A stretch of DNA of 64,000 nucleotides from Gammaproteobacteria bacterium (lineage in GTDB: Bacteria; Pseudomonadota; Gammaproteobacteria; JAJFKG01). The translations under genes were made by a program, and so were the position numbers. Shown here piece by piece: positions 1 to 64,000 of the stretch. The notes beneath the pieces are model-generated. The model had not been told where the DNA came from. It was given only the letters and a program-made list of their open reading frames with translations, and did not search any database. The first letter of the stretch is position 1; each line of letters opens with the position of its first letter. The stretch lies in the NCBI GenBank assembly GCA_965116795.1, contig OZ220716.1:394503-458502 (forward strand), read 5' to 3'.

Positions 1-209
1 CTTAGCGGCTAAGTATGGTGCTAAATAACGGTATTGCGCCGGACAATTATTATGTAAAAATAAAATTCGCATGATGTTCTAAATCAACTTAATCTGGTGA
101 TTCAAGGATAACTACTCCAGTATAGCTAAGTGTTCTCTAGACATTATCAAAATGATATATTTCGCACTGTTGCTAACATTATGCTTGGCAGCAACAATCT
201 GGAAGAAAA

Positions 210-1223
210 ATGCTCAATAATCAAAAGCTACAACAATTGATTACCTTACTAGCAGATGGTGAATATCATTCTGGGGTAGCCTTGGGTCAACGCTTATCCG
301 TTACCCGCAGTGCTATTTGGAAAATGATCAATACCCAATTTCCCGCCTTAGGGATCAATGTTGAACGTCATCAACACTATGGTTATCGTATCCCAGGTGG
401 CATCGAGTTTCTTACTCAAGACAAGATAACAGCAGCGATGCATGATAAACAACGTGCAGCGTGTCCACCGATTGAAATACACATGACAATTGATTCAACC
501 AATACTTATTTGCTGCAACGCATTAAACAACAGCCCGCAACAGCACACATTTGTTTAGCTGAACAACAAACACAAGGTCATGGACGTCGTGGTAGGCAAT
601 GGCACACTGGTTTTGCACGTAACATTGCACTGTCATGCTTATGGCATTTTCCTCAAGGTGCACAGGCATTAACTGGATTAAGTCTAGTGGTTGGCTTAAT
701 TGTTATTGATGCGCTACAACGTCTTGGTATACAACAGCTTCAGTTAAAATGGCCCAACGATATCATGTGGCAACAACGCAAATTAGCCGGTATTGGTATT
801 GAAAGTAGTATTGATAATTTAGGGGTATGCTACGCTGTAATCGGCATCGGTTTAAACATGCAATTACCCAATCTCAAACAACTGACAATAACTTCTTTAC
901 CACACGATAGTGCAACACATTGGGTCGATCTGCACACGGTATTAGGCAAATCCTGTAGCCGCAATCAGGTTGCTGGTAGCATAATCGATGAATTGTTAAT
1001 TCAATTACCTCGCTTTCAACGATGTGGCTTAGTTGGTTTTAAAGCAGCGTGGGCCAAGCATGATATGTTGTATCAACAATCGGTTGATGTGCACACATTA
1101 CATGACACCATATCCGGCACAATGTGTGGCATTGATGACAATGGTGGTTTAATTTTACAAACGAGTACAGGTAAACAACATTTTCATATGGGTGAAATCA
1201 GTGTGCGCAAAAAATGTGCTTAA
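210..1223 (+). CDS. birA: Bifunctional biotin repressor / biotin-[acetyl-CoA carboxylase] ligase
   Basis: N-terminal HTH (SGxxLGxxLxVTRSAIWK); DSTN, AEQQTxGHGRRGR, LKWPND and KLAGI motifs. Confidence 0.95.
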   Translation: MLNNQKLQQLITLLADGEYHSGVALGQRLSVTRSAIWKMINTQFPALGINVERHQHYGYRIPGGIEFLTQDKITAAMHDKQRAACPPIEIHMTIDSTNTYLLQRIKQQPATAHICLAEQQTQGHGRRGRQWHTGFARNIALSCLWHFPQGAQALTGLSLVVGLIVIDALQRLGIQQLQLKWPNDIMWQQRKLAGIGIESSIDNLGVCYAVIGIGLNMQLPNLKQLTITSLPHDSATHWVDLHTVLGKSCSRNQVAGSIIDELLIQLPRFQRCGLVGFKAAWAKHDMLYQQSVDVHTLHDTISGTMCGIDDNGGLILQTSTGKQHFHMGEISVRKKCA

Positions 1224-1234
1224 ATGTTAGGCAA

Positions 1235-1270
1235 TTGCGTACAATATCAAGATTGACTAGAATGGCCGCC
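1235..1270 (+). promoter_or_regulatory. Sigma70 stable-RNA promoter for tRNA-Thr
   Basis: TTGCGT (1235-1240), 17 bp spacer, TAGAAT (1258-1263), then GC-rich discriminator GGCCGCC. Confidence 0.65.
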
Positions 1271-1328
1271 TTGTTACTAAGCTGGTTTTTAATAAACATT
1301 TAGCTAGTGCATATTCATTAACTTCATT

Positions 1329-1404
1329 GCTGGCGTAGCTCAGTTGGTAGAGCAGCTGATTTGTAATCAGCCGGTCGTAGGTTCGAATCCTATCGCCAGC
1401 TCCA
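1329..1404 (+). tRNA. tRNA-Thr(TGT), integration site of the island
   Basis: 76-nt cloverleaf; anticodon arm GCTGA-TTTGTAA-TCAGC; GTTCGAATC T-loop; encoded CCA. Confidence 0.97.
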
Positions 1405-1407
1405 GCA
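1356..1407 (+). repeat. attL core (52 bp)
   Basis: CTGATTTGTAATCAGCCGGTCGTAGGTTCGAATCCTATCGCCAGCTCCAGCA, identical to 13349-13400. Confidence 0.95.
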
Positions 1408-1408
1408 G

Positions 1409-1468
1409 AATCAATTAGTTAGGTTTCATTCTAATTATCAAGTTTTTTCGGTGCTACGCGGGTGCTAC
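1409..1468 (+). promoter_or_regulatory. Putative IHF site and integrase arm-type sites (left end)
   Basis: AATCAATTAGTTA fits WATCAAnnnnTTR (1409-1421); GGTGCTAC at 1450 and 1461 (11-bp period), same motif at the right end. Confidence 0.65.
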
Positions 1469-1709
1469 AGATTTTACTTAGTGCCTTCTCTACATTTGCA
1501 AAATTGTATATTAGAGAGAAGATAGTATGTCAAAGTAATTGTAGTATTAATCAATTGAGGCGCCACTCAAATGCTGGTACAGTTGCGAGGCACACACGGT
1601 ACGCATGCACCGAAACAATACTTATATACACTTAACTAATGTAAATCTGGGTAACTAGGCAAAAAACTCTTATTCTCTTATTGAAGAACCTGTTGGCCAC
1701 TTACTCTAA

Positions 1710-2747
1710 TTGCTTATAAGAGAGCGAGTTATGTTCGATGTTGATTTAGTTAGAGAATTCAAAAAAGCTCTAGGGAAAGAAAAAATTGCTGTTTTAAATT
1801 TAGACTATATATCGAATGAAATTGAAAATTGGTGGAGTAGTTTCAATCAAGATAAGTATAATTTGCGATTAGCGAAGTTTCCGTTGGCAAATTTAATTAT
1901 CAGCAAAATTAGACCTGAGCATGCTATTTATTTGAATACAGTCGGATTAAATAATGTTGCAGGTGTAACAATCAATAATTTATTTAAAACTGACTCAGAA
2001 AAACTTGCTTATGTTGTGCATGAAACTATGTCTGAACTATTTGGATTAAGTGATATTAAATATCCTTATGAAGAACACAAAAAAATTTATTTAAAAGCAG
2101 ATGGAATAAATTACCAAGATTGGGGGAATGGCTTCGGCAAGATCAGTCCGCATTCAGATGATTTGTATGAAGAATTGGATACAGAATTACTATCACTAAC
2201 GGTTTGTCGAGATAAAACTAATACTAGTACAAGTCTATATCTTTACAAAGATATATTTTCTGAGTTTTCCGACCTAGAAATTAGTCAACTTTTTAATATC
2301 ACTGCAAAATTTATTTCTGGAAAAAATGTATCTGCATATAAGTATAGAGAGAGGAAAGTTATAGAATATCAGAAAAAAATTGGGTTTAACATTTTTTTTG
2401 ATTTTAGAGTTGATACAGAGATTGGCTGTAGAATGCTCCCAACTTGTTCTATAGGTTTGCAACTTTTGAAAAAAGCGAAAGAAACTATTCATAATTGTCA
2501 TAATCAAGAAACTCTTTCACAAACTGGAACATTTACTATAATCTCTAATCTCAAAGCATTACATGCTAGAGAAGAAATGCATATTAACAAAAAGATAGCT
2601 TTAGAAATAGCAAATATTAACAATTATGCTATTTCTCCTAGGCTGTTATTTCGAAGTAAAGGGCAGAGTACTATATTGAGATCGCAAAATCCAAATAAAA
2701 AATCATATGGAGACAAAGAGACATATAAGGAGGTCGAATTATTATGA
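1710..2747 (+). CDS. Fe(II)/2-oxoglutarate-dependent oxygenase, TauD/clavaminate synthase-like (probable start ATG 1731)
   Basis: HxD motif ISPHSDD; distal SNLKALHAR (cf. DNxxxxHxR) and RLLFR motifs. Confidence 0.7.
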   Translation: MLIRERVMFDVDLVREFKKALGKEKIAVLNLDYISNEIENWWSSFNQDKYNLRLAKFPLANLIISKIRPEHAIYLNTVGLNNVAGVTINNLFKTDSEKLAYVVHETMSELFGLSDIKYPYEEHKKIYLKADGINYQDWGNGFGKISPHSDDLYEELDTELLSLTVCRDKTNTSTSLYLYKDIFSEFSDLEISQLFNITAKFISGKNVSAYKYRERKVIEYQKKIGFNIFFDFRVDTEIGCRMLPTCSIGLQLLKKAKETIHNCHNQETLSQTGTFTIISNLKALHAREEMHINKKIALEIANINNYAISPRLLFRSKGQSTILRSQNPNKKSYGDKETYKEVELL

Positions 2748-4024
2748 AGAATCTAGTTATTATATTTGGGTACAATAATACTAGAATATACGACATCGTG
2801 CGACTCAAAATGTTATGTAAAACTACATTTTCAGCAGAAATAATGTTATGTAAAAATGATATCAATGAACATGACAAAAAAATTACTCCGTATACACTAG
2901 AAATCGATTTGACTATGAATGATATTGAATCAATTCGTAGGCAAATTCAGATAATAGATGACTATATCTACTTTCATAAAGTAATTGTAATTGGTTGTTT
3001 GCCTTTTTCAGATAAAGGCATACCTCTAGGCAGTTATTATGCTAGACATAAAGGATTGAGACATGATGATTGTGAAAGATCAATTGCTTGTATTGATAAG
3101 TATGCATTTCGCTGTATTGAAAAGGAAGTATCTACACCTAAATGGTATAAAAAGCCATTTTTTAAAAAAATTCACTCCGTTGGAGAGGCAAAACAATGTA
3201 TACAAGACACCAATTTTCCGCTATTTTTTAAGCCAATTGCTGAAGGTAACAGTCGAGGCTGTATAGAAATATCTTCTTTGCACATATTAGAAGAAAATCT
3301 AGATATTATTACCCCTTATCTAGAGCAGGGAATTCTTGTTGAGGAATGTATTAAGAATCATAATGAATACAGTTTTGATGGCATTAATGGAAGTTACATT
3401 ATTACAGAGAAAAAAACATCCGATGGTTATTTTCGTGTTGAAACACAACATATTTTACCTGCACCGTTACCACATCATTTATACCAAAGACTCATCACTG
3501 CAGGAAAAATTATATCCAGCATGATTGGATCAAATGGCGGAGCTGTTCATCACGAAATGTTTTTAAATCCAATAACCGGTAGCGTATATTGTGTGGAGCC
3601 TAATCGTAGACCGGCTGGCTTAAAGCTTTGGGATTGGATCCACATAGCAAATTCCAATAGAGACAATAACTGGATAGCTTGGTTAAATTGGGCAATTAAA
3701 AAAACTGACAATTTAAAGGCTGAAAAATATAATTACTATGTTGGATGTAGAATGTTAACTTCTCGACAAACTGGAGCTGTTCATTCAATTAATGCAAAAC
3801 TTAAATCTAAAATTCAACAGATTAATAACTTGTGCGATCTTCAGTTAACTAAGAGTATAGGAGAAATTGTTACAGATACCCCAAAAGAAAATGGCGATTT
3901 TATTGGTTACTTTGTTTGCAAGGATCTCTCCTATGATGGTCTAATTGAAAAACTAAATGAAATTGAAAAACTATCAGAAAAAATTTATATAATAGCTGCT
4001 GTAGATCATTATGCGGACATTTAA
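2744..4024 (+). CDS. ATP-grasp amide ligase, L-amino-acid ligase-like
   Basis: DKYAFR, FFKPIAEGNSRG, LVEECI, EYSFDG, ITEK, HHEMFL, VEPNRRPAG; ATGA overlap with the upstream gene. Confidence 0.85.
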   Translation: MKNLVIIFGYNNTRIYDIVRLKMLCKTTFSAEIMLCKNDINEHDKKITPYTLEIDLTMNDIESIRRQIQIIDDYIYFHKVIVIGCLPFSDKGIPLGSYYARHKGLRHDDCERSIACIDKYAFRCIEKEVSTPKWYKKPFFKKIHSVGEAKQCIQDTNFPLFFKPIAEGNSRGCIEISSLHILEENLDIITPYLEQGILVEECIKNHNEYSFDGINGSYIITEKKTSDGYFRVETQHILPAPLPHHLYQRLITAGKIISSMIGSNGGAVHHEMFLNPITGSVYCVEPNRRPAGLKLWDWIHIANSNRDNNWIAWLNWAIKKTDNLKAEKYNYYVGCRMLTSRQTGAVHSINAKLKSKIQQINNLCDLQLTKSIGEIVTDTPKENGDFIGYFVCKDLSYDGLIEKLNEIEKLSEKIYIIAAVDHYADI

Positions 4025-5066
4025 CAAAATTGACATATATTTCTCCAGGCTTGTTTCTGCGTTATGCTTATTCTGGGTACTAGCTGAAGCAAATGTGTGG
4101 TTGGATGCTACAAATAATATCATTTTAGTATTAGGGTATAGATTATTTATTTTATTAACGCCATGCTTTTTTTTAGTTTTTCGACACAAATTAACGTTCG
4201 CCGCATTTTTTATATTAGAAGTTGGCATTGGATTGTGGGTATTTAACTTTACCTTTCTGGGAACTATTTTTTTTGCGATTGGCATATCAATAAGCGGTTA
4301 TATGCTCAAATATTACAGCTGTTTTTCAATAAAAGGTGTTACTGGAAATAAAATTGCACTAAATTTGGGTAGTATTTTATCTGGTTGTTTCATTATTCTT
4401 TCACAAAATAAATTAATCACTTTGATAGCTTGCTTTTTCATGATTCTATTTGCCAGTATTGCTTTCTTTAAGTATTTTAAACGTGAAAATATATCAAATT
4501 TTAAATCATGTAATCACTTTAAATTTAATATTGTTTTCAGCAAACAAGGGATTGCTTGGTCGATAATTGGTTTTGTAATAGGAGTAAAACTAATTGCATT
4601 AGTATCTATATTGCCTCAATTCCTGTTACAAGGAAATGATGGGAAATTACCTTGGTGGTTTGGTGGCATGATTATATTAAATAGTTTAATTGTCGTAGTT
4701 TTACAAATACCAATCATGAAGAAAGTCAGTAAATTTAATCAATGGCAGGCATTAATACCACTATTTGTCGGTATGTTTATCATTTTATTATCTCCTACGC
4801 TATATATTACAACATTTATTGGATCACTTATCTGGACTATTACTCTTTCTATTGTGGAATGTTGCATTAGTTATCTTGACAAACTCGCTCAAGATAAAAA
4901 TTGTTTATTAATCAAAGAAGCATTTGTAGGTTTAGGAAGTGCATCTACAGTATACTTTGTCAGATTTTTTCCACCACAGTTAGGTTCATTTTATATCGGG
5001 TTTATCTCGATATTGGCATTATTAGTCAGTTTAAGTATCCTACATATTTTAGAAACTAATCCATAA
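4011..5066 (+). CDS. Polytopic membrane protein, divergent MFS-like exporter
   Basis: About 10-11 hydrophobic segments; NLGxILSG and NSLIVVVLQIP motifs typical of cluster-associated MFS proteins; overlaps the ATP-grasp gene. Confidence 0.65.
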   Translation: MRTFNKIDIYFSRLVSALCLFWVLAEANVWLDATNNIILVLGYRLFILLTPCFFLVFRHKLTFAAFFILEVGIGLWVFNFTFLGTIFFAIGISISGYMLKYYSCFSIKGVTGNKIALNLGSILSGCFIILSQNKLITLIACFFMILFASIAFFKYFKRENISNFKSCNHFKFNIVFSKQGIAWSIIGFVIGVKLIALVSILPQFLLQGNDGKLPWWFGGMIILNSLIVVVLQIPIMKKVSKFNQWQALIPLFVGMFIILLSPTLYITTFIGSLIWTITLSIVECCISYLDKLAQDKNCLLIKEAFVGLGSASTVYFVRFFPPQLGSFYIGFISILALLVSLSILHILETNP

Positions 5067-5241
5067 ATTTAATTACAATTGTGTTAGTTGATAAACACAA
5101 TTAGAGCCGTTTATCAGCAAATAACTCACATTCGCAAAGTACAAAATGCAGGATAAGGTAGCCTTTTCATAAGATAAGCTATACCACGAGTTTATGTCGG
5201 CAAATAAACGTGTTTCAGCGATTCCCAGATTTACACTATCA

Positions 5242-5499
5242 TTAATCAAAAAAATTTCGAATCAACGCAGCTTGTTTTGCCAGCTCTTTGTTCAGTTGTC
5301 TTAATTCCTTACGAGTCTTTTCCCAGCCACCCCTTTTATCAGCATTGCGAGATGCTTTTTGCTTTCCTTCATCAGTTTTAGGACCGGTCGACTTATCCCA
5401 AGGTTTCCATTGGCGAATCGCCATTGACTGCTTACGCCTTCGTTCCTCACTCCAACTGTTACACACGATCAGCCACCCCCAATAGTTCGTTTTTACCAA
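5242..5499 (-). CDS. Small basic protein with STGPKTxEGK motif (HGGxSTG-domain-like)
   Basis: WKPWDKSTGPKTDEGKQKASRNA, a motif common in integrated elements. Confidence 0.65.
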   Translation of the reverse strand: MVKTNYWGWLIVCNSWSEERRRKQSMAIRQWKPWDKSTGPKTDEGKQKASRNADKRGGWEKTRKELRQLNKELAKQAALIRNFFD

Positions 5500-5975
5500 A
5501 TTTTATTTTTTTCATCAGGAGAATTTGCATTGTTTACTTGCTGGTGTCCCTGAGCAATATTAGCCTGTTTAGCAAAGACAACCGGTGGCTTCTGAACTGT
5601 CGCCAATGTTTGTAATGTACTACGACACTGATTTTGTGCCTTGAATGCTAACCTTAACCACGTTTCTTTTCTTGCTAGATTTTCTGCTATAGCAGCCCTA
5701 CGAGATAAATTCACAAAAATTGACTGCAACGCGTGGGCTTGGCTTAATAACATAGCCTCACACGAATCCATGCAACCATTGTTAAATTTATCAAGCATAT
5801 GAGAAAGGCCATTTGCTAATTCGGCTACACTCAACTCTCCAAAGCTTTCCCCATAGTCAGCTATGACCGCTGCCGCATTAATACTAGGAAGTATTGCTAA
5901 CAGCTCTGCATGTTCCTTCTTAGAAACGTCGTTTTCTTGTTCATCAGGTAAGTGTTTTTTCTCAACTTCTTTCAT
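5493..5975 (-). CDS. Conserved hypothetical protein of integrative elements
   Basis: SD AGGAGAG upstream; helical EAMLxxQAxALQ...AFKAQNQCRSTL...QANIAQGHQQVNN pattern. Confidence 0.7.
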   Translation of the reverse strand: MKEVEKKHLPDEQENDVSKKEHAELLAILPSINAAAVIADYGESFGELSVAELANGLSHMLDKFNNGCMDSCEAMLLSQAHALQSIFVNLSRRAAIAENLARKETWLRLAFKAQNQCRSTLQTLATVQKPPVVFAKQANIAQGHQQVNNANSPDEKNKIW

Positions 5976-6011
5976 ATTAAAAATCTCTCCTCAAAAAATA
6001 AATTAATCAAA

Positions 6012-6080
6012 TGCAAGTCGTGAATGTCGTGCAAGTCGTGTTAGAGGATATCAAGAACGACATTCACGACTTGCACGACA
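6012..6080. repeat. Putative replication origin (iterons) of the element
   Basis: GTCGTG x3 at 9-bp period, then inverted (C)ACGAC x3; perfect 19-bp inverted repeat 6012-6030/6057-6075; directly downstream of the primase-helicase. Confidence 0.7.
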
Positions 6081-6091
6081 TGAAATCAACT

Positions 6092-8164
6092 TCATTCTCT
6101 TCTCTCAACCAGCCAATTTACATGGCTGCCAATTTTTCCAATACTGCGACATTCAATGCCAATTTGTCTCAGTGCTGGTGCAGCACGACGTAGTGCATCG
6201 GCAAAGCCTTTAGCAGAGCGTGGCCAAGCATCTGTGTTATGGGGGCGATGCTTTTCGATATCACTAAATAATTCCTTAACTGGCATCTGCTTTTTTAGCG
6301 TAAATTGTTTTTCAAACCAGTCAATTAATGCCGTAGCTACTGGGCTAGCATCCAGTGTCCGTGCAATAGACTCTTGACGAGCATTATTAAACTGCGATAG
6401 AAATTCATCCTCAGATAATCCTGTTACTCTAGCTATTGCCATACCCAAGTAGACAAACTCAATCAAACGTGGGTGAGTGGCTACAGGCAAAGATATATCA
6501 GAAATTTTTGCTAAAGCAGAAGAAAAAATCGTTAACAATCCACCTAATATGCTACTGTGCTGCTCAGTATAGTCACACCAAAGCTTGGTAGTTTCCATTC
6601 TTGCATTAATAATTGGCATTTCAACAGAAACCGTGCGATCGATAAGATCTTGTGCCGTAATAGATACACTAATACCATTCAAAACAATCGGACGTTTTAC
6701 ATCAATAATTGTTTCATCTGCATCACTATATAGCTTTCTTTTTGCAAAACCACCCCCAGTCGACAATATACATAATGCATCTTGCATTGATGGTGATAAG
6801 TGGCTTATGTTTTCATAGCTAGCTAACCAATTGACACCTGCACTAACAAAAATGTCTTCAACTGCTTTCGGCGCAGCACGTAATTCACATGTGTTTGGAT
6901 CAATTAATTGTCTTAACATACGCTGTGTGGTGCTTTTAGCACTGCCTTGTTCACCAATCAACTCTAAAATTGGAAAAGGGGTATCAATACGTAGACATTC
7001 TGCCAGCCAAGCCATAACCAGCAATCTTACAGATTCAGGGATATTAACTAGTCGCCACAATAAATTTATATCGCCACTTTGTTGTGGTTCAGGTAATGCC
7101 CGTAAATTCTCTGGCCTTAAAAATCTAATAGGTGGATTAGAAATAATTCTCCAACCAGATGCATTAATTTCAACAACACGACTTTTACCTGATTCGCCAA
7201 GATCAAGGTAATAATTACTATCGTGCTGGCCAACACGGATAAATACTTCGTGACACTCACCTGTAAACCTTGCTAAACCTGATAAAGTGGCCAACGCCTC
7301 ACGCATAGCTTGATCACGTGGTGATTTTTTTGTCTCTTCATAAAATTTAGCCACCAACCAATCACGAAACTGTCGGCTATCAAGCCTACGTGTTTCATTG
7401 GTTTCTTTATCTTGAGCATAAACATCTTTATTAACATCATGAAACAAGACGACTCTATTTTTTACAAAAGAAACCAATTGTGAAGACTGATTTTGTTTTT
7501 CTTTTCCATTATCATCACCCTTAACTGTTTCTTGATTAGAAACTTTAATTTGTGGTAGCTGAAAAATATTAGCTTTAGCTGCATTTGGATTAAGCTTTAA
7601 CCAATCGATGACATCAGATTTTTCTGGTAAATCTAGCTTAGCAACATCAATGATACTAATAGTACAATTTAACAATTTTAAGAAATTAATAACGGACTTA
7701 GCGTAACTCTGCCCACTGGTATCATTATCTGGCCAGACAATAATACTCCTTCCCGCTAATACTGACCAATCAACTTTATCAGCCGAACTTGTTGCACCAC
7801 TCGTCGTTGCTGGTATGTCAAGCTTGACTAAGGCATCAACACAAAATTCACCTTCACAAATAAATATAGGCGCTTCTTGTGCTTGGTCTATCTGCACAAG
7901 ATTATAAAGCGGTTTTAAACCAGCAAATTTTGGTTCACTTAGTTTGTAATTCTCACCATCAAAATACATTGGCCTGATCCATTTTTCATTGGTTCGATGA
8001 TTTTTCAGGCGAATGCGCCAATACATTACGTTACCATTTTTGTCTGTATATTCATGTAATGCCTCAAATTCATAATTTTTATAGCTTTGTTTCAATACTT
8101 TTTTTGCAAATTGTATCGCAGCTTGTTTAGGTTCTAGCTTTGTATTTATCATGATGCCTCCCAT
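6092..8164 (-). CDS. Primase-helicase (Toprim domain + P-loop ATPase); probable start ATG 8152
   Basis: Toprim ICEGE...WPDND..G...DVIDW; Walker A GEQGSAKS; ENIS and GGGFAKRKLYSD helicase motifs. Confidence 0.85.
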   Translation of the reverse strand: MGGIMINTKLEPKQAAIQFAKKVLKQSYKNYEFEALHEYTDKNGNVMYWRIRLKNHRTNEKWIRPMYFDGENYKLSEPKFAGLKPLYNLVQIDQAQEAPIFICEGEFCVDALVKLDIPATTSGATSSADKVDWSVLAGRSIIVWPDNDTSGQSYAKSVINFLKLLNCTISIIDVAKLDLPEKSDVIDWLKLNPNAAKANIFQLPQIKVSNQETVKGDDNGKEKQNQSSQLVSFVKNRVVLFHDVNKDVYAQDKETNETRRLDSRQFRDWLVAKFYEETKKSPRDQAMREALATLSGLARFTGECHEVFIRVGQHDSNYYLDLGESGKSRVVEINASGWRIISNPPIRFLRPENLRALPEPQQSGDINLLWRLVNIPESVRLLVMAWLAECLRIDTPFPILELIGEQGSAKSTTQRMLRQLIDPNTCELRAAPKAVEDIFVSAGVNWLASYENISHLSPSMQDALCILSTGGGFAKRKLYSDADETIIDVKRPIVLNGISVSITAQDLIDRTVSVEMPIINARMETTKLWCDYTEQHSSILGGLLTIFSSALAKISDISLPVATHPRLIEFVYLGMAIARVTGLSEDEFLSQFNNARQESIARTLDASPVATALIDWFEKQFTLKKQMPVKELFSDIEKHRPHNTDAWPRSAKGFADALRRAAPALRQIGIECRSIGKIGSHVNWLVERRE

Positions 8165-8460
8165 GAACCTAATGCTTTAGCTACATCAACAAAATGCATT
8201 TTGTAGCGCTGCATATGAAATGCTAAAACATCACCGCCACGTGCACCACAAGCCATACAGCGAAAGCCGCCAGAATCTAGTCTTATTCTTAAACTAGGTC
8301 GAGTATCGTTGTGAAATGGGCAAATTGCAGATTTCCATTCACCCCCGCCAATGAGTTTTAAGCCTTGAGCGTGGTAATACGTACCTGGATCTGGCAATTT
8401 GTTACGGTTAAAGCTATTGTGCATAATAACCTCCCCGTAAAACTTGATCTCCAAAGCCAA
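8149..8460 (-). CDS. CHC2 zinc-finger protein (primase Zn-binding domain as a separate ORF)
   Basis: CPFHND..PSL...GGFRCMACGARGGDV; ATGA coupling to the primase. Confidence 0.85.
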   Translation of the reverse strand: MALEIKFYGEVIMHNSFNRNKLPDPGTYYHAQGLKLIGGGEWKSAICPFHNDTRPSLRIRLDSGGFRCMACGARGGDVLAFHMQRYKMHFVDVAKALGSWEAS

Positions 8461-8538
8461 TATATAGCTTAAAAGCGTAAAATTCTTGTGGGTTTATTTG
8501 TGTTTTGATAAGATTAGCTGTCTTATGAATATTAAATG

Positions 8539-8573
8539 CGATCCGAGGTATGCAGCCTCGGATCGGCCTTTTT
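8539..8573 (+). terminator. GC-rich hairpin with T-tract (terminator or regulatory stem)
   Basis: CGATCCGAGG-TATGCAG-CCTCGGATCG followed by GCCTTTTT. Confidence 0.45.
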
Positions 8574-8583
8574 GATTTCATCA

Positions 8584-8850
8584 TTACTTTTTCTCCTTTT
8601 CATATTGGCCAGGATGGAGAACATAATTAGCAACACGATGGTAACCACCACTCCCTGGATTTCTACTCTTAGACCAATGTGTTTTGATGTTATAGCCGTG
8701 CTGATGTCTTAGCTCACAGATACGGCTGCCAACTTCTAAAACATCTAATTGATGTCTAGCTTCAATCGTGGTAATTGGCTTTTTTTGTAGCCATGTCAAC
8801 AATCTTTTTCGCTGCGACTTCGCAGAACAGTCAAATTTTACTTTTCGCAT
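8584..8850 (-). CDS. Small winged-HTH DNA-binding protein
   Basis: QRKRLLTWL..ITTIEAR..LDV...SRICELR..GYNI..VANYVL, a phage-type HTH. Confidence 0.75.
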   Translation of the reverse strand: MRKVKFDCSAKSQRKRLLTWLQKKPITTIEARHQLDVLEVGSRICELRHQHGYNIKTHWSKSRNPGSGGYHRVANYVLHPGQYEKEKK

Positions 8851-9101
8851 TGATCTTTCTCTCCTGTATGGGTTCTCATTCTGTTTTTGAGAAACTGTCT
8901 AAGATCTCCTAAGCGATATCGAATTTTCCGCCCAATCTTGCAATACAGAAGGCCGTACCTGCCGGTTGTCCTCCAGATCTGCAAAGCATGTTCAGATAAG
9001 CACAGAAATTCAGCAGCCTTTGATTGATCCAGTAATGCTGAATCAGGTAATGCATCAAAATTGGGGCTACTCTCCAATTTTGCTTCTGTTTGTTTTGGCA
9101 T
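8838..9101 (-). CDS. AlpA/excisionase-like HTH protein
   Basis: LLDQSKAAEFLCLSEHALQIWRTTG...KIGRKIRYRLGDLRQFL; SD AGGAGG. Confidence 0.85.
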   Translation of the reverse strand: MPKQTEAKLESSPNFDALPDSALLDQSKAAEFLCLSEHALQIWRTTGRYGLLYCKIGRKIRYRLGDLRQFLKNRMRTHTGEKDQCEK

Positions 9102-9305
9102 AATTTTGCCTCCTAAAAAATAGATATTGAAAACTACCTTAATACTTCAAGGTGAAGCACTAAGCACCGGAGAATAGAATGGGTAATGGTTTAAATATTA
9201 CAAGCTGATATATTTTGGGAAATATTCGTAAAACTTGGAGCTATTTCAGAAAAAATAAACTATTAAAATCAATTGGTTATAAAAAATTTGACACGAGAGC
9301 TTGTC

Positions 9306-9374
9306 CTGAAACATTACAAATCCATACTAGTTCAGTATGGCAGTCTGAAATATTACAAATCGGCCCTAGTTCAG
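9306..9374 (+). repeat. Two 30-bp imperfect direct repeats (operator-like)
   Basis: CTGAAA(C/T)ATTACAAATC-N4-CTAGTTCAG at 9306-9335 and 9345-9374, 25/30 identical. Confidence 0.6.
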
Positions 9375-11908
9375 ACGCTGGCGATTGTTTCCCTCATTCC
9401 CGTTTTTGATAGGCGATTTTTTAACTGAGCGATTATCTTTTGTTTTGTAGCGGAATCTGCCTTTGCGCTATTTTCAATAGAAGAGATAAGATTACTAATG
9501 CTAAGCTCCGAATTAATTGTTCTCATAGCAGGGAATTGTTTCCCGCCTCTTTTGGTATGGCTTCCCTCTTTCAATAAAATAAAAACTTTATGTGAAAGAT
9601 AGTCTTTATACTTGTCAGATTCGTCATCAGCGTGTAATTTTCGTAAGTCATATTCTTTGTTTTCTGATATTGCTAAATTGTAATCTTCGATCAAAATATC
9701 GGCTGCAAATTGCCGAGCAGTTAGCTTCCAATCTCTACTTGTATCATTCCTTGACAAAGAAACTTGCTCTCTTCCGTCAGATTTTTTTGTATTCGAAAGA
9801 TTATCGACTAAACCAAAACATTCCCAAAAATCTTCTTTTTCAGGAGTAGCAATACCTTGTTTGTCAAGAACAAATGCTACTTCATGCCAATGTAATACGA
9901 GATCTGTGTTAAAAACATCATGATCATAATATTCAACAATTTCTCTTGTATTTTTATCATGCAATTTTAATTCACCTCTATATAAACTATCCCATATAGT
10001 CCTTTCTACTGAAAGCATGAACTTATAGACGCATAATTCACTTAACTTAAATTCTTTCTTTTTCGCCCAAAATAAAGCAATATCTTCAGCAACCGTATAT
10101 ATATTACTAAGACCTATCAAAAAAATGTTTTTGTTTTTTTCTATCTTTTCAGGTTTATCATCAACATCAAACCTATTAGGCAATCGATACACATCTTCAG
10201 TTAATTTAACAACCTGGCTATCTGCCACATAAGCATCAAGCCTTCCATTAATTAACTGATGATATTTTTCAATTTGAAAATGGTAAGCAGTGTTATCACT
10301 TTCAACAATTACTCTTACTAAATTCCAGTTTGGCTTATCTTCAAATCTATAAAAAGCTCTTAAAATCTTTTTAAAATCAGCTAAAGAATTGGCAGGATTA
10401 GAGTTAGAGTATTCAGTATAACTATACTTATTTTCAAGTTGATCACGTCTTATTATATGCCCATTCATAAAAGCAGACATAATTATGCGGTTTTTTGTTC
10501 CAGAATCATCTAAATTATTTAAATTTGGATACTCAACGAAATGATTGCAATGAGACTCGATAAAACTTACCAAGCTATCATCTAATTTCTTAATACGACT
10601 ATAGCGTTTTTTAAAAAAGAATGATAAAAAAATATTTTTGAAATCTTTATTTTCTATCTTATCCTTTAAATTTGACAAATTTATACTATTAGGGATTTTT
10701 AATTTGTGTGTGAAACCATGTATATCGTAGAAAAAACAATACCGTTTTTCTTGGGAAAGATAGACTGTGCTTGCTTTTATGAAAAAAATAACTTTTATTT
10801 TAAATTCATGCTCTTTTATCTTATCATCCAAATTTGACAAGTCTATGTATGCTGGTAGTTTTGTTTTTTTAACGCTACCATCAACTGTTCGAAAAAGACA
10901 AGCCTTTTCAATCTCAGATAAATAAATTATGTTCTTTTCTGCATTATTATTCTCCGGTAGTTTTGATATTAGCTTTAGATTATAATCTGTTCTTGCTATA
11001 TCAACAGAAGACAAATCAGACATTAATTTTAAACTGATTTCAAACTGATTCTCATCAGATAAAGCCAAGTCTATTTCTCCATTTTTTTCTACGAAATCGT
11101 CTAGGTCAAGCTCCTTTATTGTACTATCAGCTTGTTTTGCTAGAATTTTAAAATTTGAAGCTTTTCCATCTTTATAAAAATAAATTCCAGATTCTATTAA
11201 TAAATTTTGATCTGGTTTCCCTACATTACACATCATATAATAGTATGCATGTCTACATATAGAAGTATCACCCTCCTGTACATCCCCATTTTCATCTCTT
11301 AACGTATATTTCAAATTTTTAGCATCAACGTAAATTATCCCTTCAATTGCATCTTGCTTAGTTTTTATTTCAGACATTGGAAGCAATGTATAACGATCTC
11401 TATAAGCTTGTGCTATCAGTTCGATATCTTGATCAGTTAAAGGATCGACTTTATGATGTCTGTTATAAGCACGTGGTAGTTCACCAAAAACTTGAATATG
11501 CTTCTCAAAAGGCTCGGAAATCTTAATAGGAAAATCTATTTTTTTAGCAAGACATTCTTCTTTAGCAATAAATTCATATATTTCAATCCTGCCAACAATA
11601 TTATTAATTTTTTCTGTTAAATCTTTAAATCTTTCCTCATTGGGAAAAGATCCTGTATATTCCTTACCATACCTTTTTTTCAAGGTATATTTTCGATTCT
11701 CTATATCAATAAAAATTGTCCCCACTGGAAAATCTCTAAGGTCATGATCAAAAGGAAAAAAACCATAACCAAGTGTCAAATGTTGATTATAACGGTTATA
11801 TTTATTTACTTCGTTTTGTATCTTTCTAATAGCGAAATATGGTCGATTCGGAACTTCTTTCATCGCAAGATACTGACATATTTGTTCTTTAGTAAACAGC
11901 TTTGGCAT
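9371..11908 (-). CDS. Large hypothetical protein with internal repeats
   Basis: 845-aa uninterrupted ORF in AT-rich DNA; repeated IY(L/V)...(Y/F)...G units. Confidence 0.75.
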   Translation of the reverse strand: MPKLFTKEQICQYLAMKEVPNRPYFAIRKIQNEVNKYNRYNQHLTLGYGFFPFDHDLRDFPVGTIFIDIENRKYTLKKRYGKEYTGSFPNEERFKDLTEKINNIVGRIEIYEFIAKEECLAKKIDFPIKISEPFEKHIQVFGELPRAYNRHHKVDPLTDQDIELIAQAYRDRYTLLPMSEIKTKQDAIEGIIYVDAKNLKYTLRDENGDVQEGDTSICRHAYYYMMCNVGKPDQNLLIESGIYFYKDGKASNFKILAKQADSTIKELDLDDFVEKNGEIDLALSDENQFEISLKLMSDLSSVDIARTDYNLKLISKLPENNNAEKNIIYLSEIEKACLFRTVDGSVKKTKLPAYIDLSNLDDKIKEHEFKIKVIFFIKASTVYLSQEKRYCFFYDIHGFTHKLKIPNSINLSNLKDKIENKDFKNIFLSFFFKKRYSRIKKLDDSLVSFIESHCNHFVEYPNLNNLDDSGTKNRIIMSAFMNGHIIRRDQLENKYSYTEYSNSNPANSLADFKKILRAFYRFEDKPNWNLVRVIVESDNTAYHFQIEKYHQLINGRLDAYVADSQVVKLTEDVYRLPNRFDVDDKPEKIEKNKNIFLIGLSNIYTVAEDIALFWAKKKEFKLSELCVYKFMLSVERTIWDSLYRGELKLHDKNTREIVEYYDHDVFNTDLVLHWHEVAFVLDKQGIATPEKEDFWECFGLVDNLSNTKKSDGREQVSLSRNDTSRDWKLTARQFAADILIEDYNLAISENKEYDLRKLHADDESDKYKDYLSHKVFILLKEGSHTKRGGKQFPAMRTINSELSISNLISSIENSAKADSATKQKIIAQLKNRLSKTGMRETIASV

Positions 11909-11987
11909 ATCTAACCTTATTTGTACCCGCCATAATCAATACAGGATTAATTTCAAAAAACTTATCCTAGTTTAGCAACACCATAAA

Positions 11988-13189
11988 TTAAGCAACCTCT
12001 TCTGTTTCTGTTACTTTCTCTAAAACAAAATCCGTTATCTTCTGCATAGGTTCTCTTAACCTATCCACATTTGCAACAATATAACCCGCCGTTACATCAT
12101 TACCATCAGCATGATTTAATAATCTTTTTAAAGCATAAGCTGGAATATCTAATGACTCTGCAACGGTCGCAAAGGTTCTTCTTAAATCATGTATACAAAA
12201 CTCAATTCCTGTTGCTTCTTTAAGTTTGGCCATAGCATAACGAAAATTATAAATAACCTGCCCTCTTTTATTTGCAAATACAAAATCTGAAACACTGATT
12301 GCTTTACGATGTTTGAATACATCAAAAATAAAATCTGACATGGGTAAAGTATGATCACGATGGTTTTTAGGTTCTCGAATCACAAAAGTTTTTTCCTCAA
12401 AATCGACATCTGACCAACGTAGTTTTAAAGCTTCCTCTTTCCTTAAACCAGTTAGCAACACAACCATAAAATAATCCCGAATATCTGTGTTTGCTAACAA
12501 TTGAACGGCCTTGACCCAAGAACCTAGCTCATAAGCCTTAATAACTGTTTGCCGTCTGGCAATACGAAACCAAGCTTTAGTTTGAGAAAGTTTGTAAACT
12601 GGGTTAACTTCTATGAACGGTTTACCTGTTTGATCTTGATATTCAGCAGCAGCAAAGTTAAACAAAGCCCGTAAATAACGCATCGCTAGATTAGCACCCG
12701 CCTTACTTCTGCTTTCTCCGTGCGTCTTGTGGCGTTAGTAACCATATCAGAGGTAATTTTATTTAAAGGCAAATCAAACCAGTCAGGGCAGACCATTTTC
12801 AGCGTTTTCAGCATATCTTGCTTAGTTCTAGGTTTTAGTTGTTTTCGTGTAATTAAATAGTCTTCTAAAACATCTGTTAGCGTCTTCATATCCAATTTCT
12901 GCCGCTTACGCTCACTAATTGGATTTACCCCTTGGGCAATTTGTCCTAAGACTCTGGCAGCTTGTTTTCTGGCTTGCTCAATGGTTAATTCTGGAAACCG
13001 CCCTAGCGTGATCCGTTGAGGAGAACCCTCTACCCTCTTTTGTACGAAAAAGGTCTTAGCCGTTCCTGTTACGCGAAGTTGTAACCCCACAGATTGTTTA
13101 TTCGTATCGTGGTATATCTGGCGCTGTCTTTGTTCAGCAAAAGGCAATGCTTCAATTGCAGGTTTTGTAAAACCGAAAGAATTTGTCAT
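11988..13189 (-). pseudogene. int: Tyrosine integrase with Arm-DNA-binding domain, split by a 1-nt frameshift near 12735
   Basis: N-part (12686-13189) GLQLRVT..KTFFV..RITLGRFPELTIEQARKQA; C-part (11988-12683) LTGLRKEE, HDLRRTFAT, LLNH, TAGY; adding one A gives continuous MVTKRHKTHGESRSKAGANLAMRYLRALFNFA. Confidence 0.85.
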
Positions 13190-13212
13190 CTAATTGCATA
13201 CTCTAAAACGCT

Positions 13213-13268
13213 GGTGCTACACTGGTGCTACGCTTTCAGTCAAAATAGATACAGCTTGGTGTAGCACC
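13213..13268. promoter_or_regulatory. Integrase arm-type sites (right end)
   Basis: GGTGCTAC at 13213 and 13224, inverted GTAGCACC at 13261. Confidence 0.65.
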
Positions 13269-13348
13269 ATACAGGACAGTGTAAAGATAACGTATTGTTA
13301 TGTAAAGATTTGTATAGGAAAGTAGATCAGGGTATGGCGTATCTATTT

Positions 13349-13400
13349 CTGATTTGTAATCAGCCGGTCGTAGGTTCGAATCCTATCGCCAGCTCCAGCA
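13349..13400 (+). repeat. attR core (duplicated 3' part of tRNA-Thr)
   Basis: Identical to 1356-1407; lacks the tRNA 5' acceptor strand and D-arm. Confidence 0.95.
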
Positions 13401-13412
13401 AAATCGAATACT

Positions 13413-14708
13413 TCATTCCAATCTATCAAATGCTTCAATAGGTTGTTTAGACAACGGTATCCAAAACAAACTAATGCCTGCCATCAACAAAAAGATACCT
13501 GCTACTAGCATTGGCATATCGGCACCAACGCTCGCCATAATACCTACCATTAATGCAGACAAACCAAAACACAATGCACCGATAGAGCCCGTTACTCCCA
13601 TTACCCATCCTTGCTCATCTGCAGTCACTTGACCAGAAAATATAGCCAAGTGGGTTGCATAACCAACCGCTATTGCGCATGCGATCACAAAACCACAATA
13701 CCATACCCATATGGCCTGATATAGAAAGTAAGTAGCAACCACAGCCATGCTGGCAATCAGATAACACACGCCAACGATATTACATTTTGGATAACGTTGG
13801 CTTAAGCGATCAACTAATAAGCCACAACCAACACTAAACCCAACCCCCAGTAAAGCGAGGAACAGTGACACATACAATGATGAATAGCCAAAGCGATGTA
13901 ATAAAAACATCGCAATAAATGAAAAATAGCCACCCCATCCAACATTCATTAATAAAAATGTTACCGATAAATAACGAATATTAGGATGTTTGAATGCGGA
14001 TACAAAAATGTTAATCGCATGGTGCCATTTAATTTGCAAGCGTGCTTTAGTAGAACGTGTTTCAGTAAATGCACACCATAACCATATCACATTGACTAAT
14101 GCCATAATTGCAGCAAAGAATAATGGTGTCGTATACCCGAACCACGATACCCAACTGCTTTCAGATAACACACCACCTAACGTTGGGCCTAACACAAAAC
14201 CAAGCGCAAGGGCTAAAATAATAAAACCTAGATTACGTGTCTTATGCTCTTCTGGACTAATATCCACAATCGCCGCTTGCGCAATCGGTTGACTGCCAGC
14301 AGTAAATCCTGCCACCATGCGTCCAATAATTAACAAACTAATACTATTGATAACAATTGAGATCGCACAAATCAAATAACCCAAGCATGCACCGATTAGG
14401 CAAATTAATAATGTCCGCTTACGACCGATGCTATCGGATAGATCCCCTAAAATTGCCGCACCAAAAAACCAACATAACATAAATATACTGACAACAATGC
14501 CATACAAAATTTCGCGCCAGGCGACTGAGGTATCCGCGGCTAAAAAACTAGAACTCGGATCAATGATGATACTATTCAGAATAGGGAATAATAATCCTAA
14601 CCCCATACCATCAATAAATAACACTAAAAACAATGTAAAAAAAACCATGTTAACCCCTATTTCAGTGATGCCAGCAACCGCATAAGATGCAATTAGATGG
14701 AAATCCAT
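13413..14708 (-). CDS. MFS transporter, TetA/DHA1-like
   Basis: GDLSDSIGRKR motif A, IIGRMVAG, GFVLGPTLGG motif C; 12 TM. Confidence 0.9.
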   Translation of the reverse strand: MDFHLIASYAVAGITEIGVNMVFFTLFLVLFIDGMGLGLLFPILNSIIIDPSSSFLAADTSVAWREILYGIVVSIFMLCWFFGAAILGDLSDSIGRKRTLLICLIGACLGYLICAISIVINSISLLIIGRMVAGFTAGSQPIAQAAIVDISPEEHKTRNLGFIILALALGFVLGPTLGGVLSESSWVSWFGYTTPLFFAAIMALVNVIWLWCAFTETRSTKARLQIKWHHAINIFVSAFKHPNIRYLSVTFLLMNVGWGGYFSFIAMFLLHRFGYSSLYVSLFLALLGVGFSVGCGLLVDRLSQRYPKCNIVGVCYLIASMAVVATYFLYQAIWVWYCGFVIACAIAVGYATHLAIFSGQVTADEQGWVMGVTGSIGALCFGLSALMVGIMASVGADMPMLVAGIFLLMAGISLFWIPLSKQPIEAFDRLE

Positions 14709-14800
14709 CTTAACAGAATTCCCTTATAGCTCAATTAATTAGGTATCTTATTGCTTTATGTCAGTACCATCTCTCTGAACTAACACCTAAGAAATCGCTG

Positions 14801-14829
14801 TTGCAATATAGCCGACAACCCATTAGAAT
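14801..14829 (+). promoter_or_regulatory. Sigma70 promoter for the leader of the Pht-like MFS gene
   Basis: TTGCAA, 17 bp spacer, TAGAAT. Confidence 0.55.
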
Positions 14830-14854
14830 GGCTCTAATTATTTTTGTGGAAATC

Positions 14855-14968
14855 ATGAAAATGACCGTTAATAATCAACAATTATATTTACAACGTAATT
14901 TGGCACCCACTGGTAGTACACCTTCGTCTACTCCTGCCTTGGTCATTCACATTATCAACCTATCTTAG
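14855..14968 (+). CDS. Putative 37-aa leader peptide
   Basis: GTGGA SD then ATG; MKMTVNNQQLYLQRNLAPTGSTPSSTPALVIHIINLS; stop lies within a hairpin. Confidence 0.3.
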   Translation: MKMTVNNQQLYLQRNLAPTGSTPSSTPALVIHIINLS

Positions 14969-15030
14969 TGTTTTTGCTGCACTAGGGTAGGTAACTGTAT
15001 CAGCAAGCTTAACCACTTTAAACTGAAACA

Positions 15031-16338
15031 TTGAAAACGGTGAATGTCATGAAACAAACTAGCGCATGCTTATCTTACCCACAGACACAAACAGCAGAGA
15101 CTGAGTATACTCATTATGCTTGGTTAGTGATTATACTATCTGCTGCATTCTTAATGTATAAATATATTTTACAAGTCTCACCAAGCGTGATGACAACTGA
15201 ATTAATGCAGCAATTCCATATTAATGGTACTGGTCTTGGCAATTTAGCTGCTATGTTTTTTTATGCTTACTTGTTCACCCAATTATTTGTTGGCCCATTA
15301 CTCGATAAATATAATCCGCGTTTATTAACTGCACTGGCTATTTTTGTCAGTGGCTGTGGTATGTTATTTTTTTCATATGCTGAACAATTAACCACAGCAA
15401 CCATCGCACGTGGTCTAGCCGGTGTCGGTGCTGCGTTTGCTACCGTCAGTTACATGAAAATGACAACCTTATGGTTTAAACCCCAACAATTTGCGCTGGT
15501 TGGCGGTTTGTTAGCAACCGCTGCCATGCTAGGCTCAATGGCAGGACAAGCTCCATTAGCATTGCTTGTTTCACACACCGGTTGGCAAACCAGTTTATAT
15601 ATCTGTGGTGTCATTGGACTTATTTTCGCTGCACTGTACCTTATTTTTGTTAAAAACCCACCTGGATATCAGGCAGCTACCACTACAGCAGTTTCATCAA
15701 AACAACAAATTTTATCGGTGTTAAAAAACAAAGCAAACTGGTATTTAATGGCATATAGTGGTTTGGCTTTTTCACCATTAGCTGTCTTTGGTGGTCTGTG
15801 GGGTAATCCATTTTTGCAAGTGCAATATGGCTTCAGCAAAACAGGTGCTGCTTATGAATTGACGTTTCTATTTTTAGGGTTAGCATTAGGTGCACCGTGT
15901 TTAGGCTATCTTTCTGAACGCTTTAAGCAACATTTCACTGTCTTATTTTCTGGCTTATTGCTTAGCGGTACTGCCATCATATTATTAGTCTACTTCCCAG
16001 AGATTTCACGTCATCAAATAGCAATACCATTATTTTTCTTTGGTTTTGGTACAGGTTCATTCATGCTAGGTTTTACCTTAGGCAAATATCATAATCCATT
16101 GCCACTGGCAGCAACCGTTGTGGCGATGATTAATACGGGCGATGCTTTATTTGGCGCCGTTACTGAACCTATGATCGGTAAAATATTAGATAGCATTTGG
16201 CATGGACAATGGCAAAATGGCATTCATTATTTTACTGCCAGTGAATATCAAACCGCATTTATTATGTTGCCTGCTTATTTAGTGATTGCCTTATTTTTTA
16301 TACGGCGCTATCAAAAAATATACTTAAAACAAAAGTGA
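15031..16338 (+). CDS. MFS transporter, Pht (phagosomal transporter)-like; probable start ATG 15049
   Basis: YKYILQVSPSVM, GNLAAMFFYAY..QLFVGPLLDKYNPR, FGGLWG motifs. Confidence 0.85.
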   Translation: MKTVNVMKQTSACLSYPQTQTAETEYTHYAWLVIILSAAFLMYKYILQVSPSVMTTELMQQFHINGTGLGNLAAMFFYAYLFTQLFVGPLLDKYNPRLLTALAIFVSGCGMLFFSYAEQLTTATIARGLAGVGAAFATVSYMKMTTLWFKPQQFALVGGLLATAAMLGSMAGQAPLALLVSHTGWQTSLYICGVIGLIFAALYLIFVKNPPGYQAATTTAVSSKQQILSVLKNKANWYLMAYSGLAFSPLAVFGGLWGNPFLQVQYGFSKTGAAYELTFLFLGLALGAPCLGYLSERFKQHFTVLFSGLLLSGTAIILLVYFPEISRHQIAIPLFFFGFGTGSFMLGFTLGKYHNPLPLAATVVAMINTGDALFGAVTEPMIGKILDSIWHGQWQNGIHYFTASEYQTAFIMLPAYLVIALFFIRRYQKIYLKQK

Positions 16339-16342
16339 TTAA

Positions 16343-16672
16343 TTAAATTATCAATTGCATTAACAAAATATACGTCAGTGTACCAGCAATAATGCTTAAC
16401 ATAATATTACGTCGCCAACAATGCACACCTGTCACTACAATTAATGCGATTATTGCTGGGATCCCATAAGGAAAATGGTTAAATTCAGCGATATTGATTT
16501 CAAAAATAACCAGTAAGACCATAATGTATGCTGGTAAAGAGCGCCCTAATGTGCGAATAGTAGTACTGTTTTTGATGAGTCTGCTGATCATAAATGGCAA
16601 CACACGTGTTACGATGATCAATAACGACAGCATCAATGTCATCAATAACACATATATTGTATCATGCTGCAT
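16343..16672 (-). CDS. azlD: AzlD-family branched-chain amino acid exporter, small subunit
   Basis: TRVLPF...LGRSLP...HCWRRNIMLSIIAGT; paired with azlC. Confidence 0.85.
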   Translation of the reverse strand: MQHDTIYVLLMTLMLSLLIIVTRVLPFMISRLIKNSTTIRTLGRSLPAYIMVLLVIFEINIAEFNHFPYGIPAIIALIVVTGVHCWRRNIMLSIIAGTLTYILLMQLII

Positions 16673-17351
16673 TGCGACGTTTCTCCCAGGTCACTTGTAT
16701 CAATAAAATCAGTGCAACTGAAATAATGATTGCCAACAATAAAAAATTCTTAGGCATAATTAAAAAAGCAACCAATGCTGCAAACAACGGCGCAATTAAA
16801 CTGATAATGCGACGATTTGCCAAGTAATGTTCTATAACTAACACCATAAAGAAAGCCGGTAAAATAAACTCTAAGCCATTAATTTTGGGTAATAAGTCAG
16901 CACAAAGTGCACCGATAAATGTACCACTTACCCATGCTAAATACATAAATAGTGATAAATAAAAACAAAATTGGATATCACATTCGCCTTCTTTAGGTGG
17001 ATTAGCAACAACGGTAATATATGCCGCATCAACTAGCATAAAAATCAACAAAAATTGACGCAGCCAGTGAGTTTTGTAACGTTGTAATAAGCTCAAACCA
17101 TAAAATGAATTGCGTAATGCGAGAAACAATGTTGCCAAGAATACTGCCAATATACTGCTATGCAGTGTTGTCATCATACTTAATGCAACAAATTGCACTG
17201 AGCCTGCGTAAGTGACCAGGCTCATTATCGGTGCTAGCCACCAACGATACCCTGCATCTGCAAAGAATAATCCAAACGCTATCCCTAATGGGAAATAGGC
17301 CATCATTGTCGGTACTGCTAATTTAAATCCTCGCTGTATTTCAGGCTGCAT
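16662..17351 (-). CDS. azlC: AzlC-family branched-chain amino acid exporter
   Basis: YFPLGIAFG, YAGSVQF, WVSGTFIG, GLEFILPAFF. Confidence 0.9.
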   Translation of the reverse strand: MQPEIQRGFKLAVPTMMAYFPLGIAFGLFFADAGYRWWLAPIMSLVTYAGSVQFVALSMMTTLHSSILAVFLATLFLALRNSFYGLSLLQRYKTHWLRQFLLIFMLVDAAYITVVANPPKEGECDIQFCFYLSLFMYLAWVSGTFIGALCADLLPKINGLEFILPAFFMVLVIEHYLANRRIISLIAPLFAALVAFLIMPKNFLLLAIIISVALILLIQVTWEKRRNAA

Positions 17352-17450
17352 TTGTATATTAACTCGCGTTTAGTCATTATTTGTAACTGTTCAGGCTATA
17401 ATAAAAAATGTCACTTTGTAAAGCAAAGAGCAGCTGAATAGCTACAACTC

Positions 17451-18362
17451 TTACATATTTGTTTGTGGTTTGGGTAATCCTAAAAACAAGGCTAATAATA
17501 TCAAACCCATTGCCATAATAAAATGCAGATGCAAGGGTTCTCCTAATAAAAGAATACCTAATGTAAAACCAATCAGTGGTACCAAATAATTAGCAAATGA
17601 TGTAAATACAACACCAGCTTGTCTAACAAGCATTATATAGCACACATAGACTATACCTGTGCAGAAAACACCAAGAATAATTAATGCAAACAACGATAGT
17701 ATTTTTATATCATTGAAGTGAATAGATTGATGCGAAAAATACAACAATCCTAACATTTGTACACTTGCCCATAGTAAGATAGTGCGTGAACACGCTATTT
17801 TTGATAATGCTGGCAATCGTTTAATTAAAAATAGACTGATAGCAAAACAACAAGCACCAGATAATATAGCTAATGCACCTACAATATGCTGTATTAGATT
17901 GAATGTTCCAGTTGTTGGCAATAACAATACAGCCACACCGACAAATCCTAACAACACACTAATCGTTAATCTTATACAAATACGCTTCTGCTTAAAAAAG
18001 TTAATCAGTATCACAAAAATGGGGATAGTACTAATTAAAATAGCTGCCGTTGAACTATCAATATGCTGTTGTCCCCAAACAATTAATAAAAATGGAAATG
18101 TGGCTTCAAATAAAGCGATTATGAATAATTGGCCATGAGGCATATGATAAAACGGTAACGTTTTTTGATGATTACTCTGACCTCGTTTTGTAAATAAAAA
18201 ACCTGCCACTGATAATGTCACTACACCAATGAGGCAACGCGCGAATGTAATTATCGTAGGTGTAAAACTCTGCAGTGCTAGTTCGTTAAACATGAATTGT
18301 GTGCCCCACAATAGTGATACAACCAATAGTAAAAAAATGTTTTTCATATTTAATAGTGTCAA
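17451..18362 (-). CDS. EamA/DMT-family transporter
   Basis: 10 TM; LWGTQF, IDSSTAAIL, YLVPLIG..LLGE. Confidence 0.85.
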   Translation of the reverse strand: MTLLNMKNIFLLLVVSLLWGTQFMFNELALQSFTPTIITFARCLIGVVTLSVAGFLFTKRGQSNHQKTLPFYHMPHGQLFIIALFEATFPFLLIVWGQQHIDSSTAAILISTIPIFVILINFFKQKRICIRLTISVLLGFVGVAVLLLPTTGTFNLIQHIVGALAILSGACCFAISLFLIKRLPALSKIACSRTILLWASVQMLGLLYFSHQSIHFNDIKILSLFALIILGVFCTGIVYVCYIMLVRQAGVVFTSFANYLVPLIGFTLGILLLGEPLHLHFIMAMGLILLALFLGLPKPQTNM

Positions 18363-18562
18363 TTTAATTTATTGTGTCAATAGTCGTGCAACATCTATAC
18401 TCATGGCTTTCTAACAATTAAACTCCCAAGATCAAGTCTACACAAATTGTTCAGTTGCTAAAATTGCCTTAACTTCGCCACAAAAGCAACCTCTTTTGTC
18501 ATTTTAAGCTAAATCATCTATTATTATCTCGTAGATTGTCACCATTCATCAGGAGTCTTGAT

Positions 18563-19507
18563 ATGAAACGCTCTCTTACAATAATCAGCCTGCTCGGATT
18601 AATTGGAATCAGTATTTACACCACCATCACAGCCACCACTGCCAAATCAACAGATAGCAATAATGCCATTAAAGGTAACATAAGCTATACACTGGGTTAT
18701 ACCACTGGCAAACACATTATGAAAAATATGGAACAAGACATTAAACTTGATGTTAATGAATTTTCTGCTGGCATTCACGATGCTATTAACCAAAAAAAAG
18801 GTCGCTTTACCACTGCAGAAATGAAAAAAATACTAAGCGATTTTGAAGAACAACTGTTATTTAATACACAAAAGAAAGTGCAAGATACTGTGATAAAGAA
18901 TCACAATCAGTTAGTTAATGATAAATTATCACCGGTCGATGGCAATCCAAAAGGTAATATTACATTAGTTGAATTCTTTGATTACCAGTGTGTGCATTGT
19001 CGCAATTTATCGCCTAACTTAGAAAAATTAAAACAACACGATTCGTCTTTACGAATTGTTTACAAAGAATTTCCTATTTTCGGTGAAAAATCAATTTTTG
19101 CTTCCAAAGTTGCGCTAGCAGCTAAAAAACAAGGAAAGTATAACGCTATGCATGCAGCTTTAATGGGTTCAAAAACACCACTTACTCAAGAACATGTATT
19201 AGCATTGGCTAAAAAAGCAAATCTCAATATCAAACAATTACAGAAAGATATTAACGATCCCACGATCATGAAAGAACTACAAAAAAACCAGCAATTAGCG
19301 CAAGCACTTGGAATCAACGTTACTCCTAGCTTAATCATTACCAGCACATCACCTGTGCAGCCTAGCGCTAAGAATCCACAAAACATAAATGACTTAACTG
19401 CTGTCTTCATTCCAGGCGCAGTACCAGCAGCTCGTCTACAACAAGTCATTACACAATTACGCAGTAAAGTGGTAAACCAAACCAACAATACTCATAATAA
19501 AATGTAA
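18563..19507 (+). CDS. DsbA/Com1-like oxidoreductase with N-terminal FKBP_N (Mip-type) domain
   Basis: SD AGGAG and signal peptide; SYTLG..G...FSAGIHDA..EMKKIL (FKBP_N); GNPKG.ITLVEFFDYQCVHC; cis-Pro GINVTPS. Confidence 0.85.
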   Translation: MKRSLTIISLLGLIGISIYTTITATTAKSTDSNNAIKGNISYTLGYTTGKHIMKNMEQDIKLDVNEFSAGIHDAINQKKGRFTTAEMKKILSDFEEQLLFNTQKKVQDTVIKNHNQLVNDKLSPVDGNPKGNITLVEFFDYQCVHCRNLSPNLEKLKQHDSSLRIVYKEFPIFGEKSIFASKVALAAKKQGKYNAMHAALMGSKTPLTQEHVLALAKKANLNIKQLQKDINDPTIMKELQKNQQLAQALGINVTPSLIITSTSPVQPSAKNPQNINDLTAVFIPGAVPAARLQQVITQLRSKVVNQTNNTHNKM

Positions 19508-19528
19508 TCTTGAGGTAACTATATATCT

Positions 19529-20143
19529 ATGCTCACTATTATATTGGTATTACTCACTGCCTATCTAATTGGTTCAATTCCAAGTGCTGTGCTTGTTTGC
19601 CGATTATTGCGCTTGCCTGATCCACGTCAGCATGGTTCAAACAATCCGGGAACCACGAATGTATTACGGATTGGAGGTAAAAAAGCAGCTGTGATCACGC
19701 TGATTACCGATGCCCTTAAAGGGTTATTACCTGTTTTATCGGTACCTATCATTGCATCGGATGCAATGCACACAAGTGGCGTTGTCTCAATGCTGGCTGC
19801 CTGGACATTATTATTTGCATTCATTGGCCATTTATTCCCAGTGTTTGCTAAATTTCAAGGCGGCAAAGGTGTTGCAACAATGTTAGGTGGCCTATTTGGT
19901 TTGTCGCTACTGGTCGGCTTTATAGCAATCTTAACGTGGGTAATCATCGCTGCGGTAACACGTTATTCATCATTAGCTGCCATGGTGGCTGCTGTACTGA
20001 CACCCATTTATATTGCATTGTTTACGTCTGGATTAACATGGCTACCCTTAGTCATTTTATCAATTACACTGTTATGGCGGCATCAACATAACATTCAACG
20101 GTTAGTTGATGGTATTGAAAGTAAAATTGGTGATAAAACATAA
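19529..20143 (+). CDS. plsY: Glycerol-3-phosphate acyltransferase
   Basis: YLIGSIP, GSNNPGTTNVLR, GHLFP, GGKGVAT, RHQHNIQRL..G.E. Confidence 0.95.
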   Translation: MLTIILVLLTAYLIGSIPSAVLVCRLLRLPDPRQHGSNNPGTTNVLRIGGKKAAVITLITDALKGLLPVLSVPIIASDAMHTSGVVSMLAAWTLLFAFIGHLFPVFAKFQGGKGVATMLGGLFGLSLLVGFIAILTWVIIAAVTRYSSLAAMVAAVLTPIYIALFTSGLTWLPLVILSITLLWRHQHNIQRLVDGIESKIGDKT

Positions 20144-20147
20144 ATAC

Positions 20148-20295
20148 AGGCACTATTAAGGAAAACGCCATCTTTGGCGGATCTTGCCAAAAAGCGTAGA
20201 CAAAAAGTGCTCATGTATGCCAAATACACTACGCTTTTTTGTCTACGCTTTTTGACAACCCCCACTCAAAGCTGACGTTTTTCGGTAATATAAAG
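20148..20295. repeat. Palindromic intergenic repeat, family B
   Basis: Inner inverted repeat AAAAAGCGTAGACAAAAA/TTTTTGTCTACGCTTTTT; outer arms match 55236-55358 in reverse orientation. Confidence 0.7.
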
Positions 20296-20321
20296 TCGAC
20301 CGAATAGTTACAATAAATTAA

Positions 20322-21338
20322 CTACAGTTCTGTCAATTCCCAACGCGGTTTTGGGGTAAAATCTAAATCACTTTGTTCACCACGCTGCAAACGAAGCCAC
20401 CCTGCATATGCGATCATTGCACCATTATCTGTAGAAAATGCAGGCGACGGGAAAAACACGTCAACATTATGTTTCTCTCCCATGATTGTTAACGTTTCAC
20501 GCAATGCCTGATTTGCACTGACGCCTCCTGAGATGACTAAACGTTGTGTATTGGTTTCTTTAATCGCACGCTGACATTTGATAGTTAACGTCTCAATCAC
20601 TGCTTGCTGAAAACCACTAGCAATATCATTACGGATGTCTACCTGACGTGTTGGATCTGACTCTGATTCATAATATTGACGAATTGTAGTTAATGCATGT
20701 GTTTTTAAACCACTAAAGCTAAAGTCTAAACCAGCCCTGTCACACATTGGGCGTGGGAAATAAAATTGATCTGGATCACCGCGATCAGCTATTGCAGCTA
20801 ATGCAGGGCCCCCAGGATAATCTAATCCCAATAGAGAAGCTGTTTTATCAAACGCTTCACCGGCTGCATCATCTAACGTATCACCTAATAGACGATAATG
20901 ACCTAATGATTCCGCATAAACTAATTGAGTGTGGCCGCCTGACACTAATAGTGCCACAAATGGAAATTGTAATTGTGAGGTTGCTAACATCGGTGTTAAT
21001 AAATGCCCTTCCATATGATGCACACCAATTGCTGGCACATTCCATACATAGGCTAATGTACGCGCCAACCCACAACCCACTAACAAAGCACCCATTAAAC
21101 CTGGGCCTCGAGTAAACGCAATGCCATCAATCTTAGTCGACGATTGCGATAGCGTATGTTCAACCAACGGTAATAAATGACGAATATGATCACGCGATGC
21201 TAATTCAGGTACCACACCACCATATTTAGCATGTAATGCGACTTGACTCATTAATTCATTAGCAATAATCCCCTGCTCGGTGTCATAAATTGCAACGCCT
21301 GTTTCATCACACGATGTTTCGATGCCTAATATGCGCAT
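20322..21338 (-). CDS. tsaD: tRNA N6-threonylcarbamoyladenosine synthesis protein
   Basis: [49 protein letters not shown]. Confidence 0.97.
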
Positions 21339-21524
21339 ATTGTTTTTTCTTCATCTCACCTAATAACTGCAGCATTTAACCATATCATTAGCAATAACAA
21401 GCTTCTAACGTTTCAATCATAACTGACTGGGATTTGTAATAATATTAGCCAATTTCAAGGCGCATTCGGCTGTTTTTCTAGCAAGCACTTGTTATAATCC
21501 TGCTCCCAAGCAATAAATACGACG

Positions 21525-22895
21525 TTGATCATGAGTAGTAGCACGAAAAAACTCTATATTAAAACCCACGGTTGTCAGATGAATGAATACGATTCTGCAC
21601 GCATGGCAGATGTATTAAATGATACTCAACACTATCAACGCACTGATAATATTAATGAAGCAGATGTATTATTATTAAATACCTGCTCCATCCGCGAAAA
21701 AGCCCAAGAAAAAGTGTTTTCAGAATTGGGACGTTGGCGTCACTTAAAACAAAAAAAACCTGATATGTTAATTGGCGTCGGTGGTTGTGTTGCCAGTCAA
21801 GAAGGTGATGCCATCGTAAAACGGGCTCCCTTTGTTGATGTGGTATTTGGTCCGCAAACATTACATCGATTACCTGAATTACTCGATGATGCAAAACAAT
21901 CAGGCAAACCACACATTGATATTAGTTTTCCAGAAATTGAAAAATTCGATAAGTTGCCTGAGCCTCGTGCTGACGGGCCACGTGCTTATGTATCAATTAT
22001 GGAAGGCTGTAGTAAATATTGTTCCTTTTGTGTTGTACCCTACACCCGCGGTGAAGAAATCAGTCGACCATTTGATGATGTACTGGCGGAAGTGGCTAGC
22101 TTAGCTGAACAAGGTGTACGCGAAATCATTTTACTCGGTCAAAATGTTAATGATTATCGCAGTTACTTACCCGGAGATAATCACAACGATACACCAACAG
22201 CCGATCTTGCTTTATTAATTCATTATATTGCGAGTATCGAATCCATTGGCCGCATTCGTTTTACAACGTCACACCCATTGGCATTTTCAGACACCTTAAT
22301 TAATGCCTATGCAACCGAACCCAAGTTGGCTAATCAGCTACATTTACCGGTACAAAGTGGTTCAGATCGAATTTTATCGCTAATGAAACGTGGTTACACC
22401 GTTGCTGATTTCAAAGCTAAAATTGCCAAGCTGCGTCAAGTACGTCCAGACATTAGTATTTCATCTGACTTTATCATTGGTTTTCCCAGTGAAACAGAAC
22501 AAGATTTTATGGATACCATGACATTAGTCGATGACATTGGCTTTGATAATTCTTACAGTTTTATTTACAGCCCACGTCCTGGCACACCTGCTGCTGCATT
22601 GGCTGACAGACTCAGCGTAGAAGATAAGAAACAACGTTTGAATCAATTACAACACCGGTTGTCATTTCAAGCGGCTCGCATTAGCCGCGCCATGGTTGGC
22701 ACAGAACAAGTTGTGCTCGTCGACAGTATCTCGCGAAAACATCAACACCAATTAAGTGGACGTACTGAAAACAACCGTGTTGTTAATTTTGCTGCAGATG
22801 GGCAACAGCAGCTAATTGGTAAATTTGTTAACATTCACATCACTGAAGCCCTGCCTAATTCACTTCGTGGTGAATTCATTACAGTTGTCTCTTAG
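21525..22895 (+). CDS. miaB: tRNA-2-methylthio-N6-dimethylallyladenosine synthase
   Basis: [26 protein letters not shown] radical SAM motif, TRAM domain. Confidence 0.97.
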
Positions 22896-23075
22896 CCTAA
22901 AATCCGCAGTTGGATTGGCCTACGAAGGCTTATTGCATAGAAACTCAAGCCGATTTTTAGGATTTTTGGCGCAATCGTACTGCCCCCCGTACGGTGAGTA
23001 CAAAAATCCTAAAAATCGGCTTGAGTTTCTACATACTAATCCCTCTCGTCATCAATCCAACTGCGGATTTTAGGC
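22895..23075. mobile_element. MITE family A, 181 bp, TTA target duplication
   Basis: TIR GCCTAAAATCCGCAGTTGGATTG / CAATCCAACTGCGGATTTTAGGC; long inner IR; TTA at 22892-22894 and 23076-23078; inverted homolog at 52289-52467. Confidence 0.8.
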
Positions 23076-23167
23076 TTAACGAAGCTGGTATTTTCCGGTA
23101 GAATTAAAGGCCAGCTAAATAGTTGAAAAAATCCTTTTGAACTATACTGTACAGTAAACCCAGCAAC

Positions 23168-24187
23168 ATGAGTTACGCTACACTAACATTGAACAATACG
23201 ACCATCACTAAACAACTTGCACTTTCCCCTCCTGACAATAAACGGCTGGCCGGCTTATGTGGCCAATGCGATGAACACTTGCGTCAAATAGAACGCCATC
23301 TTAATGTTGAGATCATTAATCGTGGCAATGATTTTCAACTCATTGGGGAACAAGTAGCCGTTGACTGTGTAAGTGGTGTATTAAAACAACTATACGCACA
23401 AACCGCACATACTAACCCACTGACTGCCGAACAAATTCATTTGTTCTTACGAGACACGGATGACACACTCGCACAAAACACAACTCGTCAACCTGTTAAT
23501 AAACACACTATTCTCACCCCAAAATTATCGATCAAGTCACGCGGTTTAAATCAAGCAGATTACCTGTCACATATTCTGCAGCACGATCTAACATTTGGTA
23601 TTGGCCCTGCCGGCACTGGCAAAACCTACTTAGCCGTTGCCTGTGCAGTGCAAGCCTTAGTTAATAATCAAGTGGGACGGATCGTACTCACTAGACCCGC
23701 AGTTGAATCAGGTGAACGCTTAGGATTCTTACCGGGTGATGTTTCACAAAAAGTCGATCCTTATTTACGTCCTTTGTACGATGCACTGTATGACATGTTA
23801 GGCTTAGAACAAACTGCTAAACACACTGAAAATAATATTATTGAAGTTGCTCCATTAGCTTACATGCGAGGACGCACTTTAAATGATGCATTTGTTATTC
23901 TGGATGAAGCACAAAACACGACAACTGAACAGATGAAAATGCTACTGACTCGCCTTGGGTTCGGGACCAAGCTGGTTGTTACTGGGGATATTACACAAAT
24001 CGATTTACCTACTAACCAACAATCAGGTTTACGCCATGCGGTTGCAGTATTGCAAAACATCGACTCGATTAAATTTACCTTTTTCCAGACGCATGATGTT
24101 ATACGTCACGTATTAGTTAGAACAATTGTTGAAGCATATACCCGTTATGATGAACAATCGGCTAAGGCACAACGGAGAAAACCGTGA
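23168..24187 (+). CDS. phoH: PhoH-family ATPase (YbeZ)
   Basis: GPAGTGKT, RPAVESGERLGFLPG, YMRGRTL, DEAQN. Confidence 0.95.
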   Translation: MSYATLTLNNTTITKQLALSPPDNKRLAGLCGQCDEHLRQIERHLNVEIINRGNDFQLIGEQVAVDCVSGVLKQLYAQTAHTNPLTAEQIHLFLRDTDDTLAQNTTRQPVNKHTILTPKLSIKSRGLNQADYLSHILQHDLTFGIGPAGTGKTYLAVACAVQALVNNQVGRIVLTRPAVESGERLGFLPGDVSQKVDPYLRPLYDALYDMLGLEQTAKHTENNIIEVAPLAYMRGRTLNDAFVILDEAQNTTTEQMKMLLTRLGFGTKLVVTGDITQIDLPTNQQSGLRHAVAVLQNIDSIKFTFFQTHDVIRHVLVRTIVEAYTRYDEQSAKAQRRKP

Positions 24188-24663
24188 GCGTGCATCATCA
24201 TATTACGTTACAGAATGTAACTTCTGCACCAGATGTTCCTAGCATCTTCGAATTTAACCGCTGGTGCCATGCTGCTTTAATCGATCATAATAACCCTGTT
24301 GAAATCAATATTCGCATCGTTGATACAGATGAAATGGCACAATTAAATCAAACATATCGACATAAACAAGGCACGACAAACGTTTTAGCATTTGCCTTTG
24401 ATGGGATGCCGGATATTGATACCCCCTATTTACTATTAGGTGATTTGGTCATGTGTGCATCTGTTGTTGAAACAGAAGCAAAAATACAACATAAACCACT
24501 GATTGATCATTGGGCACATTTAGCTGTACATAGTACGTTACACTTGTGTGGCTATGATCACAAAACGACAAAACAAGCTACTGAAATGGAATCGTTAGAA
24601 ATTGCTATTCTTGCCAAATTAACTATTGCTAATCCTTATCAAGATCGTAACAATATTCAGTAA
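24184..24663 (+). CDS. ybeY: rRNA maturation endonuclease YbeY
   Basis: LNQTYRHK..TNVLAF, HSTLHLCGYDH. Confidence 0.95.
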   Translation: MSVHHHITLQNVTSAPDVPSIFEFNRWCHAALIDHNNPVEINIRIVDTDEMAQLNQTYRHKQGTTNVLAFAFDGMPDIDTPYLLLGDLVMCASVVETEAKIQHKPLIDHWAHLAVHSTLHLCGYDHKTTKQATEMESLEIAILAKLTIANPYQDRNNIQ

Positions 24664-24683
24664 TACAGGAGTTATACACTACG

Positions 24684-25556
24684 ATGTCAGATGAAACTGC
24701 CAATAAAACATCCAAATCATGGCTTGAACGCCTTAGCCAGGTTTTACTACGTAAACCACAAGACAGACAACAATTAATTAATGTATTGCGTAACGCCGAA
24801 ACACGTCAATTATTAGATGCCCAAGCATTGGATATGATTGAAGGTGTGCTGCAAATATCAGACATGCATGTGCGTGATATTATGATCACACGCTCACAAA
24901 TGGTTGTTGTTGAACAAAAACAAAATCCTGAAACGTTTCTACCAACGGTCATTGAATCAGGCCATTCCCGCTTTCCAGTAATTGCTGACAGCAAAGATGA
25001 AGTGATTGGTATTCTACTAGCAAAAGAATTATTAAAATACGTGTTTCATCAAGCAGAAGAAAGTGATTTTAATATTGTCGATAGTTTACGTCCCTGTATT
25101 TATGTACCAGAAAGTAAACGGTTAGACAGTTTGCTTAAAGAATTTCGTTTAAATCACAATCATATGGCAATTGTATTAGATGAATATGGTAGTGTCGCTG
25201 GTTTAGTCACTATTGAAGATATCTTAGAACAAATTGTAGGTAATATTGAAGATGAATATGATAGTGATGAAATAAACGATAAATGCATTACTAAAATAGG
25301 CGAGCAACTCTTCAATATTTCAGCAACAACACCAATTGACGAATTTAATAATTACTTTGCTACTGACTTTGATGACAGTACATTTGATACCATTGGTGGA
25401 CTTATCTTACAAAAACTCGGCCATGTTCCTATAATCGGTGAACGTGTTACCATTGATAAGTTACAATTTGAAATTAAAAAAGCAGATGGTAGACGTATTT
25501 GTGATTTACAACTTATCTATAATATAAGTCATCATCAAGATAGGAAAAACCAGTGA
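24684..25556 (+). CDS. corC: CorC/YbeX CBS-domain protein
   Basis: SGHSRFPV, HMAIVLDEYG, VTIEDILEQIVGNIEDEYD, DTIGG. Confidence 0.93.
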   Translation: MSDETANKTSKSWLERLSQVLLRKPQDRQQLINVLRNAETRQLLDAQALDMIEGVLQISDMHVRDIMITRSQMVVVEQKQNPETFLPTVIESGHSRFPVIADSKDEVIGILLAKELLKYVFHQAEESDFNIVDSLRPCIYVPESKRLDSLLKEFRLNHNHMAIVLDEYGSVAGLVTIEDILEQIVGNIEDEYDSDEINDKCITKIGEQLFNISATTPIDEFNNYFATDFDDSTFDTIGGLILQKLGHVPIIGERVTIDKLQFEIKKADGRRICDLQLIYNISHHQDRKNQ

Positions 25557-26059
25557 CAAATCCAAATCGATGCAAATACGCTAACTAAATCAGCAAATAA
25601 TCCTGCTGGAATAGCATGACGTGTACGTTGAATACTGGCTGCACTAAAATACACAGCCACCACATAAAATGTTGTTTCGGTGCTCCCCATCATTGTTGCT
25701 GCTAGATAAGATACATAACCATCGCCTCCGTGCTGCTGTGCGATATCAGCGAGTATGCTATGCCCAGCACTACTTGAAAAAGAACGTAATATCGCTAATG
25801 GTAAGACATCACTTGGCATCCCTATTTTTTGCAGCAATGGTGATAATGCATCTGCTAATAAATCAACTGCACCAGATGCACGAAACATCCCAATGGCAAC
25901 TAACATCGCTAATAAATAAGGAAATACTTTTATGACAGTATCTAGTCCATCTTTAGCGCCCATGATAAACACATCGTAAATAGCAACTCGTTTTATCGCA
26001 CCCCACAACGGGATACCTGCGACAAACAATAAGAAGATACTATCTGCTAGTAAACGCAT
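25535..26059 (-). CDS. spmB: SpmB-like membrane protein (Gate domain)
   Basis: FIMGAKDG, MFRASGA, GSTETTFYVVAVYF, RTRHAIPAGL.AD. Confidence 0.9.
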   Translation of the reverse strand: MRLLADSIFLLFVAGIPLWGAIKRVAIYDVFIMGAKDGLDTVIKVFPYLLAMLVAIGMFRASGAVDLLADALSPLLQKIGMPSDVLPLAILRSFSSSAGHSILADIAQQHGGDGYVSYLAATMMGSTETTFYVVAVYFSAASIQRTRHAIPAGLFADLVSVFASIWICHWFFLS

Positions 26060-26730
26060 TATGAGAGTTTCTCTTCAGCTGATTTCATATTCTCATTAAC
26101 AGCGGCATTTGTTTCAGCTTGATGGTTAGGTTGTATTGGCAAACGAAACCAACGACAATTTTGCAGCACTTTTACAGCAATAATTGCTGCGATTGTAGAA
26201 CAACTGGTAGCAAATAACGACGTAATCACAATGTCAGTAGGATGTGTTGCACCTGCTGCGACTAAAAATGCAATCGCTGTTACAGGAAGCAGTTGCACAT
26301 TAGAAGTATTAATTGCTAGAAACATACACATGGCATTACTTGCCACCCCTGGGAAACGATTTAATGTTTCCAATTGTGCCATTGCTTGTAACCCAAATGG
26401 AGTCGCTGCATTATTTAACCCTAACATATTGGCAACTAAATTAAGTACGATTGCGCCCATTGCAGGATGATCGTTCGGTATGTCAGGAAATAAACGGCGC
26501 AGTAATGGCATTGCCAAACGGCTAATTTGTTCAACTAATCCAGCCTCTTGACCAATGCGCAAGATCCCAGTCCAAAATACGATGATCCCCATTAGACTCA
26601 AACCAATTTTCACTGCCAATTCAATTGAATCAGTTACTGCATGTACCACAGCAGATAATTGGCCAGTATACGCTCCGACTAATACCGAGATTAGAATAAG
26701 TCCTAACCAAACTGCTGCTAACATAAACAA
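26059..26730 (-). CDS. spmA: SpmA-like membrane protein (Gate domain)
   Basis: LFPDIP..HPA.G..LN..ANMLGLNNAATPFGL.AM, MCMFLAINTS. Confidence 0.9.
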   Translation of the reverse strand: MFMLAAVWLGLILISVLVGAYTGQLSAVVHAVTDSIELAVKIGLSLMGIIVFWTGILRIGQEAGLVEQISRLAMPLLRRLFPDIPNDHPAMGAIVLNLVANMLGLNNAATPFGLQAMAQLETLNRFPGVASNAMCMFLAINTSNVQLLPVTAIAFLVAAGATHPTDIVITSLFATSCSTIAAIIAVKVLQNCRWFRLPIQPNHQAETNAAVNENMKSAEEKLS

Positions 26731-26824
26731 AACTTCCTGTTAACTTGAAGTAAGATGGGTATAATCCTACTATGTTTAGTAAAATCCCAGCTTGAGTAAT
26801 GAGATTAAATCTTAACTGAATTAT

Positions 26825-28387
26825 TTGATTAAGGCCAACTGTTATTATATGACTAACATGACAACCAACATTATGAAACCAATAACCCTATTGTCCCACC
26901 ATCAATCCGTTGACTTACTCAGCTTATTAGCAGGTGCTTGTTTAACATTGGCATTTGCACCATTTTCTGCATGGTATGTATCATTTATTTCACTGACATG
27001 GTTATTTAGTCTATGGCTCAACGCAACACCGTGGCGTGCAAGTTGGCGCGGTTTATTATTTGGGATTGGGTTCTTTTCAACATCAGTTTCATGGATCTTT
27101 ATTAGCATTCATCGTTATGGGAATACCAATGCTATCATTGCCACACTCATCACTGCGTTGTTTGTGTTGTTGCTCAGCATAGCTCCCGCTATTACCGGTT
27201 ATCTTAGCAAACGGTTATTCCCACAGTTTAATCATATAAGTAGCTTGCTAGGTGTTCCCAGTATATGGGTATTATTAGAATTCATACGTAGTTATGTACT
27301 AACAGGCTTTCCTTGGGTACTACTCGGACAAAGTCAATTGCACAGCCCGCTGCGTGGATTTATGCCAATATTAGGCGTATATGGCGTATCTTGGTTATGT
27401 GTCATGATTAGTTTATGTTTATTGTTAAGTTACTATCGCTCATGGCAAGTACGCCTTTTATTATTCAGCATTGTGTGTGGGCTCGGTATTATTGGTCATC
27501 AACTCAGTTTGATTCACTGGACAACACCTGACAATACAGCATTACACGTCAGCTTGGTACAAGGTAATATTACGCGTGAAAATAAATGGGATCCAAATCA
27601 TATTGCGATTAACATTAATAAGTATCAACGCTTAACAAAGCCACTGTGGTCAAACAGCCAATTAATCATTTGGCCGGAAAATGCGATTCCAATACCAGAC
27701 ACCCAAGCAACATCACTACTCAAACAATTACGCCAACATGCGATTGCATCTAATACAACATTGATTGCAGGATTACCTATTGCGTACTCAACCACATATT
27801 ACAATGGCGCGCTTGCTTTAGGAAAACACACTGGGATTTACTTAAAACGACACTTGGTCCCTTTTGGTGAATACGTTCCTTTTGGTAATTGGTTACGTGA
27901 TATTATTGGTTTCTTTGCCATTGCAATTTTCGATTTTGCCAGTGGACCAATCCAACAAGCACCAATAATGGCTAGTAATACGCCACTCGCTGTATTTATT
28001 TGTTATGAAATTGCTTATGCACAATTAGTACGTGATTCCGCTCAACAGGCAGCTGCACTGGTCGTACTAAGTGACGATAGTTGGTTCGGAGAGTCAATTG
28101 CCAGTTGGCAACAATTACAAATTGCACAAATAAGGGCATTAGAAACTGGGCGTTATGTATTATCTGCAACTAATAACGGTCAGACTGCTGTGATCAACCC
28201 GCAAGGACAAATCCATACACGCATTCCCGATCATCAATCAGGGATTTTGCAAACCACATTTTATCCGATGCAAGGCACTACCCCATGGCTTCGCCTTGGT
28301 TTGTGGCCAATCTTATTTGGCTGTGGTCTATTGCTATTAGTTGGCATAACATGGCAACGCCAATTTCGTCAACGATCGTTATTATAA
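26825..28387 (+). CDS. lnt: Apolipoprotein N-acyltransferase (true start probably a downstream ATG)
   Basis: GFPW, VQGNI, WPENA, KRHLVPFGEYVP, ICYE, RALETGR. Confidence 0.95.
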   Translation: MIKANCYYMTNMTTNIMKPITLLSHHQSVDLLSLLAGACLTLAFAPFSAWYVSFISLTWLFSLWLNATPWRASWRGLLFGIGFFSTSVSWIFISIHRYGNTNAIIATLITALFVLLLSIAPAITGYLSKRLFPQFNHISSLLGVPSIWVLLEFIRSYVLTGFPWVLLGQSQLHSPLRGFMPILGVYGVSWLCVMISLCLLLSYYRSWQVRLLLFSIVCGLGIIGHQLSLIHWTTPDNTALHVSLVQGNITRENKWDPNHIAININKYQRLTKPLWSNSQLIIWPENAIPIPDTQATSLLKQLRQHAIASNTTLIAGLPIAYSTTYYNGALALGKHTGIYLKRHLVPFGEYVPFGNWLRDIIGFFAIAIFDFASGPIQQAPIMASNTPLAVFICYEIAYAQLVRDSAQQAAALVVLSDDSWFGESIASWQQLQIAQIRALETGRYVLSATNNGQTAVINPQGQIHTRIPDHQSGILQTTFYPMQGTTPWLRLGLWPILFGCGLLLLVGITWQRQFRQRSLL

Positions 28388-28457
28388 CGTCGTACTTTGC
28401 AAAACAAAGAAATATATTGATATTGCGCCTAGTTAATGACTACGCTACACTTCGCGC

Positions 28458-29360
28458 ATGTATAAACCAACAACACGCCACTATTTATTATTATCTCTAT
28501 CACAAACCATGGTGGCTATCGGTATTGTCTGTTCAAAATACCTATTAACACATTTACCCTTATTCGTTATTTTGGAATTACGTTTTGCGATTGCCACGTT
28601 GATTCTAGATAACGTTGGCCGCTTTGTGTATCGTGGACATAATATGCGTCATGCACGTATTCGATCGCGCGACTGGCTTGTTATTACAGCCAAAGCATTG
28701 TGTGCTGGATTCTTATTTAATGGATTAATGCTACTTGGGTTGCGTTACGCTAATGCCAGTGTTGCTGGCATCATCACCAGCACATTACCTGCTGTGGTTG
28801 CACTACTATCATTTTTTATTTTAAAAGAAGTACTCAGCCTAGAAAAATGGTTATGTATTGCTTTTGCGGTATTGGGTATTGCTGTTATCAATTTATTCAG
28901 TGCAACTCACGGTACAAATAGCAATTCATTGATTGGCGGTTTATTTATCTTATTATCCCTATTACCAGAAGCAATGTATTACATTTTAGTAAAACGTTTC
29001 CATACCCGTGTACCGGGGATTTTACTTGCAACCATTATTAATGGCATTAATGCATTGGCGTTCTTGCCATTTGCTTTGTATCAATTAAGCCACACCAGTC
29101 AAATACATTTAACACCGTTAATGTTAGGCATTTTGATTATCAGTGGCAGTGCTTCCAGCCTGTTTTATTTATTTTGGTATTTTGGCAGTAAAAATGTGCC
29201 AGCATCACTTGCCTCTTTCTTTACTGCTGTAATGCCAATCAGCACGATTATTATTGCTTGGCTGTTCTTGGCAGAAAGTCTACATCTAATGCAATTAATT
29301 GGTATGCTCTTTATTATTGGATCAATTGGATTGGGTACTCGTCGTAAGAAATCAGCTTAA
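28458..29360 (+). CDS. EamA/DMT-family transporter
   Basis: 10 TM; GLRYANASVAGIITSTLP..LKE, FLAE. Confidence 0.85.
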   Translation: MYKPTTRHYLLLSLSQTMVAIGIVCSKYLLTHLPLFVILELRFAIATLILDNVGRFVYRGHNMRHARIRSRDWLVITAKALCAGFLFNGLMLLGLRYANASVAGIITSTLPAVVALLSFFILKEVLSLEKWLCIAFAVLGIAVINLFSATHGTNSNSLIGGLFILLSLLPEAMYYILVKRFHTRVPGILLATIINGINALAFLPFALYQLSHTSQIHLTPLMLGILIISGSASSLFYLFWYFGSKNVPASLASFFTAVMPISTIIIAWLFLAESLHLMQLIGMLFIIGSIGLGTRRKKSA

Positions 29361-29399
29361 TCGTATGTTAAACACATTAGCTAACTGATATTATAGATT

Positions 29400-30533
29400 T
29401 TATTTTGCTTTTAACGTATTAAGCGCATCCACATAACCCGCAAACACATGTCGAGATAAGCTACGTGCCGCACTGGCTATTTCACTTTGTGCACCTTTAA
29501 CAGTCAATTCGAAATAGTGTACTGCACGTTGTACACATGGAGCAAATACCTTCTCCAAAGACTCACATGCATATGACGCAATTAAATCCGGTAAATTTGG
29601 TCGTTTAGCCGCATCCAACGAATACCAGGTTAAATACAGCGCTAATAATTGATTACCTGTTAATGCATCTTCTATCATCGTGCGTTTCATTGCACTATTT
29701 GTTAATTCGTTACCCCATACACCGCGCTGAACACCAAGAGAGAGTAAATGCAATGCATGTTGTGCTAATTGCAAATCGCTTCCGCGTGATGCCATTAATA
29801 AATAACGTAAGCTTAATTCTGGATTGCTGGTTAATTGAATCGAATCAGCCAGTGGTGGTTTACCCTCTACTGTCATCCCAGCTAACCATGCACCAAAACC
29901 TAATGCAACAGATTGATTACCACGACGTACTAATCTCGTGCACAAACTAACAAACTGACTCGCATCTTTAGGAATATAAGGTCTACCGTAGGCATACGCT
30001 AAAATTAAGGTTTCAATGGCAATTGCATGTTGCTGTTCAACTGCCAACATTAAGTAATGGATAGCTAAGCGGTAACGTTCTTGTGGTGTTAAGTGTGGAT
30101 CAGCTGTAATAAGCGCTTCAATTTCAGTAAAATTACCCGTTGCTGCATAACTACACCCTAAACGATAGGCTGCTTCAGCATGCTGACGTTCAGCAGCAAT
30201 TCGCAAAAACACAATCACATCTTCGCGCAGCACGTGTTGCGCACCAAGACCATCTAGTGCACGCTGTGCTAATAACATTGGTGCTTCGCCACTGCCCAGA
30301 TCCGTTGCTAATAACAAGGCATCAGCAATTTGATCAACTAACGCGGGATCTAATGCCGATTGATTTTGTGCTTGGCGACGACTGATATCGATCAAATCTA
30401 ATGCCTGATTGTAATAACGATCAGCACGATGATAGGCAACATCGCGATCAACAACGGCATACTGATTGGTTCCAACGGTAAGGGTTTTATATAACGGCCG
30501 GTAACGGCGCTGATCAGACAACTGTGCATCCAT
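29400..30533 (-). CDS. Sel1-like repeat hypothetical protein
   Basis: AAERQHAEAAYRLG, AVEQQHAIA..L..AY.YG Sel1-like helices; SD GAGG. Confidence 0.6.
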   Translation of the reverse strand: MDAQLSDQRRYRPLYKTLTVGTNQYAVVDRDVAYHRADRYYNQALDLIDISRRQAQNQSALDPALVDQIADALLLATDLGSGEAPMLLAQRALDGLGAQHVLREDVIVFLRIAAERQHAEAAYRLGCSYAATGNFTEIEALITADPHLTPQERYRLAIHYLMLAVEQQHAIAIETLILAYAYGRPYIPKDASQFVSLCTRLVRRGNQSVALGFGAWLAGMTVEGKPPLADSIQLTSNPELSLRYLLMASRGSDLQLAQHALHLLSLGVQRGVWGNELTNSAMKRTMIEDALTGNQLLALYLTWYSLDAAKRPNLPDLIASYACESLEKVFAPCVQRAVHYFELTVKGAQSEIASAARSLSRHVFAGYVDALNTLKAK

Positions 30534-30832
30534 GACTATACCTCGCTTCCATGCTAAACGGATCTACCCATCCGTGTAGTCACTGTGTTGAACATTCCAT
30601 TGCTCACTCACCGCTAGATCGGTGAGTTTGTAGTGTAGCCGCAACTTAGATCAGTCGTCAAGCACTTATTGCCAGAAAATTACAGATTTTTTGGATTGAA
30701 TCGTGATCTCATCTAAAAAAAATCGTCTTAATAAGACAAATCCACGATAACATCGTTATATGTGTAAGACTCTGTGGATAATCCTACGCTCTTCCCCTCC
30801 CTTTCAGTAGGTTAATCCGTTAAGATGTCTCT

Positions 30833-32707
30833 TTGATTACTAATAGCGTCATTATCACTATGCCCAACTATTTCAACATCAATGACCATGCGCAAGAAAT
30901 GAGCTTATTCCAACGTCGGCTCTGCATAACGTGTCTGTTATTGGTATTGGCGATCATCATGATTATTGCTCGTCTTTATTTACTGCAACTGGTTGAGCAT
31001 CGCCGCTACACAACACTATCAGAACAAAATCAATTGGATTTAGTCCCGTTAGCCCCTAATCGTGGATTAATTTACGATCGTAATGGTGTCTTGCTCGCTG
31101 AAAATTTACCGGTATTCAGTTTGGAAATCATACCAGATAAAGTGACCCATCTTGACGATACTATTAATGCACTAAAACAACTGATTACCATCACCGATGA
31201 CGATATCCAACAATTTCACAAACAAATGAAGCAGCAACGGCGTTTTGATGCTATTCCACTCAAGTTGCAATTAACCCCAAGCGATGTTGCAGTCTTCTCG
31301 GTGAATCAGCACCGTTTTCCTGGTATAGCGATTAATGCACGATTACTACGCTATTATCCATTAGGAAAAACCATGGTCAACGTGCTTGGTTATATTGGTC
31401 GCATTAACGCTAATGAATTACGTCAATTAGATAGCGGTAATTACCGTGCCACTCATTATGTCGGTAAACTTGGTATTGAAAAATATTATGAAGCCCAATT
31501 ACATGGTCAAGTAGGTTATGAGCGTGTTGAAAAAGATGTAAGTGGTCGCAGTGTACGCGTACTCGATCATCGTCTACCAACTCCTGGAAATAATTTATAT
31601 TTAACCATCGACAGTCGTTTGCAGATTGCTGCTGACATGGCATTAGGTAAACATCGTGGTGCTGTTGTTGCGATCCAACCTACAACCGGACAAGTACTCG
31701 CATTAGTCAGTCGCCCTGCGTATGATCCTAATCTATTTGTTAAAGGCATCAAACAACAAGTCTATGATCATTTACGTCAATCACCTGATCAACCGTTATT
31801 CAATCGTGCTGTACGTGGCCTGTATCCACCTGGTTCGATTGTTAAACCGATGTATACATTGACCGCATTGGGTAATCATATCATTACCCCACAATGGCAA
31901 GTCTACGATAAAGGATGGTACCAATTACCCAACAGCTCACACCGATTTCGTAATTGGAACCAAGACGGGCTAGGCTGGATGAATGCTAACAATGCGCTGG
32001 TACAATCCTCAGACGTGTTTTTTTACGTGCTTGCGCGCAAATTAGGTATTGAACGTATGCAAACTATTTTGCAAGCATTTGGTTTTGGTGCACTGACTCA
32101 CATTGACATAGGCGAAGAATTAGCTGGAATCGTTCCCGATCCTGCTTGGAAACGGGCACATAAAGGAAAACCCTGGTATCCAGGTGATACATTAATTACT
32201 GGGATTGGTCAAGGGTCATTGATAGTCACACCACTGCAAATGGCTAGCGCTAGTGCAACGTTAGCCATGCGTGGTAAACGTTTTAAACCTTACTTGGTGC
32301 TCAAACAACAAACCCCTAATTTACAAGATCACTATGCGACACCACTTGCGCAACCAGCAGTTCAATTACCTAATGATGCATGGTCTCATGTTACTCGTGC
32401 AATGCAACAAGTGATTACAAGCGCACAAGGTACTGGGTTTCGCTTTGGCCACCCACGCTATTCAGTGGCAGCAAAAACAGGTACTGCCCAATTATTTACG
32501 ATTAAACAGAATGAAAACTATGATGATTTGAACGTGCCGGAACGGCTACGTGATCATTCAACGTTTATTGCATTTGCACCAGTTAAACAACCTGAAATTG
32601 CCATTGCAGTTATCGTTGAAAACAGTCCGATGGCACCAAATGTGGCACGTAAAGTCATGGATACGTATTTATTACAGTACACTGATAACAAAGTGAAACC
32701 ATCATGA
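30833..32707 (+). CDS. mrdA: Penicillin-binding protein 2
   Basis: RGLIYDRNG, YPPGSIVKP (SxxK), SSDVFFY, KTGTAQ. Confidence 0.95.
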   Translation: MITNSVIITMPNYFNINDHAQEMSLFQRRLCITCLLLVLAIIMIIARLYLLQLVEHRRYTTLSEQNQLDLVPLAPNRGLIYDRNGVLLAENLPVFSLEIIPDKVTHLDDTINALKQLITITDDDIQQFHKQMKQQRRFDAIPLKLQLTPSDVAVFSVNQHRFPGIAINARLLRYYPLGKTMVNVLGYIGRINANELRQLDSGNYRATHYVGKLGIEKYYEAQLHGQVGYERVEKDVSGRSVRVLDHRLPTPGNNLYLTIDSRLQIAADMALGKHRGAVVAIQPTTGQVLALVSRPAYDPNLFVKGIKQQVYDHLRQSPDQPLFNRAVRGLYPPGSIVKPMYTLTALGNHIITPQWQVYDKGWYQLPNSSHRFRNWNQDGLGWMNANNALVQSSDVFFYVLARKLGIERMQTILQAFGFGALTHIDIGEELAGIVPDPAWKRAHKGKPWYPGDTLITGIGQGSLIVTPLQMASASATLAMRGKRFKPYLVLKQQTPNLQDHYATPLAQPAVQLPNDAWSHVTRAMQQVITSAQGTGFRFGHPRYSVAAKTGTAQLFTIKQNENYDDLNVPERLRDHSTFIAFAPVKQPEIAIAVIVENSPMAPNVARKVMDTYLLQYTDNKVKPS

Positions 32708-33843
32708 TTAATATATTGCAATACATACTGACTACTCGGCATCAGCATGAATGTCGTCATCAAACACTATTACAACGCTTACATATTGACGGTGTCTTAC
32801 TCTGCGGTTTGTTATTATTAGCTGGATTTGGGTTAACTATCTTATTTAGTGCCAGTGGTGAAGAAACGCAGATCGTCTTGCGTCAAGTTATCCGTGTCAG
32901 CATTGCGATATGGATCATGTTGCTTGCTGCACAAATCCCACCACATCAATACTACCGCTGGACACCCTGGATCTTTGCCATTGGCTTAATTGGCTTAATA
33001 CTGGTGTTATTAATGGGGCATGTTGGTAAAGGTGCACAACGCTGGTTAAGCCTTGGCATTGTACATTTACAACCATCAGAATTAATGAAACTAGCTATTC
33101 CAATGATAATTGCCTGGTATTTTCATCGACGTCATTTACCACCAAAAACCAAAGATATTATCATCACCGGCATGTTAATGCTGATCCCAGCATTACTGAC
33201 CGCGCGTCAACCTGATTTGGGAACAGCGATTATGTTAATCGCCGCGGGTGGGTTCGTTTTGATTTTAGCAGGCATCGCATGGCAATGGATTATTACCGCT
33301 GTCATTGGTGTCAGTGCACTTATGCCATTTATCTGGCATTTTATGCATGACTACCAACGTCAACGGATATTAACATTTTTAAATCCTGAACGTGATCCAC
33401 TGGGCACAGGCTACCATATTATCCAATCGAAAATTGCAATTGGTTCTGGCGGCTTTTTTGGTAAAGGTTGGTTACACGGCACCCAATCCCATTTAAATTT
33501 CCTGCCAGAACACGCCACTGACTTTATCTTTGCGGTATGTGGAGAAGAATTCGGTTTGCTCGGCTGCCTGATATTATTGATGTGTTATTTCTATATTACT
33601 GGACGTGGGTTGTATATTAGTTTACAGGCACAAGATACATACACTCGGTTATTAGCGGGCAGTCTCAGTTTAACATTTTGCTTATCTGCATTAATTAATA
33701 TCGGTATGGTCAGCGGGATTCTGCCTGTGGTTGGGTTACCACTACCACTGGTCAGTTACGGCGGCACATCACTGGTAACCGTATTTGCTGGATTTGGGAT
33801 CTTAATGTCAATTCATACACATCGTAAGTTACTATCTGGTTAA
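32704..33843 (+). CDS. rodA: Rod shape-determining protein RodA
   Basis: GAQRW, QPSE, QPDLGT, GYHIIQS, FLPEHATDFIF, SYGGTS. Confidence 0.96.
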   Translation: MINILQYILTTRHQHECRHQTLLQRLHIDGVLLCGLLLLAGFGLTILFSASGEETQIVLRQVIRVSIAIWIMLLAAQIPPHQYYRWTPWIFAIGLIGLILVLLMGHVGKGAQRWLSLGIVHLQPSELMKLAIPMIIAWYFHRRHLPPKTKDIIITGMLMLIPALLTARQPDLGTAIMLIAAGGFVLILAGIAWQWIITAVIGVSALMPFIWHFMHDYQRQRILTFLNPERDPLGTGYHIIQSKIAIGSGGFFGKGWLHGTQSHLNFLPEHATDFIFAVCGEEFGLLGCLILLMCYFYITGRGLYISLQAQDTYTRLLAGSLSLTFCLSALINIGMVSGILPVVGLPLPLVSYGGTSLVTVFAGFGILMSIHTHRKLLSG

Positions 33844-33903
33844 ACCTAAATTCCGCATTTGAACTGACGACGAGAAGGGCTAGTTTAACTGCGGAATTTA
33901 GGT
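33844..33903. mobile_element. MITE family A, internally deleted 60-bp copy, TAA target duplication (rodA stop)
   Basis: ACCTAAATTCCGCA...TGCGGAATTTAGGT; TAA at 33841-33843 and 33904-33906. Confidence 0.75.
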
Positions 33904-33928
33904 TAAATCGTTTTTGCGATTTGAGGTG

Positions 33929-33962
33929 CAACAAAGCCTACAATTCAAGTGCGCAGAGTATA
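33929..33962 (+). repeat. ERIC/IRU-like repeat family C, right half
   Basis: CAACAAAGCCTACAATTCAAG..GAGTATA shared with 40099-40132. Confidence 0.55.
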
Positions 33963-34043
33963 GTCTGATTGATTTATATTCTTTTCAAAGTATGCTAGTC
34001 TACATTTAGTGATATTAATGATGAATAAATTACGAGGCAATAC

Positions 34044-35114
34044 ATGAAATACCGACGTATTCTCGCACTATTAGTCATTGCTACCATCAGCTGTTTTCAT
34101 GGTGTGCTTGCCAATACCACATCGAGTAAAACAGCGATCATATCAGCAACACCGCTATTGCAACGATCAGATGTGCAACAATTTATTCAGCAAGTCACTG
34201 ATAACTATCATTTAAATCGTCGTTATATCGAACACGTGATGGCAACAGCACATCTACAAGCTAACGTCATTAATGCAATGAATCGTCCATACGAAGCTAA
34301 ACCGTGGTATATGTACCGTGCGCGTTTCTTAACGCAAGATCGGATTCAAAAAGGAGCGGATTTCTGGCAACAACATGCAGATACACTAGCCAAAGCAGAG
34401 GAAATATATGGTGTGCCTGCCAGTGTAATCGTCGCCATTATCGGCGTTGAAACGTATTATGGTAAACAACGTGGACATTTCTCTGTACTAGATGCATTAA
34501 CAACATTGGCCTTTGAATATCCTAAACGCAGTCGGTTTTTTAAAAAAGAATTAGCTGAATTTTTAGTACTGGCTCACGATAATGGTATTAATCCAACGAC
34601 GGTTAAAGGTTCTTACGCTGGTGCTATTGGACAACCACAATTTATGCCGAGTAGCTATCGACATTATGCAGTTGATTTTGCTCATAATGGACAGATTAAT
34701 TTATTTGATAATACTGATGATGTGATTGGTTCTGTTGCTAATTATTTACGTGAAAATGGCTGGCAACCTAAACAACCTATCGCACAAGCTGTTACGCTAA
34801 GCCGTCAACACAATATACACTTAGCTAACAAACAACTCAAAATGCCTTATACAGTCAATCAATTGCGCAAATGGGGCATACACACTAATGCTAACTTGCC
34901 TGCTGGATTACCGGTTAATATAGTCGGCCTACGCCAAACTAAACAACACGATGAATATTGGTTAGGGTTTCCTAATTTTTACGTGATCACACGTTACAAT
35001 ACTAGCTCATTATATGCTATGGCTGTATACACATTAAGTAATGCCATTTATCAAGAACGTCAACAACAGCTTGTTCAAGACAATACAAAAAACTTAGCTA
35101 AGCAATCATCGTAA
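34044..35114 (+). CDS. mltB: Membrane-bound lytic murein transglycosylase B
   Basis: IIGVETYYG, GSYAGAIGQPQFMPSSY, SVANYL...GW, ITRYN.S..YAMAV. Confidence 0.95.
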   Translation: MKYRRILALLVIATISCFHGVLANTTSSKTAIISATPLLQRSDVQQFIQQVTDNYHLNRRYIEHVMATAHLQANVINAMNRPYEAKPWYMYRARFLTQDRIQKGADFWQQHADTLAKAEEIYGVPASVIVAIIGVETYYGKQRGHFSVLDALTTLAFEYPKRSRFFKKELAEFLVLAHDNGINPTTVKGSYAGAIGQPQFMPSSYRHYAVDFAHNGQINLFDNTDDVIGSVANYLRENGWQPKQPIAQAVTLSRQHNIHLANKQLKMPYTVNQLRKWGIHTNANLPAGLPVNIVGLRQTKQHDEYWLGFPNFYVITRYNTSSLYAMAVYTLSNAIYQERQQQLVQDNTKNLAKQSS

Positions 35115-35118
35115 TCAT

Positions 35119-35889
35119 TCATTGTTTTGTTTTAATAAAAATCGCATCGGCTACTCGATCAAAGCCACTGAGATCTAATACGAAATCACCTACGTTAGCG
35201 TATAGCTGAGTAGAACTGCCTCCATCTAAATTCAATGCATCCTGACACCCTAAGCCACCTTGTTGATTACTTTGACGTGACAGTTTTGCTAAGTCTGTAG
35301 TACTGATCAGTGTGTGTTGAGTCACTGCTAAAATAACCTTGCCTGTTGTCGTAATGCAGACCATCGAGCGTTGTGCAGCTCCTGGTTTTAAACGTAATAC
35401 ATTACCATTTGCTAATAACCGTGGGCCAGCTTGTAATGCAAACGTAACCTGTTCGTCATGCTTAAAGCGACGCTGTGCAACAATATATGGACGATGATTA
35501 CGTATGTAAAAAACACCCCACCAACTAATCGATTTAATCGGTGATCGTTGCTGACCATGCTGAATGCGTAAGCCAAGTGGTTGTGAATTTGGAGTAAAAA
35601 AACCGCCATTAATTGCTAAAACGGCATCATTGACTTGCGCCAATTGCTTAACAGATGCCAATGGTTGTTGGTTATCACGTGCAAATGCCAAATCCAATTG
35701 ATAATCAGCCACATCAATTTGAAAGGCATGCAACGTGCCTTGGGTAAACGCAGTAACAGGTAATGTAATTTGAGTATATTGCAAACCCTTGGCAAGGGTT
35801 CGCCAAGTCACTGGTGATGATTGTGCATAACCAACGGCTATACTGGTTGATAATATGCAACATAAGATTATTTTCTTAGTCACTAACAT
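35119..35889 (-). CDS. Phosphodiester glycosidase (NAGPA) family exported protein
   Basis: AINGGFF, QAGPRLL, ALNLDGGSST; signal peptide. Confidence 0.85.
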   Translation of the reverse strand: MLVTKKIILCCILSTSIAVGYAQSSPVTWRTLAKGLQYTQITLPVTAFTQGTLHAFQIDVADYQLDLAFARDNQQPLASVKQLAQVNDAVLAINGGFFTPNSQPLGLRIQHGQQRSPIKSISWWGVFYIRNHRPYIVAQRRFKHDEQVTFALQAGPRLLANGNVLRLKPGAAQRSMVCITTTGKVILAVTQHTLISTTDLAKLSRQSNQQGGLGCQDALNLDGGSSTQLYANVGDFVLDLSGFDRVADAIFIKTKQ

Positions 35890-35929
35890 AAACTATTTAT
35901 TACACCTTTAAAGTTCTGCGTCACTTTTT

Positions 35930-36640
35930 TTAGATTTTTATTTCATCTCTTTTATAAAATAACAGATCCCAAACATTATGCCCACGCTGTAAGCCTCGTT
36001 TTTCAAACTTTGTTTGTGGACGTGTTGCTGGTCTTGGTGAAAATTGGCCAACACCAGCGGCATTGACCCATCCAGGCATTGCGGTTAACAATGCTAATAT
36101 CTCATCTGCATAATGTTGCCAATCCGTAGCAATATGTAAAAAACCATTTGGCTTTAATTGTTGCTGTAACAATGTTAAAAACGGTAATTGCAATAAACGA
36201 CGTTTATGATGACGTTGCTTTGGCCACGGATCAGGAAAAAATATTTGAAAACCATCCCAGGTGTTTTCAGTAAAATGTTGTGTTAATAATACATTGGCGT
36301 CGCCATGTAAAATACGCACATTAGTTATCTGTGCCACATCAATTGCTGATAATAACGCACCAATACCCGGCGAATGCACTTCAATACCGACATAATCAAT
36401 ATCAGAATGTGCCAATGCCATTTGTAACAGTGACTGTCCCATACCAAATCCAACTTCACACACACGTTTTGCATCACGTTGAAAAATTGCGGTTAAATCA
36501 AGTAATGTATTTGCTGTTGGGGTTAATCCGTATCGTGGCCACAGCTGATCAAGTGCTTGTTGTTGACGCGTTGTCATGCGCCCTTGACGTAATACAAAAC
36601 TACGAATGGATCGATATACTGGTGATGAATTGGTCTGCAT
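35930..36640 (-). CDS. trmB: tRNA (guanine-N7)-methyltransferase
   Basis: IRSFVLRQGR, EVGFGMG, GIEVH, FFPDPWPK.RHHKRR, ATDW, TKFE. Confidence 0.97.
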   Translation of the reverse strand: MQTNSSPVYRSIRSFVLRQGRMTTRQQQALDQLWPRYGLTPTANTLLDLTAIFQRDAKRVCEVGFGMGQSLLQMALAHSDIDYVGIEVHSPGIGALLSAIDVAQITNVRILHGDANVLLTQHFTENTWDGFQIFFPDPWPKQRHHKRRLLQLPFLTLLQQQLKPNGFLHIATDWQHYADEILALLTAMPGWVNAAGVGQFSPRPATRPQTKFEKRGLQRGHNVWDLLFYKRDEIKI

Positions 36641-36772
36641 GTTAGCTAGCTATAGTTTTACTATTAATATTGCCTATGTTTTTCAGCAAAATATTATACA
36701 TTATCCTACAAAAAATGTGACTTATTTTGCTAGATTAATTATACCAATTCTTTTAGTATAATGACTACATTT

Positions 36773-36843
36773 GCGGGTGTAGTTCAATGGTAGAACATCA
36801 GCTTCCCAAGCTGAGAACGTGGGTTCGATTCCCATCACCCGCT
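36773..36843 (+). tRNA. tRNA-Gly(CCC), CCA not encoded
   Basis: GCGGGTG/CACCCGC acceptor stem; TCAGC-TTCCCAA-GCTGA anticodon arm; GGTTCGATTCC; TATAAT at 36757. Confidence 0.95.
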
Positions 36844-36868
36844 CAAGTCAGCTGTTAGGGAGAACATC

Positions 36869-38575
36869 ATGAAAAAAGCGATCAAAATTGCCTTTATTAC
36901 GATTGCCAGCTTACTATTGTTATTGATCATTGGCTTAGTTGTGGTGGTCAACACCATTGACTTAAACGATTATAAATCTCAAATCAGTACCCAAATACAA
37001 CAAGCAACGGGTAGGCCATTAACAATTGATGGTAACATTAACTGGTCGCTATTTCCTTGGTTAGGAATCACAGTAGAGCAAGTAACACTAGGCAATCCAC
37101 GCGATTTTCCTGACAAAACACCACTTGTCGCCGTAGCACAAATTGATATTAGCGTTAAACTGTTATCACTACTATCTGGTCAGGTAGATGTCGATACATT
37201 TGCATTAAAAAAACCAACTATACATTTGATCACATCTAAACAAGGTCATACGAACTTTGATTTTAAACAACATACTGATTCAATCACCATTACACAACAA
37301 TCTAAAGGTTCATCCAGTAGTAACGCACAATCTACCCCATCAACCATTAGCGCAGATGTTCACGATTTGAATATTAGCAGTGGTAAACTTATTTGGGATG
37401 ACAAACAAACTAATCAACGTGCTGTCTTTAATAATATTAATATCACGATCAAACATGCAGGATTAAGTCAATCGCACATCCAGTTAAATACTATTAAATT
37501 TACTGTGAACGCTAGCACATTGCATGGTGACGTTGATATTACTAAACTAACAACTGCACCCAATGCTAAGTTTGATTTACACATCGACACATTAAATCTT
37601 GATCAGTATTTAGAGTCGAAACCACCCACAACTGCACAACAACATACACAATACAATTTTAGTCCAATTGCTACTGCATATGCTGCACCTACAACTACAT
37701 CACCTCCTTGGATAGGCATGTTGCGTCAATTACATGCGAATGGTCAACTGCATATTGATCAACTACAAGCCATGAACTTTCACGCTACTGATGTAACATT
37801 AGGATTACAAGCACGTGCGGGTAAGCTGCAAATAACCCCCATGCAAGCAACTTTCTACAAGGGTACCTATGAAGGAAAATATGTAATCGATGTTAGTTCC
37901 GGAACACCACAAATGACTGCTTCAGAAACATTGCGTAATGTTGCACTACAGCCGATGTTAAAAGATGCATTGGGCAGTACTATGATGACTGGTAAATTAC
38001 AATTTCATATTAATGGGTCTACACACGGATTTACTCAGCAAGCCATGCTGCAAAACATGCAAGGTAACGGCAATTTTCAGGTGGATAATGGTGCACTGCA
38101 AGGCATTGACATCAGGCATCAACTACAATCGATTAGTCAATTTGCTACTGCTGCGAACAAAAAAACATTTCCATCAATACCAGCTGGTCAATCCAGTCGT
38201 GGACAAACTAAATTTACAAAATTATCAGGCAGCATACAGATAAATAATGGCATTGCGCGTAATCATGACTTCATTTTGGCATCACCACAATTCCAAATCA
38301 CCGGAAAAGGGAGTGTTAACTTAGTATCGCAAGCAGTGAACTATCGTTTGCAAATTACTGAAGGTGCTAATGCAAATAAGAGTACGCATCAATTATTTGC
38401 AAAAATTGGCAGTGTGTTAGGCAAAGATCAATTACCGATTTTGATCAGTGGCTCACTAACGCATATGACTGCTTCGCCTGATTGGACATCGATCCAAGGC
38501 AATGTGCTTAAACATCAAGGCAAACAATTATTGCAGGATACGGGTAAACAATTAAAGAAATTACTTAAGTTTTAA
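36869..38575 (+). CDS. asmA: AsmA-family protein
   Basis: N-terminal TM, NDYK.QI...TGR.L.IDG.I.WSLFPWLG, C-terminal G.G.VNL; asmA-mutY-yggX synteny. Confidence 0.88.
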   Translation: MKKAIKIAFITIASLLLLLIIGLVVVVNTIDLNDYKSQISTQIQQATGRPLTIDGNINWSLFPWLGITVEQVTLGNPRDFPDKTPLVAVAQIDISVKLLSLLSGQVDVDTFALKKPTIHLITSKQGHTNFDFKQHTDSITITQQSKGSSSSNAQSTPSTISADVHDLNISSGKLIWDDKQTNQRAVFNNINITIKHAGLSQSHIQLNTIKFTVNASTLHGDVDITKLTTAPNAKFDLHIDTLNLDQYLESKPPTTAQQHTQYNFSPIATAYAAPTTTSPPWIGMLRQLHANGQLHIDQLQAMNFHATDVTLGLQARAGKLQITPMQATFYKGTYEGKYVIDVSSGTPQMTASETLRNVALQPMLKDALGSTMMTGKLQFHINGSTHGFTQQAMLQNMQGNGNFQVDNGALQGIDIRHQLQSISQFATAANKKTFPSIPAGQSSRGQTKFTKLSGSIQINNGIARNHDFILASPQFQITGKGSVNLVSQAVNYRLQITEGANANKSTHQLFAKIGSVLGKDQLPILISGSLTHMTASPDWTSIQGNVLKHQGKQLLQDTGKQLKKLLKF

Positions 38576-39705
38576 TGAATGATTTACTGAGTAAACTAGC
38601 TACAACTGCACTACATTCCCGCTTATTACCCTGGTTTGCTACATCAGGGCGACATGATTTACCGTGGCAACAACCGATAACGCCTTATCGAGTGTGGGTA
38701 TCGGAGATCATGTTGCAACAAACACAAGTTGCCACGGTTATTCCGTATTTTAAACGTTTCATGGCACGTTTCCCTACAATTGCTGATTTAGCTAGTGCAC
38801 CACTTGATGATGTATTACATCACTGGGCAGGCTTAGGATATTACGCACGCGCACGCAATTTACATCGCAGTGCACAGTTATTACAACAACACTACAATGG
38901 ACAATTCCCAACAACACTGCTTGATATGATGATATTGCCTGGGATCGGACGTTCAACTGCTGGGGCAATTTTGTCACTAGCATTACAACAACCTCATCCC
39001 ATTTTAGATGGCAATGTAAAACGGGTATTAGCACGTACCCATGCGATCGACACGTGGCCAGGTGAGAAACACACACAGCAACAATTATGGGAATTAGCAA
39101 CACACTATACGCCTACGCAAGCAGAACAAGCAGCGACATATACTCAAGCCATTATGGATCTAGGGGCAACCGTGTGTAAACGGGTTAATCCTGTGTGTAG
39201 CAGTTGTCCCCTGCACGATATTTGTCGTGGTCAAACCACACCAACTGTATTTCCTGGACGCAAACCGAAAAAGTGTTTGCCGACTAAACACACGCATTTT
39301 GTGATCTTACAACTTGATACAGATACTGTATTATTAGTTCAGCGCCCCAATCACGGTATTTGGGGTGGTTTATGGTGCTTTCCAGAATGCAATACAGACG
39401 ACATCGCTGACTGGGTACAATACACTTATGACGTACAACCCACTCAGGTCACACCATTCGCTAAGTTTCGACATACGTTTAGTCATTATCATTTAGCGAT
39501 TCAAGCCAGCGTTGTTACCTTGGAGAAAACCCCAACATTACTAGCACAACCTGCCCATATCTGGTATAACTTGACGCAACCTGCTGCAGTAGGTTTAGCA
39601 AAACCAATTAAATCATTATTAACAACACTGTACTCAAAGCGTTTTGAATGTAGGCAAGGCGACGCCAACAAAGACTTACATTTAAAACACGAAGAGCATA
39701 TTTGA
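38575..39705 (+). CDS. mutY: A/G-specific adenine glycosylase
   Basis: [42 protein letters not shown], FeS CX6CX2CX5C. Confidence 0.97.
39629..39700 (+). repeat. ERIC/IRU-like repeat family C, short copy inside the mutY 3' end
   Basis: ACTCAAAGCGTTTTGA.TGTAGGC.AGGCG shared with 59884-59930; GCCAACAAAG..TACA shared with 40097. Confidence 0.65.
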
Positions 39706-39727
39706 AATATCAGGAGTATGTACTGTT

Positions 39728-40018
39728 ATGAGTCGTGACGTGATGTGCCAAAAATTAGGGCGTAGCGCACCCGGACTTGATTTCCCCCCTTACCCAGGCG
39801 AATTAGGCCAACGTATTTATCAATCGATTTCTAAAGAAGCATGGGATATGTGGTTACGTCATCAGACGATGTTGATCAATGAATACCGCCTAAGCACATT
39901 AGAACCACAAGCACGTGAATTTTTAGCAGCTGAAATGCAAACGTTTTTATTTGGCGACGGTAGTGAACGGCCACCGGGGTTTGTTGAGCCTGATCGTGAT
40001 CCAAATACAACAGAATAA
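39728..40018 (+). CDS. yggX: Fe(II)-trafficking / oxidative damage protection protein
   Basis: CQKL....[31 protein letters not shown]. Confidence 0.96.
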
Positions 40019-40049
40019 TACATAACCACTCACATGCAATCGAATGTTA

Positions 40050-40132
40050 TCTACCCAAAGTATTTCGAGATGCCAAGCATAGAGCAAGATCGCGCCGCCA
40101 ACAAAGCCTACAATTCAAGGGCGCCGAGTCTA
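40050..40132 (+). repeat. ERIC/IRU-like repeat family C, internally deleted
   Basis: TACCCAAAGTATTTCGAGATGC ... GCCGCCAACAAAGCCTACAATTCAAG..GAGTCTA. Confidence 0.6.
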
Positions 40133-40138
40133 TATTGC

Positions 40139-40174
40139 TTGACGCCGCCACAGACCTCAGGTTTAATAGCCGGC
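40139..40174 (+). promoter_or_regulatory. Sigma70 promoter for tRNA-Phe
   Basis: TTGACG, 17 bp spacer, TTTAAT, then GC-rich AGCCGGC. Confidence 0.65.
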
Positions 40175-40184
40175 TTATATAAAT

Positions 40185-40260
<76 letters not shown>

Positions 40261-40282
40261 CCTTGTCTGACTAACTGGCACT

Positions 40283-41860
40283 ATGTTTTTCTTAAAAAAT
40301 CGCACCATTTGGTTATTATTATTGTTCCATTGCTTGTTATGGGTTTTCGTTGTTCACGTATTAAAACCCAACTTAGACGGCTATGGTGAGATGATAGAAG
40401 TCTACGCATGGGGACAACGTTTCATGCTAGGCTCTTTCAAACATCCTCCATTGTCAGGGTGGATAACCCATGCCTGGTTTAGCTTGTTTCCGACTAATAC
40501 CCTCTCCTACTACATCATGGCTTACCTCAATGCCATCATTGGTGTATTAGGGATTTTGACACTCGCACACTTATTCTTAAACCAAGCAACTGCAATTACC
40601 AATACATCAAAAAAATATCATCTATTTATCTTATTAACCCTACTATTTACCTTGCTATCTGGTGCTTACAGTTATGATGCAGGGCAATACAATGCTGATA
40701 AAAGTTTATTATCATTTTGGCCATGGATAACCGTTACCTTTTTCTGGTATCACTATCGATGCGATCAGGTTAAAGCAAAACTCATTGCAATGGTATTGTT
40801 TTCAATATTAGCTGCTGCTGGGATGTTAGCTAAGTATTTCACTGCGGTATTATTGCTATCGTTATTTATCATATCGCTGTTTGACCGCAACATGAGAGCG
40901 AGTTATAAAACGATTTACCCCTACATCGCGATGCTGCTGATAGCCATATTAATACTGCCGCATATACTATGGGAATACCAAATGCATTTCCCGTCTAATC
41001 AATACATCGGTTCTAAATTTGATGGTCATCTTAATGTGCTTCGCATTGCTAGCTTTTTATTGTCGATGTTTTACCAACTCCCGATCGCGTGGTTTGCGTT
41101 TATTTGTTTATGGTGGAAAAGCGCTACTAAAACCAATCGTGATACGGTAACCGAACAACAACTGACTGCTATTAACGTCATCCCAACCAATGTATGGCTT
41201 ATCTGTTTTCTACCGATTGTGATCACGTGCTTACTTGGTCTGTTTTTGCAACTAGGGTTACGACAACACTGGGCATTTCCAGCATGGTTTGCCCTGCCCA
41301 TTCTGATGACATTCTTGTTGATGAATAAACTGGATGTGTTAGACAAAAAACTGCTGATTAATGTATTAAAAACAATATGGGCTGCGGTATTGATATGCAC
41401 ACTGCTCATCCCCGTGTACTATTTGCGAACAGGATATAGCGTATACACAATGGCACGCCAACAAATGGCTGAGGCTATTGCACAACACTTTCAACAACAT
41501 TTTCCTAATCAAACACTGTCTTGGGCAGCAGGTACTTGGCGTGAGCCAGCAACACTAGCCTTCTATTTACCTAATCATCCGATTGCATTGCCTGGTTATC
41601 CCAATCAAATGCCAGCCTTGGTTAATCCCTATCCCAATTGGCACAAAGAATATGGCGTTATCTTATGCTATCATCGTCGCTTTATTGAGACTGAACATGA
41701 TAGGAAATATGATAGCTGTATTCGCGACACAATAGCATGGCTGCAACACAATGATATCGCAGTTAGGCAACAGAAAATTTATTTTCATCCAACAGGATTT
41801 CAATATACAACGATATTTCCAAGAACAGTAACTGCATTTTGGATTGTACCAACTAACTAG
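40283..41860 (+). CDS. ArnT/PMT-like (GT-C) membrane glycosyltransferase
   Basis: E...WG....G.FKHPPL..W, MLAKY, LPHILW; many TM segments. Confidence 0.8.
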   Translation: MFFLKNRTIWLLLLFHCLLWVFVVHVLKPNLDGYGEMIEVYAWGQRFMLGSFKHPPLSGWITHAWFSLFPTNTLSYYIMAYLNAIIGVLGILTLAHLFLNQATAITNTSKKYHLFILLTLLFTLLSGAYSYDAGQYNADKSLLSFWPWITVTFFWYHYRCDQVKAKLIAMVLFSILAAAGMLAKYFTAVLLLSLFIISLFDRNMRASYKTIYPYIAMLLIAILILPHILWEYQMHFPSNQYIGSKFDGHLNVLRIASFLLSMFYQLPIAWFAFICLWWKSATKTNRDTVTEQQLTAINVIPTNVWLICFLPIVITCLLGLFLQLGLRQHWAFPAWFALPILMTFLLMNKLDVLDKKLLINVLKTIWAAVLICTLLIPVYYLRTGYSVYTMARQQMAEAIAQHFQQHFPNQTLSWAAGTWREPATLAFYLPNHPIALPGYPNQMPALVNPYPNWHKEYGVILCYHRRFIETEHDRKYDSCIRDTIAWLQHNDIAVRQQKIYFHPTGFQYTTIFPRTVTAFWIVPTN

Positions 41861-41886
41861 ACTTTTAATGTTAGGAATATATTGAC

Positions 41887-42843
41887 ATGTCACATAAGAC
41901 ATTATCAAAAACCATTACACTGATCGTGCCTTTTTTTAATGAAGCCGATAATCTGCTTGCATTTTATCAGTCACTGCAAACGGTATTAGATCAACTATCA
42001 GATTATCAATTCGAATTTATCTTTATTGATGATGGCAGCAGCGATCAGTCAGCTGCTATTGTTACCCAACTACCTACCGGTAATTACCCGGTTAAACTAC
42101 TACAATTGTCACGTAATTTTGGTAAAGAAAATGCGATCACAGCTGGCTTAGATCATTGCCATAGTGATGCAGCGATTATTATTGATGCGGATGGCCAACA
42201 TCCACCCATGCTGATCCCACAGTTCATTCACGCGTGGGAAAATGGCGTTAGCATGGCATATGGCATACAAACTTCCCGAAAAAATGAACCGTTATTAAAA
42301 CGAGTGTTTACCCAAATCTTTTACAACTATCTTAACCGTTTTACCAACATTCATATTCCTAAAAATGCCGGTGATTTTCGCTTATTGGATCGCAGCATCG
42401 TCACTGCACTTAATCAATGCCAAGAAAAGTCGCGTTTCATGAAAGGGCTGTACGCATGGGTTGGCTTTAAATCACTTGGGATACCGTTTGTCGCCGAAAA
42501 ACGTCGTTCTGGAGAAAGCAAATGGAAGCTGCGCCGGCTAAGTTCATTGGCATTAGCTGGGATCACCTCATTCACTCACCTACCGTTACGCATTTGGACT
42601 GTATTTGGCATGCTTATTTCAATCATTGCATTTTGTTATGGCAGTGCAGTGGTGATTAATACGATTATCTCCGATCACAAGATCCCTGGGTATGCAACCA
42701 TTGTTACCGCTGTTTTCTTCTTTGGTGGCATTCAATTGTTATCCATCGGCATTTTAGGCGAATACATCGGCAGAATATTCATTGAAGTAAAACAGCGACC
42801 AGGCTATATCATTGCAAACAAATACGGATTTGATAATGATTAA
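41887..42843 (+). CDS. GT2 polyprenol-phosphate glycosyltransferase (GtrB/ArnC-like)
   Basis: PFFNE, DDGSSD, LSRNFGKE.A..AGL, DADGQHPP, GDFRLLDR, two C-terminal TM, GEYIGRI. Confidence 0.92.
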   Translation: MSHKTLSKTITLIVPFFNEADNLLAFYQSLQTVLDQLSDYQFEFIFIDDGSSDQSAAIVTQLPTGNYPVKLLQLSRNFGKENAITAGLDHCHSDAAIIIDADGQHPPMLIPQFIHAWENGVSMAYGIQTSRKNEPLLKRVFTQIFYNYLNRFTNIHIPKNAGDFRLLDRSIVTALNQCQEKSRFMKGLYAWVGFKSLGIPFVAEKRRSGESKWKLRRLSSLALAGITSFTHLPLRIWTVFGMLISIIAFCYGSAVVINTIISDHKIPGYATIVTAVFFFGGIQLLSIGILGEYIGRIFIEVKQRPGYIIANKYGFDND

Positions 42844-43207
42844 GCAAGTATCGTATTTTTTGATCATCGGCACTTTTGCGTTTTCTATGCACATGTTATG
42901 TTTAATTCTGCTAGTAGAAGTTATCGAATTAAATAAATACCTTGCCAATGTTATTGCATTTTGTTATGCATTTAACATTAGTTACTTTGGACACAAATTA
43001 GTTACCTTCGCCAATGGCGAACCCAAAAGTCATAATACATTATTACGGTTTTTTGCAACAGCACTGGTCAGTATCACGATTAATCAAGCAGTGTATAGCT
43101 TTTTTCTGGGTTACACGCACTTACCGTATGTATTTAGCATGATCATTGCTGCCGGACTAACAGCAATGAGTACATTTATCATTAGTAAATATTATGTCTT
43201 CAACTGA
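42812..43207 (+). CDS. GtrA-family flippase (probable start ATG 42836)
   Basis: 4 TM; YFLIIG, ANVIAF..AFNISY, LLRF, SKYYVF. Confidence 0.85.
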   Translation: MQTNTDLIMIKQVSYFLIIGTFAFSMHMLCLILLVEVIELNKYLANVIAFCYAFNISYFGHKLVTFANGEPKSHNTLLRFFATALVSITINQAVYSFFLGYTHLPYVFSMIIAAGLTAMSTFIISKYYVFN

Positions 43208-43955
43208 AAAAAACAGACTTTGCTTGTGTGCCGATGATTATGGGTTACATCAATCAATCAACGCAGCCATTTTACACCTTGCACAAATAGGTAGACTGAA
43301 TGCAATTAGTTGCATGACTAATATGCCTGCTTGGGAAATGCCGCAGCAATTGGCAAACTTGCCTGATATTGCACTTGGGCTACACCTTAATCTACCTTAT
43401 ACAACCCTCGGGAAATTTATTGTTAATAACTATTTGCACCGACTTGGTCCACAACCCATTCAACAAGCCTTCAGTGATCAATTGCATCTCTTCCAAGACA
43501 GCGTAGGCCGACAGCCTGACTTTATAGATGGTCATCAACATGTCCACCAATTTCCACAAGTACGGAAAATCTTGCTCGATTTTTATCTGCAACATTTTCC
43601 TGATAAACAGGTTATTGTGCGTAATACAGTGAATCACCTACGCACGCTAAAAGGGATCAGTTTGAATATCTTAGGTGGATTAACCTGGCGGCGCTTACTC
43701 ACACAACAACATATTCCAACTAACTGCAATTTCAGTGGGATTTACTCATTGAATCGAACCGATTACCCCACTATCTTTGCTACATTAATCAGTAAATTGA
43801 CCCAACCTACGTTATTCATGTGTCATCCTGGCCAAGCGATCACACACCATGATCAATTCAGACAACGTGAATATGATTTTTTTGCCAGCCAACAATTTCA
43901 GGATATATTGAATCAATATCAGATTAGTTTGCAACCCATCAGAGCAGTGCTGTAA
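43194..43955 (+). CDS. YdjC/ChbG-family carbohydrate deacetylase
   Basis: LCADDYG, GLHLN, PDFIDGHQHVH, MCHPG. Confidence 0.9.
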   Translation: MSSTEKNRLCLCADDYGLHQSINAAILHLAQIGRLNAISCMTNMPAWEMPQQLANLPDIALGLHLNLPYTTLGKFIVNNYLHRLGPQPIQQAFSDQLHLFQDSVGRQPDFIDGHQHVHQFPQVRKILLDFYLQHFPDKQVIVRNTVNHLRTLKGISLNILGGLTWRRLLTQQHIPTNCNFSGIYSLNRTDYPTIFATLISKLTQPTLFMCHPGQAITHHDQFRQREYDFFASQQFQDILNQYQISLQPIRAVL

Positions 43956-44059
43956 CAAATAACCATTAGTAGTAGATATGGTTTTTCCTCTATTTTTTCA
44001 CAGCAAAATCGATTACCATACAAAATTTCTACAGCAAGATAATATCATTCGGAGTTCGC

Positions 44060-44830
44060 ATGATTGACGCATTTATTGCTTTTGCTAACACGTTTCCGCC
44101 GGAATTGCCGTTGCTAGCACTGTTTTTGTTTAGCAGCATGATCATGTTCGTTATGGCACGTTTTTTTGGGCAACCGGGTTTATATGTTTACGGTGTGCTC
44201 GCCATTATCATTGGTAATATTCAAGTGTTAAAAGGCGTACAGTTGAATTTTTTACAAGACCCAGTTGCGTTGGGCACTATTATTTTTTCATCCAGTTTTG
44301 TTACTACCGATACATTAACTGAATGCTTTGGACCACGTGCTGCACGTCGTGCTATTGGGCTTGGGTTTACTGCATCTTTTTTCATATCGATTTCCATGTT
44401 GCTAACCTTGGGCACGACACCACTTGACGTATTGCCCTCTAATGAAAACTTTCATTTTGTTACAGCACATAATGCCATGAAGGTATTGTTCACTCCGTCT
44501 GTTGCTATTTTTGCAGCAAGTGTCATTTCGTATATTGCCAGTCAATTGCTCGACATTGCCATCTTCCAAAAATTGCGACAAGCATCAAATACGTTTGGAT
44601 TGTGGATGCGCTCAGGGGTATCGACTGCGATTGCCTTTTTGATTGATAACACTATATTTAGCATATTTGCTTGGGTGATCTTTTCATCAGAACCGATTTC
44701 GATGCACAGTTTAATGTGGACCTATATTTTCGGCACCTATATTTTAAGATTGATCACGATGGTAGCCTACATGCCTATCGTGTATGCGATGTGTAATACC
44801 ATTAAGAAACGCCATGTCCCTATACACTAA
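44060..44830 (+). CDS. yhhQ: Queuosine precursor transporter (YhhQ/Vut_1)
   Basis: NIQVLK, TDTLTECFG...ARRAI..GF, SY..SQLLD, RS..ST....IDNTIF; adjacent to tgt. Confidence 0.88.
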   Translation: MIDAFIAFANTFPPELPLLALFLFSSMIMFVMARFFGQPGLYVYGVLAIIIGNIQVLKGVQLNFLQDPVALGTIIFSSSFVTTDTLTECFGPRAARRAIGLGFTASFFISISMLLTLGTTPLDVLPSNENFHFVTAHNAMKVLFTPSVAIFAASVISYIASQLLDIAIFQKLRQASNTFGLWMRSGVSTAIAFLIDNTIFSIFAWVIFSSEPISMHSLMWTYIFGTYILRLITMVAYMPIVYAMCNTIKKRHVPIH

Positions 44831-46031
44831 TTTTTCGTTTACTATACAGCATCAAGCACAGCAAACCCGTGCGCGTCTTGGTGTCTTAACCACACCACAT
44901 GGTGTAGTTAAGACACCCGCTTTTATCTTTTGTGCAACCAAAGCAGCCATTAAAGGGTGCACTCCGCAAGACATGCGTGATGCCAATACACAGATTATCT
45001 TAGCCAATACGTATCATTTAATGCTGCAGCCCGGTAGTACACTGGTTGAAAAAATGGGTGGCTTACATCACTTCATGGGTTGGGATGGCCCAATGCTCAC
45101 TGATTCAGGTGGTTTCCAAATCTTTAGTCTTGGCCACGGATCAGTTGCTGATGAAATCAAAGGAAAACGGTCGATTGCAAGAAATAAAACGCTGTCCAAC
45201 ATTACCGAAGAAGGGGCACGATTCAAATCGTATATTGACGGCAGTGAACACCTATTAACGCCAGAAAAATCCATTGAGATCCAACGGCAATTAGGTGCTG
45301 ACTTAATTGTGGTATTAGATGAATGTACACCCTTTCATGTCACTAAAGACTACACCGAACGCTCGATGCAATTATCACATCGCTGGGCATTAAGAAGTTT
45401 AGCCGAGTTCAAGCGGAGTGATACTGGTAAACAAGCCTTATATGGGATTGTGCAAGGTGGGGTGTATCCTGATCTACGTCGCGAAGCAGCACAGTTTGTC
45501 AGTGACCATCCATTCTTTGGACATGCGATTGGTGGATCACTGGGTGCTAACAAAGATCAAATGTACGAAGTGGTGGCAACCACCATGTCATTGTTAGCTC
45601 CTGAACGTCCAGTTCATTTACTTGGGATCGGTGGCATTGGTGATATCTTCAATGGCGTACGTCAAGGCATTGATACCTTTGATTGCGTACACCCAACACG
45701 CTTAGCACGCCATGGCGGTGCATTGGTGCGTGCTGACTATTGGGAAAATACACAACAACCTATGACAGGTAAAGAACATATTAATTTAAAAAATGCATGT
45801 TTTAGGCAAGATGATACACCAATTGATAATACATGTGGTTGTCATACCTGCCAACAATTTTCACGTGCGTATTTACATCACTTGTTAAAGGCAAAAGAGT
45901 TATTAGCATTTCATGCGATCACTGTACACAATGTGTATTACATAAATCGACTATTGTCTGCGATCCGTGAAGCGATTGTGCAAGATAAGTTGGATGAAGA
46001 ACAAGGAAAGTGGTTAGTAGCTACACCATAG
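44814..46031 (+). CDS. tgt: tRNA-guanine transglycosylase
   Basis: ANTYHL, LTDSGGFQIFSL, LDECTP, GIVQGG, DTFDCVHPTR, CxCxxC...H zinc site. Confidence 0.96.
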   Translation: MSLYTNFSFTIQHQAQQTRARLGVLTTPHGVVKTPAFIFCATKAAIKGCTPQDMRDANTQIILANTYHLMLQPGSTLVEKMGGLHHFMGWDGPMLTDSGGFQIFSLGHGSVADEIKGKRSIARNKTLSNITEEGARFKSYIDGSEHLLTPEKSIEIQRQLGADLIVVLDECTPFHVTKDYTERSMQLSHRWALRSLAEFKRSDTGKQALYGIVQGGVYPDLRREAAQFVSDHPFFGHAIGGSLGANKDQMYEVVATTMSLLAPERPVHLLGIGGIGDIFNGVRQGIDTFDCVHPTRLARHGGALVRADYWENTQQPMTGKEHINLKNACFRQDDTPIDNTCGCHTCQQFSRAYLHHLLKAKELLAFHAITVHNVYYINRLLSAIREAIVQDKLDEEQGKWLVATP

Positions 46032-46124
46032 TTAACACACAATAACCATAATGTTATTATCTTAGTTATCTTATAGTAGCAATTAGCTCCATCATTCTGG
46101 AGAACGACGATTTCTTTAAACATC

Positions 46125-46760
46125 ATGAAACCTATTAACCAAGACTTTTTTAATCAAGACACTCAACCGTTAGCCAAAGCATTGCTTGGGAAAGTCATAC
46201 GTGTCAAACACGCTAATCAATGGTTACAAGCGATGGTTATTGAAACCGAAGCATATTATTTAGCAGATAAAGCCAGTCATGCTTCATTAGGGTATACTGA
46301 AAAACGCAAAGCGTTATTTATGCCAGCAGGTACTATTTATATGTATCATTCACGTGCCGGTGCATCGTTTAATATCAGCGCACACGGTCAAGGTAATGCA
46401 GTACTGATTAAATCAGCAATTCCTTATTTAGATAATTTGTCAAAAACAGATAACCAAACGATGATTGCTACCATGCAACGTTTAAATCCACAAAAAAATG
46501 GATTGCCACGTAATCCACAACGGTTGTGTAGTGGGCAAGCATTATTATGTCGCAGTCTTGGATTAACTATAAGCGCCTGGGATGCGCAACAATTTGATAC
46601 CAACCATTTTTATATTAGTGACGTTGGCTACATTCCTAACACTATATTAACAACAACCCGTTTAGGCATCGCTTCCCATCGCGATCCACATTTACCTTAC
46701 CGCTTTATCGATGAGAAATTCGTGGCATATTGCAGCAAAAAGCCAACACCGATGACCTAA
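46125..46760 (+). CDS. mpg: DNA-3-methyladenine glycosylase (MPG/Aag family)
   Basis: LAKALLGK, IETEAY, ASH, G..YMY, AVLI, LCSG, RLGI. Confidence 0.88.
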   Translation: MKPINQDFFNQDTQPLAKALLGKVIRVKHANQWLQAMVIETEAYYLADKASHASLGYTEKRKALFMPAGTIYMYHSRAGASFNISAHGQGNAVLIKSAIPYLDNLSKTDNQTMIATMQRLNPQKNGLPRNPQRLCSGQALLCRSLGLTISAWDAQQFDTNHFYISDVGYIPNTILTTTRLGIASHRDPHLPYRFIDEKFVAYCSKKPTPMT

Positions 46761-46944
46761 TGTCACCGGTTGTGCTTGTCATTATTCAGTATAAATTCAC
46801 CAATAAATACAAATAGTTAGCTAAAATGGTTAACAAATTATCTTTTTTGTGAAAACCTTAAGTCCGACTTAAGATTTTCATACATTCAGGTAACCCCATG
46901 AAAACAAATGATTTTTACAGCAGATCTAACCTGTATTTTGATAA

Positions 46945-47442
46945 TCAACATTCCACCACACCGCCATCAATTTGTGCAGCCAAATCAGCCAATGCATTGT
47001 CAGTGAGCCGATAGGTTATCCAGTCATCCATGGATTGCGCACCCACTGCATGATAAAACTCAATGGCTGGGGTATTCCAATTTAGTACACACCATTCTAA
47101 ACGCTGACAATCCCGATCGATTGCTACCTGTGCTACATAAGCCAACAACTGCTTACCAACACCCTGACCACGCGCGGTTGGTACCACATATAAATCTTCT
47201 AAATGCAGCCCTGGTTTACCAATAAAGGTAGAAAAATTATGAAAGAATAAGGCAAAACCGATCGGTACATTATTGTCTATAGCAAGAATCACGTCGGCAT
47301 GTGCCCTATCGCCAAATAGCGATTCTACTAATACCGCTGGTGTAGCAACCACTTGATGACGTTGCTTTTGATAATCTGCTAATTCACAAATAAAACGATA
47401 AATCGTTGGAATATCATCAACAGTTGCTTGTCGAATAAGCAT
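46945..47442 (-). CDS. GNAT N-acetyltransferase (SSAT-like)
   Basis: ELADY, GFALFFHNFSTF.GKPGL.LEDLYV, RGQGVG, LEWCVLNWN.PAI.FY. Confidence 0.9.
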   Translation of the reverse strand: MLIRQATVDDIPTIYRFICELADYQKQRHQVVATPAVLVESLFGDRAHADVILAIDNNVPIGFALFFHNFSTFIGKPGLHLEDLYVVPTARGQGVGKQLLAYVAQVAIDRDCQRLEWCVLNWNTPAIEFYHAVGAQSMDDWITYRLTDNALADLAAQIDGGVVEC

Positions 47443-47476
47443 TACAATCTCCTTGCTATATCGATAGTATTAATTG

Positions 47477-48040
47477 TTATTCATCGTGTGTCAGTGAGCT
47501 AACCTGACGTGTAAACTCAGTATGCCCACAGTGCTCGCAAGCTTTCAATAACACAACGGTTATAAACTGTTGTGTTTTCTTACATTGCATACACGCAAAA
47601 ACACCTGGGCTAGTCACATCACCTGCGTGATATACACATTGACGATCTAAATCATCTTGAAATTGTTGTTGTGCTAATACGATATTATCCGCTACGTGAG
47701 TTAACCATTGCCAACAGGTATCTTCAATTAATGCGATATCAACGGTTAACCATGTTGCTAAACTATGCCGCTGTTGTTGTAAATGCGCACGCATGTGTTG
47801 TAAATCACGTTGTAAGAAATACGCCGCATTATCAATCTCATCTCGCTCTACCGTTTTTAATCCAAACAATACTTGCTTGGCATCGTCTAACCATAATTGC
47901 CAACCAACACTCATATTGGTTTGTGCTTGCTGTTCAATCTGTGCTAATCGCTCCAACAATTGACGATACAGTTGTACTGTTGTTTGCGTTGATTCCACGT
48001 TAGCATGTGGTTTTTCTTGCTTTGGATTATGCTGTTGCAT
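47477..48040 (-). CDS. Zinc-ribbon-containing conserved protein
   Basis: YHAGDV.SPG...CxxC...CxxC...F.R C-terminus; usual neighbour of leuS. Confidence 0.8.
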   Translation of the reverse strand: MQQHNPKQEKPHANVESTQTTVQLYRQLLERLAQIEQQAQTNMSVGWQLWLDDAKQVLFGLKTVERDEIDNAAYFLQRDLQHMRAHLQQQRHSLATWLTVDIALIEDTCWQWLTHVADNIVLAQQQFQDDLDRQCVYHAGDVTSPGVFACMQCKKTQQFITVVLLKACEHCGHTEFTRQVSSLTHDE

Positions 48041-48225
48041 TGTTCACATCCTTCATTCATAAAATAGACTCACTAACATTCGATGCTGGCTAATTTTAAT
48101 GCGATTATAGCATAGACTAGCGCACTACTATTGCACAATTTTACCACTACGGTATCCTTTAGTTTGGCGATATATTCCCCATTATTATCACTTAACTGTA
48201 ACAGAAAAATAGGCACAGATTAGTA

Positions 48226-50709
48226 ATGTTAGCAGCACAATACCAACCACACGATCTTGAAACACACATCCAAGCACATTGGGACGAGCAACAAACTTTT
48301 CGTGTCAAAGAAGATTTAAGTCAAGAAAAATTTTATTGTCTGAGTATGTTTCCCTACCCCAGTGGTCAATTGCACATGGGACACGTACGTAACTATACCA
48401 TCGGTGATGTGATCACCCGTTATCAACGCATGTGTGGTAAAAATGTATTGCAACCGATCGGCTGGGACGCCTTTGGCTTACCGGCAGAAAATGCAGCAAT
48501 TAAACATAAAACCCACCCAGCCACGTGGACACGTGACAATATTAATCATATGCGCACCCAATTTAAACGACTAGGCTTTGCATATGATTGGTCACGTGAA
48601 TTAGCAACCTGCGATCCGAGCTATTACCACTGGGAGCAATGGTTTTTTTTACAGTTATATGAAAAAGGGTTAGTTTACCGTAAAGAATCTGAAGTCAATT
48701 GGGATCCGGTTGATAATACTGTATTAGCCAATGAACAAGTGATCGATGGTCGTGGTTGGCGCTCTGGTGCCGTGGTTGAACGCCGTAAGATCAAACAATG
48801 GTTTTTAAAAATTACCGATTATGCTGATGAGCTATTAACAGACTTAGATAAGTTAACAGACTGGCCTGATCGCGTACGCACGATGCAACAACATTGGATC
48901 GGACGTTCTGAAGGAACAGCTATTACCTTTGCTGTTGAACAATACGATACACCACTGCAAATCTTTACCACCCGCGTTGATACCTTACCGGGTTGTACCT
49001 ATATTGCGATTGCCGCACAACATCCACTTGCACAACACGTCGCTGTACAATCAACCGACATCAAACACTTTATCGATAAATGCCAGCAAACCCAAGTTGC
49101 TGAAGCTGCCATTGCCACCTTGGAAAAACAAGGGGTCAATACTGGGTTATATGCAATACACCCATTAACCCATGAGCTGTTACCGATTTGGATTGCTAAC
49201 TTTGTATTAATGGAATACGGTACAGGTGCGGTTATGTCAGTACCAGCACATGATCAACGTGATTTTGAATTTGCTAAACACTATCAATTGCCAATTAAAC
49301 AGGTTATCTCACCATGTGCTGATGATAAGACCACGTATGATAGTAACACTGCTGCGTTTACTGCAGATGGCGTGTTAATCAATGCTGGTGAATTCGATGG
49401 CTTAGCATCACAACAAGCCAGAACCGTGATTAGCAATCACTTAACTGAACAAGGACTCGGTAACGCAACCATACACTATCGTTTGCGCGATTGGGGTGTA
49501 TCACGACAACGTTATTGGGGTACCCCTATTCCGATTATTTATTGTAAAAAATGCGGCACCGTACCTGTACCTACTGACGCATTGCCGGTTATATTGCCCG
49601 AAGATATTACCTTTACTGATAGTGGATCACCGTTAAAAACCGATCCTCGCTTTTATCAAACGACATGCCCACAGTGTAAACGGGCTGCCAAACGTGAAAC
49701 TGATACTTTTGACACGTTTATGGAATCATCGTGGTATTACGCGCGTTTTGCGTGCAAAGGCTTAGATACAGCGATGTTAGATAACCGCGTTAATTACTGG
49801 GCACCTGTCGATCAATATGTTGGTGGGATTGAACATGCAGTAATGCACCTATTATATGCGCGGTTCTTTCACAAAGTATTGCGTGACATGGGGTTATTAA
49901 ACTCAGATGAACCGTTTAAACGATTATTGACTCAAGGCATGGTGTTAAAAGACGGCGCTAAAATGTCTAAATCAAAAGGCAATATCGTTGATCCACAGGA
50001 GTTAATCGAACAATATGGTGCAGATACTGTGCGCTTATTTTCAATGTTTGCTGCACCTCCGGAACAATCATTAGAATGGTTAGACAGTGGTGTCGAAGGT
50101 GCTTATCGATTTTTACGTAAGGTGTGGCAATTTGCTTATCAACATCATGCCTTGATCACAACTGTTAATCAAACACAAAATACAATAGATTGGTCAACTG
50201 CAACACCTGAACAACAGAGTACACGCTGTGAAATACACCGTATTCTTAAACAAGCACGCTATGACATCGAGCGCTTGCAATTGAATACTGTGATTTCGGC
50301 TGCAATGAAAATATTAAATGTATTAATTCAATTAGCTGACAACACCGATACACCAACGTATTCGCACTTAGTACAAGACAGTTTTAGTATTTTATTGCGT
50401 TTATTAGCGCCGATTACGCCGCACATTACTCAAGCATTGTGGCAAACATTGGAGTATGGCGATGATATTAGTCATGCACGCTGGCCAAAACCAGCAGCTG
50501 ATGCATTAAAAACGAATACGGCTACATTAATGGTGCAAGTCAATGGTAAATTACGCGGTAAAATTCAAGTATCTGTTGATGCAGATGATGACAATATTAC
50601 TACTCAAGCAAAGCAACAAATTAATGTTGCTAAATTTATTGCTGACAAACCGTGTAAAAAAGTGATTATTGTGCCTGGAAAATTAGTTAATATTGTTGTA
50701 GGAAGTTAA
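48226..50709 (+). CDS. leuS: Leucine--tRNA ligase
   Basis: MFPYPSG.LHMGH, GWDAFGLPAENAA, KMSKS. Confidence 0.98.
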   Translation: MLAAQYQPHDLETHIQAHWDEQQTFRVKEDLSQEKFYCLSMFPYPSGQLHMGHVRNYTIGDVITRYQRMCGKNVLQPIGWDAFGLPAENAAIKHKTHPATWTRDNINHMRTQFKRLGFAYDWSRELATCDPSYYHWEQWFFLQLYEKGLVYRKESEVNWDPVDNTVLANEQVIDGRGWRSGAVVERRKIKQWFLKITDYADELLTDLDKLTDWPDRVRTMQQHWIGRSEGTAITFAVEQYDTPLQIFTTRVDTLPGCTYIAIAAQHPLAQHVAVQSTDIKHFIDKCQQTQVAEAAIATLEKQGVNTGLYAIHPLTHELLPIWIANFVLMEYGTGAVMSVPAHDQRDFEFAKHYQLPIKQVISPCADDKTTYDSNTAAFTADGVLINAGEFDGLASQQARTVISNHLTEQGLGNATIHYRLRDWGVSRQRYWGTPIPIIYCKKCGTVPVPTDALPVILPEDITFTDSGSPLKTDPRFYQTTCPQCKRAAKRETDTFDTFMESSWYYARFACKGLDTAMLDNRVNYWAPVDQYVGGIEHAVMHLLYARFFHKVLRDMGLLNSDEPFKRLLTQGMVLKDGAKMSKSKGNIVDPQELIEQYGADTVRLFSMFAAPPEQSLEWLDSGVEGAYRFLRKVWQFAYQHHALITTVNQTQNTIDWSTATPEQQSTRCEIHRILKQARYDIERLQLNTVISAAMKILNVLIQLADNTDTPTYSHLVQDSFSILLRLLAPITPHITQALWQTLEYGDDISHARWPKPAADALKTNTATLMVQVNGKLRGKIQVSVDADDDNITTQAKQQINVAKFIADKPCKKVIIVPGKLVNIVVGS

Positions 50710-50712
50710 TAC

Positions 50713-51267
50713 ATGCAATACATTATTCGCACTCGTTTATTACTGTTAACGTTTCTATTATTGTGTGGATTAACTGGATGTAGTTTTCATTTGGCTGGCA
50801 CTGGTAATGTGAATCTGCCATTTTCATCGGTTATCTTAAACACAGCACAACCTTATAGCGCATTCAGCAAACAGTTAAAACGATCGTTACGGGTTGCTAA
50901 AGTAAATATTGTTGAACACCCTACCCCTAACACGGTTATCTTAGTGATCATATCTGATCAAAACACTGTTCGTGAATTCAGCACAAGTGGTAACGGACAA
51001 AATAGACAAAAAATAATACGCAAGACAGTTCACTATCAATTACAAACAGCTGATCAACATAATATTGGTGGTGAACGCACTGTCACTGCACAACGCATGT
51101 TTACACAAAGCCAAGATCAAATGTTAGGGAGTGATAATGATGAAACTCGCCTGGGTAACCAAATTGCTCAAGCCTGTGCACACCAATTATTGTTACAATT
51201 GCAGGCAGAAGATGTGACAACCGCACTGTCTGAATACGAAGCTAAACACAGTAACAAGAAAAATTGA
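50713..51267 (+). CDS. lptE: LPS assembly lipoprotein LptE
   Basis: Lipobox LTGC-SFHL; position between leuS and holA. Confidence 0.85.
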   Translation: MQYIIRTRLLLLTFLLLCGLTGCSFHLAGTGNVNLPFSSVILNTAQPYSAFSKQLKRSLRVAKVNIVEHPTPNTVILVIISDQNTVREFSTSGNGQNRQKIIRKTVHYQLQTADQHNIGGERTVTAQRMFTQSQDQMLGSDNDETRLGNQIAQACAHQLLLQLQAEDVTTALSEYEAKHSNKKN

Positions 51268-51271
51268 AATC

Positions 51272-52294
51272 ATGCGCATCACAACAGCTCAACTTCCTCG
51301 ACAGATTAAAAACACATTAGCATGTGTGTATTTACTCAGTGATGATGAACCATTACAGCTACAAGAAGCCCATGCATTATTAGTCAAAGCTGCTCGCGAT
51401 CAAGGCATCAATACACGTCAACGTTTTGATGTTACCCCTGGTTTTAATTGGGCGACATTAACAACCTCTACCCAAAACATGTCATTGTTTGCTGATAAAC
51501 AACTTATTGATCTTGTTATTGCTAATGGTAAGCCGGGTACAGCTGGCAGCCAATTTCTATGTGAATATACTAAGAATCCAGCAGCAGATACTATATTACT
51601 AATACGTACTGGTAAACTAGATGCAGCTACGTTGCGTAGTAAATGGGTACAAGCTATCGATGAGCATGGGGTTATTATTCAAGCTTGGCCAATACCACGA
51701 GATAAAATACCACAATGGTTAACAAAACGCTTACAACACGTTAATCTGCATACCGATCGCAGTGGCTTGCAATTACTGACTGATTATATTGAAGGGAATT
51801 TATTAGCAGGAGCGCAAGCAATTGAAAAACTACAATTACTGCATGAACAAGGTTTTATTAGTCCAGAACACATTGCAAATGCAATTAATGACAGCGCACA
51901 ATATGATGTATTTGCCTTGACTGATGCGTGTCTGCAAGGTGATTTAACCCGTAGTTTACATATACTCGCTAGCTTACGTGAAGAAGGTAATGCACCAACA
52001 CTAGTATTATGGGCACTTGCCCGTGAGATACGTGCATTGTCAACAATGGCATTTGAATTACGCAATACACCATTGCCACAAGTATTGCAGAATGCACGTG
52101 TTTGGCAGAAACGTAAAGCGATCACTACAACTGCGCTAGAACGATTGACGATATCACAACTTCATTGCTTACTTGAATATGCTAAAGACATTGATTGCAG
52201 CACAAAAGGAATGGGTACGGGTAATCCGTGGGATCAGTTAGGTCAATTATGTATTCAGCTTGCTAAGCCAACTTCTATTCCTAATTTAACCTAA
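51272..52294 (+). CDS. holA: DNA polymerase III delta subunit
   Basis: YLL..DEPL, SLFA, EGNLL...Q..EKL, LW.L.RE; synteny. Confidence 0.93.
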   Translation: MRITTAQLPRQIKNTLACVYLLSDDEPLQLQEAHALLVKAARDQGINTRQRFDVTPGFNWATLTTSTQNMSLFADKQLIDLVIANGKPGTAGSQFLCEYTKNPAADTILLIRTGKLDAATLRSKWVQAIDEHGVIIQAWPIPRDKIPQWLTKRLQHVNLHTDRSGLQLLTDYIEGNLLAGAQAIEKLQLLHEQGFISPEHIANAINDSAQYDVFALTDACLQGDLTRSLHILASLREEGNAPTLVLWALAREIRALSTMAFELRNTPLPQVLQNARVWQKRKAITTTALERLTISQLHCLLEYAKDIDCSTKGMGTGNPWDQLGQLCIQLAKPTSIPNLT

Positions 52295-52467
52295 AATCCG
52301 CAGTTGAATTGACGACGAGAAGGATTAGTGTGTAGAAGATCAAGTTGATTTTTAGGATTTTGGGCGCAGTCGTACTCACCGTACGGGTGAGTACAAAAAT
52401 TATAAAAATCAACTTGAGATTCTATGCAATAAGCCTTCGCAGCCCAATTCAACTGTGGATTTTAGGT
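52289..52467. mobile_element. MITE family A, 179 bp, TTA target duplication; supplies the holA stop codon
   Basis: ACCTAAAATCCGCAGTTGAATTG / CAATTCAACTGTGGATTTTAGGT; TTA at 52286-52288 and 52468-52470. Confidence 0.8.
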
Positions 52468-52500
52468 TTAAATACATCTGACATATAAACGTAATTGGTT

Positions 52501-52977
52501 CTATTCTTTGAATTCCTGAATAATCTTATTCAATAGCCCACGTGAACCATCAGTAACGATATCCAATACATGCTCAAAACACGCAGCATCTTCGTAATAC
52601 GGATCAGGCACCTCAATTTCATCACATTCAATGCTAAAATCACTCATCATATAAACTTTACGATGGTGTTCTGGTTTCTGACTCATGGCTAAAATAGTTT
52701 GATAATTATCATTGTCCATTGCAATAATATAATCAAAGGTATCAAAATCTTTCTTAATAAACTGACGAGCACGACCGACCAACTTAATATTACGTGCAGC
52801 TGCATGGCGACGCATCCTTGGATCAGCCTTTTCACCAATGTTGTAATCACTTGTTGCAGCAGAATCAACAATCACTTGCTTTTCCAAACCTGCTTCTTTA
52901 AGCAGCTGTAAAAATACACCTTCTGCTGCCGGGCTACGGCAAATATTACCAAGACAAATAAATAAAATCTGTATCAT
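52501..52977 (-). CDS. Low-molecular-weight protein-tyrosine phosphatase
   Basis: FICLGNICRSP, VPDPYY. Confidence 0.95.
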   Translation of the reverse strand: MIQILFICLGNICRSPAAEGVFLQLLKEAGLEKQVIVDSAATSDYNIGEKADPRMRRHAAARNIKLVGRARQFIKKDFDTFDYIIAMDNDNYQTILAMSQKPEHHRKVYMMSDFSIECDEIEVPDPYYEDAACFEHVLDIVTDGSRGLLNKIIQEFKE

Positions 52978-53022
52978 GGTTTTATTTCTCTTTATATCAA
53001 TTTTAAAAAAATTATGGGTAAT

Positions 53023-55149
53023 TTATCGCTTGCGAATAATCCGCGTCACCGCTGCGATCGTACGCACTCTACGCATTACATAGGCAAGATGTTTACGATC
53101 AGTCACTAATAATGTTAATTGAAGACAACAAAAATGTTCATCTTGTTCTTTAACATGAATATCCGCAATATTTGATTGTGCTTCGGCAATGCTGTGCGCC
53201 AATGCAGCTAACACGCCGCGTTGATTTTCAGCATAAACGAATACATCCACTTTATATTCTGCTTTAATATTATTTTCCCAAATTAAATGAATCAATCCTT
53301 CACGTTGTAGTTGCTCCAATTCAACTTGCGGGCACTGTTCAGTATGCACTACCATACCTTTGCCAGTGGTTAACATACCAACGATGGGATCACCTGGAAT
53401 AGGGCGACAACAAGCAGCAAAACGCAGAACCATCCCTTCACTGCCTTTAATAGGTAATGGTTGGGTATCATTGGCAATTAATGTTGGTGTTTGTGTTTCA
53501 TCAAATAATGCAAGCCGTCTGGCAACCACTAACGGCATTTGGTTACCAAGGCCAATATTTTCAAATAACTCATTAGGATCACGGTAATGGGATTCCTGAA
53601 CAATCACATCTAATGTATCTGTTGGAATATCATCAATGGTCAGTGACATTGTTGCTAATGCTTTTTCTAGTAACCGTTTACCTAAACTAACTGATTCAGT
53701 AACACGTTGTGTTTTGAGAAAATGACGGATATTACTGCGCGCTTTGCCCGTCACTACAAAATTCAACCATGCCGGATTCGGCCTTGCTGCAATTGCAGTG
53801 ACAATGTCAACTGTTACACCATTAGACAATACCGAACTCAATGGTGCTAAACGTCGATTGATTTTAGCAGCCACACAACCATTTCCAATATCTGAATGAA
53901 CTGCGTAAGCAAAATCAACCGCTGTCGATCCGGTAGGTAGTTTTTTAATATCACCTTTAGGTGTAAACACATACACTTCATCTGGAAATAAATCAATTTT
54001 GACATTTTCAATAAATTCAAGCGAGCTACCCGTGCTTTTTTGCATTTCTAATAAACCACGCAACCATTCACGTGTACGTAATTGCGCCTCATTATCAGCT
54101 GATTCATCTGATTTATACAGCCAATGTGCCGCAATACCATTTTCTGCAATAAAATTCATTTCACTGCTACGTATTTGAATCTCAATCGGCACACTATAGG
54201 GACCGAATAATATTGTATGTAATGATTGATAACCATTTGACTTTGGAATAGCAATATAATCTTTGAAGCGCTCAGGAACAGGTTTATACAGATTATGTAC
54301 TGCCCCTAACACGCGATAACACGTATCCATATCATCGACAACAATGCGAAACGCATAGACATCCATAACTTCCGTAAATGTTAAATGCTTATCACGCATT
54401 TTTTTATAAATGCTGTAAATATGCTTTTCACGCCCATAGATCGATTTGGCAGATAAATGACGTTGTTTTAATGCAGCATACAACGCACTCTCAATGACTT
54501 TGATAATTTGTTTGCGATTACCACGTGCTTTATCAACTGCAGCAGATAAAATTCGATATCGATTGGGATACAAAGTAGAAAAACCTAATTCTTGTAATTC
54601 GGTTGCCATCGCATGCATTCCTAAACGATTAGCAATTGGTGCATAAATTTCTAATGTCTCGGTTGCAATGCGCTTGCGTTTTTCTACTGGCACAACCCCT
54701 AATGTACGCATATTATGTAGTCTGTCAGCAAGCTTGATCAAAATAACACGAATATCTTTGACCATAGCCAATACCATTTTACGGAAGTTTTCTGCTTGCG
54801 CTTCTGCGCGTGATTCAAAGGTAATCTGAGTCAGTTTCGTTACACCATCCACTAATTCAGCAACCTGTTTACCAAATTTTTCTGTTAAGATAGCTTTGCT
54901 AATACCCGTATCTTCAATCACATCATGTAAAATAGCTGCCATAATGCTTTCGATGTCTAGATGCATACCAGCAAGAATGGTGGCAACAGCAATGGGGTGG
55001 GTAATATACGGATCACCACTGTGACGTTTTTGTCCAATATGCGCCTGCGCACTAAATAGAAAAGCGGAATAGACTTGCTGGATTTGGTCCTTATCCAAAT
55101 AATCTGCTAACGCATTGCGTAACTGTTTAAAAATGCGGCTATTGGTCAA
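53023..55149 (-). CDS. spoT: Bifunctional (p)ppGpp synthase/hydrolase
   Basis: HD hydrolase LHDVIEDT, KLADRLHNMRTL, RFKD, TGS and ACT domains; follows rpoZ. Confidence 0.96.
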   Translation of the reverse strand: MTNSRIFKQLRNALADYLDKDQIQQVYSAFLFSAQAHIGQKRHSGDPYITHPIAVATILAGMHLDIESIMAAILHDVIEDTGISKAILTEKFGKQVAELVDGVTKLTQITFESRAEAQAENFRKMVLAMVKDIRVILIKLADRLHNMRTLGVVPVEKRKRIATETLEIYAPIANRLGMHAMATELQELGFSTLYPNRYRILSAAVDKARGNRKQIIKVIESALYAALKQRHLSAKSIYGREKHIYSIYKKMRDKHLTFTEVMDVYAFRIVVDDMDTCYRVLGAVHNLYKPVPERFKDYIAIPKSNGYQSLHTILFGPYSVPIEIQIRSSEMNFIAENGIAAHWLYKSDESADNEAQLRTREWLRGLLEMQKSTGSSLEFIENVKIDLFPDEVYVFTPKGDIKKLPTGSTAVDFAYAVHSDIGNGCVAAKINRRLAPLSSVLSNGVTVDIVTAIAARPNPAWLNFVVTGKARSNIRHFLKTQRVTESVSLGKRLLEKALATMSLTIDDIPTDTLDVIVQESHYRDPNELFENIGLGNQMPLVVARRLALFDETQTPTLIANDTQPLPIKGSEGMVLRFAACCRPIPGDPIVGMLTTGKGMVVHTEQCPQVELEQLQREGLIHLIWENNIKAEYKVDVFVYAENQRGVLAALAHSIAEAQSNIADIHVKEQDEHFCCLQLTLLVTDRKHLAYVMRRVRTIAAVTRIIRKR

Positions 55150-55235
55150 TGCGGATAAATCCTATGTGACTAAGTCATGACCACATTATACCGATTTATT
55201 TCACTATTGATAATGCAGGAAAAAGGTAGCTGCTT

Positions 55236-55358
55236 AGGCAGTATTAAGGAAAAAGAATAACGACTCAACCGATCTCTATTTTACTGAAAAACGTCAGCTT
55301 TGAGTGGAGGTTGGCAGAAAACATCCGCCAAAGATGGCATTTTCCTTAATAGAGTCTG
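55236..55358. repeat. Palindromic intergenic repeat, family B (shortened, inverted)
   Basis: AAAAACGTCAGCTTTGAGTGG and ATCCGCCAAAGATGGC.TTTTCCTTAATAG are reverse complements of the arms at 20148-20295. Confidence 0.7.
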
Positions 55359-55375
55359 AGTAGCTCGAAAAAAGA

Positions 55376-55933
55376 TTATTCGTCGTCTTTCTTAGTAAAC
55401 ACGATTGAATCATCAACTGTTGGATCAATAGGCTGTTCATTATTGGAGCCAGCATCTACAGGTGTCGTATCTTGATTAGGCTCTGACACCTCAACTGGCG
55501 CTGTACCATTAGCGACTTGTTCAAACAATGAAGGCTCGGATCGTAATGTGTAACGTGGTGGTTCGGATTCTTCTGATGACACTGTCTTGGCAATTGTCAC
55601 TATATCCTGTGTTTTTTCCAGTGATGCTGGTGTCGAAGAGATAGGTATCCGTGTAGTAGATGATGTTGTACCGGCAATAAACTCATCCGACACACCCACT
55701 TCAGCAGCCTGGGATGCCTGTTCGCGTGCCCGCTCCATTTCATCCAAGCGTTTAGGATCAACGGTACCGGCTTCAATTTCACGTAATGAGATCACGGCTG
55801 GTTTATGATTATCTAGGGGAACTGTGGCTTCAAACCCATTCATTAACTGGCGCGCACGTTGCGTCGCTGCCAATACTAACTCGAAGCGATTTTCAACATG
55901 CTCAAGACAACCTTCAACCGTAATACGTGCCAC
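55376..55933 (-). CDS. rpoZ: RNA polymerase omega subunit with long acidic C-terminal extension
   Basis: [24 protein letters not shown]...KP.V..LREI; gmk-rpoZ-spoT synteny. Confidence 0.93.
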
Positions 55934-55988
55934 GATGTATTTCTCCCCAGTGGTAATAAAAGCCTGGCATTGTACCGTTATTTTCAGC

Positions 55989-56615
55989 TCAAGCCAATAA
56001 AGCTTGTAGCAATTCCGCTTCAGCAGCTGATTGACGCGATATGGTCAATCTTTGAGCTTCCACAATGGCGCGTAATTGGGCTACAGCAACATCAAATGTT
56101 TGATTCACCATTAAATAATCAAATTCTGCATAATGTGACATTTCATCAGTCGCCACCTGTAAACGTTGATTAATCACTGTATCGCTATCTTGTTGACGTT
56201 GTTGCAGACGAGTCGCCAATGCATCACGCGATGGCGGCAAAATGAAAATGCCAACGGCACTTGGGTGTAATCGACGCACTTGCTGGGCACCTTGCCAATC
56301 AATCTCAACAATAACATCCATACCCGATGCTAGGGTATCCTTCACCCATTTATGCAATGTGCCATAGTAATAATGTTGATTAAATACATTAGCATATTCT
56401 AAAAACTCACCACGTTCGATCATTTGTAAGAACGTTGCTTCATCGACAAAATGATAATTAACCCCATCTTTTTCTTGTGATCGCTGTGGACGAGTTGTAT
56501 ATGACACTGACACTGTCAACCGTGGCACTTGCTTAACTAATTCAGCCACCAATGTTGTTTTACCTGCACCAGATGGTGCAGCAATAATAAAGAGTGTTCC
56601 CGTTTGTTTTGCCAT
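55989..56615 (-). CDS. gmk: Guanylate kinase
   Basis: [33 protein letters not shown]. Confidence 0.97.
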
Positions 56616-56642
56616 CAGTGTAGGTAGCCTTTATGTTGATAA

Positions 56643-57509
56643 CTATGCAATATTTTGCACTTGTTCGCGCATTTGTTCAATCCATACTTTTATATCAACT
56701 GCTGCACGAGTAATCACGGTATCTATTGCTTTGGATGCTAATGTATTTGCTTCACGATTTAATTCTTGCATGAGAAAATCAAGTTTACGGCCCAGTGACC
56801 CACCTTGTTTTAATAAACGTCGTACTTCTTTGACATGTGTTTGCAGGCGATCAATCTCTTCAGCAACATCAGCTTTTTGCGCTAATAATACCATTTCTTG
56901 TTCAAGACGATTTGAATCACAGTCTATTGCCAAATCATTTAGACGCTGGATTAATCTATCACGTATTTTTTGTAAGCATGCTGGTAATTGTGGTATGAGC
57001 TCAGCAATTTTATCTTGTATGTTATCTAAACGGGTTAATACGGCTTCCATCAATGCCTGACCTTCACGGGCACGCATTTCAACCACATCATCTAACGTTT
57101 GCGTTAATCCATCAAAGATGGGTGTTTTTAATGAAGTAATGTCTAAACTACTTGCCTGCAATACATCAGGCCAGCGTAAAAAATCGGTTGCCTTTAATAC
57201 TGCACTGGCTTGCATACGGGTTTCTATTAAGTGACACGCATTAATTAATTGATCAACTAACGTTGTATTGACAGTTAATGTTTGTTGCAAATTAGCGCCT
57301 GGTGAAAACTGCAACTGACAATCCACTTTACCGCGATGCAAACGAGCACTAATCACTTCACGTATCGATGGCTCCCACTCACGAAAATGTTCTGGCAACC
57401 GTATGTGCATATCTAAATATCGATGGTTAACTGTACGCATTTCCCAAACAACGTGCCCACATTCCTGTTGAAAACTGGCACGGGCAAATGCTGTCATACT
57501 ATAAATCAT
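56643..57509 (-). CDS. yicC: YicC-family endoribonuclease
   Basis: SMTAFAR, VNHRYLD, EEIDRL..H, GRKLDFLMQELNREANT. Confidence 0.95.
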   Translation of the reverse strand: MIYSMTAFARASFQQECGHVVWEMRTVNHRYLDMHIRLPEHFREWEPSIREVISARLHRGKVDCQLQFSPGANLQQTLTVNTTLVDQLINACHLIETRMQASAVLKATDFLRWPDVLQASSLDITSLKTPIFDGLTQTLDDVVEMRAREGQALMEAVLTRLDNIQDKIAELIPQLPACLQKIRDRLIQRLNDLAIDCDSNRLEQEMVLLAQKADVAEEIDRLQTHVKEVRRLLKQGGSLGRKLDFLMQELNREANTLASKAIDTVITRAAVDIKVWIEQMREQVQNIA

Positions 57510-57651
57510 GAAGTAACCTGCTTAATCATATGTGCGTGTGATTATAACGATAACTATATAGCTTGTCTTCCTAAAATTATTGGAATATAGATAAAACTCT
57601 ATAGTAAAAGAATCATGTAGAGATAATTTTGCAATACCTCTTGCATAGGGA

Positions 57652-58530
57652 TCACAAATATTCAGTTGCACGTGTACAGAATGCTAAAAATGATACCCAT
57701 TCTTGAACATCAACTGCAAATGAAGCATGTGCTGTATCATAAAAATGATAGTAATAAGTGTGTTTGCTGTAAATAACGTTTACTTGCTCATTTGACCAAG
57801 CTGGAGGAATCTGATCAATTGCTATTTTCAAGTAGAATGGTCTAGCCTGTGCATCAAGTAGCAAATAGCTTCCTTGTTGATCTGTTAAGTAAAATTCTAC
57901 TATGTTTTTATCAAAACAAAGTGTCTGGAAAAAATCAACAAACGCGATGTCACTTAAGTAAGGCAATTGTGTCTGCAATCGCCGCACAATAGGTAACGAT
58001 GACTGCTGAAAATAATTATAAGCTAGTGTGGTAATCGCTGTTGTTAACTTTATGTAAGTAGTAGGTGATGCATCTTTTATAACATATCCATCAATGACAC
58101 CGTTGCTTAATGCCTGTTTAGCATCGCTTAATTCATTGGGTGTAATTAATAATAATTTTTTGTAGGTTGTTTGCCCGATTTGTTGGCAAAATTCGATTGC
58201 AGAATCAGGCATTATCATTGTATCGATCACGATAACAGGGATTTCCTCAAAGCGATGAGATGATGCTAATTCTGTTAACAATGAGGTCGCCAGCCCATCT
58301 GTTTGTTCTGCTTTATTGTTAACAACATTTTTTTCTAGCCAAGTTTGCTGTCCTACATAAGGCACATAACTGCTTTGTAGAAATTGCATTGCTTGCGTTG
58401 GTTCATCAAAAAGATGATAAAAAAACTGTGGCAGCAATTTATTGCGTAAATTGATCAGATCACGGTACTTTTCACCGATCAATAGTACTGTTCCAGCAAC
58501 ATAACATGTTGGCAGCACATAATTTGTCAT
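57652..58530 (-). CDS. LqsR-like response regulator, degenerate receiver
   Basis: LPTCY.., F.EP..A..F, RFEEI.V.VID, KKLLLI, G.IDGY..K, YFQ..S..IVR.L, F..FF, IVEFYL.D..GSYLLLD all resemble Legionella LqsR as recalled; SD AAGGAG before ATG 58530. Confidence 0.75.
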   Translation of the reverse strand: MTNYVLPTCYVAGTVLLIGEKYRDLINLRNKLLPQFFYHLFDEPTQAMQFLQSSYVPYVGQQTWLEKNVVNNKAEQTDGLATSLLTELASSHRFEEIPVIVIDTMIMPDSAIEFCQQIGQTTYKKLLLITPNELSDAKQALSNGVIDGYVIKDASPTTYIKLTTAITTLAYNYFQQSSLPIVRRLQTQLPYLSDIAFVDFFQTLCFDKNIVEFYLTDQQGSYLLLDAQARPFYLKIAIDQIPPAWSNEQVNVIYSKHTYYYHFYDTAHASFAVDVQEWVSFLAFCTRATEYL

Positions 58531-58583
58531 GCAGACTCCTTTCCTTGGAAACAAAAGTAACTTAAACAATTCTCATATTGCAT
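58527..58583 (-). CDS. Putative 18-aa leader peptide coupled to the lqsR-like gene
   Basis: MQYENCLSYFCFQGKESA; its TGA overlaps the regulator ATG (ATGA). Confidence 0.3.
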   Translation of the reverse strand: MQYENCLSYFCFQGKESA

Positions 58584-58744
58584 AACTCGTGCGCTGGAGG
58601 ATTCTACGAATTTTCATTTTGAATGTCACGTGTTTTTTTAACGAAAAAAATTGGCTTTGACTGTAAAAAAACATGGCAAATATCTTACAAAACACAGTGA
58701 CTTTTACGACTATTTAAGTCAATTAACTTGCGTATAATGGTCAC

Positions 58745-58816
58745 CGTCAAATTGCATAACTCCTTGTATTTTGTGCCAGCGCGTATATGACTCCCCGTTT
58801 TATACGCGCTTTTTTT
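58745..58816 (+). ncRNA. Putative ~70-nt sRNA, copy 1
   Basis: TATAAT at 58733; anti-SD-like ACTCCTT; hairpin AGCGCGTATA/TATACGCGCT + T-run terminator. Confidence 0.5.
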
Positions 58817-58949
58817 ATATGGTAAGAAAAGGTTTCAGTATTGATCAAATGGGTAGTCATTGCTGCGTACAATACAAAGAGCTCATCACTCACAATAACT
58901 TAAGTCTTTTACTACTGTGCATGCTATGTAACTTGCTTATAATGGTCAC

Positions 58950-59021
58950 CGTCAAATTGCATAACTCCTTGTATTTTGTGCCAGCGCGTATATGACTCCC
59001 CGTTTTATACGCGCTTTTTTT
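58950..59021 (+). ncRNA. Putative ~70-nt sRNA, copy 2
   Basis: Identical to copy 1; TATAAT at 58938. Confidence 0.5.
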
Positions 59022-59238
59022 ATTAGACTCATTCATCAACTTTATCTACTCAGCCGACCATTACATTACCAAAAAACGTCAGCGTTGAACTGCAGAATTT
59101 AGATTCAAGCAATGTGTATATATTTATTGGTTGGGACTTTGGAAAAGTGGGCGCACACTAATATTGTCAAGCATGCGCCACTATGGAAGATTGTTTAATA
59201 TGAATGAGCAAACTTTGGTGATTGCTCACAGTTGAAAA

Positions 59239-59550
59239 TTAATATTGACGTTCACGACCGCCACTACGACGACCACCGCGACCACCACCGCCGCCACCAG
59301 CATTTTCACGTGCACGGTCAACTTTCAATTTACGGCCTTCGTATTCATAGTCATTAAACTGCTCTAATGCAGCTGTCGCACCTGTTTTATCAACAAATGT
59401 AATAAAGGCATAGCCTTTTGAACGACCTGTTTCGCGATCACTAATCAGCCGAACTTCTTGTACTTCGCCGGCTTTACCAAATAGTGACCTCACATCTTCA
59501 TCAGTCGCAGAGAAAGGTAAATTCCCAACATAGAGTTTTGCAGTTTCCAT
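59239..59550 (-). CDS. RRM-domain RNA-binding protein with Gly/Arg-rich tail
   Basis: RNP2 LYVGNL, RNP1 KGYAFITF, GGGGGRGGRR tail; SD AGGAG. Confidence 0.93.
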   Translation of the reverse strand: METAKLYVGNLPFSATDEDVRSLFGKAGEVQEVRLISDRETGRSKGYAFITFVDKTGATAALEQFNDYEYEGRKLKVDRARENAGGGGGGRGGRRSGGRERQY

Positions 59551-59883
59551 AATAGTCTCCTAGATCAAATTTTATACTGCTGCAAAGTAATGGAATCGGG
59601 AACAACCAAAGCACCTGATCAAACACAACTTGTAGCTCGGGCATGCTAACATAAGAACCAGTACACATCTATTAAGGTAGCTATTAATCTATTAAATAAG
59701 GTATAATTTTGACCAGAAATACGCTCTAAATAATACATGACATCTCATTAATCTACTACAAACCAGCACACCATACTGAATGATTGCTATGCAAATAGCA
59801 TGAGTTACAGTATATTTAGCAGTGTGTTACCTGGCGTTTTCATTAGTAAACCCATCTAGGTTAAATCACAAAACAAAAGGTAT

Positions 59884-59930
59884 TACACTCAAAGCGTTTT
59901 GACTGTAGGCGAGGCGGCAAGCTTGTGAAC
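59884..59930 (+). repeat. ERIC/IRU-like repeat family C, left half
   Basis: TACACTCAAAGCGTTTTGACTGTAGGCGAGGCGGCAAG..GTGAA. Confidence 0.55.
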
Positions 59931-59950
59931 AAATCGATGTGGATGGTATA

Positions 59951-60763
59951 ATGACAATTAATACTCTTACCCAAACCGTATCACCTACCCACTCATTTGG
60001 GGCTAATTATCAACCACGTCGCTCAGTACGCCATCATTCATACTACCGCTTCAGAACATACACGGCTAGCGCTGGCAGTAATCAACTGGTCATAGCAGCA
60101 ACACCTTTATTTACCCTGATGATGGTACTGCAATACACTCAGTACGCAGCTAATGCAACACCACTACATCAACAAATAGTACATGAAATAAACGCCTTTG
60201 AAAGTGCAGCACTGGCGCAAGGTTATTCAGATGAATTCGTGATGGTGGCACGCTATGCATTATGTGCAGCTGTTGATGAAACCATGCGCATTACTCAATG
60301 GGGACAACAGCAGCAATGGGATCAATGTAATTTACTGTCTACGTTTCAACAAACGCTCTCTACCAATGATTGTTTCGTTTCCATTTTAGACCAATTACGT
60401 GATGATCCAAAACACTATATCGATATTTTAGAAATCATGTATCTGTGTTTAAGTCTTGGTTTTGAAAGTCGTTACCGTGAGCAACACCACGATAAGATTG
60501 AACAGTTAATCGATGAATTATATCGTCTGATTTGCAGCCAGCGTGGTCGCATTAAAAAGCGTTTATCTGTTTGCAAACATTTCACTAAGCAAGTTATCAA
60601 AAAACCTCGTGGTATTTCACTATGGCGTTCATTGATAACGGGTAGTATGTTAATTGGCATACTATATACAGTGTTTACATACACCACCTTTACGATTACT
60701 CAGCCGCTAACTCACACATTACAACAACTTACTGTGCATACCAAGATTGCACAGAGTAATTAA
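59951..60763 (+). CDS. dotU: DotU/IcmH (TssL-family) secretion system membrane protein
   Basis: N.LV.AA.PL, ARYALCA..DE, W....LL..F, LEIMYLCLSLGFE.RY; C-terminal TM. Confidence 0.88.
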   Translation: MTINTLTQTVSPTHSFGANYQPRRSVRHHSYYRFRTYTASAGSNQLVIAATPLFTLMMVLQYTQYAANATPLHQQIVHEINAFESAALAQGYSDEFVMVARYALCAAVDETMRITQWGQQQQWDQCNLLSTFQQTLSTNDCFVSILDQLRDDPKHYIDILEIMYLCLSLGFESRYREQHHDKIEQLIDELYRLICSQRGRIKKRLSVCKHFTKQVIKKPRGISLWRSLITGSMLIGILYTVFTYTTFTITQPLTHTLQQLTVHTKIAQSN

Positions 60764-60765
60764 AC

Positions 60766-62715
60766 ATGGCAAAAAATCAAAAACGCATGTTAATCATGCA
60801 ATCATTAAGTTTTCTATTGTTATGTATAACCATCATGCTAGTCTGGCATGTTGGTGATCAACTGCATATTGCTGGGTATACCCCATTAGCAACATCATTA
60901 AGTCGCACAGTTGTTAACAGTCTATTTATCATTTGTTGGTTATCACTTATTTTAAGAAAAACCAAACAACCCTTTATTTTTTCGTCACGCCAAGCTAAAA
61001 CCAGAGCAATGTTAACATTACTGAATCACCGATTTTATGGTGCCATTCATTTTTTAAAACGCACATCGACAAAATCGAAAACACAAACAAATCATTTATA
61101 TGACTTACCTTGGTATTTAGTTATCGGGCCACCTGGCTCTGGTAAAACAACACTGCTAGCAAAATCAGGTTTATCATTCTCGCTAGCCAAACAACAAAAT
61201 AATATTCAATCAACAGAATTGTGTGACTGGTGGGTAAGTCGTGAAGCTGTGTTTTTAGATACAACTGGACAATTCTGCCCAACAACGAAATATATGCTGC
61301 ATTATAAAATACTGTGGCATCGCTTATTACAACTGATTAAAGAACAAGGCCAGACACGCTTAAATGGTATCATATTAGTGTTAGATTTACCGGGCATCGC
61401 TAAATTACCACACAACAAAAAATTATTGCTATACCATAATATACGTTCAAATTTGGCTGTTGTTAAAAAATGCTTACCAACTGAAATTCCTGTGTATTTG
61501 ATATGTAATCAGTGTGACCGCATTCTCGGTTTCCAGGAATTTTTTGCTGACCTTGGTAAAGAAGAACAGCAGCAAATATGGGGAACAACATTGGCTAACT
61601 CGTATAATATACGACAACGCTCATTATTAACCATTGTAAAAAAAGAATTTTCAGCATTACTTATGCGATTACATGAACGCTTACTATGGCGTTTACATCA
61701 TGAACGCAACCAACAAACAAGGCTATTAATTAAAGACTTTCCCGTACAGTTAGACATGCTCAGCAAACAAATACTATTAGCTATTAAACAGATGGCTAAT
61801 ACTAGCAAACTATTGTGGCTACGCGGCATTTACTTAACTAGCAGCACGCAAACTAACGATATAGAAGATTATGTATTATCTACGGTGCAAAAAAACTTAA
61901 ATTTGCCAGACATAGCTACTCATCGATTACAAACTGTATCTTATCATCAGCCAACTGCACTTTTTTCTAAACATTTTCTACAACAATTATTACAGCAAGA
62001 TCAACACTTAGTATCAAAGAATAATGCTCACTTAATTAAAACATGTGGACGGCATACAACCATTATTTCTGTTAGCATTATTGTATTTTATTGCGCATTT
62101 ACTTGGTCACAACAATTAAATCAATACAATAAACGTATTGTGCAGATTGAAAAAACACTTGCTAATTACCAAGTGCTCACTGCAATTATACAAAAATCTA
62201 CGCCAACTGATGTCAATCACGATACTCAACAGTCTACTCGTCATAGAGTAAGACTTATTCTACCTGCATTGAATGCAGCACAATCAGCTACAGATATGTT
62301 ATCAACGGTCCAATTAACACGGCTTACACGTTGGCTCAGCAACAATCATCAACAACTGTATGACAATGTACAACAACTCTATCAACAGGCACTGGTACAA
62401 TTACTCACACCAGAAATAATGCATATTGTGTATACGAAATTATTGAATACACATGAATATACATCAGCAGATTTTTACAGTGATTTAGAAGTATACTTAA
62501 TGCTAGGCCAACCCAAACACTTAAATTATAGCCTTGTACATGCTTGGCTAAATGCTTATTGGCAACAATTGTTTCCTGATGATGAAACAATCCAACAACA
62601 ATTAAAGCAACATACCTCAAATTGGTTAGCAGGCACATTAGAACCCATCAAATTAGATGATACGTTACTAGCAAAAATACATGAAGAAATAGAAAAGCAA
62701 CAGCAGAATAGTTAA
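60766..62715 (+). CDS. icmF: IcmF (TssM-family) protein, short form
   Basis: N-terminal TMs, LY.LPWYLVIGPPGSGKTTLL, CDWW, DTTG, LNGIIL, GF.EFF, WG, LRGIYLTS. Confidence 0.85.
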   Translation: MAKNQKRMLIMQSLSFLLLCITIMLVWHVGDQLHIAGYTPLATSLSRTVVNSLFIICWLSLILRKTKQPFIFSSRQAKTRAMLTLLNHRFYGAIHFLKRTSTKSKTQTNHLYDLPWYLVIGPPGSGKTTLLAKSGLSFSLAKQQNNIQSTELCDWWVSREAVFLDTTGQFCPTTKYMLHYKILWHRLLQLIKEQGQTRLNGIILVLDLPGIAKLPHNKKLLLYHNIRSNLAVVKKCLPTEIPVYLICNQCDRILGFQEFFADLGKEEQQQIWGTTLANSYNIRQRSLLTIVKKEFSALLMRLHERLLWRLHHERNQQTRLLIKDFPVQLDMLSKQILLAIKQMANTSKLLWLRGIYLTSSTQTNDIEDYVLSTVQKNLNLPDIATHRLQTVSYHQPTALFSKHFLQQLLQQDQHLVSKNNAHLIKTCGRHTTIISVSIIVFYCAFTWSQQLNQYNKRIVQIEKTLANYQVLTAIIQKSTPTDVNHDTQQSTRHRVRLILPALNAAQSATDMLSTVQLTRLTRWLSNNHQQLYDNVQQLYQQALVQLLTPEIMHIVYTKLLNTHEYTSADFYSDLEVYLMLGQPKHLNYSLVHAWLNAYWQQLFPDDETIQQQLKQHTSNWLAGTLEPIKLDDTLLAKIHEEIEKQQQNS

Positions 62716-62734
62716 TTCACTGTGGAATTTAGGT
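62716..62734. repeat. Solo TIR remnant of MITE family A between convergent stop codons
   Basis: ACTGTGGAATTTAGGT followed by TAA matches the right ends at 52467 and 33903. Confidence 0.55.
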
Positions 62735-63792
62735 TAAACCGCCAATGCGTGTTGCTGCCATTGCTGGAACAACTGTTTTAACTCATTGGTTGCTTTTGCA
62801 ATATTGACTTGGTATTCACGTAATTTCGACTCAGCATAGGCTGCTTCAAATTTTTTAATCTTTGTAATACATTGCTGTATCGACTCTTGCAATTGCTGCA
62901 ATAATTGTGGCTGAGTTTTGTTAGACAGCGCACGTTGACTGACTTCAAAACGCGCTTGTATCAAACGATATTTAGGTACTCGATATAACTTTGATGCTAA
63001 ACCTAACTTTGACAAACCAAAGATAAACCATTTACTAGGATCAAAATGATAAAAACGCACGCCATTACGATAATCACGTGAAAATTGGTGATGGTAGTTA
63101 TGATAACCTTCACCAAATGTAACTAACGCTGATAACCAATTATCACGTGCTGTTGTATCGGTAGCATACTGCTGACCACCTACAATATGGCATAGTGAAT
63201 TAATACAGAATGTACCATGATGCACAAAGGTCAGTCGCAATAAACCAGCAATAATAAATCCTGCTAATGCTTGTCCCCAACATGCAGCAATTAATGTTGG
63301 TAATACTAACCCCATACCAGAAGCAAACCATACATAGTATTGGTGCTGCATACGTAACAATTTGTTACTATTCAAGTCAGCCACATTACTGTAGTCACGT
63401 TTACTGTAATCAAGATGAAATAACCAGCCCATGTGTGCATGCCAAAACCCTTGCTTAATATTATACGGATCACGTGGGGTATCTACATAACGGTGATGAT
63501 TACGATGATCGGTCGCCCATTCCAACACACTGCCTTCAAATGCAGATGCACCAAATAAGATGAAAAACCACTGCACTGGCCGCGATGCTTGATAGGCCTT
63601 ATGGGAAAATAAACGATGGTAGCCTGCGGTAATTGATAAACCACCTGTAATCACCAATACAGCTGTTAACACCCAAGTTTGCCAGACAATATGTGAAAAA
63701 ATGCACAATAATAGTGTGCCGATTAAGCTAGCCAACGGTACGATGCTGAAAAATAAGATATTTTGCCAATTGTAATAGCGAGATTTCGACAT
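62734..63792 (-). CDS. Delta-9-type acyl-CoA/lipid fatty acid desaturase
   Basis: His boxes HRLFSH, HRNHH, GEGYHNYHH. Confidence 0.93.
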   Translation of the reverse strand: MSKSRYYNWQNILFFSIVPLASLIGTLLLCIFSHIVWQTWVLTAVLVITGGLSITAGYHRLFSHKAYQASRPVQWFFILFGASAFEGSVLEWATDHRNHHRYVDTPRDPYNIKQGFWHAHMGWLFHLDYSKRDYSNVADLNSNKLLRMQHQYYVWFASGMGLVLPTLIAACWGQALAGFIIAGLLRLTFVHHGTFCINSLCHIVGGQQYATDTTARDNWLSALVTFGEGYHNYHHQFSRDYRNGVRFYHFDPSKWFIFGLSKLGLASKLYRVPKYRLIQARFEVSQRALSNKTQPQLLQQLQESIQQCITKIKKFEAAYAESKLREYQVNIAKATNELKQLFQQWQQHALAV

Positions 63793-63928
63793 GATTTTCC
63801 TTACATTAACAATGTGTTATATAAAACAAATTTATGAATTGTGACAAGCATAGCGGATCCACCCTATTGATACAAGCAATAAGACCGTGCAGGCCGATTT
63901 GAACTGCGACGACATCGTGGCATCAATA

Positions 63929-64000
63929 TTATCGATACTGGCCAAACACCGCATCTAATTGGGTTAATACGTGGGTTAACTGTTCTTCAGTAATCACTAA
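63929..64000 (-). CDS. Partial CDS 3' end, possibly a class III aminotransferase
   Basis: LVITEEQLTHVLTQLDAVFGQYR* resembles the (PP)LVITEE C-terminus; only 24 codons visible. Confidence 0.35.
   Translation of the reverse strand, partial: LVITEEQLTHVLTQLDAVFGQYR

Follow-up and report, generated by a model that had tools for sequence, protein, structure and literature searches.

The window analysed here, a 64,000-nucleotide stretch of contig OZ220716.1 from a gammaproteobacterial genome, carries an island of about 12 kb at a tRNA-Thr gene with 12 open reading frames (ORFs; Table 1). Its two 52-nt repeats are identical and match the 3' end of tRNA-Thr(tgt), and the stretch from the att site to the backbone contains only three genes, ORF1, ORF2 and ORF3. 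These are co-oriented on the forward strand, whereas every backbone gene is on the reverse strand, and they overlap, by the ATGA of ORF1/ORF2 and by 14 nt for ORF2/ORF3. Their GC contents are 29.9, 32.1 and 30.0%, respectively, against 41.2% for the genome, with just 0.3, 1.8 and 0.4% of its 1131 long ORFs falling lower. An earlier sequence-only reading, which had described three overlapping, AT-rich genes running against the backbone, is borne out on each of these points. The likely start of ORF1 is the ATG at 1731, since database entry P0001 has 338 residues and the homologues begin there; residue numbers below follow the 345-residue form.

Table 1. Features of the tRNA-Thr island, in coordinates of the window.
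Feature	Coordinates	Strand	Details and basis
tRNA-Thr(tgt), integration site	1329..1404	+	
attL-side 52-nt direct repeat	1356..1407	+	
ORF1: predicted clavaminate-synthase-like Fe(II)/2-oxoglutarate oxygenase	1731..2747	+	338 aa (345 aa from TTG 1710); AlphaFold2, VIA, conservation
ORF2: predicted ATP-grasp ligase, L-amino-acid-ligase architecture	2744..4024	+	426 aa; predicted fold, profile match, invariant motifs
ORF3: divergent MFS-like membrane protein, likely exporter	4011..5066	+	351 aa; ESM, MFS_1 in homologues, hydropathy
85-aa backbone ORF	5242..5499	-	no family match
160-aa backbone ORF	5493..5975	-	no credible family match
Toprim primase fused to P-loop helicase-like domain	6092..8164	-	690 aa; PHROG primases E 2e-14; Pfam Toprim below cut-off
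CHC2 zinc-finger protein	8149..8460	-	PF01807 E 2e-12
HTH_39 winged-helix protein	8584..8850	-	PF14090 E 2e-16
HTH_17 (AlpA/excisionase-like) protein	8838..9101	-	PF12728 E 2e-5, 25 bits, cut-off 27; phrog_66
AT-rich orphan cargo ORF	9371..11908	-	845 aa; GC 30.5%; no credible match in Pfam, NCBIfam, PADLOC, PHROGs
Tyrosine integrase, frameshift-split	11988..13189	-	13189-12686 Arm-DNA-bind_3; 12683-11988 catalytic domain
attR-side 52-nt direct repeat	13349..13400	+	

Two features of the island had gone unremarked in the sequence-only reading, namely the frameshift in the integrase and the second AT-rich cargo gene of 845 codons. There is no support for a sequencing error behind the split integrase, as a contig of run X2, possibly the source sample, covers 1378-13378 without differences or gaps. 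The X2 contigs give no sign of excision or amplification: depth is 698 inside the island as against 730 for flanking sequence, and an att joint is not listed (contigs only). A genome of the same genus (G001) has birA and tRNA-Thr followed by different cargo. Among the 12 ORFs of the island, three of them unassigned, PHROGs matched no packaging or capsid-hijacking gene, a class represented in PICI, cf-PICI and P4 satellites by terS, capsid, psu and sid. In being small and att-bounded, with an integrase, an AlpA-like HTH protein and a primase but no capsid genes, the island resembles the PICMI and PICI satellites as characterised in the available text of PMC10803314, from which it differs in its tRNA-Thr rather than fis site and in a Toprim-type rather than DUF3987/DUF5906 primase. 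Of the PICMI markers given there, AlpA (PF05930/PF12728) has a counterpart in the island HTH protein just under the PF12728 cut-off, and the PF00589 integrase is present but frameshifted (PMC10803314). The helper-phage families PF05065, PF03354 and PF04860 were not found in the host genome (G000, 97.7% complete), a set of three too small to exclude a helper. The island looks to be just the vehicle that carried the cassette into this genome, and it now looks immobile.

The AlphaFold2 model of ORF1 (pLDDT 92.5) gives VIA Z values of 22.8 to KDO1, 22.7 to NapI, 22.6 to CAS and 21.9 to AsnO at 11-15% identity, and the alignment to KDO1 (rmsd 3.5 over 277 aligned residues), with a Foldseek TM of 0.66, places it in the clavaminate-synthase-like double-stranded beta-helix fold. 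The HxD...H motif that the sequence-only reading had picked out corresponds to the iron triad H148, D150 and H285, unchanged in 58/58 homologues and in all 75 near-complete oxygenases, where T174, D231, R233, R241, R311 and R315 are equally unchanged. The invariant residues are identical in ligase-linked (26, plus 4 fused) and AzlCD-linked (39) oxygenases. In KDO1, as described in the available part of PMC6224419, Thr204, Arg328 and Arg332 bind 2-oxoglutarate and the substrate carboxylate; T174 corresponds to the first by HMM alignment, and R311 and R315 to the others by motif position relative to that source, not by superposed coordinates. R311 and R315 (75/75) would putatively be Arg P18, for 2-oxoglutarate, and Arg P19, for the substrate carboxylate.

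KDO1, NapI, CAS, AsnO, VioC, OrfP and CsiD/GlaH share with ORF1 a common fold (Z 20-23), the iron triad, the two C-terminal arginines and a 2-oxoglutarate-binding Thr (PMC6224419, in the portion available), but identity is 10-15% and ORF1 has HxD, not HxE. The residue before the first His, taken as P7, is Pro in 56/58 homologues rather than the conserved Leu of the known enzymes, with Leu in 6 AzlCD-linked members, and it is this Pro that assigns ORF1 to a family of the clavaminate-synthase-like fold outside IPR014503 proper. As for the DxxD sub-pocket for basic side chains, placed from sequence only, D231 is invariant and the likely lid, S203-G-K-N206, has no Asp, again a difference from the known enzymes. 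A Pfam and NCBIfam search returned no match for ORF1, Pfam TauD included. The family is sharply bounded (77 proteins, all with E below 1e-54), and several copies are split (L005/L060, L034, L064, L057). The 'CsiD' label on one entry, P0065, was not accepted, the match of the oxygenase-family profile to E. coli GlaH being weak (probability 16%). On the strength of the model, ORF1 is predicted to be a clavaminate-synthase-like Fe/2-oxoglutarate oxygenase, and its relatives appear to form a separate family within that fold.

ORF2 (pLDDT 94.8) is modelled as a three-domain ATP-grasp protein with the C-terminal extension of L-amino-acid ligases (LAL), with VIA Z values of 35.1 to BL00235, 31.9 to RizA and 29.6 to BacD at 14-17% identity; the alignment to BL00235 takes in 380 residues across 2-419 (rmsd 3.2), and the profile reaches E 1e-11 against 3vot. 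K119, K163, GNSRG, E200, H269-x-E271 and E285-x-N287-x-R289 are unchanged in 92/92 homologues, so that the complete ATP-grasp set reported earlier stands; among them are what we take to be the ATP/Mg-binding Lys, Lys, hinge Glu, HxE and ExNxR. ORF2 itself falls below the curated Pfam cut-offs (ATP-grasp_4 at 18.9 against 27 bits, LAL_C2 at 13.8 against 29.4), but many of its homologues do carry these domains. The model points to an L-amino-acid ligase of a new subfamily, for which dipeptide formation is predicted.

The assignment of ORF3 to MFS-like proteins, made in the sequence-only reading too, is indirect, through ESM features (score 0.96-0.98 to MFS clusters) and the MFS_1 match of 3/22 homologues (best E 9e-10); ORF3 itself has no Pfam or NCBIfam match. 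Its hydropathy shows 9 strongly hydrophobic segments, and its profile matched neither a PDB sequence nor the adjacent host MFS. ORF3 is likely a divergent member of the MFS-like families, acting as an exporter.

The sequence-only reading had staked its case on the three genes occurring together elsewhere, and they do. Among 56 genome loci of the oxygenase, 21 carry the ligase and an ORF3-type MFS gene (4 with a split or cut oxygenase), 2 just the ligase (in one case beside a different membrane protein, in the other truncated by the contig end), 2 a ligase-oxygenase fusion and 1 an AEC transporter; 4, of which 2 are truncated, show none of these partners, and the other 26 have AzlCD, an amino-acid transporter family, with no ligase nearby. 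The 33 metagenome loci, some on contigs shared with the genome loci, comprise 7 trios, 3 with ligase only, 2 fusions, 15 with AzlCD, 1 with AEC and 5 with none. The three gene trees are congruent (Mantel rho 0.63, 0.70 and 0.81; n=19, p=0.0005), the trio spans several bacterial phyla, and GC lies below the flanks in 62/70 loci. Occurrence is sporadic: the ligase was found in 1/203 genomes of the family of the Legionella locus, in 1/63 and 4/127 genomes of two other groups and in 0/40 other genomes related to the host, and the oxygenase in 0/2 order-mates. Plasmids yielded 7 distant ligases (22-27% identity) in other cluster types and no oxygenase. Judged from these patterns, the trio is a conserved, horizontally moving operon. 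A dipeptide epimerase of the enolase superfamily is encoded within or adjoining the operon in 8 loci (top match B. subtilis L-Ala-D/L-Glu epimerase, E 2e-71; Arg24 retained in 8/8), and a PhzF-like isomerase in or beside it in 7. Glutamine synthetase after the oxygenase (L023/L078) and betIBA before it in Pseudomonas were discarded as clues to target or substrate because each is restricted to one lineage, at a gap of 200-380 nt.

The ligase-MFS pair also occurs in a different cluster of Pseudomonas, a KamA-like radical-SAM/aminotransferase/TauD set present in about one-tenth of the sampled Pseudomonas genomes, and all three architectures are found in cultured strains of that genus. Parts of the cassette are, by this distribution, seemingly interchangeable between pathways. 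It does not follow that partners were swapped repeatedly: quick trees of the oxygenases (75 rows, then 32 chosen, excluding rows under 260 profile columns) show 2-3 separate groups of AzlCD-linked members, but a single origin is compatible with the data (AU p=0.48).

We consider it about an even chance that the trio oxidises a free L-amino acid, couples the oxidised form to another amino acid and secretes the resulting dipeptide, which would probably be an antimetabolite. The sequence of modification, ligation and export, first put forward from the sequence, gains from the folds, the conserved co-occurrence, the congruent trees and the accessory dipeptide epimerases. ORF1, with Fe(II), O2 and 2-oxoglutarate, would hydroxylate (or desaturate or cyclise) the free amino acid. 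ORF2 would then spend ATP to join this product to a carrier amino acid, usually Ala in systems of this kind, masking it, and ORF3 would export the dipeptide. A competitor or host cell that took up this peptide and cleaved it would thereby free the analogue. That ORF1 acts on a free amino acid is suggested by the roughly half of its homologues whose only partner is an AzlCD exporter, a ligase being absent, and whose putative active-site residues are the same. As a rough estimate, a branched-chain or aliphatic substrate has somewhat under an even chance, and acidic, basic and other amino acids are each an outside prospect. The antimetabolite role itself is suggested by analogy with known systems.

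The order of steps may differ, as in mangotoxin it is the assembled peptide that is oxidised (PMC13725569, in the text available). Were ORF2 to make an ordinary dipeptide first and ORF1 to oxidise it, in the manner of MboA/B (PMC13725569, PMC13185094, as available), one would understand why clusters of the nearest sister clade of ORF2 contain an MboA-like oxidase (E 1.5e-18 to MboA) and why ligase and oxygenase are fused in 4 loci; the 26 ligase-free AzlCD loci speak against this order, which we regard as rather improbable. A more serious contender, though still unlikely, is that enzymes and product type are as proposed but that the product is no antibiotic, serving instead as a signal, as a metal chelator, or as a metabolite for modulating the host or meeting stress. 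Among the neighbours scanned no duplicated target gene conferring self-resistance recurs by the trio; the AzlCD form would export its product unmasked, so that this may be only mildly toxic; signalling was raised as an alternative for the Hil operon (PMC3684760, available text); and carriers are, by record title, often host-associated or predatory (Legionellales, Coxiellaceae, Rickettsiella, Bdellovibrionota). The sporadic spread and low GC, however, fit conflict cassettes, and alongside the trio there is no conserved receptor, regulator or TonB importer.

The sequence-only reading had also cast the trio as cargo of a phage-satellite-like element and, possibly, as chemical anti-phage defence. 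In its favour, the trio of this genome shares its att-bounded island with an integrase, an AlpA-like HTH protein and a primase, and defence genes are frequent in such islands (PMC10803314, PMC12595487, in the parts available). At other trio or oxygenase loci, however, backbone homologues are absent, the neighbours scanned include no Pfam tyrosine integrase or primase and are mostly housekeeping genes, and the island setting was seen only here. IMG/VR contigs held no relative of ligase, oxygenase or primase, phage records none of ligase or oxygenase, and the best PADLOC hit (E 0.005 over a 43-residue stretch) is no real match. Given these results, the broken integrase and the lack of any sign of excision or amplification, the satellite-cargo and anti-phage readings are unsupported, and defence against phage is highly improbable. 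Hardly more probable is a cassette that functions elsewhere and is silent in this genome: the integrase is broken, and scanning ahead of ORF1 with a promoter consensus turned up no likely site, which is weak because the scan ran at chance level (18 found against 21 expected), but none of the three ORFs is disrupted, and all family-invariant residues and the coupled overlaps are retained. Finally, ORF2 could be a Ddl/Van-like ligase that, partnered by racemases or epimerases, edits cell-wall precursors into an altered stem-peptide unit, and its top NCBIfam matches are in fact D-Ala-D-Ala ligases (33 bits, where the cut-off is 246), with Ala-Glu epimerase and PhzF-like genes as accessories. This strikes us as far-fetched, for the ORF2 model fits L-amino-acid ligases over 2-419 (Z 30-35) but Ddl/VanA only over 1-321 (Z about 19), and cytoplasmic precursors need no dedicated exporter.

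Oxidation, ligation and export as proposed here has partial precedents. The nearest solved folds of ORF2 belong to bacilysin (BacD/YwfE with BacE), rhizocticin (RizA) and BL00235, which share the logic of ligase and MFS exporter, but the trio has a single oxygenase and no anticapsin or phosphonate warhead genes, at 14-17% identity. Dapdiamide and tabtoxin build their warheads with NRPS and beta-lactam synthetase genes, respectively; neither these nor BacABC or MboA/B/E are found between the att site and the backbone. Mangotoxin (mboABCDEF) likewise combines ATP-grasp ligases, an iron oxidase and a transporter into an antimetabolite dipeptide, but with a diiron HDO acting on the peptide, two ligases and a deiminase, in a comparison that leaves MboC/MboD aside (PMC13725569, PMC13185094, available text). 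Fuscazine (Fuz) resembles the trio in a VioC-like Fe/2-oxoglutarate hydroxylase acting on a free amino acid and in its ATP-grasp ligases, and differs in its seven enzymes, hydrazine cassette and tRNA deacylase, none of which lies by the trio (PMC13149037, available text). The same two architectures as here are seen in the Hil operon of Pantoea and Pseudomonas (HilAB dioxygenases, a PF13535 ligase HilD and the MFS protein HilE) and the ligase-less IDO operon with RhtA, in which a free amino acid modified by an Fe/2-oxoglutarate enzyme is exported directly or, by a hypothesis of that source, masked as a dipeptide by an ATP-grasp enzyme and exported by an MFS protein (PMC3684760, available text). 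The Pfam families of the Hil core (HilR, HilP, HilA of PF13640, HilB of PF10014 and the SDR HilC) are absent from the trio, where ORF1 is clavaminate-synthase-like (PMC3684760). Our literature survey, of mostly open-access main texts, met no description of the trio, the oxygenase-AzlCD pair or the Pseudomonas radical-SAM cluster, although the BGC tables of PMC13149037 and PMC13185094 could list these clusters, and no characterised member of the trio families was found, the best solved relatives being 11-17% identical.

On present evidence the locus represents no new kind of satellite or phage defence. The trio would be about the smallest possible peptide-natural-product pathway, and one that standard annotation overlooks, as Pfam and NCBIfam return nothing for ORF1 or ORF3, and ORF2 scores under every cut-off. 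It would add a new Fe/2-oxoglutarate family for amino-acid C-H functionalisation and a new L-amino-acid-ligase subfamily, and it points to a common, apparently undescribed cluster in Pseudomonas. Nature also supplies controls, in oxygenases with and without the ligase and in a ligase-MFS pair with another warhead pathway. A bolder possibility, which we hold to be doubtful, is a plug-and-play family in which one ligase-MFS module for masking and export serves differing warhead enzymes and the oxygenase, through undescribed chemistry (desaturation, cyclisation or new regioselectivity), makes a new analogue that leaves the cell either unmasked through AzlCD or inside a Trojan-horse dipeptide. Were this so, the warheads would come from an ORF1-type oxygenase or, in Pseudomonas, from the KamA-like radical-SAM/aminotransferase/TauD set.

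The oxygenase (ORF1), ligase (ORF2) and MFS-like membrane protein (ORF3) constitute a real, conserved minimal pathway that is apparently uncharacterised, the literature searched (main texts, with incomplete coverage) having yielded no description of the trio. Their GC content is 30-32% against 41% for the genome, which puts them in the bottom 2% when 1131 long ORFs are ranked by GC. They sit just within a 12.0 kb island flanked by 52-nt copies of the 3' end of tRNA-Thr(tgt), on the strand opposite to all other island genes. The sequence-only reading described the AT-richness, position and orientation of the three genes correctly.

Features of the island and its surroundings, in window positions (ORF1 residues in the text are numbered from TTG 1710; the likely start is ATG 1731)
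Feature	Position	Strand	Description
ORF1	1731(1710)-2747	+	overlaps neighbouring ORF
ORF2	2744-4024	+	overlaps both neighbours
ORF3	4011-5066	+	overlaps ORF2
Remaining island genes		-	two small unknown ORFs, Toprim primase/helicase, CHC2 zinc finger, two HTH proteins, 845-aa orphan, tyrosine integrase
845-aa orphan	9371-11908	-	AT-rich; second cargo slot; internal 49-nt repeat (10636/10798)
Depth rise, run X2	13371-15000		contig depth up 3-9 fold over single-copy host MFS gene, directly right of attR
Host azlC-azlD	16343-17351		host's own pair, 3 kb right of island
Miniature repeats	20147-20320; 22887-23079		two palindromic families (~170 and ~190 nt), each >10 dispersed genome copies

Co-occurrence elsewhere, the lack of which the sequence-only reading had listed among its refuting outcomes, was found. 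Among 56 genome loci recovered by an oxygenase profile search, 21 carry both the ligase and an MFS gene of the ORF3 family, two the ligase only and two a ligase-oxygenase fusion; the amino-acid exporter pair AzlC-AzlD appears without a ligase in 26, an AEC transporter in one and no such partner in four (two truncated). Metagenome loci (33, partly redundant) gave seven trios, three with ligase only, two fusions, 15 with AzlCD, one with AEC and five with none, and by an independent count 28 of 65 oxygenase matches share an equal-sized longest contig with a ligase match. Carriers of the trio, named from record titles and including short MAG contigs that may be mis-binned, include Legionellales, Coxiellaceae, Fangia, Pseudomonas, an alphaproteobacterium, Bdellovibrionota and Marivirga. 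The three gene trees are congruent across 19 loci (Mantel rho 0.63-0.81), to which shared descent contributes. In 62 of 70 loci the cassette is AT-richer than the sequence around it, and its distribution is sporadic: in three groups the ligase subfamily turned up in 1/203, 1/63 and 4/127 genomes, counts in which the seed genome is included. Rickettsiella-like genomes (L036, L037, L081, L083) encode the fusion (~730 aa), and the genes after it specify an unrelated membrane protein (423-437 aa) that Pfam does not recognise and a PhzF-like protein.

ORF1 has no match in Pfam, NCBIfam or PHROGs; sequence comparison adds 65 further members to its family (35-59% identity), and the profile search converges on 77 proteins, every one at E < 1e-54. 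The clavaminate-synthase-like fold proposed from sequence is borne out by the AlphaFold2 model (pLDDT 92.5), which matches the amino-acid oxygenases KDO1, NapI, CAS and AsnO with Z 22-23 at 11-15% identity, against Z <= 8 for other 2OG families. H148, D150 and H285 are invariant across the family, R311 and R315 occupy the positions of KDO1 Arg328 and Arg332, and T174 is aligned to Thr204 (roles of the KDO1 residues: excerpt of PMC6224419). ORF1 departs from the KDO1-type family at two points: the residue ahead of the first His is Pro, and the probable lid reads SGKN, without the Asp through which basic side chains are bound. ORF2 scores under every Pfam cut-off, and its assignment as an ATP-grasp L-amino-acid ligase is likewise supported: its family profile first retrieves the L-amino-acid ligases BL00235 and BacD, its model (pLDDT 94.8) aligns over nearly full length with BL00235, RizA and BacD (Z 35, 32 and 30), whereas Ddl/VanA align to residues 1-321 only (Z ~19), and the ATP-grasp motifs are invariant in 92/92 family sequences. 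For ORF3 the earlier MFS assignment holds in part; ORF3 itself has no family match, but its ESM features group with MFS clusters (0.96-0.98) and 3/22 homologues match MFS_1, and we infer that it is an exporter.

Partners vary in both directions. An AT-rich oxygenase-azlC-azlD cassette without a ligase occurs in most of L009-L035 and in L039, L040, L043, L044, L048, L053 and L055, whose insertion site in soil Pseudomonas is the interval between betA and a tldD-like gene, and which occupies unrelated positions in Rodentibacter, Moraxella and Helicobacter; L052 is a hybrid in which oxygenase-azlC-azlD precedes an inverted ligase and MFS gene. The ligase subfamily is present in 43/401 sampled Pseudomonas genomes (E < 1e-124), with a sister clade in 10 more, and in 29 of 30 short Pseudomonas ligase loci the ligase lies between an ORF3-family MFS gene and a RidA-like gene. 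Examined over 11-15 kb, eight of nine core-type ligase loci have no ORF1 homologue, the ninth being the trio; those eight instead encode a KamA-like radical-SAM enzyme along with a cupin and a GST, and in seven of them a TauD-family oxygenase and an aminotransferase of class IV (IlvE-like) are present too. The ligase-MFS pair thus acts like a reusable unit, to which the oxygenase is one of several interchangeable warhead genes.

The radical-SAM cluster itself (L151:5519-13248, L152-L154, L156, L157, L161, L162) adjoins cyoABCDE in Pseudomonas-genus genomes and comprises MFS, ligase, RidA-like, cupin, GST, KamA-like radical SAM (CHAYCTFC), IlvE-like aminotransferase and TauD oxygenase genes; it probably lies behind most of the 43 core-ligase genomes, and no description of it was found in the literature searched. 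The sister ligases belong to clusters that combine three ATP-grasp genes, a ferredoxin, an MboA-like oxidase and an MFS or EamA transporter (L118-L120, L158-L160, L101, L102). These clusters occur in Pseudomonas, among other genomes, and on plasmids of Burkholderia and Streptomyces; they resemble mangotoxin clusters but have no recognised MboB/MboE. Core-subfamily ligases P0103, P0104, P0146, P0152 and P0158 come from records named Bacillus thuringiensis/mycoides, Staphylococcus aureus and Klebsiella aerogenes; no oxygenase homologues from these genera were among the matches returned.

In the pathway we propose, a free amino acid would be oxidised, then ligated into a masked dipeptide, which the MFS protein would export as an antimetabolite. 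We give this whole, role included, about an even chance, and regard the same chemistry, whatever its role, as decidedly probable. The oxygenase's putative active-site residues are identical in ligase-linked and AzlCD-linked members, which suggests a free amino acid, exportable unligated, as the enzyme's substrate; the host's own azlC-azlD could serve as an additional exporter of the free product. The reverse order, ligation before oxidation, is possible by analogy with mangotoxin, which offers a precedent (excerpts of PMC13725569, PMC13185094). A dipeptide product is indicated by the dipeptide epimerase added in eight loci and the PhzF-like isomerase in seven; the epimerase's best solved relative is the B. 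subtilis L-Ala-D/L-Glu epimerase, and Arg24 is kept in 8/8 (role: excerpt of 10.1101/2022.05.01.490185). Branched-chain analogues are hinted at by AzlCD and by the additional IlvE, acidic ones by the Ala-Glu-type epimerase and invariant arginines. The same logic is a proposal in the case of the Hil operon, set against the ligase-less IDO operon, and is established in that of bacilysin (both per an excerpt of PMC3684760); the Fuz cluster joins a VioC-like hydroxylase to ATP-grasp ligases within a larger pathway (excerpt of PMC13149037). The trio belongs to none of the Hil, bacilysin, mangotoxin or Fuz clusters.

The earlier reading had also cast the trio as phage-satellite cargo, possibly chemical anti-phage defence. 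The island does carry genes for an integrase and a primase as well as an AlpA-like gene, but it fails the PICMI definition (excerpt of PMC10803314) on primase family and fis site, a frameshift splits its integrase, the island holds no packaging genes, and no backbone homologue was found outside the window among 964 ORFs called in related loci and the window. Pfam scans of 116 + 112 neighbouring proteins (most neighbours; flanks <= 8 kb, several contigs short) returned no tyrosine integrase or primase; they found transposase fragments (L003, L005, L057), a resolvase (L012) and toxin-antitoxin genes (L008, L054), and tRNAs lie near the cassette in L029/L080 and L034. Integrase-AlpA islands are described as phage-transducible and may carry defence genes (excerpt of PMC12595487); PADLOC gave no real match and the viral and phage collections no homologue, and the defence reading finds no support. 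In sequencing run X2, which may be the source sample, a 12,001-nt contig equals window 1378-13378 with zero differences, so the integrase break is probably real, and its depth (698 vs 730 in the flank) gives no sign of amplification. We would class the element as an integrative island of satellite-like make-up that is probably stranded. In a same-genus genome (the host order numbers three genomes, the host's being 2.45 Mb) birA-tRNA-Thr is followed by different cargo, marking the site as an insertion hotspot.

Around the cassette, the 845-aa orphan has no family match, and the depth rise right of attR possibly reflects reads from another source in X2. Six related elements of the host genome (G000:C1 ~1061000, 1111000, 1169000, 1265000, 2068000 and 2233000) carry a serine-recombinase-like gene, an AAA ATPase, a primase resembling the Wolbachia WO RepA matches and a resolvase-like gene (families named by eye), with capsid genes absent.

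The enzyme subfamilies are new; the overall plan is already known. Without its satellite and anti-phage side the trio is of less value, while its modularity and the linked Pseudomonas cluster add to that value, the radical-SAM cluster being a strong natural-product lead by itself.

Follow-up and report, generated by a model that had tools for sequence, protein, structure and literature searches.

The window, a 64,000-nucleotide stretch of a gammaproteobacterial genome (contig OZ220716.1, positions 394,503 to 458,502), contains a gene for an orphan regulator of the LqsR family that diverges from two closely spaced copies of a predicted small RNA (sRNA) gene. Beyond these copies lies a gene for an RRM protein (Table 1). 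The genome comprises 2.45 Mb on one contig (G000:C1). The regulator matched PDB entry 6sy9 (E 2e-27, residues 2-234), which we take to be LqsR of L. pneumophila, and this match supports the original prediction of an lqsR-like gene divergent from the sRNA. The protein belongs to a distinct orphan clade of 47-57% identity that includes three further orthologues represented by protein sequences only (P0002, P0003, and P0005). The phospho-acceptor Asp103 was invariant in the nine rows of the alignment, and GE/GD replaces the N-terminal acidic pair of the receiver in this protein and four close orthologues, which possibly form a pseudo-receiver clade. None of these five has an adjacent kinase. This genome encodes two other LqsR homologues, each beside a LuxN-like kinase, and a second genome of the same genus (G001) encodes only one LqsR homologue.

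Table 1. Features of the locus and related sites. Positions are those of the window unless prefixed with G000:C1.
Feature	Position	Strand	Remark
Orphan LqsR-family regulator, 292 aa	57652..58530	-	retains the phospho-acceptor Asp; changed N-terminal acidic pair
uORF, 18 codons, overlapping regulator start	58527..58583	-	lacks an SD; absent from the G001 leader
Predicted target site B over SD and start codon (-11..+1)	58530..58541	-	conserved in G001
Predicted target site A (-58..-43)	58573..58588	-	15/16 nt complementary to core; this genome only
Predicted lqsR-like promoter, GTGACA-17-TAGAAT	58601..58629	-	TAGAAT conserved in G001
Conserved upstream boxes (copy 1: CTTACA 58684-58689, CTTTTAC 58701-58707)	58684..58708; copy 2 58889-58913	+	
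-10 element TATAAT	58733..58738; copy 2 58938-58943	+	
Predicted sRNA copy 1, ~71 nt	58746..58816	+	UAACUCCU exposed by a 5' hairpin, then a U-rich linker and an intrinsic terminator
Invariant 24-nt core (anti-SD + anti-AUG seed)	58746..58769; copy 2 58951-58974	+	
Terminator	58778..58816; copy 2 58983-59021	+	covarying stem, variable loop
Predicted sRNA copy 2	58951..59021	+	same sequence as copy 1
RRM protein gene	59239..59550	-	convergent with sRNAs; syntenic in G001
All five sRNA copies	G000:C1 90533+, 453248+, 453453+, 1054092+, 2092705-		
Predicted target, LqsS-like kinase start	G000:C1 2148157	-	rank 9/2086

The lqsR-like transcript is predicted to start near 58594, upstream of target site A, and not downstream of 58577, a start position that the original prediction had named as damaging to its case. 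Given the position of the promoter, sites A and B both lie inside the predicted leader. The RRM gene (Pfam RRM_1, E 2.6e-24) is present on the other side of the sRNA genes as anticipated, but a role as a dedicated partner was not supported: it adjoins one of the four sRNA loci here and one of the five in G001, and RRM genes were present in 13 of the 20 other genomes examined, never within 1.5 kb of an lqsR homologue. Beyond it, in G001 as well, lie two genes on the + strand (59939-62715): dotU and an icmF-like gene that is short at 649 aa. G001 shows the same arrangement, its lqsR-like orthologue diverging from a single sRNA copy on whose far side the RRM gene lies. This was the sole syntenic sRNA locus (one of four here, one of five in G001), leaving aside one locus for whose flanks the G001 assembly offers no orthologues. 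In six of six outgroups yicC is preceded by rph, so the block of regulator and sRNA genes appears to be specific to this genus and to have arrived at the locus together.

The original prediction described a 95-bp unit duplicated with one mismatch, and both copies were found (58724-58818 and 58929-59023, spaced 205 apart), differing at a single base (58732/58937). Each contains the described -10 element, roughly 70 nt, and a strong terminator, with stems of 10-13 bp (58778-58810 and 58983-59015) that are each followed by a run of 7 T. Folding of the 75-nt sRNA segment gave z = -5.9 relative to 200 shuffles. These promoters and terminators were absent from the output of a consensus scanner for the window because they have no -35 hexamer and a 13-nt loop above the scanner's limit. 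Two details of the earlier description needed correction: the homology runs past the 5' end of the unit for about 40 bp in the form of diverged promoter boxes (58684-58708), and the pair is not merely a twin, as three additional copies exist elsewhere in the genome. In two of four sequencing runs (X2 and X6, from different studies), a 179-nt contig connects copy 1 with copy 2, and a piece of the repeat 86 nt long has about double depth. Given bridging contigs from two different studies, an assembly artefact is an unlikely source of the repeat. The 12-mer said to be shared by the sRNA and the leader, ATTGCATAACTC, occurs three times in the window (58577, 58751, and 58956) against 0.02 expected, and its match at the leader extends to 15 of 16 nt.

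The prediction of a multicopy sRNA gene held on a larger scale, with five copies of the predicted RNA in this genome and six in G001, two of the latter in tandem. A covariance model scored all 11 copies at 82-105 bits and the next match at 29 bits. That match (G000:C1 874775-874845, + strand) lies between genes, downstream of one that is fis-like. The short stretch has a terminator and an anti-SD-like ACCTCCTT and may represent a further small RNA or a 3' end. The 24-nt core, identical in all 11 copies, begins 6-7 nt after the -10 box, and we placed the 5' end of the RNA according to this spacing and the onset of conservation. Read as a target, the core consists of an SD sequence, 2 nt, and AUG. 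It folds as a weak hairpin with UAACUCCU in the loop, where positions are > 90% unpaired. In the terminator, both sides changed in 5 of 13 pairs, although these changes come from two lineages only and are not independent events, and the U-run exists on the + strand alone. The C-rich terminator loop noted originally varies freely among the 11 copies and is therefore not a conserved feature, nor is a functional role for it supported.

Mean identity among copies was 0.83-0.94 in the RNA, 0.43-0.62 upstream, and 0.29-0.34 downstream. This pattern of high, patchy, and background identity indicates constraint on the gene and its promoter rather than a transposed block. Copies were more alike within genomes (0.89 and 0.94) than between them (0.83), consistent with expansion in each lineage separately or with gene conversion. 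The RNA has the features of the Hfq-dependent class of sibling sRNAs, namely its own promoter, a U-tailed intrinsic terminator preceded by a U-rich stretch, and a conserved seed. Hfq was found in three of three genomes and ProQ in none of them. The open frame of Hfq in this genome (G000:C1 850602-850805, L021) measures 176 aa from stop to stop, compared to 136 and 91 in relatives, possibly reflecting an extended tail. The family evidence comes from two genomes that are kin to each other. We are highly confident that the 11 copies are genuine sRNA genes.

We ranked pairing with the core across gene starts from a crude in-house caller (2087 and 1357 genes, with 934 usable orthologue pairs). The original prediction had the RNA pairing with the lqsR-like leader through both a 12-nt match and its SD sequence. 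Both complementarities exist here, but the G001 orthologue leader has neither site A nor the uORF, and only the pairing over SD and AUG is kept in both genomes (site B, AAGGAGUYUGCAUG). Perfect 12-nt matches to the core occurred in 2 of 2086 leaders, site A being one. After correction for accessibility, energies were modest: site A was best at -7.6 kcal/mol, site B of G001 reached -5.0 kcal/mol, and site B of this genome was outside the six best. By itself, site B ranked 96/2086 here (53/367 among SD-matched starts) and 14/1330 in G001. As an orthologue pair, the lqsR-like starts ranked 5/934, or 4/934 in a narrower search interval. In that interval, shuffling the seed everywhere but in its anti-SD part never gave the pair so high a rank (0 of 40 shuffles). 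The core is invariant in both genomes, so there is no sRNA-target covariation to score.

Lending perspective to these ranks, 3 of 27 starts of lqsR homologues in genomes lacking the sRNA equalled or exceeded site B of this genome in pairing, and 1 of 27 beat the G001 site (one of 28 loci was dropped when no start was found). The control starts pair well partly because several LqsR genes begin GGAG-NN-ATG-CAA. Canonical lqsR genes with this start, which is near the seed complement, include L179 (in G056), L186, and L187. The G056 start out-pairs the predicted target, and no sRNA was found in G056. Given this resemblance, we speculate that the seed originated by antisense copying of an lqsR start. 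The start of an LqsS-like (LuxN-like) kinase gene also paired well in this genome, to which the comparison is limited as G001 has one LqsR homologue; it ranked 1/693 at similar SD strength and scored -11.1 after accessibility correction. Its partner lqsR ranked 101, the other lqsR/kinase pair ranked 155 and 1946 (the kinase, of 2086), and the GacA-like gene ranked 630/2086. Overall, pairing suggests that the lqsR-like mRNA is a likely genuine target of the sRNA.

The same ranks bear on whether the siblings are instead broad anti-start regulators with main targets elsewhere, the lqsR-like gene being a mere neighbour across a divergent promoter. Better-pairing genes exist in each genome (by sequence reading, atpI-like, rpoE-like, tig-like, and two arginine-synthesis-like genes), an anti-SD seed suits many mRNAs, and the three control starts above pair equally well. 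However, few of the best matches in one genome were also among the best in the other, in contrast to the lqsR-like pair, which was among the first five of 934, and its leader carries the additional 15/16-nt site here. We consider a purely broad role unlikely. The two arginine-synthesis-like genes (G000:C1 1583936-1585144, - strand, and 1587569-1588453, + strand; L296) belong to one cluster, have a common start-region AAGGAGTATGCA, and were both among the top 15 predicted targets; neither has a G001 orthologue.

A second possibility, confined to this species, is that the uORF acts as a switch, with the RNA blocking its start at site A and thereby uncoupling translation of the regulator. The predicted 18-codon frame exists with its ATGA overlap, and site A, the best site after accessibility correction, spans its AUG. 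Nevertheless, no SD occurs in the ~11 nt before that AUG, and the seed itself dictates an AUG, such that an open frame by chance is not unlikely. Moreover, G001 lacks both the uORF and site A, so the frame is not the conserved part of the module that was proposed, and we judge the switch to be very improbable.

The sRNA promoters combine a -10 box (TATAAT in 10 of 11 copies, TATACT in one) with boxes at fixed distances, and no -35 is conserved among the 11. Nearest the RNA is a CTTTT(A/T/G)CC-like box near -45, followed further up by CTTACA near -62 (an exact match in 7 of the 11) and TACA near -83, and together they likely constitute an activator site. In GacA boxes, the conserved half-site reads CTTACA (PMC7911923). 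Of the palindrome TGTAAG-N6-CTTACA, this half-site is in the fixed place in those seven copies, and in one of the copies the box is nearly complete and in register. The genome encodes a GacA-like regulator (G000:C1 1730228-1730968) scoring 238 bits against a cut-off of 280. A matrix built from the 11 boxes was not specific, placing a csrB-like box in the top 0.2% only (1195/668071; 691/345104). Searching with a matrix of the entire sRNA promoter turned up no further example of this type, so no regulon indicates the activator. GacA/LetA is thus the leading candidate activator, albeit weakly supported and about an even bet at best. The CpxR, LetA, sigma-54, and LuxO motifs do not fit the sRNA promoters: none carries a sigma-54 motif, and the LuxO motif had zero matches in both genomes. 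RpoS and RpoN were present in all genomes checked. Both genomes also have a conserved GGA-rich CsrB/RsmZ-like RNA (G000:C1 ~580780-581060, + strand, L295; G001:C36 ~400-690, + strand) with a terminator and an upstream GacA-like box, matching Rfam RsmZ weakly (21 bits versus a cut-off of 44). The sRNA does not itself qualify as a Csr/Rsm RNA, as the predicted + strand RNA contains no GGA.

The promoters also speak to the Qrr-type circuit suggested originally and to its full form, a closed loop in which the LqsR-like protein would activate the sRNA genes and be fed back on in quorum sensing. The analogy to Qrr is stronger than proposed in having five to six copies and a syntenic copy facing the regulator, and the genome holds two LuxN-like kinase/LqsR pairs, but the closed circuit was not supported. 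Beyond the missing sigma-54 and LuxO sites, no LqsA/CqsA synthase exceeded the cut-off of NF005526, which we take to be the CqsA/LqsA model (best 148 bits versus 428 here; none in G001, which is 90% complete), and 'quorum sensing' is therefore unproven. No DNA-binding domain or family was detected in the LqsR-like protein, and the output domain of LqsR is described as GGDEF-like (PMC10653808), so the protein is unlikely to activate the sRNA. Even with a divergent founder and dispersed copies resembling qrr1-luxO (PMC8043402), such a loop is highly improbable.

Distribution of the sRNA appears narrow, comprising two genomes of one genus. The covariance model had zero matches in a genome of the same family (G002), and the sRNA pattern revealed no further carrier in 399 other genomes of the class (401 scanned), 0/31 in JGI metagenomes, and 0/39 in IMG/VR. 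A DNA search of 41 genomes returned no wider homologues, with a third genome matching weakly outside the unit. Model searches found no homologue in 45 other LqsR-carrying genomes (one match, 24.7 bits) or, unfiltered, at 28 lqsR loci (two terminator-only matches). A 13-mer search of 10 genomes gave two single matches, both at gene starts, and a protein-led locus search was negative. Scanning GTDB with a 17-mer yielded 48 loci but no new carrier: 43 lacked the pair of -10 and U-run, and the five having both (six matches) all repeat G001 copies. These searches are samples that diverged cores would escape. A 292-bp repeat on a metagenome contig (L113/L114), in direct and inverted pairs, contains an 18-nt core pattern lacking a -10 or terminator and is probably unrelated or an assembly artefact. 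The Rfam search suggested originally did not assign the sRNA to a family, as the window produced only four chance-level matches far under the cut-off and eight loci produced a tRNA as their sole match. We found no description of this sRNA family in the open literature searched.

One copy is carried by a prophage. Together with its promoter, it fills a cargo slot between phage tail genes (G000:C1:2092616-2092883, L006), antisense to the tail operon. Nine related prophage segments share this junction of tail terminator and tail gene, of which three are empty, five hold a protein gene (150-1210 aa), and one holds the sRNA. The genome has about 9-13 related prophage segments in total. Prophage genes were not enriched among predicted targets (8 in the top 100 versus 15 expected). 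The cargo slot, non-syntenic copies, and within-genome likeness might suggest that the unit is a small cassette of promoter and terminator, mobile or selfish, and encodes no functional RNA. Against this stand the invariant core, boxes that keep their spacing although the spacers have diverged, compensatory changes in the stem, and the lack of conserved ends or terminal repeats, making a cassette extremely doubtful. Least plausible are type I toxin-antitoxin or opposite-strand peptide genes (Sib/Ibs-like), since the - strand reads AAGGAG-TT-ATG in 11 of 11 copies but with an SD-ATG gap of only 2 nt, followed by polar peptides of 12-31 aa, one out of frame, that are conserved over the first codons only rather than a conserved hydrophobic peptide with a usable SD, and nothing is conserved past the terminator where their promoter would lie.

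Our preferred reading, held with moderate confidence, is that a ~71-nt trans-acting sRNA, present in five copies, represses translation of the lqsR-like mRNA and probably other mRNAs by covering their ribosome binding sites, with Hfq as a likely partner. A common activator bound at the upstream boxes would turn on all copies from promoters with a -10 but no -35. The exposed loop UAACUCCU would then nucleate on GGAGU, the weak 5' hairpin would open, and UGCA would extend the duplex to the AUG. In this genome, the leader would have gained a second, stronger 5' site, most simply through a short direct duplication of the seed. As site A and the sRNA lie on the same strand, a short local duplication could explain the site, and because the two genes diverge, a duplicated seed is automatically antisense. 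Copies would have multiplied separately in each lineage for dose, and the LqsS-like kinase mRNA would be a further target here.

Vibrio quorum sensing runs via multicopy Qrr sRNAs. More tentatively, the sRNA might be an independently evolved equivalent of Qrr on the Lqs pathway: GacA/LetA-induced siblings, derived from an lqsR start region copied in antisense, that silence an orphan, atypical LqsR and an LqsS-like kinase and were multiplied lineage by lineage, one becoming phage-borne. If true, this would add an sRNA layer to Lqs signalling, where none is known, unlike in the related Vibrio Cqs pathway, and the phage-carried copy would raise the sRNA dose of its host. A family of five to six copies, of which the conserved one faces an LqsR-family gene, in a lineage with dotU/icmF and Lqs-type genes would represent a convergent solution. 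It may also capture sRNA evolution in progress, through lineage-specific copy gains, a target site made by local duplication, and a copy as prophage cargo.

Several known systems offer points of comparison. In IstR-tisB, OhsC-shoB, and OrzO-zorO, divergent genes share a short internal direct repeat that pairs perfectly upstream of the ribosome binding site. The repeat at site A is similar, but the target here encodes a 292-aa regulator rather than a toxin peptide, and the RNA is multicopy. In Legionella pneumophila, CsrA represses lqsR translation at the ribosome binding site (PMC5338858). Here, an ANGGA motif falls within site B, and four CsrA homologues are encoded (4, 6, and 3 copies in three genomes), although Legionella uses a protein where a base-pairing sRNA is predicted here. 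The literature searched contained no base-pairing sRNA acting on lqsR, with CsrA alone reported for its translation.

Closest in layout are Qrr1-5 of the Vibrionaceae, which also comprise four to five siblings with an invariant core (here 24 nt in 11/11), including a conserved copy divergent from the signalling response regulator that Qrrs repress. In Vibrionaceae, the copy regarded as ancestral is qrr1, which lies opposite luxO (PMC8043402). The divergent gene here has an analogous position to luxO but is of the LqsR family rather than a sigma-54 activator, two strong sigma-54 activators lying elsewhere in the genome. The sRNA further differs from Qrr in its -10 promoters (sigma-70/RpoS-type) in 11/11 copies, its two hairpins within ~71 nt, and the lack of a detected synthase. 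The Rfam Qrr family had no match in the window even at E 10 and none at gathering score in the eight loci, and we rejected Qrr membership.

LhrC1-5 of Listeria also have five tandem and dispersed copies that target SD sequences, and conserved nucleotides at about -55 to -75 are needed for their two-component activation (PMC4132741), comparable to the boxes observed here. LhrC uses several C-rich motifs, whereas the C-rich terminator loop here is not conserved. The streptococcal csRNA1-5 (Ccn) of the CiaRH regulon similarly occur in two to six similar copies, tandem and dispersed, and combine two stem-loops, anti-SD plus anti-AUG pairing, and an upstream site for a common activator (PMC3091779, PMC4211561). 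The predicted RNA shares the anti-SD and anti-AUG sequence, the two hairpins, and the multiple copies, and its upstream boxes are a likely activator site. Unlike csRNAs, it has no Rfam csRNA match, resides in Gammaproteobacteria with Hfq, and presents its seed in a hairpin loop rather than between stems. While belonging to neither family by its defining tests, the sRNA would appear to work most like the streptococcal csRNAs and to be laid out like qrr1-luxO.
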